A DNA stretch of 35,696 nucleotides. It comes from a virus. The notes beneath the pieces were generated by a model. The model had not been told where the DNA came from, did not search any database, and worked only from the letters and a program-made list of their open reading frames with translations. Location of the stretch: the IMG/VR virus record IMGVR_UViG_3300034065_000148; one strand, 5' to 3'. The position numbers and the translations under genes are program-made. Positions 1 through 35,696 of this stretch are shown one piece after another; within the stretch, counting starts at the first letter, position 1, and each line of letters starts with the position of its first letter.

Positions 1-127
1 CCAGGTTCTTTCCCGAATTCTGGAGCTAGCTCTATTGCTAGATTATATCTTAATGCTTTGTTATATCCCGGAGGCAAAGAGACAAGTGATGTAAGTAATG
101 AAAAGTCTGATAACTGCTTCCAAGACC
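1..127. repeat. Terminal direct repeat, identical to 35570-35696 (circular-assembly overlap or terminal redundancy)
   Basis: Base-by-base comparison of the two window ends: 127/127 identical. Confidence 0.97.
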
Positions 128-578
128 ACATTTGAAAGTTATTTGCCTGCAATGGAATTGGCCAAAAATAAAGCGTTGCATATGGAAACGTGTAATTAAC
201 AAATAGCTTAGTTGGAATATTGCTCTGAGTATTAGGAACCGGCAAAGCTGCCCATTGATCTTGATTTATGATTTCAATCTCAAGATTAAAAACACTTGAA
301 CCTTGAACCTGTTGCCAAATGGCATTCTCTATCTTTTGAGGCCTAGCCGTATTAAAATCAGGAGCTCCAGTGCCCATTTGATAAGACTGTTGGCCAGCTA
401 CAAGTGGAAATGTCTCATTTACCTTAGCGTAAATAAGCATATTCTGAGTCGACCAACTATCCACCATATCGTTTAGATATTGCAGAGCAGTTGTTGACTC
501 GTTAGCCGAAGGGACCTCGTTTCCAGCGAGGACGCCTATCAGCCTAAGAGATTGTGTTATAAGATCAAGAGTAGTCAT
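1..578 (-). CDS. Head-to-tail adaptor, P22 gp4-like. This is the 5' part of the gene; it continues in frame into 35437-35569, giving 236 aa in total.
   Basis: ATG at 578-576 shares one base with the TAA of the upstream gene (TAATG). Manual translation MTTLDLITQSLRLIGVLAGNEVPSANESTTALQYLNDMVDSW... parallels the P22 gp4 N-terminus (DLVRAALRKLGV...DDLEAMMAEW). 578 + 133 nt = 711 nt = 237 codons across the junction. Confidence 0.7.
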   Translation of the reverse strand, partial: MTTLDLITQSLRLIGVLAGNEVPSANESTTALQYLNDMVDSWSTQNMLIYAKVNETFPLVAGQQSYQMGTGAPDFNTARPQKIENAIWQQVQGSSVFNLEIEIINQDQWAALPVPNTQSNIPTKLFVNYTFPYATLYFWPIPLQANNFQMWSWKQLSDFSLLTSLVSLPPGYNKALRYNLAIELAPEFGKEP

Positions 579-784
579 TACTCAGCTTTCTTTTTTCTAG
601 AAACCTTCTCAACAACAACTTCCTCTGAATCATCTTTCTTTTCTCCCTCATAACCCCAATCTTTTCCTAAATTCTTATGGTCTTGTTCGTTATGAACAAT
701 CTTGCAAAACTTTTTAAGTTCTTTCTCACCTTCTACTGCGTGAGGATTATAATCCTTGTGGTAAACTGATCTCGGATAACTCAT
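578..784 (-). CDS. Hypothetical 68-aa K/E-rich protein
   Basis: ORF track. Its stop overlaps the adaptor start, and it overlaps the 3' end of the glycosyltransferase gene by 38 nt. Confidence 0.55.
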   Translation of the reverse strand: MSYPRSVYHKDYNPHAVEGEKELKKFCKIVHNEQDHKNLGKDWGYEGEKKDDSEEVVVEKVSRKKKAE

Positions 785-1553
785 TATGCTTCTCCTTTGT
801 AAGTACTTTAAATTTTTCGGTTGTGTCTTTGATTTGGTTTAACGCATCTTCCATACTAAATATGGCATCTACTTTTACTGGTTCTCCTCCACCTTTTAAC
901 CAACTACCAATGTTTCCAGAATAAGGTGTCGGATTAAAATCCCAATGTGTAAGCGAAGCTTCTGGGTCTAGAAATATCTTTCCACCGCTTTCCACCCATT
1001 CCCTACAGAAGTATAAATCTTCTCCGTATAGATGCCCGTCGACAAAAGGCATTTTAAAGAACGCATGACATTTATGACCATTTTGAATTGTTAAATCTCG
1101 TTCCGGATATTTATCTAGCATCGTTTGAAATACTTTACGTGACAGTGCTAAAAACCCAGTAGGAATTCCTTGGACGCCAAGCAAGCCATCTTTAGTCATT
1201 GGAACGCCCAATAATTCTGGATCTGGAAGCCATGCAATAGGGTATTGTTCACCGTTACGTTTATAGCGATATGCTCCGCCAACAAAGTCAACGTCACGAT
1301 GTGCAAGCTTTAAAAGATCACCTAAGTTCCATGTGATATCTGAATCGACAAATACAAGCCTATCAAATCCACTATCCATAAACTCTGTGGCTAATTGGTT
1401 TCTCGCTTGAGCAATACCTGCTCCAGAAGATAGGCAATTGATCATGAGGTGATCGCCAGCCCCGATTGCAACGGTTAGTTCGTTGAACAAACAGTTCATT
1501 GTTCGAACAGGAATTTTACCGTCGTAAACGGGGATGGCTACACATATCTTCAT
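747..1553 (-). CDS. Glycosyltransferase (GT-A/GT2-like), paralog of the 7746-8705 gene
   Basis: N-terminal MKICVAIPVYDGKIPV Rossmann strand and the acidic VFVDSDITW (DxD-type) motif. The ATG overlaps the upstream TAA (TAATG). Confidence 0.7.
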   Translation of the reverse strand: MKICVAIPVYDGKIPVRTMNCLFNELTVAIGAGDHLMINCLSSGAGIAQARNQLATEFMDSGFDRLVFVDSDITWNLGDLLKLAHRDVDFVGGAYRYKRNGEQYPIAWLPDPELLGVPMTKDGLLGVQGIPTGFLALSRKVFQTMLDKYPERDLTIQNGHKCHAFFKMPFVDGHLYGEDLYFCREWVESGGKIFLDPEASLTHWDFNPTPYSGNIGSWLKGGGEPVKVDAIFSMEDALNQIKDTTEKFKVLTKEKHNELSEISLPQGL

Positions 1554-1870
1554 TAGTTAGATTGAACTCCAAGATTATGCAAAAGAGTATAAACTTGGTT
1601 AAGACCTGCAGCTAAAGTTGAAATACCATTACCGATTAACGTGCTATTATACGTACTCGTTAACGCTTGGATTCCAGTTGTAGCTGAAGCAGTTCCTCCA
1701 GAGGAGTCAGTTAATTGAGCAAGACCTGTTCCTTGAACAACAGGGGTTTTGCCATAAAAACCGACATAATCTCCAGAAGATTGACCAACGCTAAAACCAT
1801 CAGTGCTTATTCCCGAACCGTATCCGGGTGTAACGTCTTTATTACTCGTAATATCGTTCTGCAAAGCCAT
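1553..1870 (-). CDS. Small S/T/G-rich protein directly after the coat gene (possible capsid-associated or decoration protein)
   Basis: 105-aa ORF with an AAGG-type RBS after the coat attenuator. Contains the GFYGKTPVVQ motif. The function is inferred from position only. Confidence 0.6.
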   Translation of the reverse strand: MALQNDITSNKDVTPGYGSGISTDGFSVGQSSGDYVGFYGKTPVVQGTGLAQLTDSSGGTASATTGIQALTSTYNSTLIGNGISTLAAGLNQVYTLLHNLGVQSN

Positions 1871-1886
1871 ACCCTAACCTTTCTTT

Positions 1887-1907
1887 AAAAGGGCCCCGAA
1901 GGGCCCC
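1887..1907 (-). terminator. Intrinsic terminator/attenuator hairpin after the coat gene
   Basis: Minus strand reads GGGGCCC-UUCG-GGGCCC-UUUU: a 6-bp all-GC stem, a UUCG tetraloop and a short U run. It lies 20 nt after the coat stop codon. Confidence 0.6.
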
Positions 1908-1926
1908 AGAAGTTAATAACTTTAAA

Positions 1927-3150
1927 TTACCCTTGAATTCTGCAAGCGAGTTCTTGATAGATGGTTTGCCATCCATAGAGCACATCAATTCTGCAAGGAT
2001 GTTGGTCATTGACGATGTCATATGCCCGAACAACCCGTAAGCTCATTCCAGCTCTTGGATCACTTGCACGTGCAGCCATTTCAACTCCGCCCGGCAATTC
2101 AAGATCTGCCATACCGAGACAGAATGCATCTCTATGGTAAGCCACGTTTACAGGACTAACAACGTTTGCATAGCTAGATGCCGATGCGAACGTTAGAACA
2201 GCAGAACTCTGAGCAACTCCGGCAGTAACGTTCTGATAAGGACCAGAGGTTACAATTGCAGGGCTGATCGGAATCGTTGCAGCTCCACCGCTCGAACTTA
2301 CAGCGCTGGTAACAACGAATTGTTTCAATGCTCCAGTTGATTGGAATGAAACAGGGTTGACTGCATAAACGTTAGCAAAAGTTACTACGTCACCGGGCAA
2401 GAGTAAGTTAGTTACACTTGTAGTCCAGTTGTTAGTAATAATGTTTGATCCGGTTTGAGCAGTAGCGCAGTTAGAAATACCAACTCCACCAAGAGCTCCA
2501 ATTGTGTGTGCTTGAACGTTCTGGTCCATGCGGAAATTCATGCCAAGAGCGCGTCCCATTAAGCCCTTGTCGTATTGTTCAGCGAGTTTAGGACCATCTT
2601 GAAACAATCCTTTTAATGCATCAACAATACTTGCTTCAGCAGCTGGGTTAATAATACAGCTAATCTTGTCATCCATGGGGCAAGCATTTTCTGCCAGCTT
2701 TTGTTTAGCTTGCAAGAAAAGCAATGCAGTTGCCGGAGTTGTTCCAGGAGCTCCTACAAAGTTTGAAACACCGGTAGGAACTTGTGTTAAACCATCGTAA
2801 TCAATTTTATTGGCTAGAGCGTTGATTGCGGGTAGCACATAACGATCACTGAAATCATCAACGTTCAATAACATATCTTTCGATGTGAATTGAAAGTCAA
2901 CGTGTTGCTGAGTTCCGAGAGTCAAAGCGACTGACTGGTCGGTGATATCTTGCAATTGAAGAGCAGGGCCCGAAACAGTCGTATAACGAACTGGTTTACG
3001 AATGTTGATTACAGAACCAATTTTGGCTCCAGCATTTGCAAAAGTGTCATCATATTCACGATTAACACCTTTTGCGAAACCTAATTCGTTCTCTAGTATG
3101 CGAAGGGCTTCCTTCGTAATCATACTAATACTTAATAAACTATTAGACAT
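1927..3150 (-). CDS. Major capsid (coat) protein, P22-coat-like family
   Basis: N-terminus ITKEALRILENELGFAKGVNREYDDTFANAGAKIGSVINIRKP is typical of the P22_CoatProtein-type family. GAGGAG RBS. Position is after the scaffold gene. Confidence 0.9.
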   Translation of the reverse strand: MSNSLLSISMITKEALRILENELGFAKGVNREYDDTFANAGAKIGSVINIRKPVRYTTVSGPALQLQDITDQSVALTLGTQQHVDFQFTSKDMLLNVDDFSDRYVLPAINALANKIDYDGLTQVPTGVSNFVGAPGTTPATALLFLQAKQKLAENACPMDDKISCIINPAAEASIVDALKGLFQDGPKLAEQYDKGLMGRALGMNFRMDQNVQAHTIGALGGVGISNCATAQTGSNIITNNWTTSVTNLLLPGDVVTFANVYAVNPVSFQSTGALKQFVVTSAVSSSGGAATIPISPAIVTSGPYQNVTAGVAQSSAVLTFASASSYANVVSPVNVAYHRDAFCLGMADLELPGGVEMAARASDPRAGMSLRVVRAYDIVNDQHPCRIDVLYGWQTIYQELACRIQG

Positions 3151-3153
3151 ACA

Positions 3154-4089
3154 TTATCTCCTCATAGAGTTTTGTTTAATTTGCTCGTTCCTAATCCTCT
3201 TATAATCTTCGTAACTCAAGTTAGGATCGTTAAGATCCTTTGAGCTAGAAGCGCCACGAGTTCTAACGGGCGTAACAGGCTTCGGGGTTCGAACAGTTTT
3301 TGGACTCTCAGAGGTTTTAGATTCAACTTTGACGAATTTAGCTTCAAGCTTACCCATCTCTCTTGCAGCTTGCAAAGGAGGTAAACTGCAAATGCGTTTA
3401 AATTCCTTTGGGTTATTGGCAAGTTCATACATCATTTCAGGCCCATGATCTGAATCTAAGATAGACTCTTGAACTGCAATCGACATGGGAATGGTCGACA
3501 CATTATCAAGAGCATCGTCGAAATCGTCATGAGATTCTTTAAACGCTGAAACTCTAGCGTTATGAGTATTAAACTTGGTTTGAACCTCTGACTTCGCTTT
3601 TTCTTGAACTTCTTTTTGTCTGGCAGCCTGCATCTTTGCTTCAGCTTTCCAGTCAACAAGCGCTTCAAGGTATTCATCGTGTGTAGCGAAATCAGTAGCC
3701 TTTGGTCTAAGATATGTATCTTTTATGGGTTCTGTCTTTGGAGCAGGGCTTTGAGTTTGAACACGCAGAGCCTCTTGGCGCCAGTATTCTTTCTCTTGTT
3801 CAAGCTTGACAATCTTTTTTTGAAACCCACCTTTTTTCTTAGGAGGCTTTGGCTTTTCTTCGTCTGGTTTTGATTCTAATTCCTCATCGGTTTCTTCATC
3901 AGTTTCTTCTGGCTCTGAAGGTTCCGGTTCGTCGGTAGGTTCATCTACCGATGCATCAGTAACCGGGTCCGTTACCGGCTCTTTTACTTCAGGCTTTTTA
4001 TCATCAACTGGTTTTGTTACAGCCAGATCGCCTAACGCAGCGGTCACAGTAGCTTCATTATCAGTGGACGACTTGATTGTTACGGTCAT
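3154..4089 (-). CDS. Scaffolding protein
   Basis: 311 aa with an acidic, low-complexity N-terminal half (PEPSEPEETDEETDEE) and a charged helical C-terminal half. Located between the portal and coat genes. Confidence 0.65.
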   Translation of the reverse strand: MTVTIKSSTDNEATVTAALGDLAVTKPVDDKKPEVKEPVTDPVTDASVDEPTDEPEPSEPEETDEETDEELESKPDEEKPKPPKKKGGFQKKIVKLEQEKEYWRQEALRVQTQSPAPKTEPIKDTYLRPKATDFATHDEYLEALVDWKAEAKMQAARQKEVQEKAKSEVQTKFNTHNARVSAFKESHDDFDDALDNVSTIPMSIAVQESILDSDHGPEMMYELANNPKEFKRICSLPPLQAAREMGKLEAKFVKVESKTSESPKTVRTPKPVTPVRTRGASSSKDLNDPNLSYEDYKRIRNEQIKQNSMRR

Positions 4090-6197
4090 TGCATTGCTCC
4101 TTGGGGCGCAGCTTGTGGGCCAGCTCCAACAGGTTGTTGATTAGTTGGAGGCGCAGCGTTTCCGCCAGCTCCGCTATTATTTAATAAGCTCTCTTGTTGT
4201 TGCCGATCGATATCAAGTTGACGATCTATGTGGTCTTGCTCAGCTTGGAATATTGTGGCCGCATCTTTTTGGTCATGTTTCATGAGCTCAATTGCTAGTT
4301 GAGTTTTCTGTTCCATTGCAGCGATGCGCTCTTTAGACATTAGCTCTAAACTCTTATTCTCAATGACCTTAGTGCTGGCATCCAACTCTTGAGATAGTTT
4401 TTGGATCATCGTACTCATCTGGGTCATTTGTTGCTTAGCTTGGGGTGGGATTGGATCGCCTTCGTCATCTGATGTAATTTGAGGAGGAAGTGAACGCTTG
4501 ATTCTATCTGCAATTTCAGAAGACCCAGGCCAATCCATGTTCCTTACTAATATATCTCCAGCCATTTGCATTAACTGTGGCGCAGCCTTTGTAAGATCAA
4601 GCATCGATCCAACAGCCTCTTGACGCTTAGTCTGAAAACTTGGTCCAGTATCTACGGTGCAATCGTATGTTCCAGCGTCTAAGAAATGAGTTTTCTTATC
4701 GCCGCCAGGGCCCGGGATAAGTTGATTGATCTCTTGCATTTTAACTTCGCCATCTTCACCTATTATCCTCACCGCTTGAGCTGAGCTATAAATTTCAGGA
4801 ATCCAATTGATTAATATTCGACCTGCATGTCTTAGGGAGCGTGAGAGATTATCTATAAAATGAAAGTTAGAAATCTGTGATTGACTGTTACGTCTTTGAA
4901 TTGCAATGCCTGATTGTTCATTGGATCTGTTGCCCAAAGATGCGTCATAAATTCCAGTAACAGCTTTCAACTCGTCAGAAGCTTGTTGCCTCTCAACTGT
5001 AATGGACTGAACCTGAGGTTCGAACTGAGTTCTAGCCGGAGGTGGAACTGCGATGCCTCCGATAGTCTTTGGCTTATATTGAAGGAATGAGTGGTTTTTA
5101 AAGTTGGCTGACTTCCAAATATCTTCATAGCCTTCAAACTGTCCTTCAGCTCCAATGAACGGAGCTTTAGGTGCAAGGGCTATCATTTCGGTCGCAGCAG
5201 AAGCATAGTAGTTGTACATACGCTGTGGGTCTTTAGCGTTACGGACTATGCCGGATAATATCCTTCGACCTTCGACTATGAATTCCTCGCCTATTACCGG
5301 GATGATTGGAATCCATTGGCCATGAATCTCTGTCTTATCTAGAACTTCAATACCGTTAATCTTTGCCCATTTAATCTTAGGAACTAAAGATTTACGCTCT
5401 GAAATTACTCTTAAACCATCAGGTAATTTATCTGGCAGATCTTTTTTCTCTACACACCTTTTGTCAGATAGTAAGCATAGTTCTACTTCTTCCCAAACCT
5501 TATAGTAATACTCTGCAACACGCACTGCTTCGGCATTGATGAACATGCCTTGGTTATCGCCTAACGATGACCAATCACTCATCCCAGATAGCTTTGCATC
5601 AGGGAATTGAACCTGGAACTCATCACGAGACATATCGTCAAAGATGAATCCCCACTGGCAATCTGAACCATCAGGCTCTTGGTAAAAAGGATCCAGGTAA
5701 ACTGAAAATCTATCTTTAATACGTTTGATTAATATTTCTTGTTGGAACGACATAGGATCGGAGTAATCAGTAACGATCCTAAAATAACCGATGCCAGAAG
5801 ACGCTGCGTATTCAAAAGCTGTGTCGTATGCGATATCAGCATGAGAATTGTATTCAATGTGTCTTATCATTCCCTGTAGTATTTTTGCGGTATCAACTGT
5901 GGCTTTAGAATCGCATGGGTTAACTTTGATAGAAGGTCTATTTTGACGTTGATCATTTGTGACTTGTCTTATGAATTGGGGCAAACGATTGACTGTTAAA
6001 CAAGGACGCATATCTAGCATCCGTTGATTTCTGATTTCCATTGGCCATTGTTCGCCGGTCAGGAACTGCTGATCTTCTAATTCTTGACGTCTATTTTCTG
6101 TTTCGGCTTCGACGGCGACTTGAAAGCGTTGCTTAGCAAGCTTTATTAACTCCTCATCACTGGAGGGATCTAAATCACGTTTTTCATTTAAGTCCAT
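4086..6197 (-). CDS. Portal protein (P22 gp1-like)
   Basis: 703 aa. Motifs QWPMEIRNQR...RPCLTVNRLPQFIRQVTNDQRQNRPSIKVNP are typical of P22-type portals, and the C-terminal barrel region is Q-rich. ATGA overlap with the scaffold gene. Confidence 0.9.
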   Translation of the reverse strand: MDLNEKRDLDPSSDEELIKLAKQRFQVAVEAETENRRQELEDQQFLTGEQWPMEIRNQRMLDMRPCLTVNRLPQFIRQVTNDQRQNRPSIKVNPCDSKATVDTAKILQGMIRHIEYNSHADIAYDTAFEYAASSGIGYFRIVTDYSDPMSFQQEILIKRIKDRFSVYLDPFYQEPDGSDCQWGFIFDDMSRDEFQVQFPDAKLSGMSDWSSLGDNQGMFINAEAVRVAEYYYKVWEEVELCLLSDKRCVEKKDLPDKLPDGLRVISERKSLVPKIKWAKINGIEVLDKTEIHGQWIPIIPVIGEEFIVEGRRILSGIVRNAKDPQRMYNYYASAATEMIALAPKAPFIGAEGQFEGYEDIWKSANFKNHSFLQYKPKTIGGIAVPPPARTQFEPQVQSITVERQQASDELKAVTGIYDASLGNRSNEQSGIAIQRRNSQSQISNFHFIDNLSRSLRHAGRILINWIPEIYSSAQAVRIIGEDGEVKMQEINQLIPGPGGDKKTHFLDAGTYDCTVDTGPSFQTKRQEAVGSMLDLTKAAPQLMQMAGDILVRNMDWPGSSEIADRIKRSLPPQITSDDEGDPIPPQAKQQMTQMSTMIQKLSQELDASTKVIENKSLELMSKERIAAMEQKTQLAIELMKHDQKDAATIFQAEQDHIDRQLDIDRQQQESLLNNSGAGGNAAPPTNQQPVGAGPQAAPQGAMQ

Positions 6198-6211
6198 TGT
6201 TCCCCTAAAAA

Positions 6212-6237
6212 TTACACGATCTGTGTAACTCTTACAC
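6212..6237 (-). promoter_or_regulatory. Three alternating half-sites TTACAC / GTGTAA / TTACAC in the terL-portal spacer (mutually exclusive hairpins or a protein-binding site)
   Basis: TTACAC at 6212-6217, GTGTAA at 6223-6228 and TTACAC at 6232-6237. The middle element is complementary to both flanking elements. Confidence 0.35.
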
Positions 6238-6285
6238 TATTTCTAGTATCGGGAACATTTCAATAGAAATATACGAGACTTGGGG

Positions 6286-7746
6286 CTAGCCCATCCACGA
6301 GGAACTTTTGCTGCCAGTTTGATGATAGCTCTTATGATTTCTCTTTAGGTTCTTAGATGAAACTTCGTAGGCAAATGATAAAGCTAAAGCATCGGCTCTA
6401 TTAGGTGATGGAACTCCACGAGACTTCATATCTTTCTTTGATTCTAATTGTAGCTTACCGTCTAATCTCGGCACTGTTTCTGGAGCTATGATCTCATCGT
6501 GAAGTACTGGATCTTTGGGAATAGATCCACCTTCTTTGAGCCAATCTCTTAAGGACTTCCACATTTCTGCGCGCTTATTAAGGCATCCTTCATCCGCAGA
6601 ACGCTCTGAAAACCAGACTAGTTGCCAGTTCCGCTTAAGAGTTCGGCCAACACTAACAACGCCAGTCCCGTAACCGCCATCAATAAAAACAGCATCAGCT
6701 TCTTCTTCGTCCTCAAATGTAGCTAAAATATTAGCGATGAATACGTCATTATCATTCTTTGCCAGAGTTTTTAAGATTCTAAAAGAGAGACCTTGCCTGA
6801 GCCCTATGACGAGTTCGTCATCCCCTTCCCAGGCAGGGTCTAGAGTAAGGATCTTGGGTGCCCAATTATAGGAAGATTCGCTTAACTCTTTACCGTAGGC
6901 TTTATCAACATCTTCGGTAGAAATATACTGTTTAAACGAGGTTGTTGGGAATATTCCTCGAACTCTTACTTTAACGAAGTCAGAGTCTAAACCGTAGTCT
7001 TCGATCCACTTTTCTATTTGGGCTTTGTTGGTTCCTTCGACATCACGAGAGTCAATTTGACGACATTTCCAACGATGCTTAAAACGGGCGAAACAATCTC
7101 TGAACCTTCCATTATTTCTCGTAGGGTTTCCATAGGCAATCCAGATGATTTCAGTATTCTCGTCAGTGAGCGCGCCCTCAGTAACTTCCCAGACTTTATC
7201 GGCAATGGAAGATGCTTCGTCAAAGATAACGACGATTCGCTTTCCTTTGTTGTGTAATCCGGCAAAAGCCTCAGTATTGTTGATCGACCACGTGACGGCA
7301 TCAGTCCTCCAGGATCTTTCGTGACTCTTATCAACGCTAGCAACAGCAGTCGCGGTGACGTTAAACCAGTGTGAATTGATGGCTAACCTAAACCATTTTG
7401 ATATCTCTGGCCAGGTTTTAGTTCTTAGCTGCGTCTCTGTATTGGCCGTTACAACTATCTTTGTATCTTCACACGTACTCATAGCCCAATGGATGATCTG
7501 AGCAATGTCTGCTGACTTCCCAATCCCGTGTCCAGAAGCTACTGAGATAAGTAACGGGCTAAACCTAGTCTTTGGATCTGATAGGTGCTTTTGAATATCA
7601 AGGCCGACTTCACGCTGCCATTCCCTTTGGCCTTTAGAATCTTGTAGATCCTTTTCGCCCCAGGGATAAGCCATCTCAGCAAAGCCAACTGGATCTGTTT
7701 CGTAGTAACTAATTTCTTCGACTAACTCGTCTTCGAGGTCAGACAT
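6286..7746 (-). CDS. terL: Terminase large subunit
   Basis: Walker A SGHGIGKS and Walker B VVIFDEAS. C-terminal nuclease-type region. Sits upstream of the portal gene. Confidence 0.9.
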   Translation of the reverse strand: MSDLEDELVEEISYYETDPVGFAEMAYPWGEKDLQDSKGQREWQREVGLDIQKHLSDPKTRFSPLLISVASGHGIGKSADIAQIIHWAMSTCEDTKIVVTANTETQLRTKTWPEISKWFRLAINSHWFNVTATAVASVDKSHERSWRTDAVTWSINNTEAFAGLHNKGKRIVVIFDEASSIADKVWEVTEGALTDENTEIIWIAYGNPTRNNGRFRDCFARFKHRWKCRQIDSRDVEGTNKAQIEKWIEDYGLDSDFVKVRVRGIFPTTSFKQYISTEDVDKAYGKELSESSYNWAPKILTLDPAWEGDDELVIGLRQGLSFRILKTLAKNDNDVFIANILATFEDEEEADAVFIDGGYGTGVVSVGRTLKRNWQLVWFSERSADEGCLNKRAEMWKSLRDWLKEGGSIPKDPVLHDEIIAPETVPRLDGKLQLESKKDMKSRGVPSPNRADALALSFAYEVSSKNLKRNHKSYHQTGSKSSSWMG

Positions 7747-8705
7747 TAAAACAAAGGCTTCTCTAGTTTAAATATATTCCCTCGGTCACGCATTCCTTGA
7801 ATATGTGCAAGTTGATCTTTGTAGCTTGCATCAAGCGTTTCAAATAGTTCTTTGGGGCACATCTTTGGCAACGTATCTTGATGGCAGCGCTTAAACTTCT
7901 TACCAGATCCACAGAAGCATGGGAGATTGCCGGGCCATTTGGCAAACGGGTGTGGTTCAAGTTCTTTCTTAGATAAGTCTGAGTGATCTTCGTTAACGTT
8001 TAGCTTATGATAAGACTGATCTAACGACTTAGTAGCGCTATACGTATGACGTCCAACATGATCAACAACACAATGTTTATTCATATAAAGCTTAAGACCT
8101 AGCTTACGAGCCTCATGGCAAAAGCCCCAATCTTCAGTGTTTAGATTTCCAGTCTCATCGATCTCAACGGGGAAGAACATTCGCTCATATTCAAGTTCTT
8201 GTTTCATTGGATCTCTGTGATGATATTTCTTCATATGCGGAGCCATCTCTTCAAACACATCAACGTCGATCTTTAGAAAGCCTGTTGGAATATTTAATAC
8301 CTCAAACTCACCAGATTCATCAGAGACTTTATCGAAATATTCAAAAGCAGAGTATTCCCCTACAGGAGTATGCTCATTAATTATTGGCCCATAATTAAGA
8401 CGAATCGGAAACACTTTGAGAGGATAAGTTCCTCCAACAATTCTTTTCTTAGATCTTAAGAGATGAAATATCTGCTTTGGCTCCCATTGAATATCAGCGT
8501 CTATAAACAAAAGCTTATCGTATTTACTTTTCATCGCAAACTCAGCACAACGATTTCTAGCCCACGACACAAGGTTCCTTGGCTCATTAAAGAGCGTCAC
8601 TTCAATTCCAGCTTCGTGAAAGTATGGAATAGATTTGATATACGAATGCAGATATTGAATTGGAACGTTACCGTCGAAAATAGGAGTCGCAATTAATAAT
8701 TTTAT
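7746..8705 (-). CDS. Glycosyltransferase (GT-A/GT2-like), probably initiated at a non-canonical ATA that overlaps the TerS stop
   Basis: The track ORF (GTG at 8600) lacks the conserved N-terminus. The in-frame upstream sequence IKLLIATPIFDGNVPIQYLHSYIKSIPYFHEAGIE aligns with MKICVAIPVYDGKIPV of the paralog. There is no ATG/GTG/TTG between the TAG at 8723-8721 and 8600. Also has the FIDADIQW acidic motif. Confidence 0.6.
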   Translation of the reverse strand: MKLLIATPIFDGNVPIQYLHSYIKSIPYFHEAGIEVTLFNEPRNLVSWARNRCAEFAMKSKYDKLLFIDADIQWEPKQIFHLLRSKKRIVGGTYPLKVFPIRLNYGPIINEHTPVGEYSAFEYFDKVSDESGEFEVLNIPTGFLKIDVDVFEEMAPHMKKYHHRDPMKQELEYERMFFPVEIDETGNLNTEDWGFCHEARKLGLKLYMNKHCVVDHVGRHTYSATKSLDQSYHKLNVNEDHSDLSKKELEPHPFAKWPGNLPCFCGSGKKFKRCHQDTLPKMCPKELFETLDASYKDQLAHIQGMRDRGNIFKLEKPLF

Positions 8706-9070
8706 TTTGCCCTTCGCTTTCTAGCGCTCGCTAAACGATCTGCGAGGCCATTCTTAAAATCATGTGTTAGTTCTTGTTTATCAGACTGCTTTAAATACTG
8801 CTTCCCAAGCCAAATAAGCATAACCCTATCACCCGACATCGCAAGTTCATATTGTTTGCGTCTTAAACTTACGCGCCCCTTTGAGCCCTTTTGGTCGGAA
8901 TACTCCGCATAAGTCAGCCCAAATTCAGATTTACAGCGCCTTGAAATGGTATCGTCTGATATTTTTAATATGTCGCAAACTTCAACTTTTGTGCATTGAA
9001 TGCCGAGCAAATCTTCGACTAACTCCCAATTAATTTTAATCTCTGGAGCTCCCATTTTCTTCTTAGCCAT
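8702..9070 (-). CDS. terS: Terminase small subunit / HTH DNA-binding packaging protein
   Basis: 122 aa. HTH-like CDILKISDDTISRRCK and the LIWLGKQYLKQSD motif common in small terminases. Located upstream of terL. Confidence 0.65.
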   Translation of the reverse strand: MAKKKMGAPEIKINWELVEDLLGIQCTKVEVCDILKISDDTISRRCKSEFGLTYAEYSDQKGSKGRVSLRRKQYELAMSGDRVMLIWLGKQYLKQSDKQELTHDFKNGLADRLASARKRRAK

Positions 9071-9527
9071 GTCTGGCCATTCTTCTATAAAAACTAGCGA
9101 GAGATTTGTATCGTTTTAAATCTTCTATCGTATAACCGCCATTGGCATATTTATCGGCTGCCCATTTACGAATAGGTTTCAATCTTTTCAATAGAAGTTT
9201 TGCTTGTTCTTTGACTGTATTTACGCCGGAATGATAATTAGTAAGCTTTTCTCTACCAATTTCTTTAATAAGCTCGCGTTCTATATCAAATGCGTCTGAT
9301 TCTAAAAGATCCTTGGCATAAACGAAGTATTTCACCTCGAAGCCGTCATTAATAATTTCTCTTATCCTTAGGGTCTTTCTCGGGTTATCAGAATTCCCTC
9401 TTTTGGCAGCGGGAACGTGTTGTTTCATTCTTTTCCCTTTGCCCTTGCCTACATAAAACACTTCCCCATTTCGAGGGTCTATCAACTGATAGACATAATA
9501 TTCTTTAGATTTTTCCTTCAGATCCAT
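9063..9527 (-). CDS. GIY-YIG domain nuclease-like protein
   Basis: YYVYQLIDPRNGEVFYVGKGKGKRMKQH matches the GIY-(x10)-YIG layout. It is the first gene of the late operon. Confidence 0.7.
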   Translation of the reverse strand: MDLKEKSKEYYVYQLIDPRNGEVFYVGKGKGKRMKQHVPAAKRGNSDNPRKTLRIREIINDGFEVKYFVYAKDLLESDAFDIERELIKEIGREKLTNYHSGVNTVKEQAKLLLKRLKPIRKWAADKYANGGYTIEDLKRYKSLASFYRRMARHG

Positions 9528-9630
9528 TTAAACGTGTCGTACACCTCCAAACTCAAAAAGCTCCAAAGGGTGTACTCCCCCCCTATAATTATTATATCGG
9601 CTAACTAGACTATTTATGTAAAGATTAATA
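9528..9630. promoter_or_regulatory. Divergent AT-rich control region between the late operon and the DUF5675-like gene
   Basis: Perfect TATAAT at 9584-9589 (+). TTTACA and GATATAAT boxes on the minus strand. 7-bp inverted repeat GTACACC (9539-9545) / GGTGTAC (9569-9575). Confidence 0.4.
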
Positions 9631-10047
9631 ATGATCTTGACCTTACAACGGACTGATTATTTGTCTGTAGGAATCTTCGGGACATTATCAAACGAAGACT
9701 CAACACTATTTCTCGCAACTGCCGAACATGCATACCCGGTCCAGCCAGCAGATGCGACATCTCTTTCTACTACATATTCGCCAAAGGTACCGAGCGGTCA
9801 ATATACCTGTATTTTAGGCCAGCATCAGCTATCCCGTGGAGTGCCGTTTGATGCCTATTGTTTGCAAGATGTCCCTGGTTGCACTGGGATATTGCTTCAC
9901 GTCGGAAATTACCCACAGACCGATAGTGAGGGATGCATCCTCTTAGGTCTTAGTAGAGTTGGGTTTATGATTCAGAGATCTCAAGACGCGTTTAAATTGT
10001 TTATGACAACTATGGCTGGGCAGCCATTTCAGTTAATAATTAGTTGA
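9631..10047 (+). CDS. DUF5675-like protein with a YkuD (L,D-transpeptidase)-like H-x-GN...S-x-GC-I-L motif
   Basis: The SGQYTC...VPGCTGILLHVGNYPQTDSEGCILLG pattern is characteristic of the phage/bacterial DUF5675 family. Confidence 0.65.
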   Translation: MILTLQRTDYLSVGIFGTLSNEDSTLFLATAEHAYPVQPADATSLSTTYSPKVPSGQYTCILGQHQLSRGVPFDAYCLQDVPGCTGILLHVGNYPQTDSEGCILLGLSRVGFMIQRSQDAFKLFMTTMAGQPFQLIIS

Positions 10048-10135
10048 CCGTGAGATAAACTGAGAAAAGAACGAGAATCATTCCTGCCGCCCCTATCACC
10101 CAAATGATGCCATCTGGATTAAGGGTATGGGCCAT
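10040..10135 (-). CDS. Possible 31-aa single-TM peptide (below the track cutoff)
   Basis: Manual translation MAHTLNPDGIIWVIGAAGMILVLFSVYLTVN. The ATG lies 2 nt after the stop of the 208-aa gene. Confidence 0.35.
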   Translation of the reverse strand: MAHTLNPDGIIWVIGAAGMILVLFSVYLTVN

Positions 10136-10137
10136 CT

Positions 10138-10764
10138 TTATCCGCCAGTTGTTGGCAGTTCTAGCCATACCAGGTTTGAAGCGCAAGAGACTGTGGTAGT
10201 TGAAACAGTGCCCATAACTCCTAAGAAGTTGCCAGGCTCGACTATCCAGGAACCATCAACAAGCTCTTCTGACTGACCGCCCATTAAAGAGGTGGCCGTA
10301 GATGGTTGAGGAGTAACGATTTGAGTGCTGTTAAATGGGACTAAAGAGTTTGTAAGGTTTCCGGCAAGCCCAGTTAGCGCCGTTCCAAAAGCAAAAGCCT
10401 TGGCAACGCTTGTCGGGATTGTGGCCGTTATAACGCGGCTTATGGGTGTTGACCCAGAGGTAATAGTATTTGAGGTTGCGTAAACCCAAACAAAAGAGCC
10501 TGGGCTTACACTTGAAGCAGCCGCTGTGGTGATTAAAACCGTCGCCCTTTGAATGACCATTATTCGGCCTGAATTACTTGGGTTATAGATCCCAATTATT
10601 GGCTGCGCGGTTGCGGAGAGTCCCGTTGCTGTGGCATTTGCGGCGACAAGGGCTGTGCTTACGCCGCCGAAACAAAATAGGTTACCAAGAGCGCATTGCT
10701 CGAAAAAACTGCCATTCCATTTTGTGTCGTAGTTTAATGTTATTGGATTTACATATGCTGCCAA
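10138..10764 (-). CDS. Hypothetical beta-rich S/T/A-rich protein (cargo next to the integrase)
   Basis: 208-aa ORF with a TTG start preceded by AGGGGG. No recognisable motif. Confidence 0.6.
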   Translation of the reverse strand: MAAYVNPITLNYDTKWNGSFFEQCALGNLFCFGGVSTALVAANATATGLSATAQPIIGIYNPSNSGRIMVIQRATVLITTAAASSVSPGSFVWVYATSNTITSGSTPISRVITATIPTSVAKAFAFGTALTGLAGNLTNSLVPFNSTQIVTPQPSTATSLMGGQSEELVDGSWIVEPGNFLGVMGTVSTTTVSCASNLVWLELPTTGG

Positions 10765-10899
10765 AGTGGGCCCCCTATTTGAATCTAACTTTGACTCAAT
10801 TTAAACCTATTAGTCAAATAGTTTGTGTTAGAGTTTCAAAAGATGTGGCGGCCGGGGTCTGGCACATTCGAGCTTATGGAAGAGCTCCTCCCCAAATTC

Positions 10900-10918
10900 A
10901 CACAGGTCGGTGACCTGC
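10900..10918 (+). promoter_or_regulatory. Dyad motif copy ACACAGGTCGGTGACCTGC
   Basis: Matches ACACWGG-N7-CCWG. Ends 1 nt before the integrase stop codon. Confidence 0.6.
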
Positions 10919-10919
10919 C

Positions 10920-11786
10920 TCACTTCTTAAGAATTGAATCAAGCTTAGCGGATATCGCGGTCACGGCTTCGAGCCTGGCAGAATCATCGAGCAAGGCGTA
11001 GCGGTCGGTCGTTTGCGTTGAATGATGGTTCAGGAGCTTTCCGATTACTTTCATATCAACTTTATTGCTCATGCCAACAGTTGCAAAAGTTCTGCGAAAA
11101 TCTCTCAGCCAAAGGTCCTCGCATCCAGCTTCTTTCCTTATTTTCCTAAACAGGTAACCAGGTGAAGGAATACCAAAAATAAGGCCATCCGATCGTTTCG
11201 GCAACTTATGGATCAATTCCATTATCTTTGGTGGGAGTATGACCGATTCAGGGTCTCCCGTAGCTTCTGTGCTTTTGCCATCAAAGACGAGTACTCCGAA
11301 GCCCGAAGACTCTGTAAACTCCGACCATCTAGAACGTTCAATAGAGCGAGGGCGAGCTCCCGTGAAGAGGAGTGTGTAGAGAAAAGTGATTTCAAGAGGT
11401 TGTGTTTTATACAACTTATCGAGGATTTCCCCGACTTTTTTGATTTCCGTTTCTGAGGCATAACGTCGCCTTTTTCTCTCAGTAAAGTGCTTAATGCCAA
11501 TGACCGGATTAAAGCCGCCGGCATTCCATTCTCGCTCGATACTGAATTTATAGAGTTTGGATATGATTTCGAGTAACCTATTGCCTGTGACTGGGGTTTT
11601 TGCAAATGATTTATGGAAGTCTCTAATTTGAACGCGAGTTACCGATAGGTAATCAATTGCTCCGAAAACTGGTTTTATATGATTTTTGTATTTGGCTCGA
11701 ACTTCTAGCGCGTGCCCTGATAGGTTGAATCTTGGACTATCCCAGTGATCTGCGAAGCATTTGGCAAAGAGCTCATCGATAGTCAC
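10920..11786 (-). CDS. int: Tyrosine recombinase / integrase (short, XerC/D-like size)
   Basis: Catalytic-region motifs TGARPRS, LRDFRRTFAT and LLNHHSTQTTDRYA (nucleophile Tyr). GTG start. Confidence 0.85.
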   Translation of the reverse strand: MTIDELFAKCFADHWDSPRFNLSGHALEVRAKYKNHIKPVFGAIDYLSVTRVQIRDFHKSFAKTPVTGNRLLEIISKLYKFSIEREWNAGGFNPVIGIKHFTERKRRRYASETEIKKVGEILDKLYKTQPLEITFLYTLLFTGARPRSIERSRWSEFTESSGFGVLVFDGKSTEATGDPESVILPPKIMELIHKLPKRSDGLIFGIPSPGYLFRKIRKEAGCEDLWLRDFRRTFATVGMSNKVDMKVIGKLLNHHSTQTTDRYALLDDSARLEAVTAISAKLDSILKK

Positions 11787-11841
11787 AAATTAAGGCTACG
11801 CTGTCATTTAAGGACAATCTAGACCAGTTATTGTAATTTTT

Positions 11842-11860
11842 ACACAGGTAGATCACCTGT
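11842..11860 (+). promoter_or_regulatory. Dyad motif copy ACACAGGTAGATCACCTGT (perfect ACAGGT-N5-ACCTGT palindrome)
   Basis: Lies in the int / secreted-peptide spacer. Ends 1 nt before the stop codon at 11862. Confidence 0.6.
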
Positions 11861-11861
11861 C

Positions 11862-12122
11862 TCAATTACTTAAACAACTATATCCACCAGATCCATTGCG
11901 CATACAACCGATATGGGTAGCGCTATTGTTGTATACAGGCATCGGTCTGGGCGGCACATATATTGGAGCCGATTGAATTGGGATGTAGGCGGGAGGATTG
12001 TATACCGGTACCGGTTGGTAAGTAGGAACCTGCATAGGAACAAACGTAGCTCTTGGCATTTGAACCCATTGAGCGTTAGCCGAAATTGGGATTAGAATTA
12101 GTAGAACGAGTAAATATTTCAT
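11862..12122 (-). CDS. Secreted proline-rich small protein with a C-terminal Cys-x9-Cys loop
   Basis: Signal peptide MKYLLVLLILIPISANA|Q. GAGGTG RBS before the ATG at 12122. The mature part is rich in P/V/Y. Confidence 0.65.
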   Translation of the reverse strand: MKYLLVLLILIPISANAQWVQMPRATFVPMQVPTYQPVPVYNPPAYIPIQSAPIYVPPRPMPVYNNSATHIGCMRNGSGGYSCLSN

Positions 12123-12162
12123 AGTCACCTCACTTCAAAATCAGTATAGCTCAAAAAATGGT

Positions 12163-12179
12163 TGTTTACAAGGTAAACA
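12163..12179. promoter_or_regulatory. Candidate operator palindrome TGTTTAC-AAG-GTAAACA overlapping a TTTACA -35-like box
   Basis: Perfect 7-3-7 inverted repeat 22 nt upstream of the RHH gene start. TTTACA-N17-TACTGT is a possible promoter. Confidence 0.5.
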
Positions 12180-12200
12180 TTAGTTGCTACTGTATTTGAT

Positions 12201-12356
12201 ATGAGAAAAAACACCGCAGTGATAACCATAAGAATCCCAGAGGTTACCAAAGCTGAACTAGAGCTTTTAAAAAAGAACAAGTTTAACCCAGGCGAGATAT
12301 GTCGGGATCTTTTAATAAATGGAATTAAAGAGTTTTTAAAAAAGATTAAAAAATAA
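12201..12356 (+). CDS. Ribbon-helix-helix (Arc/CopG/MetJ-type) transcriptional regulator, 51 aa (below the track cutoff)
   Basis: Manual translation MRKNTAVITIRIPEVTKAELELLKKNKFNPGEICRDLLINGIKEFLKKIKK. The beta-strand plus two-helix pattern is typical of RHH proteins. Confidence 0.6.
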   Translation: MRKNTAVITIRIPEVTKAELELLKKNKFNPGEICRDLLINGIKEFLKKIKK

Positions 12357-12373
12357 CCTTTGGGAGGCTAGTT

Positions 12374-12634
12374 ATGGCTCACAAAACAGTTACTGAAACC
12401 GTTGATTCCGCTCTGATGATAGGACCCTTATCTGATGTAAGGAGTAGAATCCTTGGCCAGCTAAGAGATTTCTTTGCTCACAAATGCCAAATATATGGAG
12501 CGAAGAATAATTGCGAAGATACGATGATTGATTTTTTCAATTCAATTTTCAGCGAAATAAGTCCATTTAGAAATACCGAAGAAACAACTTCTGAAGCTAG
12601 CATGAAGTGGATTAAGAACTGGAGTAAAAAATGA
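12374..12634 (+). CDS. Hypothetical early protein
   Basis: 86-aa ORF with a GGAGG RBS. Confidence 0.6.
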   Translation: MAHKTVTETVDSALMIGPLSDVRSRILGQLRDFFAHKCQIYGAKNNCEDTMIDFFNSIFSEISPFRNTEETTSEASMKWIKNWSKK

Positions 12635-12828
12635 CACCTTATGAAAAAGTATTGCTTATGGGTAAAGCATCTGGATTGAGACAAAGAGCTAAAACTCATT
12701 GCCCTCGCAAGCATCCATACGATGAAGAAAACACAATTAGAAGCCCTAAGGGACATAGGTCTTGCAGAAAATGTAAAGTGATGTTCGCTAAAAAAGTGAG
12801 GCCAAAAGTTTATGATTCTATGCAATGA
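12631..12828 (+). CDS. Small basic zinc-finger protein (THCPRKHPYDEENT...GHRSCRKC)
   Basis: ATGA overlap with the upstream gene. C-x3-H ... C-x2-C metal-ligand pattern. Confidence 0.55.
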   Translation: MTPYEKVLLMGKASGLRQRAKTHCPRKHPYDEENTIRSPKGHRSCRKCKVMFAKKVRPKVYDSMQ

Positions 12829-12994
12829 ATGTGGCCATATAAATCCCGAGGTTATAACTAAGGTCGAAGATTTTGAAACTTATGAACTCTGCGCCAGATG
12901 TAAGTCAGAAGATTCTCTGATTTACATGGATGATTTGGAATATGAAGAACAATTATTGGAGGCTAGCCGTGAACGAGAAAACTACGAAATCTAA
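12812..12994 (+). CDS. Small zinc-ribbon protein (CNEC...CARC) with an acidic tail
   Basis: 60-aa ORF with two CxxC pairs. Confidence 0.5.
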   Translation: MILCNECGHINPEVITKVEDFETYELCARCKSEDSLIYMDDLEYEEQLLEASRERENYEI

Positions 12995-13526
12995 TAATAT
13001 ACCAATTAAACGAGATGAATCCCTTTTCGAACTAGTTCAACTCTCACACAAAATACAAGAAATTCTCATTGAGAACGCTGGAGAGATTACTTTAGATATT
13101 GAGAAATCTTTATCGAAGCTACACGAAAAGATTCCAGAGAAATGTGATGCCTACAAACACGTTATAGATGATCTCAAATCACAAGCTGATTTATGGAATG
13201 AGCGCGCCGCTAACTTCTCTCGCGTTGCTAAGGCATTTCTAAGCTATACCGACAGTATGAAATACTCTCTTAAGATGGCTTGTATTGAATTGGGCGTTGA
13301 TGAGATTGTTGGGCGAGATTACAAATGGAAGCTTGTGAATAATGCTCCGTCGCTTGTTGTGGACGACGAAGCTCAAGTGCCCTCTAAATTCAAAGAAGTT
13401 GTGCAAAAGACAATTATTCGCTCTGATCTTTTAAAAGAAGCCCTCAAATCTGGAGAGACAATTGCAGGAGCTCACATTGAAAGTGGCTCTCATGTTCGTA
13501 GCTTTTTAAACAAAGGAAGTAAATAA
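12969..13526 (+). CDS. Siphovirus Gp157-like recombination-module protein
   Basis: The GTG at 12969 follows a GGAGG RBS; the track start at 12930 is less likely. The coiled N-terminal part and C-terminal LLKEALKSGETIAGAHIE pattern match the Gp157 family found next to SSAP genes. Confidence 0.5.
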   Translation: MNEKTTKSNNIPIKRDESLFELVQLSHKIQEILIENAGEITLDIEKSLSKLHEKIPEKCDAYKHVIDDLKSQADLWNERAANFSRVAKAFLSYTDSMKYSLKMACIELGVDEIVGRDYKWKLVNNAPSLVVDDEAQVPSKFKEVVQKTIIRSDLLKEALKSGETIAGAHIESGSHVRSFLNKGSK

Positions 13527-14270
13527 ATGTCAAAAGCAGTAACTCAAAAAGAAATTAATCTGGATGCCATAAACAAGGCTCTAATGTACGGAGACCTCTC
13601 AAAACTTACCGAACAAGATAAGCTAGAGCACTATAATAGGGTTTGTTTTTCAGTCGGTCTAAATCCCATCACTGTACCTTTTCAATACATAAATATGAAT
13701 GGCAAACAAGTCTTATACGCTGGCAAGAATACCGCCGAACAATTGAGGTCCATTCATAAGATTTCAATCGACATAACCTCTAGAGAAATTCAAGAGGACG
13801 TATTCATAGTAACTGCTAAAGCATCAATGCCTGATGGTAGACACGACGAGTCGGTTGGTGCCGTAGTAATCAAAGGTCTTGTTGGCGAATCAAAGGCCAA
13901 TACCATAATGAAATGTGAAACTAAGGCTAAAAGGCGCGTGACACTCTCAATTTGTGGTTTGGGTATGTTGGATGAGACTGAAGTGGAAACTCTTCCCAAA
14001 GAGGCTATTGCGAAGCCACAAGAGATTTTAAAAGAAGCTTCCGAGGCTACTGCCCAACCTTCAAGGCCAGATGATGGTTTCCCACATTGCAAGACCTGTA
14101 ATGAAGAGATGGTAATTTCAAAAGACGGCGTGCGCTACTGGTGTCGAAACTGGCAAGACGGTCGGAAACATCAGCCTATTCTAGTTTCAAAAGTTAAAAA
14201 TCCCGTTATTGAGTCTGAAGAATCCGGTGGATATCCATACGATAAGTCGTTTGAGGACTACGAAAAATAA
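13527..14270 (+). CDS. Single-strand annealing protein (RecT/Red-beta-type) with a C-terminal Zn-finger
   Basis: Motifs VGLNPITVPFQYINMNGKQVLYAGK and KCETKAKRRVTLSICGLGMLDETE. C-terminal HCKTC...CRNW. Confidence 0.6.
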   Translation: MSKAVTQKEINLDAINKALMYGDLSKLTEQDKLEHYNRVCFSVGLNPITVPFQYINMNGKQVLYAGKNTAEQLRSIHKISIDITSREIQEDVFIVTAKASMPDGRHDESVGAVVIKGLVGESKANTIMKCETKAKRRVTLSICGLGMLDETEVETLPKEAIAKPQEILKEASEATAQPSRPDDGFPHCKTCNEEMVISKDGVRYWCRNWQDGRKHQPILVSKVKNPVIESEESGGYPYDKSFEDYEK

Positions 14271-14291
14271 AATAAACCAGGGCTTTTCAAT

Positions 14292-14373
14292 TTGACATTT
14301 ACTAGACCCCGGTCGTAACTTGTCATTTGCGGTGACATTCAAATAAATACTTCAATTTTATTTCTCTGTCAAT
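14292..14373 (+). promoter_or_regulatory. Cluster of TGWCAWT repeats (TTGACA-type boxes) upstream of the replication genes
   Basis: TGACATT at 14293 and 14333, TGTCATT at 14321, TGTCAAT at 14367. TTGACA-N18-TAACTT and TTGTCA-N17-ATAAAT are promoter-like. Confidence 0.45.
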
Positions 14374-14402
14374 TCGCGAGAACAAAAAAGCATCGAGGGA
14401 AT

Positions 14403-15218
14403 ATGTCTGGGGAGATTACTGTCACTGTGCCTAAATGGGATTATTTTCAACCTAAAAGTATAAGAGAACGAAATCCATATTGGTTTAGAATCAACAAAGA
14501 CATGACTAACTCATCTGGCCTTGTTGGTTTGAGCCCGGCCCAAAAATGGGCTTGGGTTTGCCTTCTGGGCTTGTGTTGTTCACAAGATTCAAAGACAATT
14601 AAGTTTCGCCCCAACCGACTTGCATGCATAGCTAACGTTGATGAAAAGTCAATTTTAGAAATGCTTGAAATCCTTAAAGAAAACCACACCATTGAATTTA
14701 AAACTGAGTCCACTACATTTAAAACTGAGTCCACTACACCTACAATACAAAACAATACAATACAAAACAATACAACTACCTTTCCACAGAGCCTCAAAAA
14801 TGAGGCATCTGTGACCGTGTGGTCTTCTTACTCTTCTAGCTTTAAGGCTCGATACAAAGTTGAGCCCAAAAGAAACGCTACGGTTAACTCTCAGATTACT
14901 AATCTAATAAAAAGGCTTGGAGAAGAGCACGCTATCGAAGTAGTTAAGTTTTATGTCAGTCACAATGACCGTTGGTATGTAAGACAGGGCCACTCTATAG
15001 GTATTTGTCTTAAGGACTGTGAAAAGCTTTTTATGGAATGGTCTAGCGGTAAGAAAGTTACTTCAGTAACAGCAGCGGCTACCGAATCAATGGATCACAA
15101 TGCATCTGTGGTTTCTAATTATTTAAAAAAATCAGAACAAAGAGAAATAGAAAGGGAAGTTAATGAAAGCAGAATTCTTGAAGCGTCTAGCGATACTCGC
15201 TCAAATTTGCCATCATAA
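14403..15218 (+). CDS. Replisome organizer / origin-binding protein (SPP1 G38P / DnaD-like N-terminal domain)
   Basis: N-terminus YWFRINKDMTNSSGLVGLSPAQKWAWVCLLGL resembles the phage replisome-organizer N-domain. It is followed by a G39P-like loader gene and contains internal tandem repeats. Confidence 0.55.
   Translation: MSGEITVTVPKWDYFQPKSIRERNPYWFRINKDMTNSSGLVGLSPAQKWAWVCLLGLCCSQDSKTIKFRPNRLACIANVDEKSILEMLEILKENHTIEFKTESTTFKTESTTPTIQNNTIQNNTTTFPQSLKNEASVTVWSSYSSSFKARYKVEPKRNATVNSQITNLIKRLGEEHAIEVVKFYVSHNDRWYVRQGHSIGICLKDCEKLFMEWSSGKKVTSVTAAATESMDHNASVVSNYLKKSEQREIEREVNESRILEASSDTRSNLPS
14697..14771. repeat. Tandem direct repeats inside the replication gene: 2 x 21 bp followed by 2 x 15 bp (candidate origin iterons)
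   Basis: TTTAAAACTGAGTCCACTACA at 14697-14717 and 14718-14738. ACAATACAAAACAAT at 14742-14756 and 14757-14771. All copies are perfect. Confidence 0.85.
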
Positions 15219-15558
15219 TTTGGACGAATATCAAATAGAACTATATGACAAAGAAATATCTAATAGGGGATATGGCAGAGTCGCTAAGGCCCTGGACAGA
15301 CTTTTAATAACTAGAAAATCTAACTCGCCATTTCCTTCTATCGCAGAATTAAAAAATCTTATTCCATTTAGTTTTAATGAAGAAAAATCAATTGCAGGTT
15401 CATGTGGAGTCTGTAGTGACGGGTTATTGTTTGGATATCCAATAAATGAAAAGCACTCTTCTCAATATGTTTTTAAATGCACATGTTCAATTGGGTCCAA
15501 AGTTATACCTTCATTTCCAAAATGGGTAGACAATGGTCAATTTGTATTAGAAAGATGA
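15163..15558 (+). CDS. Helicase loader, SPP1 G39P-like, with a C-terminal Cys cluster
   Basis: EFLKRLAILAQICHHNLDEYQIELYDKEI...VAKALDRLL...SPFPSIAELKNLI matches the G39P family pattern. Confidence 0.5.
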   Translation: MKAEFLKRLAILAQICHHNLDEYQIELYDKEISNRGYGRVAKALDRLLITRKSNSPFPSIAELKNLIPFSFNEEKSIAGSCGVCSDGLLFGYPINEKHSSQYVFKCTCSIGSKVIPSFPKWVDNGQFVLER

Positions 15559-15638
15559 ATTATAAACTAGTAGTTTTGGCTACTTGGTTTTTAGCAGTTA
15601 TTCTGTTGATTTGTTTTTTGAGAGGAAAAGGTAAATGA
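15555..15638 (+). CDS. Possible 27-aa single-TM peptide (below the track cutoff)
   Basis: MNYKLVVLATWFLAVILLICFLRGKGK. ATGA overlaps at both ends. Confidence 0.4.
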   Translation: MNYKLVVLATWFLAVILLICFLRGKGK

Positions 15639-16069
15639 AAGGGAAGGTTTTTATGGACGGTATAGTTTTACTTATAGCGGTCGTATTTTTAATACTAGCC
15701 GCTTATCTTTTTGTAAGTAGAAACGATGGGGCATCAAAAGAATTAAAAGAGACGACATCAGATTTGAAAGCATCTCTTAAAATTGTTCAGGATACTTTAG
15801 ACAAAGTAAACGAATCTAATTCAGAACTTGTTCAAGAATTAAAAGCAATCAAAACTGTATCTGATGGTTTATTCGCTGATCATGGAAAGCGAATATCCGA
15901 TATTGAAAACAAAAAGCCACTCACTCAGCTAAACGATATTAATTTGAGATTTAAAGAGCCTCTGAAGGTTTCTATTATTTACAGAGAAGCTATGAAAAAG
16001 TTACCCGAGATTCCAGCTCACATGAATGGTAAAATGCCTTTGATTAAACGAGCGGGGTTAATACCGTGA
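15635..16069 (+). CDS. Membrane-anchored coiled-coil protein
   Basis: 144-aa ORF with the N-terminal TM segment IVLLIAVVFLILAAYLFV followed by charged helical sequence. Confidence 0.6.
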   Translation: MKGKVFMDGIVLLIAVVFLILAAYLFVSRNDGASKELKETTSDLKASLKIVQDTLDKVNESNSELVQELKAIKTVSDGLFADHGKRISDIENKKPLTQLNDINLRFKEPLKVSIIYREAMKKLPEIPAHMNGKMPLIKRAGLIP

Positions 16070-16368
16070 TTAGACATTTAATTAAACCACTACGAGAACA
16101 AATTTTAGTTGAACTAGCAGACCCAGAAGAGAAAACTTTCGGTGGAATTATTATTCCCGAAACTGCTCAAGAGAAACCAAGAAAAGCTACTGTGATTGCA
16201 GTAGGAGAAGGTTGGCATAATGAGAAAAACACTAAAGTTATTCCTCTAGGAGTAAAGCCTGGGGATAAGATTTTAATCGGCACAAATATGAAGGGCACAG
16301 ACTTAACTTTAAGAGGGAAGAAATACGAAATGATTAGAGAGAATTATATTTTTGCGGTGCTAACATGA
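16066..16368 (+). CDS. groES: Co-chaperonin GroES (Cpn10) homolog
   Basis: IKPLREQILVE...EEKTFGGIIIPETAQEKPRKATVIAVGEG...LGVKPGDKILIG...YEMIRENYIFAVL is collinear with bacterial GroES, including the mobile loop. GTG start with GTGA overlap. Confidence 0.85.
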   Translation: MIRHLIKPLREQILVELADPEEKTFGGIIIPETAQEKPRKATVIAVGEGWHNEKNTKVIPLGVKPGDKILIGTNMKGTDLTLRGKKYEMIRENYIFAVLT

Positions 16369-17042
16369 GTGAATATCAATTCACAAATGCATGGTTTTCT
16401 CCACTAGTTCAAAGTGTGTGGAACATGATTGTTCCAATGGATGCACCGAAAAGATTCTTAGAGATTGGATCTTTTGAAGGTCGAAGTACGACATGGTTTA
16501 TAAACAAATTTGCAAGACAATGGGACATAGAAGTCCATTGCATTGATTCATGGGCAGGCTGTTCCGATAATGCATTAATGGAAGTTGATTTCAATGCATC
16601 GGAAAATAGATTTAAACACAATATGGAAATAGCTACAAAAAATAATCCATTTAAAACAGATCTTCATGTTCATAAAGGTACTTCAGAAAGTGAATTAATA
16701 AGGCTTTGCGCGAATGGATATCTTAATTATTTTGATGTCATTTACGTCGATGCAAATCACGAAGCTGCGGAGTGTTTGTCTGATGCCGTTCTCGCATGGA
16801 AGCTTTTAAAAATGCACGGGCTTATGATTTTTGATGATTACATTTTTGCAGTTCCCAATAGACCAAGGTGGGATGTTCCTAAAACTGCGATTGATGCTTT
16901 CTTAAATATTCACTGTAACGATGCGCATTTGATAAACGCTCCAAATCAGCAGGTATATGTGAAGAAAATTAAAGAGGGTGATTTGGTTTGGGCCCATAAG
17001 GCTCCAGTGTCTAAATCAGGTTCAAAACCTGAGGGAAAATGA
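16365..17042 (+). CDS. Class I SAM-dependent methyltransferase (O-methyltransferase/Methyltransf_24-like)
   Basis: FLEIGSFEGRST (motif I-like), IYVDANHE, and GLMIFDDY. Confidence 0.65.
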   Translation: MSEYQFTNAWFSPLVQSVWNMIVPMDAPKRFLEIGSFEGRSTTWFINKFARQWDIEVHCIDSWAGCSDNALMEVDFNASENRFKHNMEIATKNNPFKTDLHVHKGTSESELIRLCANGYLNYFDVIYVDANHEAAECLSDAVLAWKLLKMHGLMIFDDYIFAVPNRPRWDVPKTAIDAFLNIHCNDAHLINAPNQQVYVKKIKEGDLVWAHKAPVSKSGSKPEGK

Positions 17043-17206
17043 GAAACACATATCACCGCTGCGAACTAAAAGAGTTTTGGATTAAGAATGGTTTTCTGGA
17101 CCCAAAAGAAGGTGTGATTAGATTAACACCGCCGGATGAGCTTACAGAAGACTATTTCTGCCATGTAATTGTTGAGCCAGGTCCGGACCCAAAGGACGAG
17201 AAATGA
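17039..17206 (+). CDS. Hypothetical 55-aa protein (below the track cutoff)
   Basis: MRNTYHRCELKEFWIKNGFLDPKEGVIRLTPPDELTEDYFCHVIVEPGPDPKDEK. ATGA overlaps on both sides. Confidence 0.5.
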   Translation: MRNTYHRCELKEFWIKNGFLDPKEGVIRLTPPDELTEDYFCHVIVEPGPDPKDEK

Positions 17207-17532
17207 GCTTCTTTAAGCCTAGCGATTTTTATGACATGGAAATTGGCTCAGCATCCAAAAATCCTGGCCTAAATTTCTGTGATTTAGCGGCAATTAGGGC
17301 TAATGAAAAACTTATTGGAGCAGAAATGAACGGTAATGAAGAAAAACTCAGAGACAGATGTTCTGAATTAGAACAGGCCCTTTTTATGGTCCTTTGCTCA
17401 ACGTTAGTATCAACGGATGAACATGACTGGAGAAACTGCAAACAACCTAGTTGTGTAGTTGCTCGTAAAGCTTTAAAAATTGATACAGGTCCGGAACCAG
17501 TTGAAAAAGAAACTATAAAAGGAGAAAAATAA
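17203..17532 (+). CDS. Hypothetical protein
   Basis: 109-aa ORF, translationally coupled to its neighbours. Confidence 0.6.
   Translation: MSFFKPSDFYDMEIGSASKNPGLNFCDLAAIRANEKLIGAEMNGNEEKLRDRCSELEQALFMVLCSTLVSTDEHDWRNCKQPSCVVARKALKIDTGPEPVEKETIKGEK
17483..17501 (+). promoter_or_regulatory. Dyad motif copy ATACAGGTCCGGAACCAGT
   Basis: ACAGG-N7-CCAGT, ending 30 nt before the start codon at 17532. Confidence 0.5.
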
Positions 17533-17819
17533 TGGCAAAGAAGTACGTGATAGTAAGAACTTATTCGGCTGGAGTATTTGCCGGATATCTTAAAGCAAGA
17601 AAAGGGCAAGAAGTTACTTTAACTAATGCTAGGCGCCTTTGGTATTGGAAAGGTGCTGCTTCATTGAGTCAACTCGCGGTCGATGGAGTTTCTTCCCCTC
17701 AAGAATGTAAATTTCCCGCTGAAGTTTCTAATGTTGAATTATTACAAGCGATAGAGATTTTAGACGTTACTAAAAAGGCTCAAAAATCTATTGCATCGGT
17801 GGCGGTATGGAAGAGTTAA
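17532..17819 (+). CDS. Conserved-looking small phage protein of unknown function
   Basis: 95-aa ORF, VIVRTYSAGVFAGYL...NARRLWYWKGAASLSQLA. GGAG RBS. Confidence 0.65.
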   Translation: MAKKYVIVRTYSAGVFAGYLKARKGQEVTLTNARRLWYWKGAASLSQLAVDGVSSPQECKFPAEVSNVELLQAIEILDVTKKAQKSIASVAVWKS

Positions 17820-18073
17820 AAAATGACGGCTCCGGCTCCGGCTACGGCTACGGCGACGGCTACGGCTCCGGCTACGGCTCCGGCTCCGGCTACGGCTCCG
17901 GCTCCGGCTACGGCTACGGCTCCGGCTCCGGCTACGGCTCCGGCTACGGCGACGGCTACGGCTCCGGCTACGGCTACGGCTCCGGCTCCGGCTACGGCTA
18001 CGGCGACGGCTCCGGCTACGGCTCCGGCTACGGCTACGGCTCCGGCTCCGGCTACGGCTACGGCGACGGCTGA
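17807..18073 (+). CDS. Gly-Tyr-Ser-Asp dipeptide-repeat protein, MEELKND + (G-[YSD])40-G
   Basis: ATG preceded by GGTGG, overlapping the upstream gene by 13 nt. The stop falls exactly at the end of the repeat array. The choice of frame is uncertain. Confidence 0.5.
   Translation: MEELKNDGSGSGYGYGDGYGSGYGSGSGYGSGSGYGYGSGSGYGSGYGDGYGSGYGYGSGSGYGYGDGSGYGSGYGYGSGSGYGYGDG
17828..18070. repeat. 243-bp perfect hexanucleotide array built only from GGCTCC, GGCTAC and GGCGAC
   Basis: 40 hexamers plus a final GGC. About 70% or more GC inside an AT-rich genome. Long ORFs are present in two plus frames and one minus frame. Confidence 0.95.
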
Positions 18074-18077
18074 TTTA

Positions 18078-18096
18078 TGAAAGGTTTCCAACCTGT
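18078..18096 (+). promoter_or_regulatory. Dyad motif copy TGAAAGGTTTCCAACCTGT (weaker left half)
   Basis: AAAGG-N7-CCTGT followed by TGAAAAG, as in the other copies. Ends 22 nt before the methylase start. Confidence 0.4.
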
Positions 18097-18118
18097 TGAA
18101 AAGTAGTATGAAAGGCGA

Positions 18119-18847
18119 TTGCTCTATTTAGGGGATTGTTTGGAGGTTATGAAAAGCTTAGACGATAAGAGCATTGATATGGTTCTAACGGACCCTCCTT
18201 ACGGTACTACGGCTTGTAAGTGGGATACTGTTATCCCTTTTGAACCTATGTGGCGTGAGCTTAAAAGAATAACCAAAGGTCCTGTTCTTTTATTCGGAAG
18301 TGAACCGTTTTCTAGCTCGCTAAGAATAAGTTGTAGGGATTGGTATAGATATGACTGGGTTTGGAAAAAACAAAGAGCTGGTGGGTTTCCAATGGCCAAC
18401 AAGAGACCGCTTAAAAACATTGAACTAATCTCTGTTTTTTCTTTTAAGCAGTCTGCCTATTATCCTCAAGGCCTTGTCGATTGCCTTATAGATCAACGAA
18501 GAAAATCAAAATTATGCGCTTTCGTTAAATCGATAAAAAACCATGGTGGGATTCAAACTAAAACCAATTTTCCTAAAATGTTAATTGAAGGGTTTAAACA
18601 GGATTTTAAAACGGTTCATCCTACCCAAAAACCAGTCCCACTCCTCGAATACCTAATCAAGACCTATACCCTCGAAGGCGAAACTGTCCTAGATTTCACG
18701 ATGGGCAGCGGCTCGACTGGGGTTGCTTGTAAAAATTTAAACCGTAAATTTATAGGCATTGAAAAAGATCAAACCTATTTCGATATAGCGAAGGCTCGCA
18801 TTGCAGGTTCGAGACCTAGCGTTCAATTGGATATGATGAGTGTTTAA
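18119..18847 (+). CDS. DNA methyltransferase (beta-class N6-adenine/N4-cytosine, orphan)
   Basis: DMVLTDPPYG (motif IV) lies N-terminal to FTMGSGSTGVACKNLNRKFIGIEKD (motif I). TTG start. Confidence 0.85.
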   Translation: MLYLGDCLEVMKSLDDKSIDMVLTDPPYGTTACKWDTVIPFEPMWRELKRITKGPVLLFGSEPFSSSLRISCRDWYRYDWVWKKQRAGGFPMANKRPLKNIELISVFSFKQSAYYPQGLVDCLIDQRRKSKLCAFVKSIKNHGGIQTKTNFPKMLIEGFKQDFKTVHPTQKPVPLLEYLIKTYTLEGETVLDFTMGSGSTGVACKNLNRKFIGIEKDQTYFDIAKARIAGSRPSVQLDMMSV

Positions 18848-18865
18848 CACTGGTTATCCACCTGT
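18847..18865 (+). promoter_or_regulatory. Dyad motif copy ACACTGGTTATCCACCTGT
   Basis: Its first base is the last base of the methylase TAA. Ends 18 nt before the sigma gene start. Confidence 0.6.
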
Positions 18866-18883
18866 TGCGAAAAAGGACTGACC

Positions 18884-19507
18884 TTGGATGACAAAACAGC
18901 CGCGCACCTCCTTAAAAGACTTAAAGCAAGTGCTTCCATACTTGGGTTTGGATCTGAAGCAGAGGAAATTAGTCAGGCAGTTCTCACGCGAATGCTCGAA
19001 GGCAGGCATAAACATGCAACCTGTGAACAAGCTGTTATCGATTATTTACGGTCTAATTATGGTCGAAAGGGGGAACCTAGCTATGATCTTAGGCAGGCAT
19101 TCACTCTTAAACGACTCAGCTTCGAAGAATACTTTATTGAACATCCAGGACAGTTTGGAACTGAATCACCAAATAGATCGTATGCTTTTGATATACTCGG
19201 ATATTTTAGGGGTGTCGAAAGGGCGATGTTCCTCTTGAATCATTACTGGGGATTTAATGAAGTTGAGATCGGCAATCTCTTTGGAGTTAGTGAATCAAGG
19301 GTATCTCAGAGGCTCCAAAGCCTTCAGGGCCGCTTATCAGCGCGAATTAAGGCGGAAGCCTGGAATGAAAGAAAAAGAGAGGGCAAAATGGAAGGCATAT
19401 TATTACCGGAAGCAGAAAGCGAATCCGGATTGGAACAAGGAACGTTTGAAAGAATGGAGATTGGCCAATCCTGGCAAATGGAAAAACTTAATGAGGAGAG
19501 CTTCTGA
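18884..19507 (+). CDS. Sigma-70 family (ECF-like) sigma factor
   Basis: Region-2-like AEEISQAVLTRMLEG...VIDYLRS and region-4 HTH RAMFLLNHYWGFNEVEIGNLFGVSESRVSQRLQSLQGRL. TTG start. The last ~45 codons overlap the next gene. Confidence 0.6.
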   Translation: MDDKTAAHLLKRLKASASILGFGSEAEEISQAVLTRMLEGRHKHATCEQAVIDYLRSNYGRKGEPSYDLRQAFTLKRLSFEEYFIEHPGQFGTESPNRSYAFDILGYFRGVERAMFLLNHYWGFNEVEIGNLFGVSESRVSQRLQSLQGRLSARIKAEAWNERKREGKMEGILLPEAESESGLEQGTFERMEIGQSWQMEKLNEESF

Positions 19508-19712
19508 AAATGGACTCCACCGCCGCTTCTACGCAAACCACAGAGAAGAACTTAAACGGAAAAAATCAGCCATCGGAGCCAAAGCCCGTCGCAAAGACCC
19601 ATGCTTTGGTCTCAGGAGAGAAATCTCTGAGTTCCGAAAAACCCTCGACTTCGGAAAGTTTATCGAAGAACTTGGCCACAGAGTTGATGGGATTGATAAG
19701 AAAAGTAAATGA
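19365..19712 (+). CDS. Basic K/R/W-rich protein (start uncertain; the track ORF begins at 19257)
   Basis: MKEKERAKWKAYYYRKQKANPDWNKERLKEWRLANPGKWKNLMRR... reads as genuine protein. It overlaps the sigma ORF tail in another frame. Confidence 0.45.
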   Translation: MKEKERAKWKAYYYRKQKANPDWNKERLKEWRLANPGKWKNLMRRASENGLHRRFYANHREELKRKKSAIGAKARRKDPCFGLRREISEFRKTLDFGKFIEELGHRVDGIDKKSK

Positions 19713-19815
19713 GCATGGGGTGACGGCTGAGACAGTGAATGCGAGCTGTAATGCTGCCGCCCAGATCCATAAGATTTTAAGACTTAATTTTGATATGAAA
19801 AAAGATGGGTTTTAA
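19510..19815 (+). CDS. Hypothetical protein (start uncertain: 19510 or the internal ATG at 19687)
   Basis: Third frame of the overlapping trio. The stop TAA is fused to a dyad motif copy. Confidence 0.4.
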   Translation: MDSTAASTQTTEKNLNGKNQPSEPKPVAKTHALVSGEKSLSSEKPSTSESLSKNLATELMGLIRKVNEHGVTAETVNASCNAAAQIHKILRLNFDMKKDGF

Positions 19816-19833
19816 CACTGGTTCTCAGCCTGT
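19815..19833 (+). promoter_or_regulatory. Dyad motif copy ACACTGGTTCTCAGCCTGT
   Basis: Its first base is the last base of a TAA stop. Ends 12 nt before the ATG at 19846. Confidence 0.6.
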
Positions 19834-19845
19834 GAAAGAGAAAGA

Positions 19846-19956
19846 ATGAACTGCGTGTTATGTGGAACTCCTATTGCTACGGACCCGCAAATTACCAATA
19901 TTTGCGACTGGTGTATTGATGAACAGTGTCAGCCTGCCGCGAAGGAGAAGGAATGA
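19846..19956 (+). CDS. 36-aa zinc-ribbon micro-protein (below the track cutoff)
   Basis: MNCVLCGTPIATDPQITNICDWCIDEQCQPAAKEKE. Two CxxC pairs. ATGA overlap with the next gene. Confidence 0.5.
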   Translation: MNCVLCGTPIATDPQITNICDWCIDEQCQPAAKEKE

Positions 19957-20168
19957 GTAAAGAAGATCTGGTTTCAATTCTAATCATAACGATGAATTGT
20001 TTTTGGCTCGGAACTTGGCTAGACCAAAAGTTCTTACTTAGGAAAAGGTTTCTTAACAAAAGCTATGAAGAAGCCACTAAAAAAGGAAGGTGTCCGATTT
20101 GTGAAAGGCCCATTAAAGTCATCAGTGACACTGGTTCGGAGCCTATCGAGGAGGGTAAATGTTCTTAA
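19953..20168 (+). CDS. Small membrane protein with a CPIC Zn-knuckle
   Basis: The ATG at 19953 follows a GGAGAAGG RBS (the track start at 19926 is less likely). TM segment LVSILIITMNCFWLGTWL. Confidence 0.55.
   Translation: MSKEDLVSILIITMNCFWLGTWLDQKFLLRKRFLNKSYEEATKKGRCPICERPIKVISDTGSEPIEEGKCS
20128..20146 (+). promoter_or_regulatory. Dyad motif copy ACACTGGTTCGGAGCCTAT
   Basis: Lies inside the 3' end of the preceding gene. Ends 12 nt before the ATG at 20159. Confidence 0.5.
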
Positions 20169-20242
20169 TAGGATTCGGTGCCGGAATAATCTCGACTTTG
20201 ATTGTAATCGGTTTGGTCATCAAAGCCGCTGACTTCTTTTAA
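20159..20242 (+). CDS. Possible 27-aa single-TM peptide (below the track cutoff)
   Basis: MFLIGFGAGIISTLIVIGLVIKAADFF. GGAGGG RBS. Confidence 0.45.
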   Translation: MFLIGFGAGIISTLIVIGLVIKAADFF

Positions 20243-20259
20243 CCAGGATTGAAACCAGT
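20241..20259 (+). promoter_or_regulatory. Dyad motif copy AACCAGGATTGAAACCAGT
   Basis: Overlaps the TAA at 20240-20242 and abuts the ATG at 20260. Confidence 0.45.
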
Positions 20260-20484
20260 ATGACTAAACTAGAAGAAATTGAGGCCTATGCACATAGACG
20301 AGGCGGTTGCCCAGAATGTGATCGACGCATTGAAGATGATCAAGTGGACTGGCTCATCAATCGGGTCAAGGTCCTCACTGAGGCTTTGGAGAAAGCCGAT
20401 AGGCATATTTATTATCTTGGGGACAAGAACTATAAGACATTCGAGTTTGACGATACTGGTGAGAGACCTGGGGAGAAAGAATGA
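20260..20484 (+). CDS. Hypothetical protein with a CPEC motif
   Basis: 74-aa ORF. ATGA overlap with the next gene. Confidence 0.6.
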   Translation: MTKLEEIEAYAHRRGGCPECDRRIEDDQVDWLINRVKVLTEALEKADRHIYYLGDKNYKTFEFDDTGERPGEKE

Positions 20485-20666
20485 CTGCGGACGAATTCGT
20501 TGCCTGGTTAAAAGGATATTTTGAACTTGGTCAATCGCCTTGGGTCGATGATAGAAATAGACCGCTGGCAAAAAGTGCCAGACAAATGTTTTGGGGAGAA
20601 GACAAAATTAAACTCATTCAAGAAAAACTCTTCTCCGTTAAAAAGCCTAACGAGCCTGGTTTATAG
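20481..20666 (+). CDS. Hypothetical protein
   Basis: 61-aa ORF, translationally coupled. Confidence 0.55.
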   Translation: MTADEFVAWLKGYFELGQSPWVDDRNRPLAKSARQMFWGEDKIKLIQEKLFSVKKPNEPGL

Positions 20667-20671
20667 CCTGT
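20653..20671 (+). promoter_or_regulatory. Dyad motif copy AGCCTGGTTTATAGCCTGT
   Basis: Spans the TAG stop at 20664-20666. The GTG at 20670 lies inside its right half. Confidence 0.45.
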
Positions 20672-20690
20672 GGAGAGAATAAGCGACTTT

Positions 20691-20849
20691 GTGAAGGGCA
20701 ACGGAAACTTAATTACAGTAGGCCAATACGAAATCAGAGAATTATCAGATGGCTCTTATTGGATTGAGCATGAGAGTGGCGAAGGAACACAAGTCGCAAG
20801 AGATGCATTTGAAGCCCTGATAACTCAGTTTTATGCTGATGTTTTTTAA
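20691..20849 (+). CDS. Hypothetical 52-aa protein (alternative GTG start at 20670; below the track cutoff)
   Basis: VKGNGNLITVGQYEIRELSDGSYWIEHESGEGTQVARDAFEALITQFYADVF. The stop TAA is fused to a dyad motif copy. Confidence 0.45.
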   Translation: MKGNGNLITVGQYEIRELSDGSYWIEHESGEGTQVARDAFEALITQFYADVF

Positions 20850-20867
20850 CACAGGCTTAGCGCCTGT
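20849..20867 (+). promoter_or_regulatory. Dyad motif copy ACACAGGCTTAGCGCCTGT
   Basis: Its first base is the last base of a TAA stop. Perfect ACAGG/CCTGT dyad. Confidence 0.6.
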
Positions 20868-20974
20868 TGAGTAGGCCCGCCTAGGAATAGTTTGTGAGTT
20901 TAACGTCTACTCCTAGACGGGTGGAGAATTCACCGCCATGGTGATTCAATAAATTTTATCATATTTAGGTGAAA

Positions 20975-21079
20975 ATGGAATATCCAGAAGAGCATCCAGA
21001 ATTAGCGTGTTTAATAGCCATCCCATTTCTACCATTTATGTGGATTTATTATGGTATCCGATATCTCATAAAAAGATGA
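20975..21079 (+). CDS. Possible 34-aa membrane peptide (below the track cutoff)
   Basis: MEYPEEHPELACLIAIPFLPFMWIYYGIRYLIKR. TAGGTGA RBS. ATGA overlap with the next gene. Confidence 0.4.
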   Translation: MEYPEEHPELACLIAIPFLPFMWIYYGIRYLIKR

Positions 21080-21333
21080 GCACAGAACAATCCGCTGATA
21101 TTTTAGCGGGTAATATCAGAGAATGCATTGGCCGTCATATGGAGAATTTTGACGCATACCAGTATAAGGAAATGATAGCCTCCGTGGTGATAGCACTTTA
21201 CGTGGAAGTTGCTAGGATTAAATCACTATCGGTTCAAACAGGAGAGGTTGACTCAAGTGATTTTGATAGGGTATTTATGAATGGTGTTAGGAATCACTTT
21301 GAAGACAAATACAGACTCGAATCAATCAACTGA
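21076..21333 (+). CDS. Hypothetical protein, last gene of the plus-strand operon
   Basis: The ATG at 21076 (MSTEQSADIL...) is preferred over the track GTG at 21007 because of its ATGA coupling. Confidence 0.55.
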   Translation: MSTEQSADILAGNIRECIGRHMENFDAYQYKEMIASVVIALYVEVARIKSLSVQTGEVDSSDFDRVFMNGVRNHFEDKYRLESIN

Positions 21334-21371
21334 TAAGCCAAAGACGATACTTCGCAAAGGTGGCGCTAAGC

Positions 21372-21719
21372 CTAATGGGAAGCCTCTCCAATAACAAATC
21401 CGCTGAGCAATGCCACGGCCCCCACAAGCACAACCATTGACCAATCCGTATTGGAAGACACAGCACTAAGTTGGCGATGACAATCTACATTTTCACGAAA
21501 TGAAACGGCAATAGATTCTGCTCCTTTTCTATCGGTACAGAAGAAATTGTCTGTCGATCCTACTGAAGCAACAGGAACGTCCTTAACAACCTCTGGAACA
21601 GGCTTAAGGTTATCCGGTATTGCTACTGGGACGGTTTCATTTTGATTTAATGTCTGCGAGTAACTCCGACTTGAGATCAGAATCAGGCTCAGACTTAACA
21701 GCATCAGCGATTTTAGCAT
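21372..21719 (-). CDS. Protein with an N-terminal signal peptide and a C-terminal TM segment (possible spanin-like lysis component)
   Basis: MLKSLMLLSLSLILISSRSYS|Q ... WSMVVLVGAVALLSGFVIG. Its 5' end overlaps the preceding gene by 83 nt, resembling an Rz/Rz1 overlapped arrangement. There is no lipobox Cys. Confidence 0.5.
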   Translation of the reverse strand: MLKSLMLLSLSLILISSRSYSQTLNQNETVPVAIPDNLKPVPEVVKDVPVASVGSTDNFFCTDRKGAESIAVSFRENVDCHRQLSAVSSNTDWSMVVLVGAVALLSGFVIGEASH

Positions 21720-21846
21720 CGTTAAAAGCCCTTCTTAGTTGAGTTGTTGCATCTTGGGCCATTCGTAGCCTCCACTCAACATAACATCCCCAACCGAGTG
21801 CTAGGGCCCCTCCGACTGCCATTGTTATGTCCTGCCAACTGGTCAT
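21637..21846 (-). CDS. Small N-terminal-TM protein with a charged helical tail (possible i-spanin/holin-associated)
   Basis: The ATG at 21846 forms an ATGA overlap with the upstream gene (the track start at 21987 is unlikely). MTSWQDITMAVGGALALGWGCYVEW... Confidence 0.5.
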   Translation of the reverse strand: MTSWQDITMAVGGALALGWGCYVEWRLRMAQDATTQLRRAFNDAKIADAVKSEPDSDLKSELLADIKSK

Positions 21847-22115
21847 GATACCGCTGGAGGTTTCGTGCCTATTGTTTTCAAGAATCCGATAAGAGATGCC
21901 AAAATCCCGCCGAAACCCGTTGTTGATGGGAAAAGAAGAGATAAGGACTCTGAAACTCCTAGGAGTATTGTCGCAACGAGGCCCCAATTGGTTTCAAACC
22001 ATCCGAATACAGATCCTAATGCCGATGCATTGACTGTTGTGCCAGCGGCCGGAGCAACTGTTTGAGCTAAAATAGCTATCGGAAACAAAAGAACCAAACC
22101 AATTACTAATTTCAT
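21843..22115 (-). CDS. Multi-TM small membrane protein, holin candidate
   Basis: 90 aa with three hydrophobic segments (LVIGLVLLFPIAILA, WGLVATILLGV, GFGGILASLIGFL). Confidence 0.5.
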   Translation of the reverse strand: MKLVIGLVLLFPIAILAQTVAPAAGTTVNASALGSVFGWFETNWGLVATILLGVSESLSLLFPSTTGFGGILASLIGFLKTIGTKPPAVS

Positions 22116-22124
22116 ATTTTCCCC

Positions 22125-22556
22125 TTATAGTTTAATTACACGGCCAAGATTGGCCATTTTTTTGTCCATATTATCAACTCGATCCATTGTTTTCTGAAAA
22201 CTTACCGTGATGTTAACCAACTTTTGTTGGAATTCATCATATTTTTTAACCAGGTCTAAAGACATGGCATTTAAGCCCTTTTCAATGGTTCCAACCATTT
22301 TTACAGATTCCATTACCTGTTTCATAAGAACTTCGTGCTGCAAGACCATTGGTTTTATTGTGTCCATAACCTCGTTTAGATAATTAATGGATTTCATAAT
22401 ATTGTCATTTTTTAGATTCTCAACTGAAAGTTGAAGTTCGGCTCTTTGATTATTTGACCGTTCGATTTTAAGAAATATGATCTTAATCATCCAGAAGATA
22501 AAGGCCATAACAGATGCCATAGCAGTCCAAAAAGAAGGTAGGCTTAAGAAATCCAT
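22125..22556 (-). CDS. Membrane-anchored coiled-coil protein
   Basis: 143 aa. TM segment FWTAMASVMAFIFWMIKIIFL followed by heptad-like sequence. Confidence 0.6.
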   Translation of the reverse strand: MDFLSLPSFWTAMASVMAFIFWMIKIIFLKIERSNNQRAELQLSVENLKNDNIMKSINYLNEVMDTIKPMVLQHEVLMKQVMESVKMVGTIEKGLNAMSLDLVKKYDEFQQKLVNITVSFQKTMDRVDNMDKKMANLGRVIKL

Positions 22557-22569
22557 ATGCTTTTAAGCA

Positions 22570-22598
22570 TTGCCAAATTAAGAGCAAAAAGCTAACTA
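22570..22598 (+). promoter_or_regulatory. Sigma-70-type promoter candidate for the Wzy-like moron
   Basis: TTGCCA (22570-22575), a 17-nt spacer, then TAACTA (22593-22598). GAGGGG RBS, ATG at 22615. Confidence 0.45.
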
Positions 22599-22614
22599 AA
22601 TATGAGGGGAATCC

Positions 22615-23856
22615 ATGCCTATATTGATCATAACGAGTTTAATGTTTTTGACCTTCATTTTATTTCCGAATTGTACAAACCGAGTTTTCTACGAATCTGA
22701 CATTGGCCTAGGACTTATAACGTTATTGCTAGCCTGGAGATTAAAAAAGATCCATTGGTCAGTGGGCCTCATGTTCTTAATCTCGGCGAGTTCCGTTTTA
22801 CTACTCATGAACAATCAAGACATTTACCAACATACTCTTCCAGAAGGCTATCACCTTAAAATCGCTGCAATAACTGTTTCCACGTACATCACATTATTGC
22901 TATTTGGAATGTTACCTTTGTTGCTGAACAAAGATGCGTTTAAAAATATATTCACCATCCTTTTTGCTATAGCTGTAATTGACTCAATTTGGATGTTAGT
23001 TAGATCTGTAATTTATGGCCCAGATCAGTGCTACGCAATGATGTCAAACTCTGCAATTGATGCGTCTTTTATTGCGTGTTTTATTCCTATAGCATTGTCG
23101 TTTTTTAAAAAAAGAGAAATAATGTGGTTAGAAGGGATATTTTTACTAATCCCTATGGTTTTGGCAATTATAGTTTCAAAGAGTTCGACTGGTATTGCAG
23201 GGATTGGAATCGCCATCGCCTCTTATTTATTTATGGAATACGGGCTTAAATCACTTAAAATAATAGCTCCGTTGGCTTTGGCAATATGTGGAGGAGCTTA
23301 CATTTACCTCAAAGATGAGTTACTAAATCCTAATGGTCGTTATGGAATATGGAAAGGCTCACTTGATTTCTTCTTAAAAGAAACACACATATTAATTGGA
23401 TCTGGAATTGGAACATTTTTTATGTGGGGACCAGAGATTCAGATGCATAATAACAATTCTCTGGGGAGTAATGGTCAGCAGGCTTTATTTATTTGGATGC
23501 ATAACGATTGGCTTCAAGTTCTTTTTGAAATGGGAATTATTGGATTAGCTGGCCTTATAATTCTATATTCATGTTTACTTCTGAGTTCATGGAAGAAGAA
23601 AAATGCTCTATTTCCGATGCTATGTACTTACGGATTTATAGGGCTTACACAAATGCCACTAAGAGCTTTTCCGTTTCAAGTTTTGGGAGCTTGTTTGATA
23701 ATTATTAGTTTTAAATTAGAAAATTCTTATAACTGTCCATTCAATAGAGGGAACAATAGACCCTGCGCTTATAATCGCTATAGTTCCGGCATTAACAGCG
23801 CCTTGAATTTTAATTGTATTTGCCGAAGTATTTGCAGGCGCATATATCCCAGTTAG
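22615..23856 (+). CDS. O-antigen ligase/polymerase-like (Wzy_C domain) integral membrane protein
   Basis: About 10 or more hydrophobic segments. Periplasmic-loop motif NGRYGIWKGSL...GSGIGTF...IWMHNDWLQVLFEMGIIGL is typical of the O-antigen ligase/Wzy family. The last 44 codons are antisense to the fibre gene. Confidence 0.7.
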   Translation: MPILIITSLMFLTFILFPNCTNRVFYESDIGLGLITLLLAWRLKKIHWSVGLMFLISASSVLLLMNNQDIYQHTLPEGYHLKIAAITVSTYITLLLFGMLPLLLNKDAFKNIFTILFAIAVIDSIWMLVRSVIYGPDQCYAMMSNSAIDASFIACFIPIALSFFKKREIMWLEGIFLLIPMVLAIIVSKSSTGIAGIGIAIASYLFMEYGLKSLKIIAPLALAICGGAYIYLKDELLNPNGRYGIWKGSLDFFLKETHILIGSGIGTFFMWGPEIQMHNNNSLGSNGQQALFIWMHNDWLQVLFEMGIIGLAGLIILYSCLLLSSWKKKNALFPMLCTYGFIGLTQMPLRAFPFQVLGACLIIISFKLENSYNCPFNRGNNRPCAYNRYSSGINSALNFNCICRSICRRIYPS

Positions 23857-25926
23857 GGTCATTGACGGGAAGCTTGAAACTGCCCCCGGCTGTGAATCTC
23901 TCGTGCTTATTATTGTTGTGCCGTCTGTGAGGCTAAATGAGGGATCGTCTCCCGAACTCGCCACGCCACCGTAAGTGAAACTAGCGGTTATTTGAAAAAC
24001 TTGTGAGCTACTGCCTGGAGTAAAAACAATCCCAGGTAAACTACCAGCCGCAGCTGTTACCGTAATACCAGATGATTTTCTAGTCGTTAAGGTGTTTGTC
24101 GAGGTAGTTGATGGGTCAGCTAGTGCCGTTGTAGAATATACCCAGCCAACTGTAGGACTATTCACAGTACTGCCAGAAAAATAAGACCCAGTTACTGATG
24201 TTGCTGCAGCTTGAAATGTAGGAGCAACTCCGGCACCATTAGAAGTTAAAACACTTCCACTTGACCCTACCGCCGTAGAACTAACCGCCGTTCCACTTGT
24301 TGCGTAAATAATTCCGTTTGTATTAAGTCCAGAAAACCCTGCTGGCAATGATCCTTGAGCTGATTCATACATCCAAGACCATGATGCTGTCCCTGTGCCG
24401 CCGCTCGTATTTATACATACAAGTTTAAGAACAGTATTCGCCGCCATCGCCTGTATTACGTTTGCTCCAGAGCTTTCTACAGTTACAACGCCAGTTGAAA
24501 GATTGAATATTTCAAACCCTTGCCCTTGAGCAAGTCCTGTTACAACTGGCAATGTTACTGTCTGAGTTGTTGACCCAGTGAAAAATTGATAATAGTTACT
24601 CCCAACCAATAAGGCTGTAGTCCCGGCAGCGGTAGCAGTTGAAGTGCCTGCAGGGATATAAGAGTCAAAAGACATATTTTTATTAGCATCCCATTCGGCA
24701 ATAGTAGATGCTGCTGGGGAAGAGCTAAAAGCGTTTGATGTGAGTGCCTTACTTCCATTTACTGTTAGAGCCTGACTCGCCGTGACTGATGAGAAGACAG
24801 GAGCGCTTGTAAATGTCTGAGCATTTGCAAATGTTTGAGCAAGTCCAAGTGTTGCAACCGAATCACCTGCTGTTATATTTGGGAATTTCAAAATCTGAGA
24901 AGTTGTTTGAGTTGGCTCTAGAGTAAGCGTTGTAGATGCAGAGTTATTGCTAGCATTGAACGCCAAGACCTTACTATTTGTTGTACTGTCTTCGATATTT
25001 AAAACGTTTGAGGTATCGATGATATTGGCAATTGTAGGCGTTGCGCTAAACGAAGGCGCCCCTGTTGCTCCACTTATTAATGGATTTCCAAGAGTCCCCG
25101 CAGCAGTAGAAGCCATAGTTGTCGTAGCAGAGAAGTATGGAACACCCCATTGAGTAGCAGATATTGCAGCTCCAGTTCCACCTCCAGCTATTGGTAAAAG
25201 TTGGAATGTAGGTGCAGCCGAAGAGTTAGCCACTAAAGGGTAATTTGCTGTTCCAGCCGATGTTGTTCCTAAGGTTGTCGTGGTTGGAGCATAACAAGCC
25301 CCGTATTGATTAAAGTTTGATCCTTGCCCAGTTCCACCAAGAGTGTTCGGTAAAGTTGTATCAACACCCCAAGCTCCAGAAGAAATAAAAGGAACTCCAG
25401 TTGATGATCCTGAATTTATCCCAGTTCCACCATAAGTTGAAGAAATCTTGGTTCCTTGCCAAATGCCAGTTCCAATTGTTCCGACTGTTGTGAGCGAAGA
25501 TTCGGTTGTTGTGTTAAGTGTTGTTGGTATATCAGCGGCTACAAGTGATCTAAATGTAGGGTCAGTAGCTCCGCCAGAACTGGGACCTGCAAAAACAGTA
25601 TTAGCAGATTGATTTTTTGCACTGAAAGTTAAAGTTCCGCTTCCAGTAACCGGACTTCCAGTAATTGAGTAAATAGCAGTAGATGAGCCATCGGCAAGAG
25701 CCACAGAACTCACTCCTCCACCTCCGCCAGACCCAACTGCCGTCCATGTATTTGCAGGATAACAAAGATTAAGTGTTGAGCTTCCAGATGAGAATCTAAG
25801 CGTTCCACTTCCACATTTCGAGGGTAGTGAATTTGGATTTAGGGTTAGGTAATTGAAAACTCCACCTTGTTGGGCCAGAGCTATAGTCCATACTAGATTA
25901 CATACTATAAATAATAGATATTTCAT
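23716..25926 (-). CDS. Tail-fibre-like S/T/G-rich protein carrying an N-terminal Sec-type signal peptide
   Basis: MKYLLFIVCNLVWTIALA|QQ. Fibre-type motifs: ANTVFAGPSSGGATDPTFRSLVAADIP and repeated GGTG (LGGTGQGS, AGGGTGAA, YGGTGINS). TAAATG junction with the upstream RBP gene. Confidence 0.7.
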   Translation of the reverse strand: MKYLLFIVCNLVWTIALAQQGGVFNYLTLNPNSLPSKCGSGTLRFSSGSSTLNLCYPANTWTAVGSGGGGGVSSVALADGSSTAIYSITGSPVTGSGTLTFSAKNQSANTVFAGPSSGGATDPTFRSLVAADIPTTLNTTTESSLTTVGTIGTGIWQGTKISSTYGGTGINSGSSTGVPFISSGAWGVDTTLPNTLGGTGQGSNFNQYGACYAPTTTTLGTTSAGTANYPLVANSSAAPTFQLLPIAGGGTGAAISATQWGVPYFSATTTMASTAAGTLGNPLISGATGAPSFSATPTIANIIDTSNVLNIEDSTTNSKVLAFNASNNSASTTLTLEPTQTTSQILKFPNITAGDSVATLGLAQTFANAQTFTSAPVFSSVTASQALTVNGSKALTSNAFSSSPAASTIAEWDANKNMSFDSYIPAGTSTATAAGTTALLVGSNYYQFFTGSTTQTVTLPVVTGLAQGQGFEIFNLSTGVVTVESSGANVIQAMAANTVLKLVCINTSGGTGTASWSWMYESAQGSLPAGFSGLNTNGIIYATSGTAVSSTAVGSSGSVLTSNGAGVAPTFQAAATSVTGSYFSGSTVNSPTVGWVYSTTALADPSTTSTNTLTTRKSSGITVTAAAGSLPGIVFTPGSSSQVFQITASFTYGGVASSGDDPSFSLTDGTTIISTRDSQPGAVSSFPSMTLTGIYAPANTSANTIKIQGAVNAGTIAIISAGSIVPSIEWTVIRIF

Positions 25927-26604
25927 TTACCCTACCATGTTTTCAATTTCATAATAAACAGTTACTGATCCTTGAGATAGAGCGCTAAGATTTGCTCCAG
26001 TTGACACAGCATTCAAATAAATAATCGTTGGGTTTGCCCACGATCCAATATAGTCAGTTGTCGAGTTATCAAATGACTGATCCGCTACTGATTGATAAAG
26101 ATCAAATTGATTAATAAACTCTGTAAAATTACCAGTAGGCCCTACTTGAGCATAAACATCAGTTATGCTAGTTCCAATGAAATTAGTTGAGTGTTTTATG
26201 ACGATATTCTTTAAGATATATCCTGCTGGCAATGTGAATAGGGCTACGTTTTTTGAAGTTCCAGAAGTTTGAAGTTGAGTGTAAGCAACAGACACACTAT
26301 CAAAGCTTGATGATAATGCTAAAATTTGAGATGCAATACTTTGAATGTTATCTACAGTTTCAATAACATTATTTAGAGAATCCTCTAGGACAAATTTATA
26401 TGAACTTGGACCAATCCATATTGAAGCCTGTCCAGAAGAATCTAAAACAACTGGATTTGTATTTGGAGTAAGCCCAGTCTCATCGGTATAGGTCGCAAGC
26501 GGCGTCGATGTACCTGCAGCATAAGTATATAAAAAACCTCCAGCTAAAGGCAATCCATTCGCATCAAAATACTGCTGTCTAAATGCCGGAGCTAACTCAG
26601 ACAT
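25927..26604 (-). CDS. Receptor-binding protein 2 (short tail spike/fibre sharing the N-terminal anchor domain with RBP1)
   Basis: The ATG at 26604 follows a GAGGAG RBS (the track start at 26673 is unlikely). N-terminus FDANGLPLAGGFLYTYAAGTSTPLATYTDETGLTPNTNPVVLDSSG. Confidence 0.7.
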   Translation of the reverse strand: MSELAPAFRQQYFDANGLPLAGGFLYTYAAGTSTPLATYTDETGLTPNTNPVVLDSSGQASIWIGPSSYKFVLEDSLNNVIETVDNIQSIASQILALSSSFDSVSVAYTQLQTSGTSKNVALFTLPAGYILKNIVIKHSTNFIGTSITDVYAQVGPTGNFTEFINQFDLYQSVADQSFDNSTTDYIGSWANPTIIYLNAVSTGANLSALSQGSVTVYYEIENMVG

Positions 26605-28387
26605 TTGGAACTCCTCTCGTCCATATAAATGCATTTGAAGGAAGGACCGAAGCTGTCTGATAGACCTGAACATATGGAGTTACGGTATTTCCAAGGGCTA
26701 TGTATTTCTTGGTAGGATGCCAGCTAATATTTGTAAGTAAACCCACTGGAAGAGTATTCAAATTGGCTTGTATTGTGAAAACCGGTGTACTCGTTGGATT
26801 TGTTACTTTATAAACTGCTAGATATGGTGAGCTTCCTGTCCCATAGGCTAAATATTCGCTATTAGGTGACCAAGAAAGTCCTGATCCTGAATCTGCCGTT
26901 AACACTGGAGGATTTGATAGTTGAGTAAACGTTCCTTCTACAACTTGAAAATTCAATATAAAGGGAGTGACTGCTAATAAAACTGAAAAGAAATTCCCAT
27001 CAGGTGACCATGCGAAATCAAATATATCTCCTACATATGAGCTAAGAACTGGAGCTGTGAAACCAGTAAATTGATCTCCGGATCTGAAATACATGTCAAT
27101 AACTTGAGAACTGTGGTCATACATCGCCAAATAAGATGAATCATGAGACCATTTGAATTGAAATCCAGCACTGTTACCGGTTAAACCACTCAAACCGGCA
27201 GCACTTGTTATATCTGTGAATAAAACACCGTTATTTTGTATATCAATATTACTTGGAGTAATAGTGCCAGCGTAGGTTATTGTAGGATCAGATCCTCCGC
27301 TAGCTGCCCCTGTTACATAATAATCAGTTCCAGTTCCAGAAAAATCAACGCCTACTGGAGTTGAGACCGGAACCGTATTGGTTACAGATAAAAACCCCCC
27401 TCTCTTATAGAGAATAAATCCAAACTCAGTCTGTCCAGCAATATTTTTGTATTGCCAAGAAAGACCCAAATAATCGCTGTTAGGAGAAAACTCAACAAAT
27501 GTTCCAAATATGTTTGAAACTCCAGTTGGCAGAGATGAAGGAGTTGGAAGCAGATTAAAAGTTCCTCCAACTTTTTGATAAATATAAATCCAAGGAGTGC
27601 TAACTGTTGCAACAGCTAAGAAGTCTCCACACGGCGACCAGGTAATGCTAACAACTCCGCTTGTTGGAAGTGATACCGGTTGACCAATATTTATTAATGT
27701 TCCTTGAGTTTCATCTAATTGATAAATGTTTAAATAAGCGGAACTTCCATTTCCAACGGCTAAAAATTCTCCGCTTGGACACCATTTCGCAATTCCAGCA
27801 CTTGTTGGAGCATTACCGAAGCCGCCAAAAAGCGTAGGCGTCGTCCATTCATATTGAGGAATTTGTCTTATAGATCCAGGATCCGAAAAATCCCTCACAT
27901 ATTTGTAAAGAACTTCCATTACATTATTGGGATTGAAATTATTTGGAGTTAATGATTGTGCGACAATAGCTAGCTCATTACTTCCATTTATTCCAATTGT
28001 GACGTTATCGACATCGGCATTCAAAGCCCCCGTCCCGTCTTGATATAGCCCAAGTCCAGCTATATCATCTGCGAGCATGGTTTTATCAATTGTGCCTAGA
28101 TTGATATATTTAACATTATCGACGGTCCATTGAACCACACCTAGAGAATCTGTGAGCACGAACTTATAGGAATTCTCACTCATCCAAATATTCGCGGCAC
28201 CTACAGAATTTAAAACTATGGGATTTGTGTTTGCTGTTAGAGCAGTCTCATCAGTATACGTCGCTTGTGGCGTCGAAGTTCCCGCTTGATAAGAATAAAG
28301 AAGGCCCCCTACTAAAGGAAGGCCTGTAAACGTTCCAGTTATTCCAAAGAATTGCTGATATACGTTTGGAAGTAATTGAGCCGTCAT
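26597..28387 (-). CDS. Receptor-binding protein 1: conserved spike-anchor N-domain plus a seven-repeat beta-propeller-like C-terminal region
   Basis: N-terminus GLPLVGGLLYSYQAGTSTPQATYTDETALTANTNPIVLNSVG. Seven repeats of the WSPDG-type: KWCPSGEFLAV, TWSPCGDFLAV, EFSPNSDYLGL, KWSHDSSYLAM, AWSPDGNFFSV, SWSPNSEYLAY and SWHPTKKYIAL. Confidence 0.7.
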   Translation of the reverse strand: MTAQLLPNVYQQFFGITGTFTGLPLVGGLLYSYQAGTSTPQATYTDETALTANTNPIVLNSVGAANIWMSENSYKFVLTDSLGVVQWTVDNVKYINLGTIDKTMLADDIAGLGLYQDGTGALNADVDNVTIGINGSNELAIVAQSLTPNNFNPNNVMEVLYKYVRDFSDPGSIRQIPQYEWTTPTLFGGFGNAPTSAGIAKWCPSGEFLAVGNGSSAYLNIYQLDETQGTLINIGQPVSLPTSGVVSITWSPCGDFLAVATVSTPWIYIYQKVGGTFNLLPTPSSLPTGVSNIFGTFVEFSPNSDYLGLSWQYKNIAGQTEFGFILYKRGGFLSVTNTVPVSTPVGVDFSGTGTDYYVTGAASGGSDPTITYAGTITPSNIDIQNNGVLFTDITSAAGLSGLTGNSAGFQFKWSHDSSYLAMYDHSSQVIDMYFRSGDQFTGFTAPVLSSYVGDIFDFAWSPDGNFFSVLLAVTPFILNFQVVEGTFTQLSNPPVLTADSGSGLSWSPNSEYLAYGTGSSPYLAVYKVTNPTSTPVFTIQANLNTLPVGLLTNISWHPTKKYIALGNTVTPYVQVYQTASVLPSNAFIWTRGVPNV

Positions 28388-28647
28388 TTCGCTGCCAAAC
28401 TTTTCTTGATATGTCCAATGATATCATCTAGTGGTTTTGATCCAGGTTCATAGTTTGAAGCGGTTATTAGAAGTTGCTTCATCTTTGGATCGAGCATTAG
28501 CTTTCCGCCATGTTCTTCTAATAAAGCACGATCTTCGTCACCAACATGGCCCTTTAGCTTTTGGAGGCCATCATTCATCCACTTTTCTTCGCCCATAGCA
28601 GGCTTTGCAATTTGGTTTGGAGCTATTGGCATAGGTTGAGTAATCAT
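28384..28647 (-). CDS. Hypothetical tail-module protein
   Basis: 87-aa ORF with ATGA overlaps on both sides. Confidence 0.6.
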   Translation of the reverse strand: MITQPMPIAPNQIAKPAMGEEKWMNDGLQKLKGHVGDEDRALLEEHGGKLMLDPKMKQLLITASNYEPGSKPLDDIIGHIKKSLAAK

Positions 28648-30137
28648 TGGTTATTCTCCGGATTAAGATTTGATAACCCCTTACCTATTAGCGAAGGAGC
28701 ATACTTTGAAGTGCCTTGAACAGCTTGTGATGCCATCGAACCAGCATTTATAAGTCCCTTTGTTCCAAGAGGAGATGCTATTCCTTCAGCGATAACTGCT
28801 CCGGGAGCATGACCAACTGCATACCCTAATGCTCCAGCAGCACCTATTCTAGTTAGAGATTTACCTGTAGAATCAACGGGTAATACTGCCGCTTTACCGA
28901 ATTGTTTTGCTGCTGCAATTTTCCTGGCGGCTCCTAAGAAATCATGTCCGGTGATATCTCCAAGTTCTTTTAGATGCATCTCATTAGCTTCATTCTCTCC
29001 ACTGCCAGCCGAATAAAGAGATGATCCAGTCTTGCCCTCAGCAAGCATATTTCTATTCATCGTATCTTCAAGATCATGCAATTGAGAAAGCGTGTCGTTT
29101 GCTTGTGCTACTTCTGGAGCCGCTGTATTAACAACCCTTCTAGCCATAGCTCCTCCAACCTTTGCAGCTTTTTGAGCCATGCTACCATTTTGAAATATCT
29201 GTCCATTTTTTGAATAAGAGCCTTGAGCTTGTTCTTGAAGCCAAGATTTTAGATCACTTGCATCTTTAAGTTGTAATTGGCCAGAGCCGTCAGATAATGA
29301 TTTTACTTTTGATATCATATCATCAACTTGATCTATTTCTTCGGGACGAAGTTTTGCATTTATCTGTAGTTTAGAAGAATTTAAAGCATCAATAATTGGT
29401 TTAGAATCAACAGTTTGACCCGCTCTATTTGAAAATGAATCTGATAATTGTTGACCTAATTGTTTACGAGTATTTTGTACGTGAGCATTGATTTCTTCTC
29501 TTAAACCATCAGCCATTTTTTGAGGGCTATAATTAGCATCTGCCGCAATTTGATTTATGCCTTGTGGATCGGATGCATATGTTTCAAGAACTTTTTGTGG
29601 AATACCAGTAAATGTACTACCAATTTTTGACCCTGCTTGAGCCACCTTATCTATTAAATATTGGCCTGGTTTACTATTTGCTGCAGCCCCTGCACCTAAA
29701 CCGATAAGCCTTCCACCCATTTCATTTGTTGCTCCCTCAATAGCTCCTTTTACTGGGTTTCCATAAATGTCTGATCTCGTCTTATCCTGCCCAAGAATGT
29801 ATTGCTCGCCTAGATTCTTTGCTGCTTCTCCCAATGCACTTCCTCCAGCAGCTCCAGCTACAGCCCCTGGAATTGTACCAGCGCCTAGTGTTTCAGGAGT
29901 TGCGGCAGCTCCACCCACAAGAGATCCACCTACCATCCCAACAGTAGGTAGTGCATTAAGCCCACTTTGAATTACATTTCTAGGTGTGTGACCTAAAATT
30001 TGACGATCAAGCCATGAAGCAGGTTTAGCTCCGCCTTGGACTTGAATAGCTGCATCAATGTCCGCAATTGACGGTTTACTCTGAGCCGCTATCGCTGCAT
30101 CTATATCTGCAATAGTAGGATCGTTACCTGCTGCCAT
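28644..30137 (-). CDS. Internal virion / ejection protein (P22 gp16-position analog)
   Basis: 497 aa. G/A-rich hydrophobic N-terminal region and a duplicated IADIDAAI motif. Third of three consecutive low-complexity proteins after the hub. Confidence 0.55.
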   Translation of the reverse strand: MAAGNDPTIADIDAAIAAQSKPSIADIDAAIQVQGGAKPASWLDRQILGHTPRNVIQSGLNALPTVGMVGGSLVGGAAATPETLGAGTIPGAVAGAAGGSALGEAAKNLGEQYILGQDKTRSDIYGNPVKGAIEGATNEMGGRLIGLGAGAAANSKPGQYLIDKVAQAGSKIGSTFTGIPQKVLETYASDPQGINQIAADANYSPQKMADGLREEINAHVQNTRKQLGQQLSDSFSNRAGQTVDSKPIIDALNSSKLQINAKLRPEEIDQVDDMISKVKSLSDGSGQLQLKDASDLKSWLQEQAQGSYSKNGQIFQNGSMAQKAAKVGGAMARRVVNTAAPEVAQANDTLSQLHDLEDTMNRNMLAEGKTGSSLYSAGSGENEANEMHLKELGDITGHDFLGAARKIAAAKQFGKAAVLPVDSTGKSLTRIGAAGALGYAVGHAPGAVIAEGIASPLGTKGLINAGSMASQAVQGTSKYAPSLIGKGLSNLNPENNQ

Positions 30138-31380
30138 TTAATAACGCTGCTTTCATTTGTTGAAGTTCAGCTACGCTCTTGCCCTGTAAGGCTGGATGGC
30201 TTGGATTTCCTTGAACTGTAGGAGCGGAGGGTTGCCCACCAGGAACAACATCTCCAAAGAATGAAGATCCATTCTTTAATCCATTAAGCCACGAATCGTA
30301 TTGTTGCGCATCTTGTGGCGCTAGATAATTTCTCTTAGCATCTACAACGTGTTTCGCATTCTGGTACAGGAACTGATTAGAGCTCTTACCTAATGTGTTC
30401 GCATAATCTAAGCCTTGTTGTAAATACTGAGCGGCATCAGCTCCAGACACTTTTCCTGTTAATTTTTGACGAAGCTCTGCCATCTTGTATTGAGGTGTTC
30501 CAGGCTTTAAGTTTTCAAGATCTGACTCTGATCCAGATCCTCCTGATGCCATCCGAAGGAGCTCATGACTAAATAGAGATATCTGCTGTGGATTCGCATT
30601 GTTTAAATTAATTTGACCGGTCTTTGGATCTCTAAGTTGTTCAGCGAGGTCGTTCATATTCTTAGATGACAAAACGTTTGTCTCAGCTCTTTGTAAAGCA
30701 GGATTTCCTCTAAGGGCCTGCAATGCGCCAAGAGTTTCTTGGTTTTGAGTCGCTGCTTTTTGCTTAAGATCAGAACGAAGTTTCTGAACCTCGATATTTT
30801 GACCTTGTTGTTTGATAGCCATCTCTTGTTGTTTATTGGCCTGCTCAAGTTGATCTTTAGCAGATAGAGAAGCATTCTGAGCCCATGCTGATGCGTGAGC
30901 AACCGCGTTTGGATCATATTGACTTGGAAGTTGAGATGTATCACCGTTCATTGCTTTTATACCCTGAAGAGCAGAGTCATAAGATGTTTGGTCGTGCGCT
31001 TGAGATAATAATTGAGCCGTGGTTTCCATTTTTGTTTTCATAGTTGCCAAATGCTGTTGCTGCACGGCTTGATCTTGTTGAGCAAAGCCCATAGCTGCTT
31101 TAGGAACAAGTGAAGGAGATGTTTTCCCTAATTCACTCAACATACCTGCCCTATCTATAGAAGGATTTCCATTAGCGTCAACTTTAGTGTTATTGGCTGT
31201 GGCATTTCTCATTGCCTGGTTATCTGAAAACTCTTGTTGAGCTTGTTGATTTTGAAGTTGAAGGTTTTGACTTCTCATAGACAAATCTTTGAGAGACATG
31301 GCCTTAACAGCCTGGTCCAGTGGATCATTTATCTGAACCGGTTTTGCGCCCATTATAATACTTGGATCTAAATCAGCCAT
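30124..31380 (-). CDS. Internal virion / ejection protein (Q-rich, coiled)
   Basis: 418-aa ORF. Assignment rests on composition and position (P22 gp20-position analog). Confidence 0.55.
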   Translation of the reverse strand: MADLDPSIIMGAKPVQINDPLDQAVKAMSLKDLSMRSQNLQLQNQQAQQEFSDNQAMRNATANNTKVDANGNPSIDRAGMLSELGKTSPSLVPKAAMGFAQQDQAVQQQHLATMKTKMETTAQLLSQAHDQTSYDSALQGIKAMNGDTSQLPSQYDPNAVAHASAWAQNASLSAKDQLEQANKQQEMAIKQQGQNIEVQKLRSDLKQKAATQNQETLGALQALRGNPALQRAETNVLSSKNMNDLAEQLRDPKTGQINLNNANPQQISLFSHELLRMASGGSGSESDLENLKPGTPQYKMAELRQKLTGKVSGADAAQYLQQGLDYANTLGKSSNQFLYQNAKHVVDAKRNYLAPQDAQQYDSWLNGLKNGSSFFGDVVPGGQPSAPTVQGNPSHPALQGKSVAELQQMKAALLNGSR

Positions 31381-31389
31381 AAATTCTCC

Positions 31390-32187
31390 TTATTCATCTA
31401 AAGAACTATAGAATCCAAGAGGATCCGCGCCAGCACTAACTCCAGAAAAATTATCTCCAATTGGAGCTGACTGAAAACTGGAGCCCATTACTGGTTGAGA
31501 ATAAGTTGGGGCCCCATAACCATTTTGTTGAAATCCATTTTGATTCTGCTGCAATTGCGCTAGTAAATTATTGCTTTGATATGCGTTTATGCCTTGGCCA
31601 ATACCACTAGTAATTGAGTTAGCCACCCCAACTTGACCTGCCGCCGATGCATTTGCTGCTCCAATAGTATTTGCACTCATGGCATTAGTAGCTGTTTGTC
31701 CAGCTTGGTTAATGCCTGCAACTGCGGTTTGACCCATTCCAGCCATGCCAGACAGCATGTTATAGCGATTTTGATTTTGACTCATATAATTTTGCAAAGC
31801 CTGTTGATAATCTTGGTTTGCGGTACCTTGGGCATAGTTATTTAGATTTTGTTGAGTGCCTACCGAATTAAGTAATCCTTTAGCTGCAGCAGATCTTTGC
31901 ATCGCCTGCTCGCCTTGTTGCAATTGGAATTGATATCCAGGACTTTGTTGAAAATCAGCATCAGTAAAGTTTGCCGTGAGAGATGGCATATCTGCATTTA
32001 GAGTTGCTAGATTTGCTTCTCCAGATTGTAACCAAGGTTGTTCGTTTGCCTGCTCTTGTTCGAATTCATTATATTGATATGCGTTTGCAGTATTTGCAGC
32101 TCCTGCTTCAGTTCCAGCAGCTCCACTTGAAGCTGCGCCAGATATTGCAGCTCCTGCTAAAATTGCTCCACCAATTGCAAAGCCCAT
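31390..32187 (-). CDS. Internal virion / ejection protein (G/A/Q/N-rich)
   Basis: 265 aa with the N-terminal hydrophobic stretch GFAIGGAILAGAAISGAASSGAAG. P22 gp7-position analog. Confidence 0.55.
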   Translation of the reverse strand: MGFAIGGAILAGAAISGAASSGAAGTEAGAANTANAYQYNEFEQEQANEQPWLQSGEANLATLNADMPSLTANFTDADFQQSPGYQFQLQQGEQAMQRSAAAKGLLNSVGTQQNLNNYAQGTANQDYQQALQNYMSQNQNRYNMLSGMAGMGQTAVAGINQAGQTATNAMSANTIGAANASAAGQVGVANSITSGIGQGINAYQSNNLLAQLQQNQNGFQQNGYGAPTYSQPVMGSSFQSAPIGDNFSGVSAGADPLGFYSSLDE

Positions 32188-32652
32188 TTATAATCTCCTT
32201 GACCAGATTGTTTCGGCCTTTTCGTAACCCATATCTTGGAATAAATTGCCGTATTCAAACCAAGGCTTTGCATGATGGGTTATTGTTACAACATTATCTT
32301 TCTTAAGTTCTTCATCACACCATTTTAAAAACTCCTTACCGATGCCTCGATAAGGCTTTCGAACGTATAAAATATCTTGAGATGCAACGACTGTGTTTTT
32401 ATAATGAAGATGTTTATCAACTATGAAAAAGGCGTAGCCCATAAGAACGGTTTCCTTAAACTCTTCATTCAAGGGTTGTCTGATAGTGAAACATCGAAGC
32501 TTGCCCATTTTCTCTAAAGCTTCATATTTTGACCACTCCATATCGATAGGAATATCTTTATAGTGACCGACCTCTTCCCAATGCTCATGACGAAGCACAG
32601 GCTCTATCTCTGCTCTGCAATCACTTAACGTTTCAACTTGGAACTTTGGCAC
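32188..32652 (-). CDS. GNAT-family N-acetyltransferase
   Basis: Acetyl-CoA motif-A-like YVRKPYRGIGKEFLKWCDEELKK, about 150 aa. GTG start. Confidence 0.6.
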   Translation of the reverse strand: MPKFQVETLSDCRAEIEPVLRHEHWEEVGHYKDIPIDMEWSKYEALEKMGKLRCFTIRQPLNEEFKETVLMGYAFFIVDKHLHYKNTVVASQDILYVRKPYRGIGKEFLKWCDEELKKDNVVTITHHAKPWFEYGNLFQDMGYEKAETIWSRRL

Positions 32653-33244
32653 GCTCTCTCCTATATTTCGGGGCTACACAGTCAATAATCATATGCATTC
32701 TTGGTGTAAGTGAATCATTTCTAGCCCAGTGAACTTCTTTATGGTTAAACCAAAAGAACTGTCCAGGCTTCATCGAATATGATTCTCCCCAACCTTCAGT
32801 ATCTTGAACAAAGAACCTGTTTCCTTGATCTGATGTTAGCACAAGATGAAATCTCTCAAAGTGATCTGAATACATTCCATAATCGCAGTGTGGAATCACA
32901 TGTCCTTTAGACTTTAGTTTAGCTATGAAAACCCTGCCACACTCTGTTGCTTCGCAGGCATTTAGACATTCTGCAATTAGACTTTGAATCTCATTAATTT
33001 TAACTAAGTTGAAATGATCTTGTATCTCTAGGCTATCCCGAACCGATTCAATCGTATTCTCTGGAGCCCAACGAAACATCACGGCTTCTGTGTCTTGTTG
33101 AGGAGATATTGGCCTGTCAAGCTTCACGACATAGTCTTGGCGCCAGGTATTCTCTTTCCAGAGCCCAGGTTCAGCTTCAAGCCTATCAATTATTGGCTTA
33201 ACGTTTATTCCAGTTTTGAGAAGCTTGATCAGTTGTCCGTTCAT
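32633..33244 (-). CDS. Aspartyl/asparaginyl beta-hydroxylase-like 2OG-Fe(II) oxygenase (cupin fold)
   Basis: GHVIPHCDYG...FERFHLVLTS...GQFFWFNHKEVHWARNDSLTPRMHMIID matches the H-x-D ... H iron triad and the R-x-H-L-I-x-D tail of the Asp_Arg_Hydrox family. Confidence 0.6.
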   Translation of the reverse strand: MNGQLIKLLKTGINVKPIIDRLEAEPGLWKENTWRQDYVVKLDRPISPQQDTEAVMFRWAPENTIESVRDSLEIQDHFNLVKINEIQSLIAECLNACEATECGRVFIAKLKSKGHVIPHCDYGMYSDHFERFHLVLTSDQGNRFFVQDTEGWGESYSMKPGQFFWFNHKEVHWARNDSLTPRMHMIIDCVAPKYRRERAKVPS

Positions 33245-33576
33245 GATGTGATCTGCCTCCCGGAAGCTGTAACGCTGATACTTGAGCCTGCACTTGCCAA
33301 GACTGCAAAGAAATCACCGGGATTTAGAATGTGGTTTGCTAGGTTCAGGTCAACATATGTATTACCCGCAATTGCAACTACAGAAATAATTTCATTTGAG
33401 GCTCCAGCCGTTCCTCCGGAAGGAACCTTGTAAACAGTCAAATTAACTGAACCGCTAGTTACATTGGTAGCAGTGAACTTATCAACTATGGTTACTGTAT
33501 TTGTTGGAGATGAATATATCGTACCAGTCGAACTTGGGGCATATTGATTTTCAAATAAACATAGGGCTGTAATCAC
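33241..33576 (-). CDS. Hypothetical beta-rich tail-module protein
   Basis: 111-aa ORF. GTGA overlap upstream and ATGA overlap downstream. Confidence 0.6.
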   Translation of the reverse strand: MITALCLFENQYAPSSTGTIYSSPTNTVTIVDKFTATNVTSGSVNLTVYKVPSGGTAGASNEIISVVAIAGNTYVDLNLANHILNPGDFFAVLASAGSSISVTASGRQITS

Positions 33577-33833
33577 AATTGTCTCCCGTTAGTTAATCCT
33601 TGAAGCAGAGTAATATCAACTTGAATGGTTGTGATCTCGGTATTAATTGCTGCAACATCAGTTTGAAGTGTTGAAATATCAGATGCAAAGCCTGCATTTG
33701 AAGGAGAGCTCGCTCCACCTATTCTTAAATAAAGCTGCTCAATCCATTTACTCCAAACAGGAGTAATAATTCCACCTTGAGTAGTAAATGGAGCCTGATA
33801 TTGAGGAGGTGGAACAACTATCGAATTACTCAA
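33573..33833 (-). CDS. Small coiled-coil tail protein (possible needle/plug, gp26-position)
   Basis: 86 aa with the heptad-like C-terminus SDISTLQTDVAAINTEITTIQVDITLLQ. TTG start in a TTGA overlap with the hub gene. Function is inferred from position only. Confidence 0.5.
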   Translation of the reverse strand: MSNSIVVPPPQYQAPFTTQGGIITPVWSKWIEQLYLRIGGASSPSNAGFASDISTLQTDVAAINTEITTIQVDITLLQGLTNGRQL

Positions 33834-35266
33834 CTTGCCCCCTGTTCTACTTCAATCTCAGCACCGATCATAACTACTTTGACTGGATCAGAAATTGAAA
33901 CTCTATAAACCCTGTTTCTTGATTGACCAAGACGTCGCCAAATAACTCGATCTGTGGTATTCCCGATCTTACACATTGTAGACCACATTTGATTAGACCA
34001 TGTGTGGCCCCCGTCATTACTCCAATCGAGCATGGCTTGAGGATTTGTGCCTTGTTGAATACCATCAAGTCCTACCGCTGTTTCGAGATCCAACTGAAGG
34101 CTTGAATGGAATATTCTAACCATGTCTTTTGACATATGTGGAGTTACTCGTTGTCTTAAGATTGCAGCACCGTTATCGCTATAAACTGAAGATGACATTT
34201 GATAGATATTCCCATTGGCATAATCACCAACCAAATGAACGCTATTAAATGCATATGTATAACAATTAGCGCGATGCCTTTGGAGTTGACCCTGATTTAA
34301 ATAAGCTCTCTCATGCCACATCTGAGTTTCGCAATCAAAGCCCCAGGTCGCATTGGCCGTAGGAAATGTGAGTATATAGAACTGATGGCCATTTTCTTGA
34401 TACGTAAAACCAATGGCGTCACTTATTGTTGAATAGCTTTGAAACGCTAATTCAACTGCATGAGTACTGATTCTTTTAGGTGAATAACCGTTAGCCATAA
34501 AGACCATTCCATATCCAGAAGTATCTTGGCCAAGCCAAAATACAGTATTAAATAACACCGCTGGAGAGTAAGTAGCCGCACATCCATAAGAAAGCATCGA
34601 GCCTGAAATATATTGAAATGGATTTAGGTTATCTCCAGAGTCAAACCAAACTTCTGTTGTAACTTCCCCAAATAGCCATAGGTTTCTATTATTAGAGACA
34701 ATGGCCGAGATATTATCTGGAAATCCATTCTTTGCAGTGTTTGCCGGAGCATTAAAGGTCACGGCATTTAAATCAGATAGGTAAAACTCTGCTGAGTTTG
34801 GAGCGCAGAATATAAAATAACCATCCATGTAAGCTACAACATTAGACCCTAGCCAATTGAGATCTGTAATTTGAGTTAGAGTTCCAGGTATTGTGAAATC
34901 GACATAATACCCATTTACACCGTCTACAACGACTAGATAAAATCCATTATCTGCCATTCCAACTTGGCCACTAAAAGTCAAAAGTGTCCCAATTGATGTA
35001 GCGACCCAAGCGGAAGTCACGCTATAGAGAGTGTTTCCACTCACAACGTATAATACTCCCGTGGTAGTGTACCAGACTCCACGGATTGGGCCCGAACCTA
35101 TAGTTTGAAGAAGTGTTAATCCAGGAGTCCCGATAAGAGATGCAACTTCACCCTCTTTGCCTGTATGGATCTCATCCATTTCTGGATACATATTTATGCA
35201 TCTCTGGCATTCGTAATTAATAGAACTTAATTGATATGTGGGACCAATAAATCCTGGGAATCTCAT
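33830..35266 (-). CDS. Packaged-DNA stabilization protein / tail hub (P22 gp10-like)
   Basis: 478 aa (P22 gp10 is 472 aa). The C-terminal VIWRRLGQSRNRVYRVSISDPVKVVMIGAEIEVE parallels the gp10 C-terminus VLWKRVGRIRRLIGFKLRVITKSPVTLSGCQIRLE. Follows the gp4-like gene. Confidence 0.8.
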   Translation of the reverse strand: MRFPGFIGPTYQLSSINYECQRCINMYPEMDEIHTGKEGEVASLIGTPGLTLLQTIGSGPIRGVWYTTTGVLYVVSGNTLYSVTSAWVATSIGTLLTFSGQVGMADNGFYLVVVDGVNGYYVDFTIPGTLTQITDLNWLGSNVVAYMDGYFIFCAPNSAEFYLSDLNAVTFNAPANTAKNGFPDNISAIVSNNRNLWLFGEVTTEVWFDSGDNLNPFQYISGSMLSYGCAATYSPAVLFNTVFWLGQDTSGYGMVFMANGYSPKRISTHAVELAFQSYSTISDAIGFTYQENGHQFYILTFPTANATWGFDCETQMWHERAYLNQGQLQRHRANCYTYAFNSVHLVGDYANGNIYQMSSSVYSDNGAAILRQRVTPHMSKDMVRIFHSSLQLDLETAVGLDGIQQGTNPQAMLDWSNDGGHTWSNQMWSTMCKIGNTTDRVIWRRLGQSRNRVYRVSISDPVKVVMIGAEIEVEQGAS

Positions 35267-35436
35267 TTTTTACCCTTAGTTTTAAGGTTTAAATGAGCAA
35301 GAACTTCAGTCCAGTAAGATTTAGCATCAAGACTTTTGACTTTTTCAATCATGGAAGTAACTTCAGAGATAGAACCTGTTCTTATTCTTCTCCAGTAAGT
35401 ATCTGCCATTTCTTTCGGAGTAGGACCCTTTTCCAA
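35263..35436 (-). CDS. Hypothetical small protein between the adaptor and hub genes (48-57 aa; below the track cutoff)
   Basis: TTG at 35436 or ATG at 35409. ...MADTYWRRIRTGSISEVTSMIEKVKSLDAKSYWTEVLAHLNLKTKGKK. ATGA overlap with the hub gene. Confidence 0.45.
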   Translation of the reverse strand: MEKGPTPKEMADTYWRRIRTGSISEVTSMIEKVKSLDAKSYWTEVLAHLNLKTKGKK

Positions 35437-35696
35437 TTATTCTCCTGTTAGCCAATTAAATCCTGGTTTTCTGGGTATTGTAGCCACGTCACATTGTAAT
35501 AATGTTGGCTTGTTATTCATTCTCTTAATATCTGCTTTTGAATCAGTTGCTTGAGCAACGATAAGTGGGCCAGGTTCTTTCCCGAATTCTGGAGCTAGCT
35601 CTATTGCTAGATTATATCTTAATGCTTTGTTATATCCCGGAGGCAAAGAGACAAGTGATGTAAGTAATGAAAAGTCTGATAACTGCTTCCAAGACC
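35437..35696 (-). CDS. 3' part of the gp4-like adaptor gene (same gene as 1-578; 35570-35696 duplicates 1-127)
   Basis: Track ORF 35437..35646 continues the frame of 1-578 through the terminal overlap: ...LPPGYNKALRYNLAIELAPEFGKEPGPLIVAQATDSK... Confidence 0.7.
   Translation of the reverse strand, partial: SWKQLSDFSLLTSLVSLPPGYNKALRYNLAIELAPEFGKEPGPLIVAQATDSKADIKRMNNKPTLLQCDVATIPRKPGFNWLTGE
35570..35696. repeat. Second copy of the 127-bp terminal overlap
   Basis: Identical to 1-127. Confidence 0.97.

Follow-up and report, generated by a model that had tools for sequence, protein, structure and literature searches.

The precedent for phage-encoded glycosylation of virions comes from the mycobacteriophages, in which capsid and tail tube proteins are the targets of glycosyltransferases (GTs) and of an O-methyltransferase, as reported at second hand (PMC11600133, PMC11256854, citing Freeman et al. 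2023). In cluster F1 phages such as Che8 the GT genes are found towards the 3' genome end (PMC11256854), and cluster O phages such as Corndog have three tandem GT genes downstream of an O-methyltransferase gene (PMC11600133). These are siphoviruses of actinobacterial hosts. Protein glycosylation by enzymes with the GT-A fold and DxD-Mn chemistry is represented by ColGalT1 (GLT25D1), the GT domain of LH3, mimivirus R699 and PBCV-1 A64R, the last of which acts on the viral major capsid protein. A197 of STIV (PDB 2c0n) is a small, soluble GT encoded by a tail-less archaeal virus, and we know of no established acceptor for it. In temperate P22-like phages sugar transfer is the business of gtrABC and O-antigen polymerase systems; Gtr systems are made up of membrane proteins whose genes lie close to the integrase gene and are active in the lysogen.

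We analysed the genome of an uncultured P22-like phage (IMG/VR record IMGVR_UViG_3300034065_000148), the close relatives of which are likewise all uncultured; 'the window' refers to the whole stretch of 35,696 nucleotides. The original prediction was that two paralogous GT genes embedded in the packaging and head operon, here called GT1 and GT2, glycosylate the virion, with modification of host LPS as the alternative.

Results

Organization of the late operon

The window is a circularly permuted genome with a 127-bp terminal direct repeat, and the adaptor gene is consequently split across its ends (Table 1). This gene was located by tblastn of the adaptor of a relative (L001) against the window, and the orthologue in another (L004) matches Pfam SU10_adaptor; the neighbouring 68-aa gene is kept beside the adaptor gene in relatives, with homologues in L001-L011. 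The phage is temperate-type, with an integrase gene at 10920-11786. Pfam gives no match of its own for the 122-aa terS-like protein, the C-terminal 18 residues of which (FK.GLADRLA.ARKRRAK) are common to the Terminase_2 proteins of L001 and L004. The large-terminase-like (terL) protein weakly resembles the nuclease domain of P22 gp2 (5c10) and a large terminase (8dkr), and its equivalents in L002 and L153 match Terminase_6N/6C.

Table 1. Features of the late operon and of the candidate methyltransferase gene, in window coordinates
Feature	Position	Strand	Basis or remark
Small-terminase-like (terS-like) gene, 122 aa	8702..9070	-	upstream of terL
GT2, 319 aa	7746..8705	-	phrog_1574, 2.5e-30
GT2 DxD motif, D69-A-D71	8493..8501	-	invariant in 31 homologues
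GT2 SEC-C zinc-binding motif, aa 260-276, CFCGSGKKFKRCH	7878..7928	-	PF02810
Large-terminase-like (terL) gene, 486 aa	6286..7746	-	between terS/GT2 and portal gene; phrog_5902
Portal protein, P22 type	4086..6197	-	Pfam P22_portal, 1.8e-183
Scaffolding protein	3154..4089	-	phrog_8865 head scaffolding protein, 5.4e-45
Major capsid (coat) protein, P22 type	1927..3150	-	Pfam P22_CoatProtein, 4.3e-39; phrog_283, 2.5e-79
GC-rich hairpin GGGGCCC-TTC-GGGGCCC, then TTTT	1887..1907	-	between coat stop and p105 start
p105, 105 aa, Gly/Ser/Thr-rich	1553..1870	-	co-occurrence with GT1
GT1, 268 aa	747..1553	-	phrog_1574, 1.1e-17
GT1 DxD motif, D70-S-D72	1338..1346	-	D70 and D72 invariant in 38 homologues
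68-aa gene	578..784	-	ORF list; overlaps GT1 3' end by 38 nt
Head-to-tail adaptor gene, 5' part (SU10_adaptor / P22 gp4-like)	1..578	-	rest at 35440-35696
Stand-alone class I SAM methyltransferase (Methyltransf_24 / O-methyltransferase-like)	16365..17042	+	PF13578, 3.2e-16; PF01596, 5e-5

The predicted arrangement was borne out: GT2 stands between the terS-like gene and terL, GT1 comes after the genes of the P22-type coat and of the 105-aa protein p105, and both are translationally coupled inside the operon, through TAATG overlaps of the p105 stop with the GT1 start and of the GT2 stop with the terL start. Both enzymes should therefore be made late, together with head and packaging proteins. 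Over positions 1-10200, a range spanning the operon, promoter-like sites were not enriched, and terminator-like sites were in modest excess (12 against 7.8 in shuffled sequence, sd 2.7). The hairpin between the coat gene and p105, a possible attenuating terminator, was found by reading the sequence directly; a consensus terminator scan did not list it.

GT1 and GT2 as predicted GT-A enzymes

GT1 and GT2 are paralogues, as originally proposed (BLASTP, 27% identity over 218 aa, E 2e-21; profile-profile comparison, probability 99.9%, E 8e-35), that share an N-terminus and align at their DxD motifs, VFVDSDITW with LFIDADIQW. A GT-A-like domain (aa 1-220 in GT1, 1-225 in GT2) is followed in GT1 by a C-terminal helix and in GT2 by a C-terminal SEC-C zinc-motif domain (Pfam PF02810, 1.2e-7, 31.8 bits against a cut-off of 20.4), the motif of which matches SecA C-terminal peptides in the PDB. 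Residues D70/D72, E178-D179 and H203 of GT1 are invariant or nearly so in homologues, and D69/D71, E191-D192 and H216 of GT2 are invariant; these DxD, (G/T)ED and His motifs point to metal-dependent GT-A catalysis.

AlphaFold2 models (mean pLDDT 88.4 for GT1 and 89.8 for GT2) predict soluble, globular proteins. A Foldseek search, which had been suggested as a way of finding donor and acceptor classes, returned GT-A glycosyltransferases for both, but fold did not identify the acceptor. GT1 matched A197 (5e-9), ColGalT1, LH3, R699 and A64R, and GT2 matched A197, ColGalT1, LH3, Mnn9 and ppGalNAc-T (E 5e-9 to 1e-5), the likeness to protein-glycosylating enzymes being confined to the GT-A core (TM 0.4-0.6). 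The best structural match of either protein was A197 (E ~5e-9), with TM normalised to target of 0.62-0.63 at a sequence identity of only 14-16%. A197 was also the only PDB sequence match of the family profiles (E 0.013), and its DxD (FLDEDV) and GED-x-x-F motifs align with the family, GT1 D70/D72 lying over FLDEDV. Like GT1 and GT2 it is small, soluble and virus-encoded, but it lacks both the SEC-C tail and any linkage to a head-fibre gene. ColGalT1, the LH3 domain, R699 and A64R came next (TM ~0.4, identity 10-14%), and neither GT1 nor GT2 matched Pfam GT25. Since no Pfam or NCBIfam glycosyltransferase model passed threshold for either protein, the GT-A assignment rests on predicted fold and motifs; the models and the invariant catalytic-type residues support it.

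The family to which both belong, phrog_1574, is large, uncharacterised and mostly viral (14,542 clusters at E<=1e-3), and its contexts are diverse, including large myoviruses and early regions; the more distant GT2-like homologues come from large myoviruses or from regions of early or DNA-metabolism genes. Some databases name family members 'glycosyltransferase involved in cell wall biosynthesis'.

An accessory cassette of GT1 and p105

Among 71 loci of relatives picked by coat similarity alone as a control set, a GT was present in eight, all of which also had p105, and p105 occurred in six of the 63 without a GT (Fisher p = 2.8e-7); 57 of the 71 had neither gene. GT1 is thus not a core head gene but half of an accessory two-gene cassette with p105. 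When IMG/VR loci were selected by GT1 instead, 59 of 61 had a P22-type coat gene no more than 1.2 kb upstream, with p105 between coat gene and GT1 in 40 of those 59; the IMG/VR loci contain near-duplicates, so that the counts overstate independence. GT1 identity follows coat identity (Spearman rho 0.55), and the position of GT1 between coat and adaptor is constant across 40-85% identity. In a distant clade (L076-L094) a GT directly follows the coat gene with no p105 detectable, and in L002 and L168 p105 is present without GT1; hence p105 cannot be the sole acceptor family-wide.

Ser and Thr make up 26% of p105, and positions conserved across 43 homologues include G25, G29, F38, T42, P43, T60, T71, T73, S76, T85 and G101. 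In L214, L223 and L224 the two ends of p105 flank four to five tandem repeats of ~90 aa, an architecture suggestive of a head fibre or of a decoration protein, and in L214 and L223 a GT lies just downstream of this long form. Judged by sequence, p105 is likely to be a head-fibre or decoration-like partner of GT1. It is comparable with the decoration protein gp45 of Shigella phage B2 (9d82, annotated as a head fiber protein), which assembles as a homotrimer on the surface of the capsid (PMC11654681). The two are of similar size (99 aa in gp45) and have in common a Gly/Thr/Ala-rich middle and a C-terminal helix ending ...L..L...G(I/L)..., and their C-terminal 50 residues align over the full length, although the similarity is of marginal significance (E 0.09, hhalign probability 17%). 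B2, however, belongs to the N4-like phages, in which neither the coat gene nor a GT is next to the gene for gp45.

Candidate glycan-modifying genes

The Methyltransf_24 protein is a candidate glycan-modifying partner. Members of the GT family occur fused to Methyltransf_24/O-methyltransferase, FkbM methyltransferase and GT-B domains; the window protein shares 26% identity (E 2e-8) with the methyltransferase domain that in P0286 is joined to a GT1-family domain, and in L097 a methyltransferase adjoins the GT. The structural module also encodes an Asp/Asn beta-hydroxylase-like oxygenase, which does not co-vary with GT1, and no collagen-like repeats were found in the window.

Discussion

Glycosylation of the virion, probably on p105, is the best reading of this locus, and we put its chance of being correct at about even; modification of LPS or of DNA is less likely. 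As to catalytic activity, sugar donor, acceptor and biological benefit, we infer a scheme in which GT1 would most likely move sugar from a nucleotide sugar to Ser/Thr hydroxyls of p105 or the adjoining capsid surface, acting in the cytoplasm while heads are being assembled or earlier. GT2, which has a Zn-binding SEC-C tail and would be translated from a weak AUA start, would most likely add a second sugar or serve a second acceptor at low enzyme dosage, and O-methylation of the glycan may fall to the stand-alone methyltransferase. Such a scheme would give the virion a glycosylated surface. The decoration protein put forward earlier as a target gains genomic support from the co-occurrence of GT1 with p105, but the companion argument, from a long S/T-rich stretch in the coat protein, fails. 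At 33% S+T, the richest 30-aa window of the coat falls short of those of the scaffold and stabiliser proteins (37% each) and exceeds that of terL (30%); the whole coat protein has 14.5%, and the S/T-rich segment is also present in relatives without GT1.

The appeal to mycobacteriophages likewise holds in part. The precedent exists, and their several GTs and O-methyltransferase resemble the two GTs and Methyltransf_24 protein of the window and the three GTs of L004. Placement inside a structural module, however, does not carry over: the cluster F1 genes lie elsewhere, as noted above, and in neither cluster are the GT genes split between packaging and head genes as in the window. The candidate acceptor here is, moreover, a separate small fibre or decoration protein, unlike in those phages, and the mycobacteriophage protein Ardmore gp87 is a distant fold match only.

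Other acceptors can be weighed against the virion. The GTs might modify the host envelope (LPS, O-antigen or capsule) together with a Wzy_C-family membrane protein, encoded at 22615-23856 on the + strand (Pfam 6.2e-8), and so cause seroconversion or superinfection exclusion. Besides this gene, which the window has in common with P22-like conversion systems, it is in favour of this reading that the phage is temperate-type, that bacterial O-antigen units are built by soluble GT-A enzymes and that some databases apply the cell-wall label. We nevertheless think it very unlikely, and the LPS alternative of the original prediction is weakened accordingly. The one-nucleotide stop/start overlaps leave neither GT room for a promoter of its own, so that, locked in the late operon, both would be silent in the lysogen; unlike Gtr proteins they are predicted to be soluble, and no GtrA- or GtrB-type partner was found among the window proteins scanned. 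Within the window the Wzy-like gene, which is on the opposite strand, is separated from GT2 by ~14 kb and from GT1 by ~21 kb (~12.5 kb from GT1 across the circular junction), GT1 co-varies with the head gene p105 rather than with conversion genes, and phage-borne O-antigen polymerases such as those of D3 and epsilon15 seroconvert without phage GTs. Glycosylation of a hypermodified base in phage DNA before packaging, by one or both GTs, would explain GT2 beside the terminase genes, between terS and terL. Phage GT-A-fold enzymes do glycosylate 5hmC, and in metagenomes terminase genes are sometimes found near them (bioRxiv 10.1101/2023.12.21.572611); short GT2-like homologues in L097 also adjoin recombination genes. 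Yet the window proteins scanned included no enzyme that would generate the acceptor base (5mYOX/TET, thymidylate-synthase-like hydroxymethylase or C5-methyltransferase), the sole DNA methyltransferase among them being of N6/N4 type; the top structural matches are not JGT or DNA GTs, and DNA modification offers no reason for GT1 to be so closely linked to coat and p105. We think this reading highly unlikely. An acceptor of the lytic phase such as a host protein, a defence factor or a small molecule, for which head-operon placement would set timing and dosage only, suits a very large family with diverse contexts and also the accessory, non-core status of GT1, which is common among counter-defence genes. 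The co-occurrence of GT1 with p105 (8/8 against 6/63 loci) and its constant coat-adaptor position are hard to explain without a head-related partner, and we consider such an acceptor unlikely.

How GT2 is translated raises a further choice. The start implied by the original coordinates did not prove canonical: the first codon (8705-8703) is ATA rather than ATG, GTG or TTG, and overlaps the TAA stop of the terS-like gene (8704-8702). Because the first canonical start within GT2 is a GTG at 8600, the 'IKLL...' N-terminus requires non-canonical initiation or recoding. Against L001, dN/dS is 0.056 over the whole gene, which indicates that GT2 is functional, and 0.012 over the first 35 codons, which are under strong purifying selection; homologues place Met exactly at the ATA position. 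GT2 could instead be made as a TerS-GT2 fusion, through a -1 P-site slip of tRNA-Lys at A-AAA-TAA (8708-8702): moving from AAA (8707-8705) to AAA (8708-8706) the tRNA would pair again without mismatch and reading would go on in the GT2 frame from ATA, L001 has an identical junction, and 35 codons without a canonical start are nonetheless under selection. Conservation of the junction is, however, already accounted for by the terS C-terminus, and we think the fusion very unlikely. In an independent lineage (L152/L153) the corresponding codon is also ATA, preceded at 5 nt by a perfect GGAGG; there an in-frame TAG stands four codons before the ATA, and no upstream gene overlaps it. In other relatives GT2 begins at a separate ATG, GTG or TTG, and in L004 a tRNA gene stands between the upstream gene and GT2.

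Paralogous glycosyltransferases in the late operon

GT1 and GT2, the products of two minus-strand genes, are paralogous glycosyltransferases whose predicted GT-A fold resembles that of A197 from the archaeal virus STIV, and both lie within the operon for head and packaging proteins in an uncultured P22-like podovirus. The 35,696-bp window carries a 127-bp direct repeat at its termini, and the gene for the head-to-tail adaptor runs across both ends, which shows that the phage genome is complete and circularly permuted and that the assembly is circular. The original prediction had set one transferase gene between terS and terL and had described both as translationally coupled within the late operon. 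Gene order agrees for GT2, and stop and start codons overlap as TAATG where p105 meets GT1 and where GT2 meets terL. Across positions 1-10200, which span the operon, there is no enrichment of promoter-like sites and only a modest excess of terminator-like ones (12, vs 7.8 in shuffled sequences, s.d. 2.7). Directly after the coat gene lies a GC-rich hairpin, GGGGCCC-TTC-GGGGCCC followed by TTTT, which could attenuate transcription into p105 and GT1 and hold their dosage below that of the coat protein.

Coordinates of features in the window and in related metagenomic (IMG/VR) loci
Source	Feature	Coordinates	Strand
Window	GIY-YIG endonuclease (first in late-gene order)	9527-9063	minus
Window	terS-like gene	9070-8702	minus
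Window	GT2	8705-7746	minus
Window	ATA, codon 1 of GT2	8705-8703	minus
Window	terL-like gene	7746-6286	minus
Window	P22-type portal	6197-4086	minus
Window	Scaffold	4089-3154	minus
Window	P22-type coat	3150-1927	minus
Window	Hairpin	1887-1907	minus
Window	p105	1870-1553	minus
Window	GT1	1553-747	minus
Window	68-aa gene, adaptor, gp10-like stabiliser (in this order, downstream of GT1)		minus
Window	Terminal direct repeat	1-127 and 35570-35696	
Window	Methyltransf_24 protein	16365-17042	
Window	Gly/Tyr/Ser low-complexity ORF	17807-18073	plus
Window	Wzy_C-like gene	22615-23856	plus
Window	154-aa protein	32188-32652	minus
Window	2OG oxygenase	32633-33244	minus
L001	terS	9516-9899	
L001	HNH endonuclease	9079-9528	
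L001	ATA at GT2 start	9896-9898	
L004	terS	2286-2717	
L004	HNH endonuclease	1308-1772	
L004	tRNA-Asn(GTT)	2721-2794	
L005	tRNA-Asn(GTT)	1115-1188	
L152	ATA at GT2 start	~1985-1987	
L214	Long p105-family member	2679-4082	
L223	Long p105-family member	1792-3165	
L224	Long p105-family member	5302-6693	

A megablast search of the operon region (500-9600) against 50,697 phage genomes returned no match, and at the protein level the sole homologues were distant and 'hypothetical', from cyanophages and from phages of Sinorhizobium, Caulobacter, Pelagibacter and Stenotrophomonas; hence there is no cultured relative from which a function could be borrowed. The nearest relatives are metagenomic contigs of ~35 kb (L001, L004, L007 and L010), and a search of bacterial genomes for the host yielded only mis-binned MAG contigs (Bathyarchaeota, Lentisphaerae and others).

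The predicted paralogy is confirmed by 27% identity over 218 aa (E 2e-21) and an hhalign probability of 99.9%. AlphaFold2 models, built from 38 homologues for GT1 and 31 for GT2, have mean pLDDT values of 88.4 and 89.8 respectively, and each shows a single Rossmann-like alpha/beta/alpha domain of GT-A topology. Foldseek likewise assigns both to the GT-A fold, with probability 1.00 to many solved GT-A enzymes and 83 (GT1) and 67 (GT2) matches at E<=1e-3. The top match is A197 (PDB 2c0n; E ~5e-9, target-normalised TM ~0.63), followed by human ColGalT1, the LH3 glycosyltransferase domain, mimivirus R699, Mnn9, polypeptide GalNAc-transferases and PBCV-1 A64R, and viral GT-A models are also matched. 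The DxD motifs noticed in the original prediction, a signature of metal and nucleotide-sugar binding, follow the fourth beta-strand and are invariant among the homologues (D70-S-D72 in 38 for GT1; D69-A-D71 in 31 for GT2). In the alignment to A197, which the family profiles also match by sequence (E 0.013), the DxD is superimposed (FLDsD on FLDED), as is a second motif, GED-x-x-F. A candidate catalytic base, (G/T)ED (E178-D179 in GT1, E191-D192 in GT2), and a candidate C-terminal metal-ligand histidine (H203 and H216) are invariant or nearly so and align between the paralogues. Taken with the fold and the A197 match, these residues make GT1 and GT2 very probably active, metal-dependent glycosyltransferases.

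Searches of Pfam, NCBIfam and PDB sequences gave no named glycosyltransferase family above threshold. GT2 falls below the Pfam cut-offs for PF00535 (Glycos_transf_2; 14.8 vs 23.3 bits), PF01501 (Glyco_transf_8; 14.0 vs 24.3) and PF03452 (Anp1; 14.4 vs 28.8), GT1 has no Pfam match at E<=0.01, and neither protein matches a glycosyltransferase in NCBIfam. Both match phrog_1574, a phage family of unknown function (GT2 at 2.5e-30 over profile positions 15-234 of 240; GT1 at 1.1e-17).

An accessory cassette of p105 and GT1

The GT1 profile retrieved 78 IMG/VR loci, nearly all of which keep the order portal, scaffold, coat, p105, GT1, adaptor, stabiliser. Of the 61 loci with enough upstream sequence, 59 have the coat gene no more than 1.2 kb upstream of GT1; p105 intervenes in 40 of these 59, and GT1 identity correlates with coat identity (Spearman rho 0.55). 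Since these loci were chosen on the transferase itself and are biased accordingly, control loci were retrieved by coat similarity alone (45-61% coat identity), giving 71 in which the sequence continues for at least 1.5 kb past the coat gene; near-duplicates among them reduce the effective sample size. Only 8 of the 71 have a transferase gene within 1.5 kb after the coat gene, whereas 14 have p105 and 57 have neither. The impression from the GT1-selected loci that GT1 is a core head-module gene was therefore rejected. All eight transferase-positive control loci carry p105 (Fisher p = 2.8e-7). GT1 and p105 together make up an accessory cassette that is inserted between the genes for coat and adaptor.

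The 105-aa protein, described in the original prediction as rich in serine, threonine and glycine, is indeed Gly-rich with 26% Ser+Thr. Its conserved features are an N-terminal GQSxxDxVGFYGxTPxxQ motif, residues T60, T71, T73, S76 and T85 in the middle, and a C-terminal helix ending in LGL. p105 matches no family in Pfam or PHROGs; its profile aligns weakly (E 0.09; hhalign probability 17%) with the C-terminal half of gp45 of Shigella phage B2 (PDB 9d82), a 99-aa protein that decorates the capsid as a homotrimer and is labelled a head fibre protein in other annotations (PMC11654681). Three long members of the p105 family (L214, L223 and L224; 457-467 aa) have p105-like N- and C-terminal segments flanking four to five tandem S/T/A-rich repeats of ~90 aa, with the motif KPT.QAGLGI...RVS..N.LGITF.N.T...ITPTA.E.Y, which are probably Ig-like head fibre domains, and a transferase gene lies directly downstream in L214 and L223. 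This layout is that of a capsid-anchored fibre, and so, together with the place of p105 after the coat gene and the weak gp45 match, it leads us to read p105 as a putative minimal head fibre or decoration protein.

The long S/T-rich stretch of the coat protein, also singled out in the original prediction, proved unremarkable: its richest 30-aa window contains 33% S+T, below the 37% reached by both scaffold and stabiliser. Relatives without GT1 have kept the stretch as well, and on both grounds it was rejected as an acceptor.

The wider family and glycan-modifying partners

At E<=1e-3, the GT1 profile recovers 14,542 clusters, each a group at 50% identity with a single representative. Longer members are fusions to Methyltransf_24/O-methyltransferase, FkbM methyltransferase or GT-B domains; a free-standing Methyltransf_24 protein of the window is homologous to its fused counterpart (E 2e-8), one relative (L004) has three transferase paralogues, and in another locus (L097) a methyltransferase adjoins the transferase. 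Paralogues combined with methyltransferase fusions or neighbours are typical of glycan-building toolkits. The pattern parallels that of cluster O mycobacteriophages, in which capsid and tail tube proteins are modified by three glycosyltransferases whose genes lie downstream of one for an O-methyltransferase (PMC11600133). Like the virion glycosylation systems of mycobacteriophages, the window combines phage-encoded glycosyltransferases with a methyltransferase; its methyltransferase gene is not adjacent to GT1 or GT2, although the two activities are fused elsewhere in the family.

In the tail module, a gene for an Asp/Asn beta-hydroxylase or LpxO-like 2OG oxygenase (PF05118 at 1.5e-11) is followed by one for a 154-aa protein with a GNAT-like RGIGKEF motif and no family match. 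Both genes are conserved in L002-L006 and L194, the only few loci in which the 154-aa gene was seen, and their products could be further virion- or glycan-modifying enzymes. A hydroxylase-glycosyltransferase pairing on the collagen model was rejected, as the AspH-like gene and GT1 do not vary together.

Candidate acceptors

The transferases most likely glycosylate the virion surface, a role to which we give about even odds, and p105 is the foremost candidate for the protein that GT1 modifies. That the transferases instead modify host LPS is unlikely because GT1 and GT2 can be expressed solely with the late genes. The seroconversion genes gtrABC encode membrane-embedded GtrA, GtrB and GtrC, lie outside the late operon and are expressed by the lysogen, whereas the predictions for GT1 and GT2 are of globular proteins without hydrophobic helices, and their genes overlap late genes by 1 nt; no Gtr family was found among the window proteins scanned. 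The Wzy_C membrane protein (O-antigen ligase/polymerase family) is encoded separately, on the strand opposite to both transferases and to the flanking lysis and tail-fibre genes, and is likely to be a lysogenic-conversion moron independent of them.

Glycosylation of the phage DNA is also unlikely, since the glycosyltransferase clusters of phages with hypermodified DNA (5hmC/5hmU) co-encode the enzymes that make the acceptor base (bioRxiv 10.1101/2023.12.21.572611), whereas 30 window proteins scanned against Pfam included no 5mYOX/TET enzyme, ThyS-like hydroxymethylase or C5-methyltransferase, the only DNA methyltransferase among them being of the N6_N4 type. If the acceptor were unrelated, for example a host protein or a small molecule, this would fit a distant clade in which the transferase directly follows the coat gene without p105, and also the p105 genes that have no adjacent transferase; it would leave the linkage to p105 unexplained, and we judge it less probable.

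Virion glycosylation is thus the preferred reading. Tentatively, and with somewhat less assurance than for that role itself, we propose a wider picture: a widespread accessory cassette of a fibre or decoration protein and its dedicated A197-like transferase in environmental P22-like podoviruses, with further glycosyltransferases and a methyltransferase elsewhere in the genome, phage-made head glycans on many uncultured phages of probably Gram-negative bacteria, and a second transferase throttled by a conserved AUA. Virion glycosylation encoded by phages is of a known kind, and we know of no prior description in this phage group or gene arrangement. As far as the searchable literature shows, phage-made virion glycans have so far been demonstrated in mycobacteriophages, where they alter antibody recognition (PMC11256854, PMC11600133). 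If our reading is true, a very large group of uncultured P22-like podoviruses would join the phages with glycosylated capsids, GT1 and p105 would form a defined enzyme-substrate pair accessible without the host, and a function would be assigned to phrog_1574 and its structural relative STIV A197.

Non-canonical initiation of GT2

In correction of the original prediction, GT2 lacks a canonical start: its first codon is ATA, overlapping the TAA stop of terS, and the first ATG, GTG or TTG lies 35 codons downstream, so gene callers report a 284-aa protein (P0001) and shorten the protein to 284-287 aa in the lineages with ATA. Homologues have methionine precisely at the ATA position. Between the window and its relative L001, which shares the ATA, the first 35 codons differ by 13 synonymous changes and one non-synonymous change (dN/dS 0.012, compared to 0.056 for the whole gene), and hence the N-terminus (strand beta1 and helix alpha1) is translated. 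The whole-gene value also dismisses GT2 as a decaying pseudogene. An independent lineage, 46% identical (L152/L153), has ATA there too, with a perfect GGAGG 5 nt upstream and no overlapping upstream gene. A supposed third case (P0009 in L154) was discarded because a TTG lies two codons upstream, and a DNA pattern search of IMG/VR for the terS/GT2 junction gave a single match, in an unrelated lipoprotein gene.

With ATA in two lineages, the GGAGG in one of them and an N-terminus under strong purifying selection, the best reading is that GT2 is initiated at AUA and made at low dosage. Start codons across the family are a mixture of ATG, GTG, TTG and ATA, a pattern that points to selection in favour of weak initiation. 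In this phage a TerS-GT2 fusion, made through a -1 slip of tRNA-Lys at A-AAA-TAA, is mechanistically possible, but the data do not require it. GT2 also carries a SEC-C zinc motif (CxC...C(C/H), aa 260-276; PF02810 at 31.8 bits vs a cut-off of 20.4), present in 14 of 31 homologues. With this tail and its AUA start, it is probably a low-dosage second transferase. The AUA start itself would be a clear natural example of non-canonical initiation, or perhaps of recoding, and one that is systematically mis-annotated by gene callers.

Other features of the genome

Comparison with L001 and L004 indicates that terS in the window appears chimeric: its C-terminal 18 aa, and the underlying DNA, are common to the Terminase_2 proteins of these relatives, while the N-terminal ~100 aa are unrelated to them and match no Pfam family. 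Upstream of terS, the GIY-YIG endonuclease gene occupies a slot that holds HNH endonucleases in the same relatives, and mobile homing endonucleases apparently exchange at this one site. In L004 and L005, a tRNA-Asn(GTT) gene lies inside an 82-nt spacer between terS and GT2; it is absent from the window and L001, where the two genes overlap, an arrangement that a deletion between CAAAATGA-like repeats and a subsequent G-to-A change could account for. In the early region, an 88-aa ORF made up almost entirely of GYGS/GSGYG repeats adjoins a DUF6948 gene.

Follow-up and report, generated by a model that had tools for sequence, protein, structure and literature searches.

The start-associated sequences of cluster K mycobacteriophages and the linkers at module borders of lambdoid phages are short conserved sequences that are repeated at gene borders near translation starts. 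Among recombination sites, dif and the lox and FRT variants used for cassette exchange consist of inverted arms around a centre of 6–8 bp, the sequence of which is free but has to match between partners. The promoter-early stem-loops (PeSLs) of T4-type phages are intergenic and combine a consensus sigma-70 early promoter with a stable GC-rich terminator stem-loop (PMC2839356, PMC4122927). In cluster A mycobacteriophages, stoperators are found genome-wide; these asymmetric sites of 13 bp follow one consensus and are bound by a monomeric immunity repressor (PMC9283540). The T stem of tRNA genes belongs to the known sublocations targeted by integrases (PMC4383910).

Here, we analyzed a 35,696-nt stretch of viral DNA (IMG/VR record IMGVR_UViG_3300034065_000148; hereafter, the window), which derives from a P22-like temperate phage and in which two dyads bracket the integrase gene int. 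Both dyads prove to be ordinary gene-junction boxes, of a family that occurs throughout the clade, rather than control or attachment sites specific to the integrase; their readings as operators, attachment-site arms, or terminators are poorly supported. Judging from sequence comparison, the chances are about even that the boxes are cassette-boundary elements, which would mark the borders of exchangeable accessory genes in two operons.

Dyads Flanking the Integrase Gene

The two copies reported in the first-pass annotation, ACACAGGTCGGTGACCTGCCTCA (10900–10922) and ACACAGGTAGATCACCTGTCTCA (11842–11864), were found in the window at exactly these positions. The pattern common to both, ACACAGGT-N5-ACCTG-Y-CTCA, has 0.02 matches expected by chance, and the copy at 11842 is indeed a 6+6 palindrome, which starts 55–56 nt upstream of the first in-frame start codon of int (GTG, 11786). 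The copies had been thought to end 1 nt from stop codons; in fact, the final TCA of each is the stop codon itself in reverse complement, i.e., the TGA of int and the TGA of the 88-aa signal-peptide ORF (Table 1), and the additional shared CTCA is thus a stop codon plus one base. A plus orientation had also been assigned to both. Their core is palindromic, but the asymmetric flanks match the family on the minus strand, which is also that of the genes: with a weight matrix built from 80 boxes of nine relatives, the flanks of the two copies scored +5.8 and +10.7 on the minus strand vs. −4.1 and +0.5 on the plus strand. The earlier observation that neither site has a U run is correct, and neither copy passed a terminator scan; nonetheless, both fold into a hairpin with a 7-bp stem and a 3-nt loop (−10.9 and −8.3 kcal/mol, z about −2.5). 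Each contains an exact match to the family core and a gene stop codon 2 nt before it.

Table 1. Coordinates of the integrase operon features and of the boxes in the window
Feature	Position	Strand	Description
Conserved non-coding stretch 3′ of the terminal box	10765..10899	-	GGGAGG..CTTCC hairpin; TTTGACT-N15-AGTCAAA inverted repeat (10790-10818)
Terminal junction box of the integrase operon	10900..10922	-	reads TGA(int stop)-GG-CAGGTCACCGACCTG-TGT; centre allele TCAC-N-GA; untranslated; 6-7 bp hairpin possible
Tyrosine integrase, 288 aa	10920..11786	-	phrog_1 4e-35, PF00589; without arm-binding domain
Junction box, 88-aa secreted-peptide gene / int	11842..11864	-	reads TGA(stop)-GA-CAGGTGATCTACCTG-TGT, then AAAAATTACA
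88-aa signal-peptide ORF, variable cassette upstream of int	11862..12128	-	no family match
Early-array box, slot TTCAAAA	17017..17031	+	translated tail SGSKPEGK*; L228 insertion 9 nt upstream
Degenerate box CAGGTCCGGACCCAA	17178..17192	+	
Early-array box, slot TCCGGAA	17486..17500	+	tail TGPEPVEK...
Early-array box, slot TTTCCAA	18081..18095	+	position 1 = A
Box-like site CAGGTTCGAGACCTA	18804..18818	+	within 3′ end of DNA methylase gene
Early-array box, slot TTATCCA	18850..18864	+	after TAA stop of methylase gene
Early-array box, slot TTCTCAG	19818..19832	+	after stop codon
Early-array box, slot TTCGGAG	20131..20145	+	tail TGSEP...
Early-array box, centre ATTGAAA	20244..20258	+	
Early-array box, centre TGAGAGA	20456..20470	+	
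Early-array box, centre TTTATAG	20656..20670	+	
Terminal box of early array CAGGCTTAGCGCCTG	20852..20866	+	after stop codon; good hairpin
Inverted exact copy of 20852 core, GGCTTAGCGCC	21362..21372	-	degenerate arms; directly after stop of minus-strand gene 21372..21719

The Box Family in the Window

The link drawn earlier between the int dyads and an array of similar motifs held up: by core matches and by the flank matrix, they belong to the same family as the boxes at 17.0–20.9 kb. The family core is C-W-G-G-T-N5-R-C-C-W-G, with T-R-A at positions −5 to −3 and a purine-rich 3′ flank, the consensus directly after the core being G-A-A-A-A-R. The window contains 12 strict matches to CWGG-N7-CCWG vs. 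0.93 expected (10 vs. 0.62 for the looser core). Ten of the 12 lie at gene ends at 10.9–11.9 and 17.0–20.9 kb, and the other two (24033 and 29867) are at chance level. A relaxed pattern, with no more than one mismatch at positions 1, 2, 14, and 15, yields further boxes; the family in the window amounts to about 13.

Every box runs in the direction of transcription and is located at the 3′ end of an accessory gene, either in the distal part of the rightward early operon or in the short leftward int operon. No boxes were found at operon starts, in the conserved early genes, or in the whole late region of the window, nor in the conserved early genes of the relatives. Two classes are distinguished by their relation to the upstream gene. 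In the stop class, which includes both int copies, the box lies 2 nt after a stop codon that is itself within the conserved flank. In the tail class, the upstream ORF reads through the box, acquires a C-terminal tail (T/S/P/A)-G-x-x-P-..., and ends at or near the next start codon. A search of the rest of the genome for complements of the box cores, as in a guide-like partner, returned only the inverted copy at 21362.

Slots, Their Order, and Distribution

The box positions, or slots, each have a private core of 11 nt that is 93–100% identical between phages. In 214 pairwise comparisons over 12 slots, identity within slots was 0.93–1.00 at positions 3–13 and 0.67 and 0.70 at positions 2 and 14, falling to the random level (0.25–0.3) beyond −8 and +26. 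Conservation spans an island of about 30 nt per box; this island is asymmetric, reaching +25 on one side, and its centre is more conserved than the symmetric arm positions. Since the slots are partly recognized by their cores, this apparent invariance is inflated; the order of the slots, which is colinear in ten phages, is independent evidence for them. Some slots have an 8-nt centre where orthologues have 7 nt, and the centres of the int-operon slots differ between phages. In L218, one small cassette is flanked by two boxes with the same centre. A linkage test across the core, intended to expose a recombination hot spot, found positions 2 and 14 unlinked and gave mixed associations for the flanks.

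Integrases at least 60% identical to that of the window are encoded by more than 40 contigs, a minority of which were retrieved. The family is present in all 13 related phage genomes analyzed with an integrase at least 63% identical, and loci with int 63–100% identical contain 8–80 times the expected number of boxes. None were found in loci with int at most 41% identical, nor was the family detected in 28 loci that are anchored on DUF6948 homologues and lack this int. Boxes occupy about 10–18 gene junctions per genome, and about 20 junction boxes (slots) make up the order of the clade. BLASTN of the 9–14 kb region of the window against 50,697 phage records gave no match, and of two metagenome scans, one gave nothing and the other a single short close relative. 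A viral scan for one exact box found the L001 contig only, whereas the degenerate pattern gave at least 119, mostly chance, loci, with box enrichment in none.

Integrase Operon and Its Variable Neighbors

The integrase matches the catalytic domain only; the arm-binding domain PF13356 is found in homologues of 377–400 aa and not in this clade, and a PDB search returned only a weak match to XerA. In the int operon, the copy at 10900 takes the terminal position, with zero cassettes between this terminal box and int in the window, whereas one gene occupies this place in L210 and L225 and two genes in L226. In L215, the terminal box abuts the int stop codon, as in the window, and is followed by a cassette. 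At the end of the int operon, the window, L215, L210, L225, and L226 all have the terminal allele TCAC-N-GA; in L219, this box is missing as a clean gap or deletion. The non-coding stretch beyond it is conserved in L219, L210, L225, and L215 and may serve as a promoter or as attP.

The box at 11842 separates the variable upstream cassette from int. The cassette is the secreted-peptide gene in the window, a DUF7336 gene in L215, and other small ORFs in L224 and L210, and the box itself is full in L224, translated in L215, a half relic in L210, and absent from L225. The dyads had been suggested to be boundaries of an exchangeable integrase cassette. This idea finds support in an altered form: among the relatives compared, the neighbors of int vary, rather than alleles of int being swapped between the two sites. 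In seven relatives (L001, L211, L213, L217, L218, L219, and L227), int has no box beside it. A tRNA-Asn gene lies directly downstream of int in L001, L211, L217, L218, and L227 (in the last after an HNH gene); the T arm of the tRNA-Asn genes is CWGG-N7-CCWG in three relatives, and four of the seven T arms do not fit this pattern. A tRNA scan found no tRNA genes in the window, and a tRNA fragment acting as attP was also sought there, with 12-nt matches at chance level only.

Turnover of Cassettes between Boxes

In an all-against-all BLASTP comparison, nearly all ORFs between boxes are singletons, whereas Cpn10, methyltransferase, ERF, and the other conserved early genes, which are located upstream of the array, cluster and have no boxes. 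Strain L228 is 99.4–100% identical to the window, except for a 185-nt insert at 17007|17008 that begins with the box CTGGTTAATACCCAG and also comprises a ribosome-binding site and an ORF of 54 aa. The insert ends 9 nt before the 17017 box, and the 54-aa ORF uses the tail of that box. Two pairs, L210/L213 and window/L210, share the cassette on one side of a box only. Homology extends through the entire island in these two informative pairs and in L228, and no recombination breakpoint was mapped inside a box.

Cassette-Boundary Model and Alternative Explanations

As cassette-boundary elements, the boxes would act as joints: related phages infecting the same cell would recombine there, and cassettes would be replaced, inserted, or deleted while expression stays undisturbed. 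Each box would bring the stop codon or the tail for the preceding gene and would sit just upstream of the ribosome-binding site of the next one. An untranslated box, such as either int copy, would have more perfect symmetry and would form a 6–7 bp mRNA hairpin right after the stop codon, which may buffer the 3′ end of the upstream cistron. Exchange might proceed via annealing of short homologies or via a site-specific enzyme that requires identical cores; ERF/RecT-type proteins are encoded by these phages. Several points weigh against the model, the missing breakpoints inside boxes among them. An 11-nt perfect core with polymorphic flanks is too short for ordinary homologous recombination, and selection for exchangeability is of second order and may be weak. 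By itself, the model leaves unaccounted for both the shared CWGG/CCWG arms and the centres frozen at synonymous positions.

Two alternatives place the function of the boxes in the message or in its product. As stop-proximal mRNA hairpins, they would be 3′ stabilizers, weak attenuators or terminators, or processing sites that tune neighboring cistrons; at int, they would split expression of the secreted peptide from that of int and close the int message, as lambda tI/sib does. The folding of both int copies and the direction of all boxes fit such a role, and the terminal int-operon slot keeps the stem CAGGTC/GACCTG in five phages while its loop varies (ACC, ACCC, ACCA, ACG, and ACA). Untranslated boxes also fold better than translated ones (mean −7.1 vs. 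−4.3 kcal/mol, p = 4e-4), and more of them have complementary bases at positions 2 and 14 (15 of 21 vs. 38 of 91 translated boxes). Nevertheless, we consider an RNA element rather unlikely: pair 2–14 does not covary (0.56 vs. 0.59 in shuffles for 103 sites; 0.60 vs. 0.60 for 45 unique centres), most of the classified boxes (91/112) are translated and fold weakly, good folding is limited to some of the untranslated ones, and several members in the window have z of −1 or above. The absence of a U run, the lack of enrichment of terminator-like sites, and an Rfam scan of the window with no match point the same way, and loops frozen per slot are not expected of such hairpins. Very improbable is a by-product of protein sequence, in which the motif encodes a tail, hydrophobic-x-(T/S/P/A)-G-x-x-P-(V/E)-x-K, serving as a docking or degradation tag, and the apparent dyad arises from the codons ACW-GGT ... 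CCW-G. The 91 translated boxes are indeed read through in one and the same frame, their tails are similar within a slot, and positions 2 and 14, the variable ones, fall on third bases of codons. However, the third codon positions 5, 8, and 11 in the core stay 0.93–1.00 identical vs. 0.42–0.72 at positions 17, 20, and 23 just outside it; the motif is no less well kept in untranslated boxes, both int copies among them; and the centre of some slots contains a stop codon (TTAATAC, tail 'TG*').

The remaining alternatives assign the dyads to a DNA-binding protein. Were they heterospecific recombination sites, a simple tyrosine recombinase, most obviously the arm-less 288-aa Int, would bind to the inverted arms A-C-W-G-G / C-C-W-G-T, and the 7-nt centre would be the overlap, making the system a natural analogue of recombinase-mediated cassette exchange. 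Because such an overlap has to match exactly between partners, recombination would be limited to boxes of the same slot in two genomes. This reading is quite unlikely, and we give equally little credence to its fuller form, in which about 20 ordered heterospecific sites, the int-flanking copies included, have arms that derive from or mimic a tRNA T-arm target and Int or another enzyme swaps cassettes slot by slot; the unique 7-nt overlap of each site could then serve exchange between co-infecting phages or prophages. Inverted arms around a 7-bp centre, a centre invariant within a slot and different between slots, and arm positions 2 and 14 that tolerate A/T and are unlinked although 12 nt apart are all consistent with it, as are the lack of an arm-binding domain in Int, the tRNA-Asn genes abutting int in relatives with the box pattern in three T arms, and the same-centre boxes around the L218 cassette. 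The strict co-occurrence of boxes with this integrase clade is explained equally by common descent. The symmetric arms span only about 5 bp each, while known recombinase-binding elements are longer, about 7–13 bp. Moreover, the island is asymmetric, centre length varies (8 vs. 7) among orthologues in some slots, the int-operon slots differ in their centres from phage to phage, the linkage test on the flanks gave no clean result, no breakpoint was mapped within a centre, and four of the seven T arms are off pattern. Distinctly improbable, too, is an operator or roadblock role, in which the accessory genes and int would be kept silent or timed through a dimeric phage protein bound to the dyads, much as at stoperators. 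It would account for the dyad symmetry with half-sites one helical turn apart and for many copies at gene borders, all with transcription, as described for stoperators (PMC9283540). A small ribbon-helix-helix-like ORF (by sequence reading, not by a family match) opens the early operon, and the 5′ copy (11842), alone of the two int copies, falls within the spacer of TTGAGA-N17/18-TAAAAAT, a weak sigma-70-like pattern that L224 has as well. The common repressor control proposed in the first-pass annotation nevertheless fits poorly with the distribution of the boxes, which are missing at operon starts, in conserved early genes, and in the whole late region, and with slot-specific centres more conserved than the symmetric arms, the reverse of what is expected of an operator. 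Start codons 0–50 nt downstream of the boxes leave no room for promoters, promoter-like sites are not enriched, and no candidate binder is conserved clade-wide, the first early gene being different between relatives. Finally, arm-type or core-type Int/Xis binding sites that define an attachment region beside int are extremely improbable. The dyads are close to int, and the conserved 130-nt non-coding stretch after the 10900 copy could hold attP. Xis/Int-type arm sites near attP, as suggested initially and as present in attP of the lambda type, fit poorly with an Int that has no arm-binding domain, with at least 13 copies per genome at about 10–18 junctions, most of them 5–10 kb from int, and with the non-conserved presence of boxes beside int; two scans of genome contigs found no relative, prophage, or attB.

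Several other readings were tried and dropped. A promoter as a family property was rejected: the flank upstream of the core (T-T-R-A-n-A) is similar to a −35 hexamer, but G-A-A-A-A-R stands in place of the −10 element, with no T at its last position in 25 of 27 boxes, and the starts are too close. Mimicry of a tRNA T arm as an RNA function failed, as only some centres resemble TTCRANY. Sigma-54, boxA/boxB nut, IHF, and restriction sites fit the sequence poorly.

Phage accessory regions have the fastest turnover of anti-defence and host-takeover genes, and how this turnover is kept orderly is poorly understood. The present clade is an unusually clean case, with about 20 fixed-order boxes with private invariant cores, unrelated genes between them, and one strain pair (window/L228) whose members differ by a single box-bounded cassette. 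Should the boxes be recombination joints, a small temperate phage would keep a plug-and-play gene rack in which translation signals are preserved. If exchange requires identical cores and a recombinase, the boxes would be a natural counterpart of engineered cassette exchange and would provide orthogonal sites. In annotation, many odd C-terminal tails can be attributed to the boxes, and caution is advised in labeling the dyads beside int as attachment or operator sites.

Comparison with Known Systems

The start-associated sequences of cluster K and the lambdoid linkers each have a single consensus, with no cores specific to slots, and are not translated into C-terminal tails. Integron attC sites resemble the boxes in being imperfect inverted repeats that accompany small, co-oriented, promoter-less cassettes in an element that encodes a tyrosine recombinase. 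However, attC sites are 57–141 bp long, move with the upstream ORF, and have no fixed order, whereas the boxes, with 15–30 nt in islands of about 30 nt, keep their order while the ORFs change, and the Int encoded here is an ordinary phage-type integrase. We know of no natural phage system of ordered heterospecific sites. In contrast to sites of the lox/FRT type, the boxes have arms that are symmetric over about 5 bp and a centre of 7 or 8 nt; their layout of inverted arms around a centre resembles that of tyrosine-recombinase sites (6–8 bp centre) such as the att cores in tRNA T arms (tDNA sublocations, PMC4383910).

Like stoperators, the boxes are present in many copies that lie at gene borders or close to them, all point the same way relative to transcription, and are sometimes beside stop or start codons (PMC9283540). 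Unlike them, the boxes are dyad-like and have slot-specific centres and no evident cognate repressor; instead of spreading over early and late regions, they are confined to accessory regions, rising above chance in the window only at 10.9–11.9 and 17.0–20.9 kb. The boxes also differ from PeSLs: they have neither a promoter nor a conserved terminator stem-loop, most being the translated tail of the upstream gene followed by the next ribosome-binding site, and their slot-private invariant centres in fixed order across phages have not been described for PeSLs. What the two have in common is that both are short conserved motifs that are concentrated in hypervariable (hyperplastic) accessory regions, flank orphan ORFs, and mark the points of single-gene insertion, deletion, and replacement between related phages (PMC2839356, PMC4122927).

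Boxes beside int and in the early array

The two 23-nt dyads that bracket the integrase gene (int) are present where the first-pass annotation placed them, and their common pattern is expected to match 0.02 times by chance. The observation is real, with two details misdescribed. Since int and the neighboring signal-peptide ORF are both encoded on the minus strand, the final TCA of each copy is the TGA stop codon of the gene itself rather than lying 1 nt from it, and each copy, written along the coding strand, is TGA-NN-CAGGT-N5-ACCTG-TGT. Since the core is a palindrome, only the flanks can tell its orientation; a flank weight matrix trained on 80 boxes from nine relatives gave scores of +5.8 and +10.7 in the minus (gene) orientation vs. 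-4.1 and +0.5 in the plus orientation assigned before.

Both copies belong to the same family as the motif array at 17.5-20.9 kb, as had been proposed. The pattern CWGG-N7-CCWG occurs 12 times in the window (0.93 expected), and 10 of these matches are located at gene ends (2 beside int and 8 at 17.0-20.9 kb), while the remaining two (24033 and 29867) represent the chance level. The consensus of these junction boxes, obtained from 27 sites of the window and the related locus L001 aligned in gene orientation, is T(-5)RAnA-CWGGTN5RCCWG-TTGAAAA. Boxes of the stop class use the T-R-A as the actual stop codon of the upstream gene. Tail-class boxes are translated through in frame (-1,1,2) by the upstream ORF, which acquires the tail (T/S/P/A)-G-x-x-P-(V/E)-x-K... 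and terminates at the start codon of the following gene or close to it.

Directly after the stop codon of a convergent gene lies an exact inverted copy of the 11-nt core (GGCTTAGCGCC) that belongs to the final box of the early array. The two cores enclose approximately 500 bp, including a 108-aa ORF. This arrangement may be due to chance, as ~0.2 such copies are expected across all cores, or it may delimit a segment that can be inverted or exchanged.

Coordinates of boxes, genes, and other features in the window and in related loci (L handles)
Feature	Locus	Position	Strand	Remark
Direct terminal repeat	Window	1-127, 35570-35696		Exact, 127 bp
Int-to-terminase region	Window	8702-10047		Mosaic, also in relatives
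Deletion in GIY-YIG endonuclease gene	L228	9226-9487 (window)		262 nt
Non-coding stretch	Window	10765-10899		Downstream of terminal box
Inverted repeat TTTGACT-N15-AGTCAAA	Window	10790-10818
3' (terminal) int copy	Window	10900-10922	minus	Stop-class
int ORF	Window	10920..11786	minus	Tyrosine recombinase
5' int copy	Window	11842-11864	minus	Stop-class
Signal-peptide ORF	Window	11862..12128	minus	88 aa
First gene of rightward early operon	Window	12201-12356		51 aa
185-nt insert	L228	~647-831		Between window 17007 and 17008
Degenerate boxes	Window	17178, 18081, 18804, 20131
DUF6948 gene and Gly-rich ORF	Window	17532-18073
DUF6948 gene and Gly-rich ORF	L063-L071	~10000-10400
Stop-class boxes	Window	18850, 19818
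207-aa ORF	Window	18884-19507
Last early-array box	Window	20852-20866		Stop-class
108-aa ORF	Window	21007-21333
Inverted core copy	Window	21362-21372
Convergent gene	Window	21372..21719	minus
tRNA-Asn(GTT), complete	L001	4359-4432
tRNA-Asn(GTT), complete	L211	10871-10946
tRNA-Asn(GTT), complete	L217	10861-10936		Overlaps int stop; tRNA-Trp gene follows
tRNA-Asn(GTT), complete	L218	10928-11002
tRNA-Asn(GTT), complete	L227	11371-11447		HNH gene separates it from int
tRNA-Asn(GTT), complete	L213	9165-9238, 9645-9718		Both upstream of int
tRNA-Asn(GTT), complete	L215	9585-9658
tRNA-Asn(GTT), complete	L224	4385-4460

Conservation and turnover among relatives

The exact terminal repeat identifies the window as a complete, circularly assembled genome of 35,569 bp. 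No close relative was found among deposited phages, a tRNA scan of the window revealed no gene, and an Rfam scan gave no match. Its Int is a 288-aa tyrosine recombinase (phrog_1 4e-35; PF00589) lacking the arm-binding domain of longer homologues. A protein search with Int returned many homologues (60-88% identity) on 35-40 kb contigs, from which 13 genomes or fragments were fetched for comparison. The relatives have a P22-type portal and coat, and their early genes include those for Cpn10, a class I methyltransferase, and RecT/ERF-type proteins.

The box family is carried by all 13 relatives at 8-80 times the expected density. It was absent from loci with an integrase at most 41% identical, from 28 loci anchored on DUF6948 homologues (at most 81% identical to that of the window), and from 57 loci anchored on a RecT-like protein. 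In ten phages, the 7-nt box centers follow one common order: TCTCTGA, TGATATA, CAATGAA, TTAATAY, TAATGTA, TCTTAAG, CTCACAG, TTC(A/C)AAA, TCCGGAA, CTTCCGA, TTTCCAA, TTATCCA, TTCTCAG, TTCGGAG, TCCTAAA, TCTAGAA, and then the terminal box. Based on 214 pairwise comparisons over 12 slots, i.e., box positions in this order, identity of same-slot boxes is 0.93-1.00 at positions 3-13, 0.87, 0.67, 0.70, and 0.84 at positions 1, 2, 14, and 15, respectively, and random (0.25-0.3) beyond -8 and +26. Nearly all ORFs between slots are singletons in all-against-all BLASTP, whereas the early genes preceding the array, which are free of boxes, cluster well.

Strain L228, whose identity to the window is 99.4-100%, carries an extra insert that starts with a box (CTGGTTAATACCCAG) and also holds a ribosome-binding site and an ORF of 54 aa; the insert ends 9 nt before the box at 17017 and uses the tail of that box. 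The same strain has a deletion inside the GIY-YIG endonuclease gene. In the relative L218 (sense orientation), the boxes at 4396 and 4606 share the center TTCGGAG and the unusual right arm CCAA and flank one 43-aa cassette; such a pair would be the expected product of a single insertion or duplication at a box.

Several other early genes were noted. An overlapping Gly-rich ORF (GYGSG / GDGSG), which consists of tandem repeats of the GGCTCCGGCTACGGC type, invariably follows the DUF6948 gene, and the occurrence of this pair in box-bearing and box-less phages marks it as a conserved mobile two-gene module. The 207-aa ORF has a weak match to sigma-70 region 4 (PF04545, E = 0.002) that does not reach the curated cut-off, and its slot is filled by other genes in relatives. 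The 51-aa protein, whose N-terminus is ribbon-helix-helix-like by eye (ITIRIPEVTKAELE), gave no match in a family search and has homologues that differ between relatives; judging by its sequence, it is possibly a Cro-like regulator.

The int operon

In the window and in L210, L215, L219, L224, L225, and L226, int lies within a short operon punctuated by boxes, the end of which is marked by the box allele TCAC-N(1-2)-GA. In the window and in L215, this box directly adjoins the int stop, with a CxxCxxCC cassette behind it in L215; it is found after an inserted HNH gene in L210, after a small ORF in L225, and after two ORFs in L226, where another box abuts the int stop. L219 lacks the terminal box: its downstream non-coding DNA is otherwise homologous and shows a clean gap at this place. 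The 5' copy corresponds to a full box in L224, a tail-class box in L215, and a half relic in L210, with no counterpart at this position in L225; conservation extends to the int leader that follows the 5' copy. Given this presence and absence among relatives, the copies are junctions of the operon of int and not a property of int. The suggested reading as boundaries of an exchangeable cassette is supported in a modified form, in which the neighbors of int vary rather than int alleles.

Beyond the terminal box lies a non-coding stretch that is kept in L219, L210, L225, and L215. It contains a GGGAGG..CTTCC hairpin and an inverted repeat, precedes a gene whose secreted product has 151-208 aa, and is a candidate promoter or attP. 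The int-to-terminase region is also mosaic, with free-standing GIY-YIG or HNH endonuclease genes coming and going beside a conserved DUF5675 gene.

A complete tRNA-Asn gene within ~60 nt of the int stop, without a box, was found in L001, L211, L217, and L218, abutting or overlapping in three of them. The tRNA-Asn gene is a possible attachment site for the sub-group of relatives that carries it.

Constraints on the boxes

A hairpin as a family-wide property was rejected, since pairing between positions 2/14 does not exceed its frequency in shuffles; for several members, folding is no stronger than that of shuffled sequence. Untranslated boxes fold better on average than translated ones (-7.1 vs. 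-4.3 kcal/mol, p = 4e-4), and positions 2/14 are complementary in 15/21 vs. 38/91 of them, respectively. Both int copies form 7-bp stems, and the terminal slot of the int operon keeps its stem with a variable loop. Together, these features make a local RNA role of the untranslated copies plausible. The encoded peptide alone does not explain the conservation, as third codon positions are frozen inside the core (0.93-1.00) and free just outside (0.42-0.72), and the motif is also kept in untranslated copies.

Control of int and the array by a common repressor, proposed earlier, is not supported, given centers that are slot-specific and conserved above the symmetric arm positions, as well as the avoidance of operon starts and the lack of room for promoters. 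Shared arms with private invariant centers are the pattern that would be expected of tyrosine-recombinase sites obeying an overlap-identity rule. Moreover, the family is found together with a clade of arm-less integrases, relatives of which adjoin a tRNA-Asn gene, the T arm of which shows the box-like CWGG-N7-CCWG layout in three cases; integrase targets in tDNA sublocations have been described (PMC4383910). However, the symmetric arms of the boxes span only ~5 bp, some centers are 8 nt long, no breakpoint maps to a center, and a linkage test across the core gave an ambiguous signal. The reading of the boxes as such sites is kept as an improbable one.

Comparison with known systems

The boxes resemble stoperators (PMC9283540) in copy number and orientation and differ from them in distribution and sequence logic. 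They lack the defining features of integron attC sites and of lambda arm sites, and the earlier suggestion of attP arms is not supported. Among described systems, the PeSL of T4-type phages comes closest, a conserved motif of hyperplastic regions that mediates modular shuffling (PMC2839356, PMC4122927). Boxes and PeSLs have location and evolutionary pattern in common, whereas the boxes are without the PeSL-defining promoter and stable stem-loop, are mostly translated, and carry cores that are specific to each slot and keep a fixed order.

Follow-up and report, generated by a model that had tools for sequence, protein, structure and literature searches.

Simple tyrosine-recombinase sites are those of the loxP/Cre, FRT/Flp and dif/XerCD or XerA systems, and engineered recombinase-mediated cassette exchange (RMCE) uses heterospecific spacers. 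XerA/XerC-like enzymes act on sites of ~28 bp, in which arms of ~11 bp enclose a centre of 6-8 bp. In shufflons, the sfx sites of the tyrosine recombinase Rci are 19-bp repeats with a 7-bp spacer inside coding sequence; they share one common spacer, are placed in inverted orientation and invert segments of one gene, and recombination alters protein C-termini. The attC sites of integrons are folded single strands of 57-141 nt, with extrahelical bases and RYYYAAC/GTTRRRY cores. Clusters of attC have been reported in phages (PMC9892861). In T4-type phages, PeSLs of ~100 bp, composed of an early promoter and a terminator stem-loop, recombine by homology, and it was proposed that they direct shuffling to places between genes where it is safe (PMC2839356, PMC4122927). 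Cluster A mycobacteriophages have stoperators, asymmetric sites of 13 bp that a monomeric repressor reads (PMC9283540) and that are spread over the whole genome (PMC9283540, PMC6550527). Cluster K has start-associated sequences, which are also asymmetric and are tied to the starts of translation (PMC3203893). Here, we looked at a 19-bp motif that recurs at gene junctions in a stretch of viral DNA of 35,696 nucleotides, hereafter the window.

A recurrent 19-bp motif with duplex-DNA symmetry

The motif was described in an earlier note that had listed, by eye, eight copies in the small-gene array and another at 11842. The coordinates and sequences of all nine were found to be correct, and exactly five perfect copies (ACWGG-N7-CCWGT) were counted, as claimed. 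When the window was searched for CWGG-N7-CCWG, 12 matches were detected against 1.27 +/- 1.08 expected from dinucleotide shuffles, a number reached by 0 of 100 shuffles. The excess was seen only at spacer 7, the other spacers tried (0-15) giving 0-3 matches each. We then used a PWM of 29 positions trained on 65 sites from related genomes only, the window being excluded. It gave 12 plus-strand matches in the window, compared with 0.7 in shuffles at the same threshold with both strands together, and these were all at 10903, 11845 and 17017-20852. All window sites adjoin the integrase gene or fall in the 17.0-20.9 kb small-gene array (Table 1). The earlier note had proposed a PWM scan against shuffles; hits did not scatter through the late genes at the shuffle rate, and no PWM match was found there at the same threshold. 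Two regex matches, at 24033 and 29867, failed the PWM and have arisen by chance or from coding sequence. The eye-made list was, as its author had suspected, incomplete, since copies at 10903, 17017, 17178 (with a degenerate right arm) and 20456 had been missed, while the degenerate ninth copy suggested at 19921-19937 is a right-half remnant and not a full copy. The recurrent 19-bp motif is thus confirmed as real, and the observation is extended.

Table 1. Integrase gene and dyad sites of the window.
Feature	Position	Strand	Description
288-aa tyrosine recombinase	10920..11786	-	Phage_integrase catalytic domain; without arm-binding N-domain; Xer-like size
Dyad site	10902..10918	-	Directly after integrase stop; minus strand TGA-G-GCAGG-TCACCGA-CCTGT; near-perfect dyad; PWM 24.9; candidate attP or strong site
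Dyad site	11844..11860	-	Between integrase gene and 88-aa secreted-protein ORF 11862-12128; TGA-G-ACAGG-TGATCTA-CCTGT; PWM 29.9; best dyad in genome
Junction site, centre TTCAAAA	17016..17032	+	Last 9 codons of Methyltransf_24 gene (..SKSGSKPEGK*); tail missing from orthologous methylases of L030 and L041
Junction site, centre TCCGGAC	17177..17193	+	C-terminus of ORF 17039-17206; degenerate right arm CCAAA; with 17485..17501, near-duplicate sites bracketing a single cassette
Junction site, centre TCCGGAA	17485..17501	+	C-terminus of ORF 17203-17532 (..DTGPEPVEK..); PWM 33.2
Junction site, centre TTTCCAA	18080..18096	+	Untranslated; left arm AAAGG; after Gly-Ser-Tyr repeat gene
Weak, uncertain copy GCAGG-TTCGAGA-CCTAG	18803..18819	+	Within 3' end of N6/N4 methylase gene; below PWM threshold
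Junction site, centre TTATCCA	18849..18865	+	Untranslated; one base past TAA of N6/N4 methylase gene
Junction site, centre TTCTCAG	19817..19833	+	One base past TAA of ORF 19510-19815
Right-half remnant ..TGTCAG-CCTGC	19921..19937	+	C-terminus of 36-aa ORF 19846-19956; resembles centre of 19817 site
Junction site, centre TTCGGAG	20130..20146	+	C-terminus of ORF 19953-20168; right arm CCTAT
Junction site, centre ATTGAAA	20243..20259	+	Begins in TAA of 27-aa hydrophobic ORF 20159-20242; finishes at ATG 20260
Probable junction site, centre TGAGAGA	20455..20471	+	C-terminus of ORF 20260-20484 (..DDTGERPGEKE*); regex and context match, but PWM score <10
Junction site, centre TTTATAG	20655..20671	+	TAG stop of ORF 20481-20666 inside centre, leaving right arm untranslated
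Last junction site, centre CTTAGCG	20851..20867	+	One base past TAA of ORF 20670-20849; true palindrome

In this phage and at least eight relatives, almost every small accessory gene of the early array has such a site at its 3' end; sites are also present on both sides of the integrase gene. Most upstream genes read through the site, which gives them a harmless tail x-[T/S/P/A]-G-x-x-P-x, and the others stop one base before the site or inside it. The placement first described held up: the TAA of the upstream gene precedes ACWGG by one base at 18847, 19815 and 20849, the 20241 copy also begins in a TAA, copies finish 0-30 nt upstream of the next start codon, and the 20653 copy overlaps the GTG at 20670. 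A structured non-coding stretch follows the last site.

The complete double-stranded DNA site is ~27 bp long and has two-fold symmetry, with the 19-bp motif as its core; in it, two half-sites of consensus TTrAnACWGGT (read inward, TT-r-A-n-A-C-W-G-G-T), with only about 8 informative positions per arm, surround a 5-7 bp centre. Base preferences at -6..5 mirrored those at 20..9 with correlations of 0.88-1.0. The half-site mirror symmetry claimed at the outset is therefore correct, but most copies are not true palindromes, the W pair being usually non-complementary (CTGG..CCTG). Over 72 sites, this pair was complementary in a fraction of 0.51 against 0.59 expected from independent columns. Since independent reading of two half-sites is the signature of a dimeric protein, half-sites that mirror each other and vary independently over the 72 sites argue for a dimeric binding site, as the earlier note had suggested. 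Translation does not explain this conservation: in 29 of 87 sites all or part of the site escapes translation, with both arms still intact. Moreover, T follows GG in 85% of sites, whereas GGT accounts for just 24% of the Gly codons in the genome, and T at -5 is 92% conserved whether the codon specifies Ile, Phe, Val, Cys, Ser or Asn, the third-position T background being 36%. As untranslated sites are intact and synonymous positions are fixed, the constraint acts on DNA.

Ordered centres and cassette replacement in related genomes

Nine mosaic genomes of one phage family were found to contain 6-20 motif copies each. Copies with spacer 7 numbered 20 in L025, 16 in L039, 10 in L032, 8 in L041, 7 in L040, 6 in L030 and 4 in L031, other spacers giving 0-3; junction sequence alone led to L069 and L096, each with 8 copies. 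The 7-nt centres form about 25 discrete classes. Between genomes, exact 7/7 matches of centres were far in excess (294 vs 13 expected) and one-mismatch matches were depleted (51 vs 120 expected). The order of the classes was identical in all nine arrays, and no centre was duplicated within any genome. Only three one-mismatch pairs were detected within genomes, all of them adjacent sites bracketing a single cassette, and such adjacent pairs are the footprint of an insertion.

The proteins encoded in equivalent slots are unrelated except for the tail. Among 86 pairs of same-class sites, the upstream genes were homologous in 4 and the downstream genes in 2, and the 108 cassette ORFs yielded only 6 cross-genome homologous pairs. 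Identity between genomes stayed at random level up to -11. Homology between the window and L030 starts exactly at the 17485..17501 site, and in this pair as in L032/L030 it starts at the left arm. L069 and L040 share ~95% identity as far as ..ACAGGT, after which they switch from the TTCTCAG junction to the TCCTAAA junction. Nucleotide homology to five motif-free relatives that have the sigma gene stops at 19811-19815, the stop codon immediately before site 19817. Right-hand homology boundaries were found at +16 to +33, often at an ATGA stop/start overlap. The mapped breakpoints are located at the boundary between left arm and centre, the right-hand boundaries excepted. Mosaicism could be exaggerated if metagenome assemblers fused strains where islands are conserved; however, the islands are mostly <31 nt and four independent data sources agree. 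Altogether, ordered conserved junctions that part unrelated genes, with breakpoints at the arm/centre boundary, strongly support as a pattern the recombination boundary for cassette shuffling that had been listed among the possible roles.

Candidate reader of the sites and rival readings

The 288-aa tyrosine recombinase is a candidate for the reader of the sites. Among solved structures it comes closest to XerA/XerC-like proteins of ~290-320 aa, with weak matches (best E = 4e-7), and the two best dyads flank its gene. It is the only window protein common to all seven integrase-linked loci, and L025 has nothing else in common with the window within +/-10 kb. This link is partly circular, since 7 of the 9 motif-bearing loci were retrieved via the integrase; no integrase was found in the two independently found genomes, L069 and L096, which are partial contigs. 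In four relatives a tRNA-Asn gene adjoins int, and its T-arm (TCTGG-TTCGAGT-CCAGA) has the same 5+7+5 geometry, matching the core only and not the outer TT/AA positions.

Our preferred reading, held with a confidence a little short of even, is that cassettes are exchanged by recombination at these sites, which the co-inherited Xer-like recombinase probably reads, with the centres as heterospecific barcodes. The enzyme would most probably bind and cut the sites, and the centre would play the part that the overlap region has in lox, FRT and dif, recombination being productive only between sites with the same centre. Two related genomes (phage/phage or phage/prophage) would then swap whatever stands between two equivalent junctions, while unlike centres within one genome would prevent self-deletion. 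If true, this would be a natural form of RMCE, and the same-order, site-specific centres around unrelated genes may point to an addressable gene-swapping system not described before. Several findings weaken the recombination-site reading. The right-hand boundaries at +16 to +33 misfit a crossover within the centre, and at the L069 joint centres of two classes meet, a combination disfavoured by classical tyrosine recombinases. The arms are short for the Xer or Cre type, and homologous-recombination genes present in every genome could swap cassettes through conserved islands of 25-35 nt.

Some of these findings would suit an operator array, another of the roles listed in the earlier note, in which a dimeric phage or host regulator binds the junction dyads and, for example, blocks or times accessory-gene transcription like stoperators, mosaicism being a by-product of phage single-strand-annealing recombination at the islands. 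The dyad is indeed of protein type with independent half-sites, and the sites stand inside operons, shortly before the ribosome-binding site that comes next. Every genome has a recombination gene (ERF, Gp157 or PDDEXK nuclease), right-hand breakpoints are at the island edge (ATGA) and not in the centre, L069 and L096 gave no integrase, and conserved regulatory motifs are known to mediate shuffling in T4-type phages (PeSLs; PMC2839356, PMC4122927). We nevertheless consider an operator array, the main rival, less likely. Centres that no protein contacts are expected to drift, yet they match exactly between genomes and are far better kept than neighbouring tail positions or the W positions of the arms; regulation does not require them to be unique per genome and collinear. 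Left breakpoints cluster at the arm/centre boundary, and for a small HTH or RHH dimer the site is long, spanning 27 bp and having conserved bases as far as 12-13 bp from its centre. Finally, no regulator is conserved among the motif-bearing loci, and the RHH label earlier given to the product of 12201-12356 did not find Pfam support.

The remaining readings act on RNA, on protein or on transcription. A short hairpin in the polycistronic mRNA, possibly a tRNA T-arm mimic serving in processing, stability or translational coupling, would have the 5+7+5 geometry of a tRNA T-arm or anticodon arm and would be well placed 0-30 nt before start codons, and four copies (20849, 17014, 11842, 10900) fold with z of -1.2 to -2.5. 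It is very unlikely, and the RNA stem once proposed has to be abandoned: for eight array copies the folds are no more stable than those of shuffles (z -0.2 to +1.5), no mirrored pair covaries over the 72 sites, the W pair included, no Rfam family matches the element, and a reverse-complement symmetry not accompanied by pairing is characteristic of duplex DNA. It is likewise highly improbable that the site encodes a functional C-terminal peptide tag [D/N]-T-G-x-x-P-V-E-K common to the small proteins, with programmed +1 frameshifting giving access to the copies that follow TTT-TAA-C. This would account for the 58 of 87 sites translated in the same T-G-x-x-P frame, the variable bases on third codon positions, the synonymous variants among several centres (TCA AAA / TCC AAA; TCT CAG / TCA CAG) and the [T/G]TT-TAA-C that precedes four window copies. 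Contrarily, the untranslated sites remain intact, GGT and T at -5 are fixed beyond what the amino acids ask for, and the residue after Pro comes from any GNN codon (V, E, D, G, A) and the one before Gly from any NCW codon, which are nucleotide classes and not amino-acid classes. The T-G and P-V codons are mutually reverse-complementary, for which a peptide has no need, the L011 orthologue of ORF 19510-19815 finishes at the same ..KKDGF* without the tail, and minus-strand copies are preceded by AAT-TGA-G and AAG-TGA-G, which are not slippery. As for a promoter element for the phage sigma-like protein (18884-19507), also suggested before, or an intrinsic terminator between genes, we find it barely credible. 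The sites are upstream of genes and the array does encode a sigma-70 region-4-like protein, but this gene is absent from all other motif-bearing genomes, five relatives with its homologue have no motif, the dyad differs from -35/-10 architecture, and promoter-like matches of sigma-70 type, like terminator-like ones, were at or below shuffle levels.

Comparison with known systems

The resemblance to stoperators and start-associated sequences noted at first holds for placement, with many short, lineage-specific copies at gene junctions near stop and start codons. It fails for the type of site, since stoperators are asymmetric monomer sites (PMC9283540) whereas the phage site is a dyad, confined to accessory arrays and with conserved site-specific centres. 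As PeSLs do, these short conserved elements flank small ORFan genes in hyperplastic regions and coincide with insertion, deletion and replacement boundaries (PMC2839356, PMC4122927). Unlike them, the phage element is 27 bp long without promoter or terminator signal or stem, has junction-specific centres in conserved order and is usually inside the upstream ORF. Like integron cassettes, the cassettes are co-oriented, mostly promoterless small ORFs of hypervariable content, each finishing in an imperfectly symmetric site that often overlaps the stop codon, with a tyrosine recombinase encoded nearby; the 27-bp site shows no pairing covariation, the array has no attI/Pc platform, and its slots are ordered and barcoded instead of interchangeable. 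A 19-bp repeat with a 7-bp spacer in coding sequence is a feature shared with the shufflon sites, but the phage sites are co-oriented, their centres all differ, and whole genes would be exchanged between genomes. Compared with lox, FRT and dif, the arms have fewer informative positions, natural centre classes stand in fixed order, coding sequences contain the sites at their 3' ends, some breakpoints fall beyond the centre, and in one joint unlike centres are brought together. As in loxP, FRT and dif sites, two inverted arms, each read independently as by a dimer, surround a short asymmetric centre, ~27 bp in all, and the phage also encodes a small recombinase that has no arm-binding domain. 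As in heterospecific RMCE, the identity of the centre sets which sites are equivalent, different centres coexist on one molecule without deletion, and cassettes are bracketed by two unlike sites.

The dyad motif in the window and across a phage family

The 127-bp exact direct repeat at its ends (see table) indicates that the window holds a complete genome of ~35.57 kb, assembled as a closed circle or with terminal redundancy. All eight copies of the ACACWGG-N7-CCWGT dyad that an earlier note had listed in the array of small accessory genes, as well as the copy at 11842, were present as written. That note had warned that an inventory made by eye might be incomplete, and further copies were indeed located at 10903, 17017, 17178 and 20456. 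The ninth copy that it suspected near 19921 is only a right-half remnant. CWGG-N7-CCWG occurred 12 times versus 1.27 expected, a number reached in 0/100 dinucleotide shuffles, and the excess was confined to the 7-nt spacer (12 matches versus 0-3 when spacers of 0-15 were compared). The scan against shuffled controls that the note had proposed was performed with a position matrix trained on 65 sites from other genomes only. It gave 12 plus-strand matches in the window versus 0.7 in shuffles, all located at 10903, 11845 and 17017-20852, with zero matches in the structural and late genes. An excess of CCWG-N15-CWGG was rejected as chance, its matches being scattered over late genes and two of them being the terminal repeat.

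The motif was also looked for in related phages, as the same note had suggested, and was found at gene boundaries in nine genomes. Phages sharing the integrase of the window with 63-88% identity carried it in numbers, with 20 spacer-7 copies in L025, 16 in L039, 10 in L032, 8 in L041, 7 in L040, 6 in L030 and 4 in L031, and 0-3 copies at other spacers in these same seven loci. The two remaining relatives, L069 and L096, were recovered from junction sequences alone. No motif excess was detected in phages with an integrase identity of <=44%, and the search for dyads of their own in phages with 36-44% identical integrases was a crude exact-palindrome test which barely picks up the known L025 motif. 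Phages related through the sigma-like gene alone, which share just a two-gene module with the window and served as a negative control, lacked the motif, and their nucleotide homology ends at 19811-19815, the stop codon directly before site 19817. L018, fetched through the sigma-like protein, was identical to the window; this independent Logan assembly of the genome breaks inside the Gly-Ser-Tyr repeat. These results show that the motif observation is real and extends across the whole phage family.

The portal protein places the phage only among environmental P22-like podoviruses (best cultured match Rhodoferax phage P26218, 45%), and megablast with 12.0-21.5 kb as the query found no match in the phage collection. 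Searching genome contigs for DUF6948 returned only two loci, both distant, a junction-pattern scan gave no new family member among the matches listed, and scanning JGI metagenomes with a single integrase sequence found one short close relative only. With the extended window consensus, a motif search retrieved a single, unrelated locus from marine viral contigs (L003-L009), rejected as a chance match to ordinary coding sequence: the match encodes x-G-x-x-P repeats of a large structural protein in this conserved locus.

Coordinates of features in the window and in motif-bearing relatives
Genome	Position (strand)	Feature	Remarks
Window	1-127 and 35570-35696	127-bp exact direct repeat	
Window	10920-11786 (-)	Integrase gene	288 aa, Xer-like tyrosine recombinase
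Window	11862-12128 (-)	88-aa ORF	Signal-peptide-like N-terminus, Pro/Tyr/Val-rich body, then dyad site; between early control region and integrase; product resembles a 'moron' protein, secreted or in the envelope
Window	16066-16368	Phage Cpn10 (GroES-like) co-chaperonin gene	Early region; conserved in L030 and L041
Window	17807-18073	88-aa ORF of Gly-Ser-Tyr/Asp repeats (GSGYGYGDGYGSGYG..)	Adjoins DUF6948 gene; pair also in L030 and L040
Window	18884-19507	Sigma-like gene	
Window	18908-19815	Two-gene module	Shared with sigma-gene relatives
Window	20159-20242	27-aa strongly hydrophobic mini-ORF (MFLIGFGAGIISTLIVIGLVIKAADFF)	Own slot between two junctions
Window	20868-20960	Non-coding stretch past last junction	Long hairpin and second stem, -28.8 kcal/mol, z = -2.8; no match in Rfam; may be an end-of-operon terminator or some other RNA
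L025	4359-4432	tRNA-Asn gene	Complete; at or near integrase
L039	10861-11007	tRNA-Asn gene	Complete; at or near integrase; tRNA-Trp as well
L041	9585-9658	tRNA-Asn gene	Complete; at or near integrase
L032	9165-9238 and 9645-9718	tRNA-Asn genes	Complete; at or near integrase; two copies ~480 bp apart

Position-specific centres and cassette turnover at the dyad sites

The 7-nt centres of the sites fall into discrete classes, which reappear in one constant order from genome to genome, typically as ... TAATGTA, TCTTAAG, TTCAAAA, TCCGGAA, TTTCCAA, TTATCCA, TTCTCAG, TTCGGAG, TCCTAAA, TCTAGAA .... Exact 7/7 centres were shared between genomes in 294 site-versus-genome comparisons versus 13 expected from column shuffles, and matches with one mismatch were depleted (51 versus 120 expected). 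No centre was repeated within any one genome. Within genomes only three one-mismatch pairs were found, all at adjacent sites around a single cassette (the gene between two junctions), including 17178/17486 in the window, a footprint that insertion at a site would be expected to leave. These data show that the centres are position-specific and are kept exactly, well beyond the adjacent bases. Just past the Methyltransf_24 stop of L030 (reverse complement), a TTAATAC-class junction reads ACTGG-GATTAATAC-CCTGG, with a 2-nt centre insertion that widens the spacer to 9 nt; it looks like a decayed site that has kept the phase of stop, one nucleotide, site.

Around the centres, the genes turn over. 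Homologous upstream sequence was found in 4/86 same-class site pairs and homologous downstream sequence in 2/86, slot proteins at equivalent junctions have the tail alone in common, and 108 cassette ORFs gave six cross-genome homologous pairs. The conserved island is ~27-40 nt long, identity being at random level up to -11 and falling back to it where stop and start overlap, ~30 nt downstream. The breakpoints can be placed to the nucleotide. Between the window and L030, as between L032 and L030, homology begins at the left arm. L069 and L040 share ~95% identity as far as ..GAAACAGGT and differ from the first centre base on (TCCTAAA versus TTCTCAG junction). In total, three left-hand breakpoints lie at the boundary between left arm and centre, and on the right-hand side homology stops between +16 and +33, often at ATGA, outside the centre. 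Methyltransf_24 of the window carries the TTCAAAA tail, and the L030 and L041 orthologues, at 65-68% identity, are without it. Altogether, these results show that cassette turnover occurs at dyad sites on cassette boundaries. The recombination boundary, one of several roles suggested at the outset, is thus well supported as a cassette-junction pattern, with ordered centres, unrelated genes between them and breakpoints at the sites.

A duplex-DNA element rather than a peptide or an RNA

Over 72 curated sites, mirrored base preferences (positions -6..5 versus 20..9) correlate at 0.88-1.0. The dyad spans 27 bp around a 5-7 bp centre, with arms of ~10-11 bp and the consensus TT-r-A-n-A-C-W-G-G-T ... 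A-C-C-W-G-T-n-k-A-A. Complementarity at every mirrored pair equals the independent-column expectation (0.51 versus 0.59 at the W pair). Mirror-image halves that pair no better than independent columns indicate that the element, judged from its base preferences, is a ~27-bp duplex-DNA dyad whose half-sites are read independently. Such reading is the behaviour of a dimeric DNA-binding protein, which is the well-supported prediction for the reader here, and the earlier suggestion of a dimeric binding site is borne out to this extent. The short RNA stem proposed as its alternative found no support, eight array copies folding no better than shuffles and the 72 sites showing zero covariation. No Rfam family matched the element at gathering score, and mimicry of a tRNA T-arm at the RNA level was rejected for want of complementarity between the arms. 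Sigma-70-type promoter and intrinsic terminator signals at the sites were at or below shuffle level. Together with the absence of the motif from phages sharing only the sigma-like gene, this argues against a promoter element for the sigma-like protein, another of the roles put forward.

Nearly every copy reads, in one frame, [D/N]-T-G-x-x-P-V-[E/K], with variable bases at third codon positions, and in three copies TTT-TAA-C precedes the motif, which is then in the +1 frame. A prfB-type +1 frameshift site has a slippery P-site codon before the stop and a conserved trans-frame product. A peptide tag or +1 frameshift was dropped on the missing tail in L011, non-slippery minus-strand contexts, intact untranslated sites and fixed synonymous positions. 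In the relative L011, the orthologue of ORF 19510-19815 has the same ..KKDGF* end and no extension, and the minus-strand copies are preceded by AAT-TGA-G and AAG-TGA-G. Nine genomes provided 87 sites. Translation runs through 58 of these; another 10 lie one base past a stop codon, the stop falls within the site in 7, and 12 lie between genes or are reached in a different frame. The 29 sites that are not read through all retain both arms, including the right arm when the stop is inside the centre. As for synonymous positions, the base after GG is T in 85% of sites versus 24% GGT among Gly codons, and the T at -5, which ends codons of six amino acids, is 92% conserved against a background of 36%.

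Candidate reader of the sites and comparison with known systems

The sites are candidate recombination substrates, probably of the phage's own tyrosine recombinase, as suggested by the site geometry, the Xer-like enzyme, the dyads flanking its gene, the sharing of the integrase, the T-arm layout and the logic of centre identity. The 288-aa enzyme has the conserved catalytic-domain residues and is Xer-sized, without an arm-binding domain, and its nearest solved relatives are XerA/XerC-like, by weak matches. The two best dyads flank the integrase gene, which is the position expected of attP in a closed genome. The integrase is the only window protein common to all seven integrase-linked loci, and L025 has nothing else in common with the window within +/-10 kb of it. 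Recombinase and sites occur together in 7/9 loci, a biased co-occurrence since those seven were fetched through the integrase. The tRNA-Asn T-arm has the same 5+7+5 layout as the dyad, and the gene adjoins the integrase in four relatives, where it may mark the attachment region; no tRNA gene was found in the window.

As for the mechanism, we tentatively propose a natural, phage-encoded recombinase-mediated cassette exchange (RMCE). The small Xer-like recombinase would recognise the common arms at ~25 heterospecific sites, and, with the unique 7-bp centres as addresses, related phages and prophages would swap single accessory genes between matching slots, each swap leaving both the order of the genes and the reading frame intact. 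The sites lie in the last codons of genes and follow one reading-frame convention, so that any exchange would leave an in-frame tail and a coupled start of the next gene. A required identity of centres between partners would account for their exact agreement from one genome to the next, their diversity inside each genome and their collinearity. One natural joint connects unlike classes, TTCTCAG and TCCTAAA, and counts against this reading. The main rival, which we hold to be credible though less likely, is an operator array for a dimeric regulator; homologous recombination at conserved islands would have made it mosaic, a process proposed for PeSLs (PMC2839356, PMC4122927). Homologous-recombination genes (Gp157, ERF or PDDEXK nuclease) in every genome, right-hand homology limits outside the centre, and the lack of an integrase in the partial contig sequence of L069 and L096, the other loci having been fetched through it, weigh in favour of this rival. 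If the sites were operators, their exact, unique and ordered centres would still need an explanation, and no conserved regulator was found across the motif-bearing loci. That the element is a DNA dyad and marks cassette junctions has good support, while which protein reads it and by what chemistry exchange proceeds is what we infer.

Phages are mosaics, and how exchange avoids breaking genes is a long-standing question. Exchange targeted to boundaries is usually ascribed to random illegitimate recombination and selection, or to relaxed homologous recombination (PMC2327257). The motif-bearing family presents a third pattern, a protein-read DNA mark at each cassette boundary whose address is kept while the cargo turns over fully. 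Whichever reading holds, this junction grammar offers a simple means of delimiting accessory cassettes in the genomes of uncultured phages; the cassettes are likely to be genes for anti-defence or host takeover. Should the sites prove to be substrates of a recombinase, they would amount to an ordered viral counterpart of the integron, set a precedent in nature for RMCE with a large number of orthogonal spacers, and provide ~25 heterospecific sites and a compact recombinase for genome engineering.

Integron attC sites are imperfect palindromes of 57-141 nt that fold as single strands and carry R''/R' cores, RYYYAAC ... GTTRRRY. In contrast, the conserved island here is ~27-40 nt, without stable fold or covariation, and TTTAAC and GTTGAAA occur in some window copies only, the family flanks being T-r-A-n and n-G-A-A-A. 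An attC reading was rejected on size, folding and the cores of the family-wide flanks (compare PMC9892861). PeSLs are intergenic elements of ~100 bp with a sigma-70 early promoter and a terminator stem-loop (PMC2839356, PMC4122927), whereas the dyad has promoter and terminator matches at or below shuffle level, no stem, and two thirds of its sites inside ORFs. The stoperators of Cluster A mycobacteriophages are 13-bp, asymmetric, read by a monomeric repressor and found genome-wide (PMC9283540); the dyad is symmetric and without copies in late genes, and no conserved repressor was found. It also differs from the start-associated sequence (PMC3203893). No description of such an element was found in the literature searched. 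In lox, FRT and dif sites, two inverted arms of ~10-13 bp surround a 6-8 bp centre, each arm is recognised by one monomer, crossover takes place at the arm/centre boundaries, and unlike centres are incompatible. The dyad resembles them in its inverted arms and short centre, its 27-bp span specific for spacer 7, and its independently read arms with no requirement for arm-arm complementarity. By this analogy, the dyads would come closest in function to simple recombinase sites that act as a heterospecific set, and the proposed mechanism would resemble RMCE with heterospecific spacers.

Follow-up and report, generated by a model that had tools for sequence, protein, structure and literature searches.

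Introduction

Proteins that combine a compact beta-rich domain with a Gly-rich low-complexity segment are known from several systems. The Sm proteins D1 and D3 carry (Arg-Gly)n dipeptide tails, and Hfq of Acinetobacter has a Gly-rich C-terminus. Plant glycine-rich RNA-binding proteins such as NtGR-RBP1 join an RRM to a Gly/Tyr/Ser tail (PMC4117745), and the linker of E. coli SSB is a Gly-rich disordered segment on a small nucleic-acid-binding domain (bioRxiv 10.1101/2022.01.17.476650). The published survey of prokaryotic low-complexity regions does not contain the class of sequences considered here, and aromatic residues were found to be under-represented in such regions (PMC6821194).

The window analysed in this work is a stretch of viral DNA of 35,696 nucleotides (IMG/VR record IMGVR_UViG_3300034065_000148), in which a gene of the DUF6948 family is overlapped at its 3' end by an ORF composed mostly of Gly-X dipeptides. 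This pair resembles the proteins listed above in that a compact, predicted beta-rich domain is combined with a Gly-rich low-complexity segment containing aromatic residues, and it shares strict Gly-X dipeptide repeats with Sm D1/D3. It differs from the Gly-rich tails of these proteins in that the repeat is normally a separate polypeptide made from an overlapping ORF, and in that the X positions are occupied, with a strict periodicity of 2, by Tyr, Ser or Asp and not by Arg or Lys, which makes the repeat segment acidic. Unlike Sm proteins and Hfq, DUF6948 does not match the LSm sequence family, and its binding to nucleic acids is only putative. In the literature searched we found no paper describing the DUF6948/Gly-X pair, nor one on DUF7666 or on glycine/tyrosine-rich phage proteins, in agreement with an earlier reading of this DNA made from the sequence only, which knew of no characterised phage counterpart.

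Results

The DUF6948 gene occupies positions 17532..17819 of the plus strand and encodes 95 aa. It matches the Pfam profile PF22253 with E = 5.5e-34 (116.6 bits, the cutoff being 27) over profile positions 1-85 of 85, and the family forms at least 8000 clusters in the metagenome protein database. The protein is basic, with a net charge of roughly +7 by residue count, and its AlphaFold model (pLDDT 95.3) contains five strands and two helices (residues 45-51 and 81-89). DUF6948 is thus confidently modelled as a basic five-stranded barrel with Sm/LSm proteins as the best structural matches. All the top 50 Foldseek matches in the PDB are Sm/LSm, with E values of only about 1e-3 and TM-scores of 0.47-0.60 relative to the query and up to 0.70 relative to the target. 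In the Sm/LSm/Hfq fold a strongly bent antiparallel sheet of five strands comes after an N-terminal helix; the model lacks this helix, and its two helices are additional to the fold. The Pfam scan at E <= 0.01 returned DUF6948 only, the LSM family with its Sm1/Sm2 motifs being absent, and a sequence-profile search of the PDB gave nothing significant and no Sm protein. The predicted resemblance to the Sm fold is, therefore, modest.

The repeat ORF (17807..18073, plus strand, 88 aa) consists of the leader MEELKND, 81 array residues and the stop codon TGA (18071-18073) located directly after the last GGC of the array; these boundaries agree with those assigned from the sequence earlier. Its ATG (17807-17809) takes the first base from the end of the Val-92 codon (GTA) and the other two from the start of the Trp-93 codon (TGG) of DUF6948, the stop codon TAA of which occupies 17817-17819, giving a 13-nt overlap (17807..17819, plus strand). 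Trp-93 is invariant in our alignment (A1). Just 5' of the ATG, within the DUF6948 coding sequence, lies a G-rich stretch, GGTGGCGG (17798..17805, plus strand), which by its sequence may serve as a Shine-Dalgarno-like element; in the relatives GAGG, GGAG or GGTGG motifs are found 4-10 nt 5' of the junction ATG. The -13 overlap recurs in 62 of 104 relatives, and an overlap of -4 (ATGA or GTGA) is present in 17, the listed examples of which keep the ATG at -13 too. The junction start is ATG in 82 of 104 loci, and an ATG, GTG or TTG start is available to the repeat ORF in 104 of 105. Such an organization strongly suggests that DUF6948 and the repeat gene are translationally coupled and made together.

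The same junction might be read as a site of programmed -1 ribosomal frameshifting, in which case a DUF6948-(Gly-X)n fusion would be produced and the array would represent the C-terminal tail of DUF6948. In 97 of 105 loci the repeat lies in the +2/-1 frame with respect to DUF6948, a natural in-frame fusion is known once (P0197/L119), and an A-rich run, ACT AAA AAG, is located about 40 nt upstream in the window. The -1 relation, however, arises automatically from an ATG built on xxA+TGG, other relative frames are found at the remaining 8 loci, and almost every locus has the start codon and the upstream SD-like motif described above. Moreover, no X XXY YYZ heptamer is present in the 13-nt overlap of the window (A TGG AAG AGT TAA), the -1 frame of CV-1-33 is open just 3 codons upstream of the ATG, and the P0197/L119 fusion, known from a single short contig, looks like a 1-nt indel. 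These features make frameshifting a very unlikely explanation of the locus.

The array itself (17828..18070, plus strand, 243 bp) comprises 40 hexamers of the form GGC-(TAC/TCC/GAC) and a final GGC, with GGCTAC present 19 times, GGCTCC 17 times and GGCGAC 4 times, and encodes G41 Y19 S17 D4. Our recount upheld the original description of a perfect array free of synonymous variation. Tandem Repeats Finder reports a single period-6 array (17826-18071, 41 copies), and a 15-nt pattern taken from the array has 39 matches in the window against 0.04 expected by chance. As none of these matches falls outside the array, the window has no second copy of it, and a variable region of a diversity-generating retroelement was rejected. 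A collagen-like (GXY)n repeat, which has period 3, was rejected given the period of 2 aa (6 nt), and so was an RTX repeat (GGXGXDXUX, period 9 with Gly at positions 1, 2 and 4), since Gly takes every odd position of the array and Asp only even ones. The GC content of the array is 0.757, compared to 0.411 in the window and 0.39-0.41 in the flanks, which bears out the GC contrast pointed out before. Two further frames are open in the ORF list, also as previously stated, one on the plus strand (T/A/P) and one on the minus strand (A/V/G). No promoter or terminator signals above chance were detected around the array.

A higher-order repeat had been noticed in the window array, and the sequence confirms a recent 60-nt (10-dipeptide) duplication (17953..18071, plus strand), in which a 59-nt exact repeat starts at 17953 and again at 18013, at an offset of 60. 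This is the longest internal exact repeat of the array, and reads or k-mers of more than about 60 nt should therefore resolve the array. For the arrays as a class we rejected a conserved peptide motif of higher order, as the X residues follow one another almost at random (observed/expected ratio for neighbours 0.83-1.19).

The exact length and order of the window array are derived from one assembly, and the array might be thought to be a neutral microsatellite or an assembly artefact with open frames that are incidental. Indeed, k-mer assemblies break at the array (in Logan SRR23247739, which contains the same phage, the break is inside the array, 36 nt past the DUF6948 stop), contigs terminate in the array or just before it (9 of 28 from IMG/VR and 16 of 80 from genomes), and N gaps interrupt it at two loci. 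On the other hand, an array with a longest internal repeat of this size is assemblable, and the same array class in the same position and frame and with the same start architecture is found in about 115 loci, including isolate phages and a complete chromosome, and its composition is conserved whichever codon set is used. As far as the array class is concerned, this explanation is already refuted, and we consider its probability to be negligible.

The pair class is defined here as a (Gly-X)n ORF, X being mostly Tyr, Ser or Asp, that adjoins DUF6948 and has a start overlapping the 3' end of the latter; the locus of the window, with its ATG at 17807 in the Trp-93 codon and the 13-nt overlap, belongs to this class. 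An adjacent (Gly-X)n ORF is present at all of the approximately 115 evaluable DUF6948 loci from viral contigs, cultured phages, MAGs and genomes; this sample covers relatives at least 37% identical to the query, so more distant members of the family might lack the partner. The array is located next to DUF6948 in 33 of 33 loci from IMG/VR and GenBank phages and in 73 of 73 genome or MAG loci that have more than 52 nt downstream of DUF6948, and in all 7 genome or MAG loci without the array the sequence ends within 52 nt after this gene. All three more distant loci, those of Pectobacterium phage Ymer, Vibrio phage IKEMa6-1 and an uncultured podovirus (MW202478), also contain the array, as do the loci L034-L037, L123 and L124. 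The pair thus occurs in phages and in prophages; the bins and genomes with paired loci are labelled as many bacterial phyla and include a complete bacterial chromosome (Nibricoccus sp., L095), chromosome-level MAGs and isolate phage genomes. The search for (GY/GS)n proteins beside the family of the 95-aa upstream gene, which had been suggested from the sequence, was therefore decisive: the gene is DUF6948 and the pairing was found at every evaluable locus. Judged by its gene context, the array is established as the coding body of a small phage gene kept as a fixed partner of DUF6948.

Cultured phages that carry the pair are Pectobacterium phage Ymer, Ralstonia phage NK-7, Iodobacter phage PhiPLPE and Vibrio phage IKEMa6-1. 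The Met-Ala frame, which is the wrong one, was called for the array in MT192033 and MW202478.

The length of the array varies from 11 to 133 aa between loci, and both length and order differ between relatives with DUF6948 94-95% identical; identical arrays are nevertheless found in L036 and L037, which come from two independent metagenomes. A perfect short tandem repeat within a gene, a copy number varying between relatives and a recent duplication are features shared with simple-sequence contingency loci, and the array had been proposed to be one of these. This proposal was not sustained, because the 6-nt unit lies in frame within the ORF and slippage cannot switch the frame on or off, and because of the identity of the L036 and L037 arrays. 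In contrast to contingency loci, the array class is conserved across phyla and is not lineage-specific.

The mean composition of 105 arrays is G 0.50, S 0.18, Y 0.14 and D 0.12, and Ser, Tyr or Asp occupies about 87% of the X positions. These arrays use nine codon sets (GGC+NNC in 42 arrays, GGC+NNT in 34, GGT+NNC in 14, GGG+NNC in 8 and others in 7), across which the mean pairwise composition cosine in the Gly-X frame is 0.94. Four of the other frames have values of 0.56-0.65, and the fifth, with 0.90, is full of stops. Since the composition is conserved across the nine codon sets and no other frame matches it without stops, the Gly-X protein appears to be the selected product, and this comparison identifies Gly-X, the frame favoured by the sequence-only reading, as the coding frame under selection. 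Synonymous variation within the Gly-X frame is found in the diverged arrays L002, L012, L014 and L029.

The codons of the array are less easily explained. All 81 of them in the window are GGC, TAC, TCC or GAC (log10 P = -59.6 under the phage's own codon usage), and these codons are non-preferred in this genome (GGC 22%, TAC 32%, TCC 6%, GAC 26%). Translational selection for optimal codons in this phage was rejected, as the major head gene prefers GGA/GGT, TAT and GAT, and TCC is absent there. A protein-only model leaves these facts unaccounted for, as the codon set of the array differs from the preference of both the genome and the major head gene. The uniformity is class-wide: of the 105 arrays, 40 are perfect and 70 have a uniformity of 0.95 or more, Gly is encoded by GGC in 78 whatever the GC content of the flanks, and X codons end almost only in C or T. 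Lineages in which DUF6948 is synonymously different at 48-63% of the conserved codons, which is near saturation, still have the same four codons in common. Recent slippage alone, which had been offered as one of the explanations, does not account for this uniformity, and a secondary nucleotide-level constraint may act on the array beside the selection on the protein.

A stronger version of this idea is selection on the DNA or RNA itself, which was also put forward earlier. The selected object might then be an origin- or iteron-like element, a tract prone to recombination or to G-quadruplex formation, or an RNA element, the peptide being a by-product. The extreme uniformity of the codons, their atypical choice, their persistence across lineages with near-saturated synonymous divergence in the adjoining gene and the prevalence of GGC regardless of flank GC all speak for it, as does the location of the array within a replication/recombination block. 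However, what the nine codon sets share is the amino-acid composition and not a nucleotide motif, the start codon, frame and stop of the ORF are conserved, and in-frame fusions to globular domains occur. G3-run motifs are limited to the 8 GGG-type arrays, and the array RNA folds less stably than shuffled controls (z = +5.5), on which ground RNA structure was rejected. Nucleic acid as the main target of selection is, in our opinion, improbable.

The use of one codon per amino acid, with X codons ending almost only in C or T, together with the position of the ORF upstream of early genes, would also suit a translational sensor or regulator gating the downstream genes according to whether four tRNAs of the G34/Q34 type (Gly-GCC, Tyr, Ser-GGA and Asp) are charged or intact. 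Yet the downstream genes are not conserved, the ORF is not followed by any terminator-like or attenuator-like structure, lengths of 11-133 codons are unlike those of known leader peptides, and the fusions of the array to globular domains imply a role for the protein. We regard this role as extremely doubtful, even more so than frameshifting.

In L003, L030, L077, P0127 and P0149 extra domains are fused in frame to the array, which stays in its usual place after DUF6948; fusions of the array with DUF7666 occur at other sites, and one with DUF6948 itself is found in the contig mentioned above. These fusions mark the array as a protein module. In L036 and L037 an HNH endonuclease is inserted, and the ancestral ..VWQS* junction reappears at the 3' end of the HNH gene, so that the repeat ORF keeps its start. 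Where the neighbours are recognisable, the pair is located in the early replication and recombination block; those that can be annotated include SSB, RecT, YqaJ, AAA_24, Gp157, DnaD_N, helicases, HNH and HTH proteins and DNA methylases. A conserved third gene was rejected, as the neighbours vary both upstream and downstream.

In Riemerella phage CRP6 a homologous C-terminal domain carries a BspA-type leucine-rich repeat in the position of the array. This replacement is consistent with the possibility that the array is a rapidly evolvable binding or decoy module, varied by slippage and directed against host proteins, with DUF6948 as only a co-expressed helper; defence factors, proteases or tyrosine kinases of the host might be bound or saturated via the four-letter Gly/Tyr/Ser/Asp sticky surface. 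The unconstrained length and order of the arrays, which differ even between close relatives, and the portability of the array across several unrelated small domains fit this possibility. The minimal codes of synthetic antibody libraries (Tyr/Ser/Asp/Ala or Tyr/Ser) resemble the Tyr/Ser/Asp/Gly code and may be counted in its favour. Nevertheless, PADLOC and defence-related families gave no match, identical arrays exist in two separate samples, and the strict association of the array with DUF6948 and its coupling to this gene point to a function in common. We therefore consider the decoy role unlikely.

The repeat protein of the window belongs to no family in Pfam, PHROGs, NCBIfam or PADLOC, the sole match being a sub-threshold compositional one to TrAA12, and a direct homology search, which is weak because the query is of low complexity, yielded only 112 weak matches and none to a named protein. 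Related arrays have weak Pfam matches to sulfur globule proteins (SGP), keratin-associated proteins (KRTAP) and TrAA12, with the gathering cutoff reached only by KRTAP in one protein; these matches are compositional and give no evidence of homology. SGP, KRTAP and the silk fibroin heavy chain are similar to the arrays in their high Gly/Tyr content, and silk shares the Gly-X dipeptide rhythm as well. A crystalline silk-fibroin-like (GA/GS)n protein was rejected: the high share of Asp (12%) and the low share of Ala (0.7%) speak against beta-crystallites of the silk type, MEELKND does not constitute a signal peptide, and the context is that of early and not of structural genes. The array of Ralstonia phage NK-7 is annotated as 'fibroin heavy chain-like'.

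AlphaFold gave a pLDDT of 35.8 and no secondary structure for the repeat protein, which, in a single-sequence run, is a weak prediction of disorder. Lys and Arg together make up 0.25% of the arrays and Asp and Glu 12.7%; Tyr runs are short, mostly of 1-2 residues, and Asp-Asp is under-represented. We infer with moderate confidence that the product is an intrinsically disordered acidic polypeptide in which Tyr "stickers" are evenly mixed among Gly/Ser "spacers". In being dominated by Gly, Ser and Tyr, with Tyr evenly dispersed, and in its predicted disorder it is similar to FUS-type prion-like domains, which follow a [G/S]Y[G/S] sticker-spacer grammar. It differs from them by the absence of Gln/Asn richness (in 105 arrays Asn accounts for 1.4% and Gln is outside the 14 commonest residues), by the strict G-X alternation and the net negative charge, and in being a stand-alone protein of 11-133 aa from bacterial viruses. 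The condensate or dityrosine chemistry brought up in the earlier reading is a putative property of this polypeptide.

Discussion

The data presented here support in part the interpretation that was derived from the sequence only. The explanation that we find reasonably probable is that DUF6948 and the Gly-X ORF constitute a translationally coupled two-gene module of early phage genes, in which the repeat acts as a flexible multivalent partner with Tyr "stickers"; its function is suggested by composition and by analogy. By this explanation, the repeat would be a flexible multivalent arm supplied as a separate chain; its scattered Asp charges and very low content of Lys and Arg would keep it soluble. 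It might work with the basic Sm-like barrel of DUF6948 in the way Gly-rich tails do with small nucleic-acid-binding domains, although the analogy is a weak one, and the arm could tune binding or drive higher-order assembly on phage nucleic acids or partner proteins. The length and order of the array would be free to vary, with turnover by slippage and segmental duplication homogenising the codons, while the G/Y/S/D composition would be held by selection.

A more far-reaching possibility, to which we give a low probability, is that DUF6948 and the Gly-X repeat form a pan-phage two-component organiser, undescribed in the literature searched. In such a system an Sm-like ring of DUF6948 would bind phage RNA or single-stranded DNA, and the separately encoded, slippage-tunable Gly/Tyr/Ser/Asp polymer would make a condensate-like hub or serve as a minimalist sticky binder of host factors, with both proteins acting at the stage of replication and recombination. 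The length and composition of the array would then be an evolvable dial, and the nucleotide-level constraint would keep one codon per residue.

Conclusions

Assembly breaks of one recurrent class in phage contigs are explained by the Gly-X arrays. The restriction to a single codon for each amino acid, retained despite saturated synonymous divergence, provides a clean test case for concerted evolution versus codon-level selection. If the coupled two-gene module is real, the repeat partner is a gene that annotation pipelines routinely miss, call in the wrong frame or lose at contig ends, and the pair would be tractable in experiments, as it comprises just two small genes and cultured phages with it are available for Pectobacterium, Ralstonia, Iodobacter and Vibrio. 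Sticker-spacer polymers have been studied mostly in eukaryotic condensates, and the module would add a bacterial-virus case of a pure Gly/Tyr/Ser/Asp low-complexity protein. It would also mean that an obligate partner exists for DUF6948, a phage gene family that ranks among the most widespread of the uncharacterised ones.

Results

A repeat ORF paired with DUF6948

The hexamer array occupies positions 17828–18070 of the window on the plus strand and is built of 19 GGCTAC, 17 GGCTCC and 4 GGCGAC units with a last GGC and no other units. Tandem Repeats Finder reported one period-6 array of 41 copies in the window, and all 39 matches of a 15-nt array-derived pattern fell within it (39/39; chance expectation 0.04). 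Its GC content is 0.757, with 0.411 for the window and 0.39–0.41 for the flanks. In the product of the repeat ORF (17807–18073, plus strand), MEELKND precedes (G-[Y/S/D])n, and the stop codon directly adjoins the 3' end of the array. The composition, GC-richness and ORF described in the sequence-only reading were confirmed, and both further open frames that it had noted across the array are present in the ORF listing. The array lies on the plus strand in the early block of what the portal, major head and head-closure genes identify as a tailed-phage genome. A 59-nt exact repeat with copies at 17953 and 18013 (offset 60) shows a recent duplication of 10 dipeptides within the array and, being the longest internal exact repeat, leaves the array resolvable by reads or k-mers longer than ~60 nt.

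Directly 5' of the repeat ORF stands the DUF6948 gene (17532–17819), whose 95-aa product gives a full-length match to PF22253 (E = 5.5e-34). The ATG of the repeat ORF (17807–17809) sits across the final base of the Val-92 codon and the initial two bases of the Trp-93 codon, so that the two genes overlap by 13 nt. Our initial DNA search matched Chlorobiaceae phage CV-1-33 across the array itself; there a DUF6948 homologue of 45% identity is followed by the same ATG-in-TGG overlap and then by MDGINYGYGDGDGSGDGSGYGSG..., with GGC, TAT, TCT and GAT as array codons, and the array is annotated by GenBank in the Met-Ala frame.

The pairing proved to be general: the ORF reading the array as Gly-Tyr/Ser/Asp dipeptides (Gly-X ORF) adjoins DUF6948 in every evaluable locus. 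It was adjacent in all 33 of the five GenBank phage and 28 IMG/VR loci, in 3/3 more distant relatives (Pectobacterium phage Ymer, Vibrio phage IKEMa6-1 and a podovirus) and in 73/73 of those loci whose downstream sequence exceeds 52 nt in a scan of 185,579 species genomes, which found 137 relatives, of which 80 loci were kept. The seven genome-scan loci without an array all terminate at most 52 nt past DUF6948. The scan labels include Acidobacteria, Beta- and Gammaproteobacteria, Firmicutes, Cyanobacteria, Verrucomicrobia, Planctomycetes, CPR, Nitrospirota, Bacteriovoracaceae and some archaeal bins, and a metagenome protein collection holds at least 8000 DUF6948 clusters at 90% identity. In podovirus MW202478 (L122 1213–1785, UOF77468) the array is upstream of DUF6948, not downstream, and is annotated in the Met-Ala frame. 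The annotations of L122, of L001 3079–3324 (MT192033 gene_25) and of L005 1189–1461 (PhiPLPE) miscall or miss the array: among these records the wrong Met-Ala frame is used, one merges that frame with DUF6948, and in another the array is unannotated. Contigs end in or just 5' of the array in 9/28 viral and 16/80 genome loci, and the Logan assembly of the window's phage stops 36 nt past the DUF6948 stop; Gly-X arrays are therefore a recurrent source of assembly breaks.

The junction is conserved as well. The Gly-X frame is +2/−1 relative to DUF6948 in 97/105 loci. Start codons are ATG in 82 loci, GTG in 16 and TTG in 6; in 62/104 loci the start precedes the last base of the DUF6948 stop by the same 13 nt, and 17 more of the 104 have an ATGA or GTGA overlap. 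Motifs like GAGG, GGAG or GGTGG stand 4–10 nt 5' of the start in relatives. In two essentially identical loci from different JGI metagenomes (L036 753–1163 and L037 673–1083) DUF6948 and the repeat ORF are separated by an inserted HNH_3 homing endonuclease gene. A second copy of the ancestral ..VWQS* terminus, including the ATG within it, stands at the 3' end of the HNH gene, and the repeat ORF thereby retains its embedded start.

Several loci carry structural variants. A second Gly-X ORF directly after the first, a tandem duplication of the repeat gene, was seen in L002 (3081–3300), L014 and L016. In L032 (~4324–4700), and also in L016, the Tyr/Ser/Asp reading changes frame mid-array, owing either to a frameshifted variant or to a misread base within the repeat.

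Frame selection and codon uniformity

Over 105 arrays the Gly-X composition is G 0.50, S 0.18, Y 0.14, D 0.12, F 0.016 and N 0.014, with K+R at 0.25%. The arrays use nine codon sets (GGC+NNC 42, GGC+NNT 34, GGT+NNC 14, GGG+NNC 8, others 7), over which the composition of the Gly-X frame has a mean pairwise cosine of 0.94. In four other frames residue identity shifts with the codon set (cosine 0.56–0.65; e.g., Thr/Pro to Met/Leu), and the fifth keeps its composition (cosine 0.90) solely because of abundant stops. The more diverged arrays (L002, L012, L014, L029) have ordinary synonymous variation in the Gly-X frame. Judged from these comparisons, Gly-X is the frame under selection. The data show that the gene pair with its overlapping start and stop is conserved, that the Gly-X frame is coding and that conservation is at the level of composition, not of sequence. 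The conserved frame, start and overlap, the motifs 5' of the start and the start retained beside the HNH insertion make a strong comparative case that the repeat gene is translated, and in coupling with DUF6948.

The uniformity of the codons requires a further consideration. In the window all 81 array codons are GGC, TAC, TCC or GAC. Across 25 other ORFs of this genome the respective shares of these codons within their synonymous families are 22%, 32%, 6% and 26%, and under that usage the observed uniformity has log10 P = −59.6. In this phage the array codons are neither genome-preferred nor the ones that the major head gene uses. Such uniformity characterises the class, being perfect in 40/105 arrays and at least 0.95 in 70/105; the Gly codon is GGC in 78/105, irrespective of flanking GC, and the third base of X codons is C or T, with A and G almost absent. 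The GGC/TAC/TCC/GAC set is common to the window, L035, L036 and L007, and in the adjacent DUF6948 gene of these four 48–63% of conserved codons differ synonymously. Under neutral concerted evolution the codon set would be expected to drift. Superimposed on protein-level selection there seems to be some constraint on codons or DNA, or else array exchange among related phages. RNA structure was ruled out as the constraint: shuffled versions fold more stably than the array (z = +5.5).

The arrays evolve through slippage and segmental duplication; relatives with 94–95% identical DUF6948 differ in array length and order. The array is not a classical contingency locus, the option raised from the sequence alone, since the 6-nt unit cannot switch frame and an identical array occurs in two independent metagenomes.

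The array as a protein module

In some phages the array, in its usual place after DUF6948, is fused in frame to an extra domain, N-terminal to it in L003, L030, L077 and P0127 and C-terminal in P0149. In the first three loci a C-terminal domain of ~150 aa follows, which found no match in Pfam, PHROG or NCBIfam. In Riemerella phage CRP6 a 'ribonuclease inhibitor' (L038 1297–1905) carries a homologous C-terminal domain with BspA-type leucine-rich repeats replacing the array, which hints at a binding role. A fusion of the array to DUF6948 itself, a single case on one contig (P0197/L119), looks like a 1-nt indel. DUF7666 proteins carry arrays too, without DUF6948 nearby, and adjoin recombination genes.

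Predicted properties and neighbourhood

The repeat protein is predicted to be disordered (single-sequence model, pLDDT 35.8, no secondary structure). Tyr, Ser and Asp follow one another in a nearly random mix (observed/expected 0.83–1.19 for array neighbours), Tyr runs are mostly 1–2 residues and Asp-Asp neighbours are rarer than expected, a pattern which we take to fit the sticker-spacer grammar of soluble low-complexity domains. The DUF6948 model is of high confidence (pLDDT 95.3) and shows a barrel of five strands together with two helices. Its best 50 PDB structure matches are all Sm/LSm, with E only ~1e-3 and TM 0.5–0.7; in the viral structure library DUF6948 proteins came top and cyanophage Sm-like-domain proteins next, weakly. 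We term it Sm-like in fold alone, because the Pfam scan gave no LSM-family match and the model has no N-terminal helix. By residue count DUF6948 is basic (net charge ~+7) and the repeat protein is ~−6.

The neighbours of the pair differ among loci; those that can be annotated belong to replication/recombination (SSB, RecT, YqaJ, AAA_24, Gp157, DnaD_N, helicases, HNH, HTH regulators and DNA methylases). In the window the module is bracketed by two methyltransferase genes, one for a Methyltransf_24 protein (16365–17042) and one for an N6/N4 DNA methylase (18119–18847), for which the ATG near 18150, after a GGAGG motif, is a more likely start than the listed TTG at 18119. A GroES/Cpn10 co-chaperonin homologue (16066–16368, Pfam E = 1.1e-24) lies in the early block three genes 5' of DUF6948. 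Within an ORF matching a PHROG without assigned function (14403–15218), a 21-bp direct repeat (ATTTAAAACTGAGTCCACTAC x2) followed directly by (TACAA)x7 (14696–14775) is reminiscent of iterons or a replication origin. The 35-kb contig L123 has a ProQ/FinO-domain RNA chaperone gene (1347–1838) two genes 5' of DUF6948; ProQ/FinO is not among the commonest neighbours at other loci.

Discussion

The Gly-X array is real, and the function of the repeat protein is putative. No family in Pfam, PHROG, NCBIfam or PADLOC covers the protein, such proteins are labelled "hypothetical" in source records, with a single "fibroin heavy chain-like", and the literature searched held no mention of DUF6948, DUF7666 or the array peptide strings in a phage context. 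The closest kinds are Gly/Tyr/Ser low-complexity domains and the Gly-rich tails of small nucleic-acid-binding folds, from which four features set the phage protein apart: its strict two-residue period, its acidity, its encoding by a coupled ORF of its own and its occurrence throughout phages.

DUF6948 and the repeat protein are probably co-produced, and the acidic, Tyr-studded flexible chain may work with the basic DUF6948 barrel. Gly-rich tails associated with SSB, Hfq, Sm D1/D3 and plant glycine-rich RNA-binding proteins offer a model for such a combination of chain and barrel; by this analogy, the repeat chain may tune binding or assemble multivalently, and it would do so as a separate chain.
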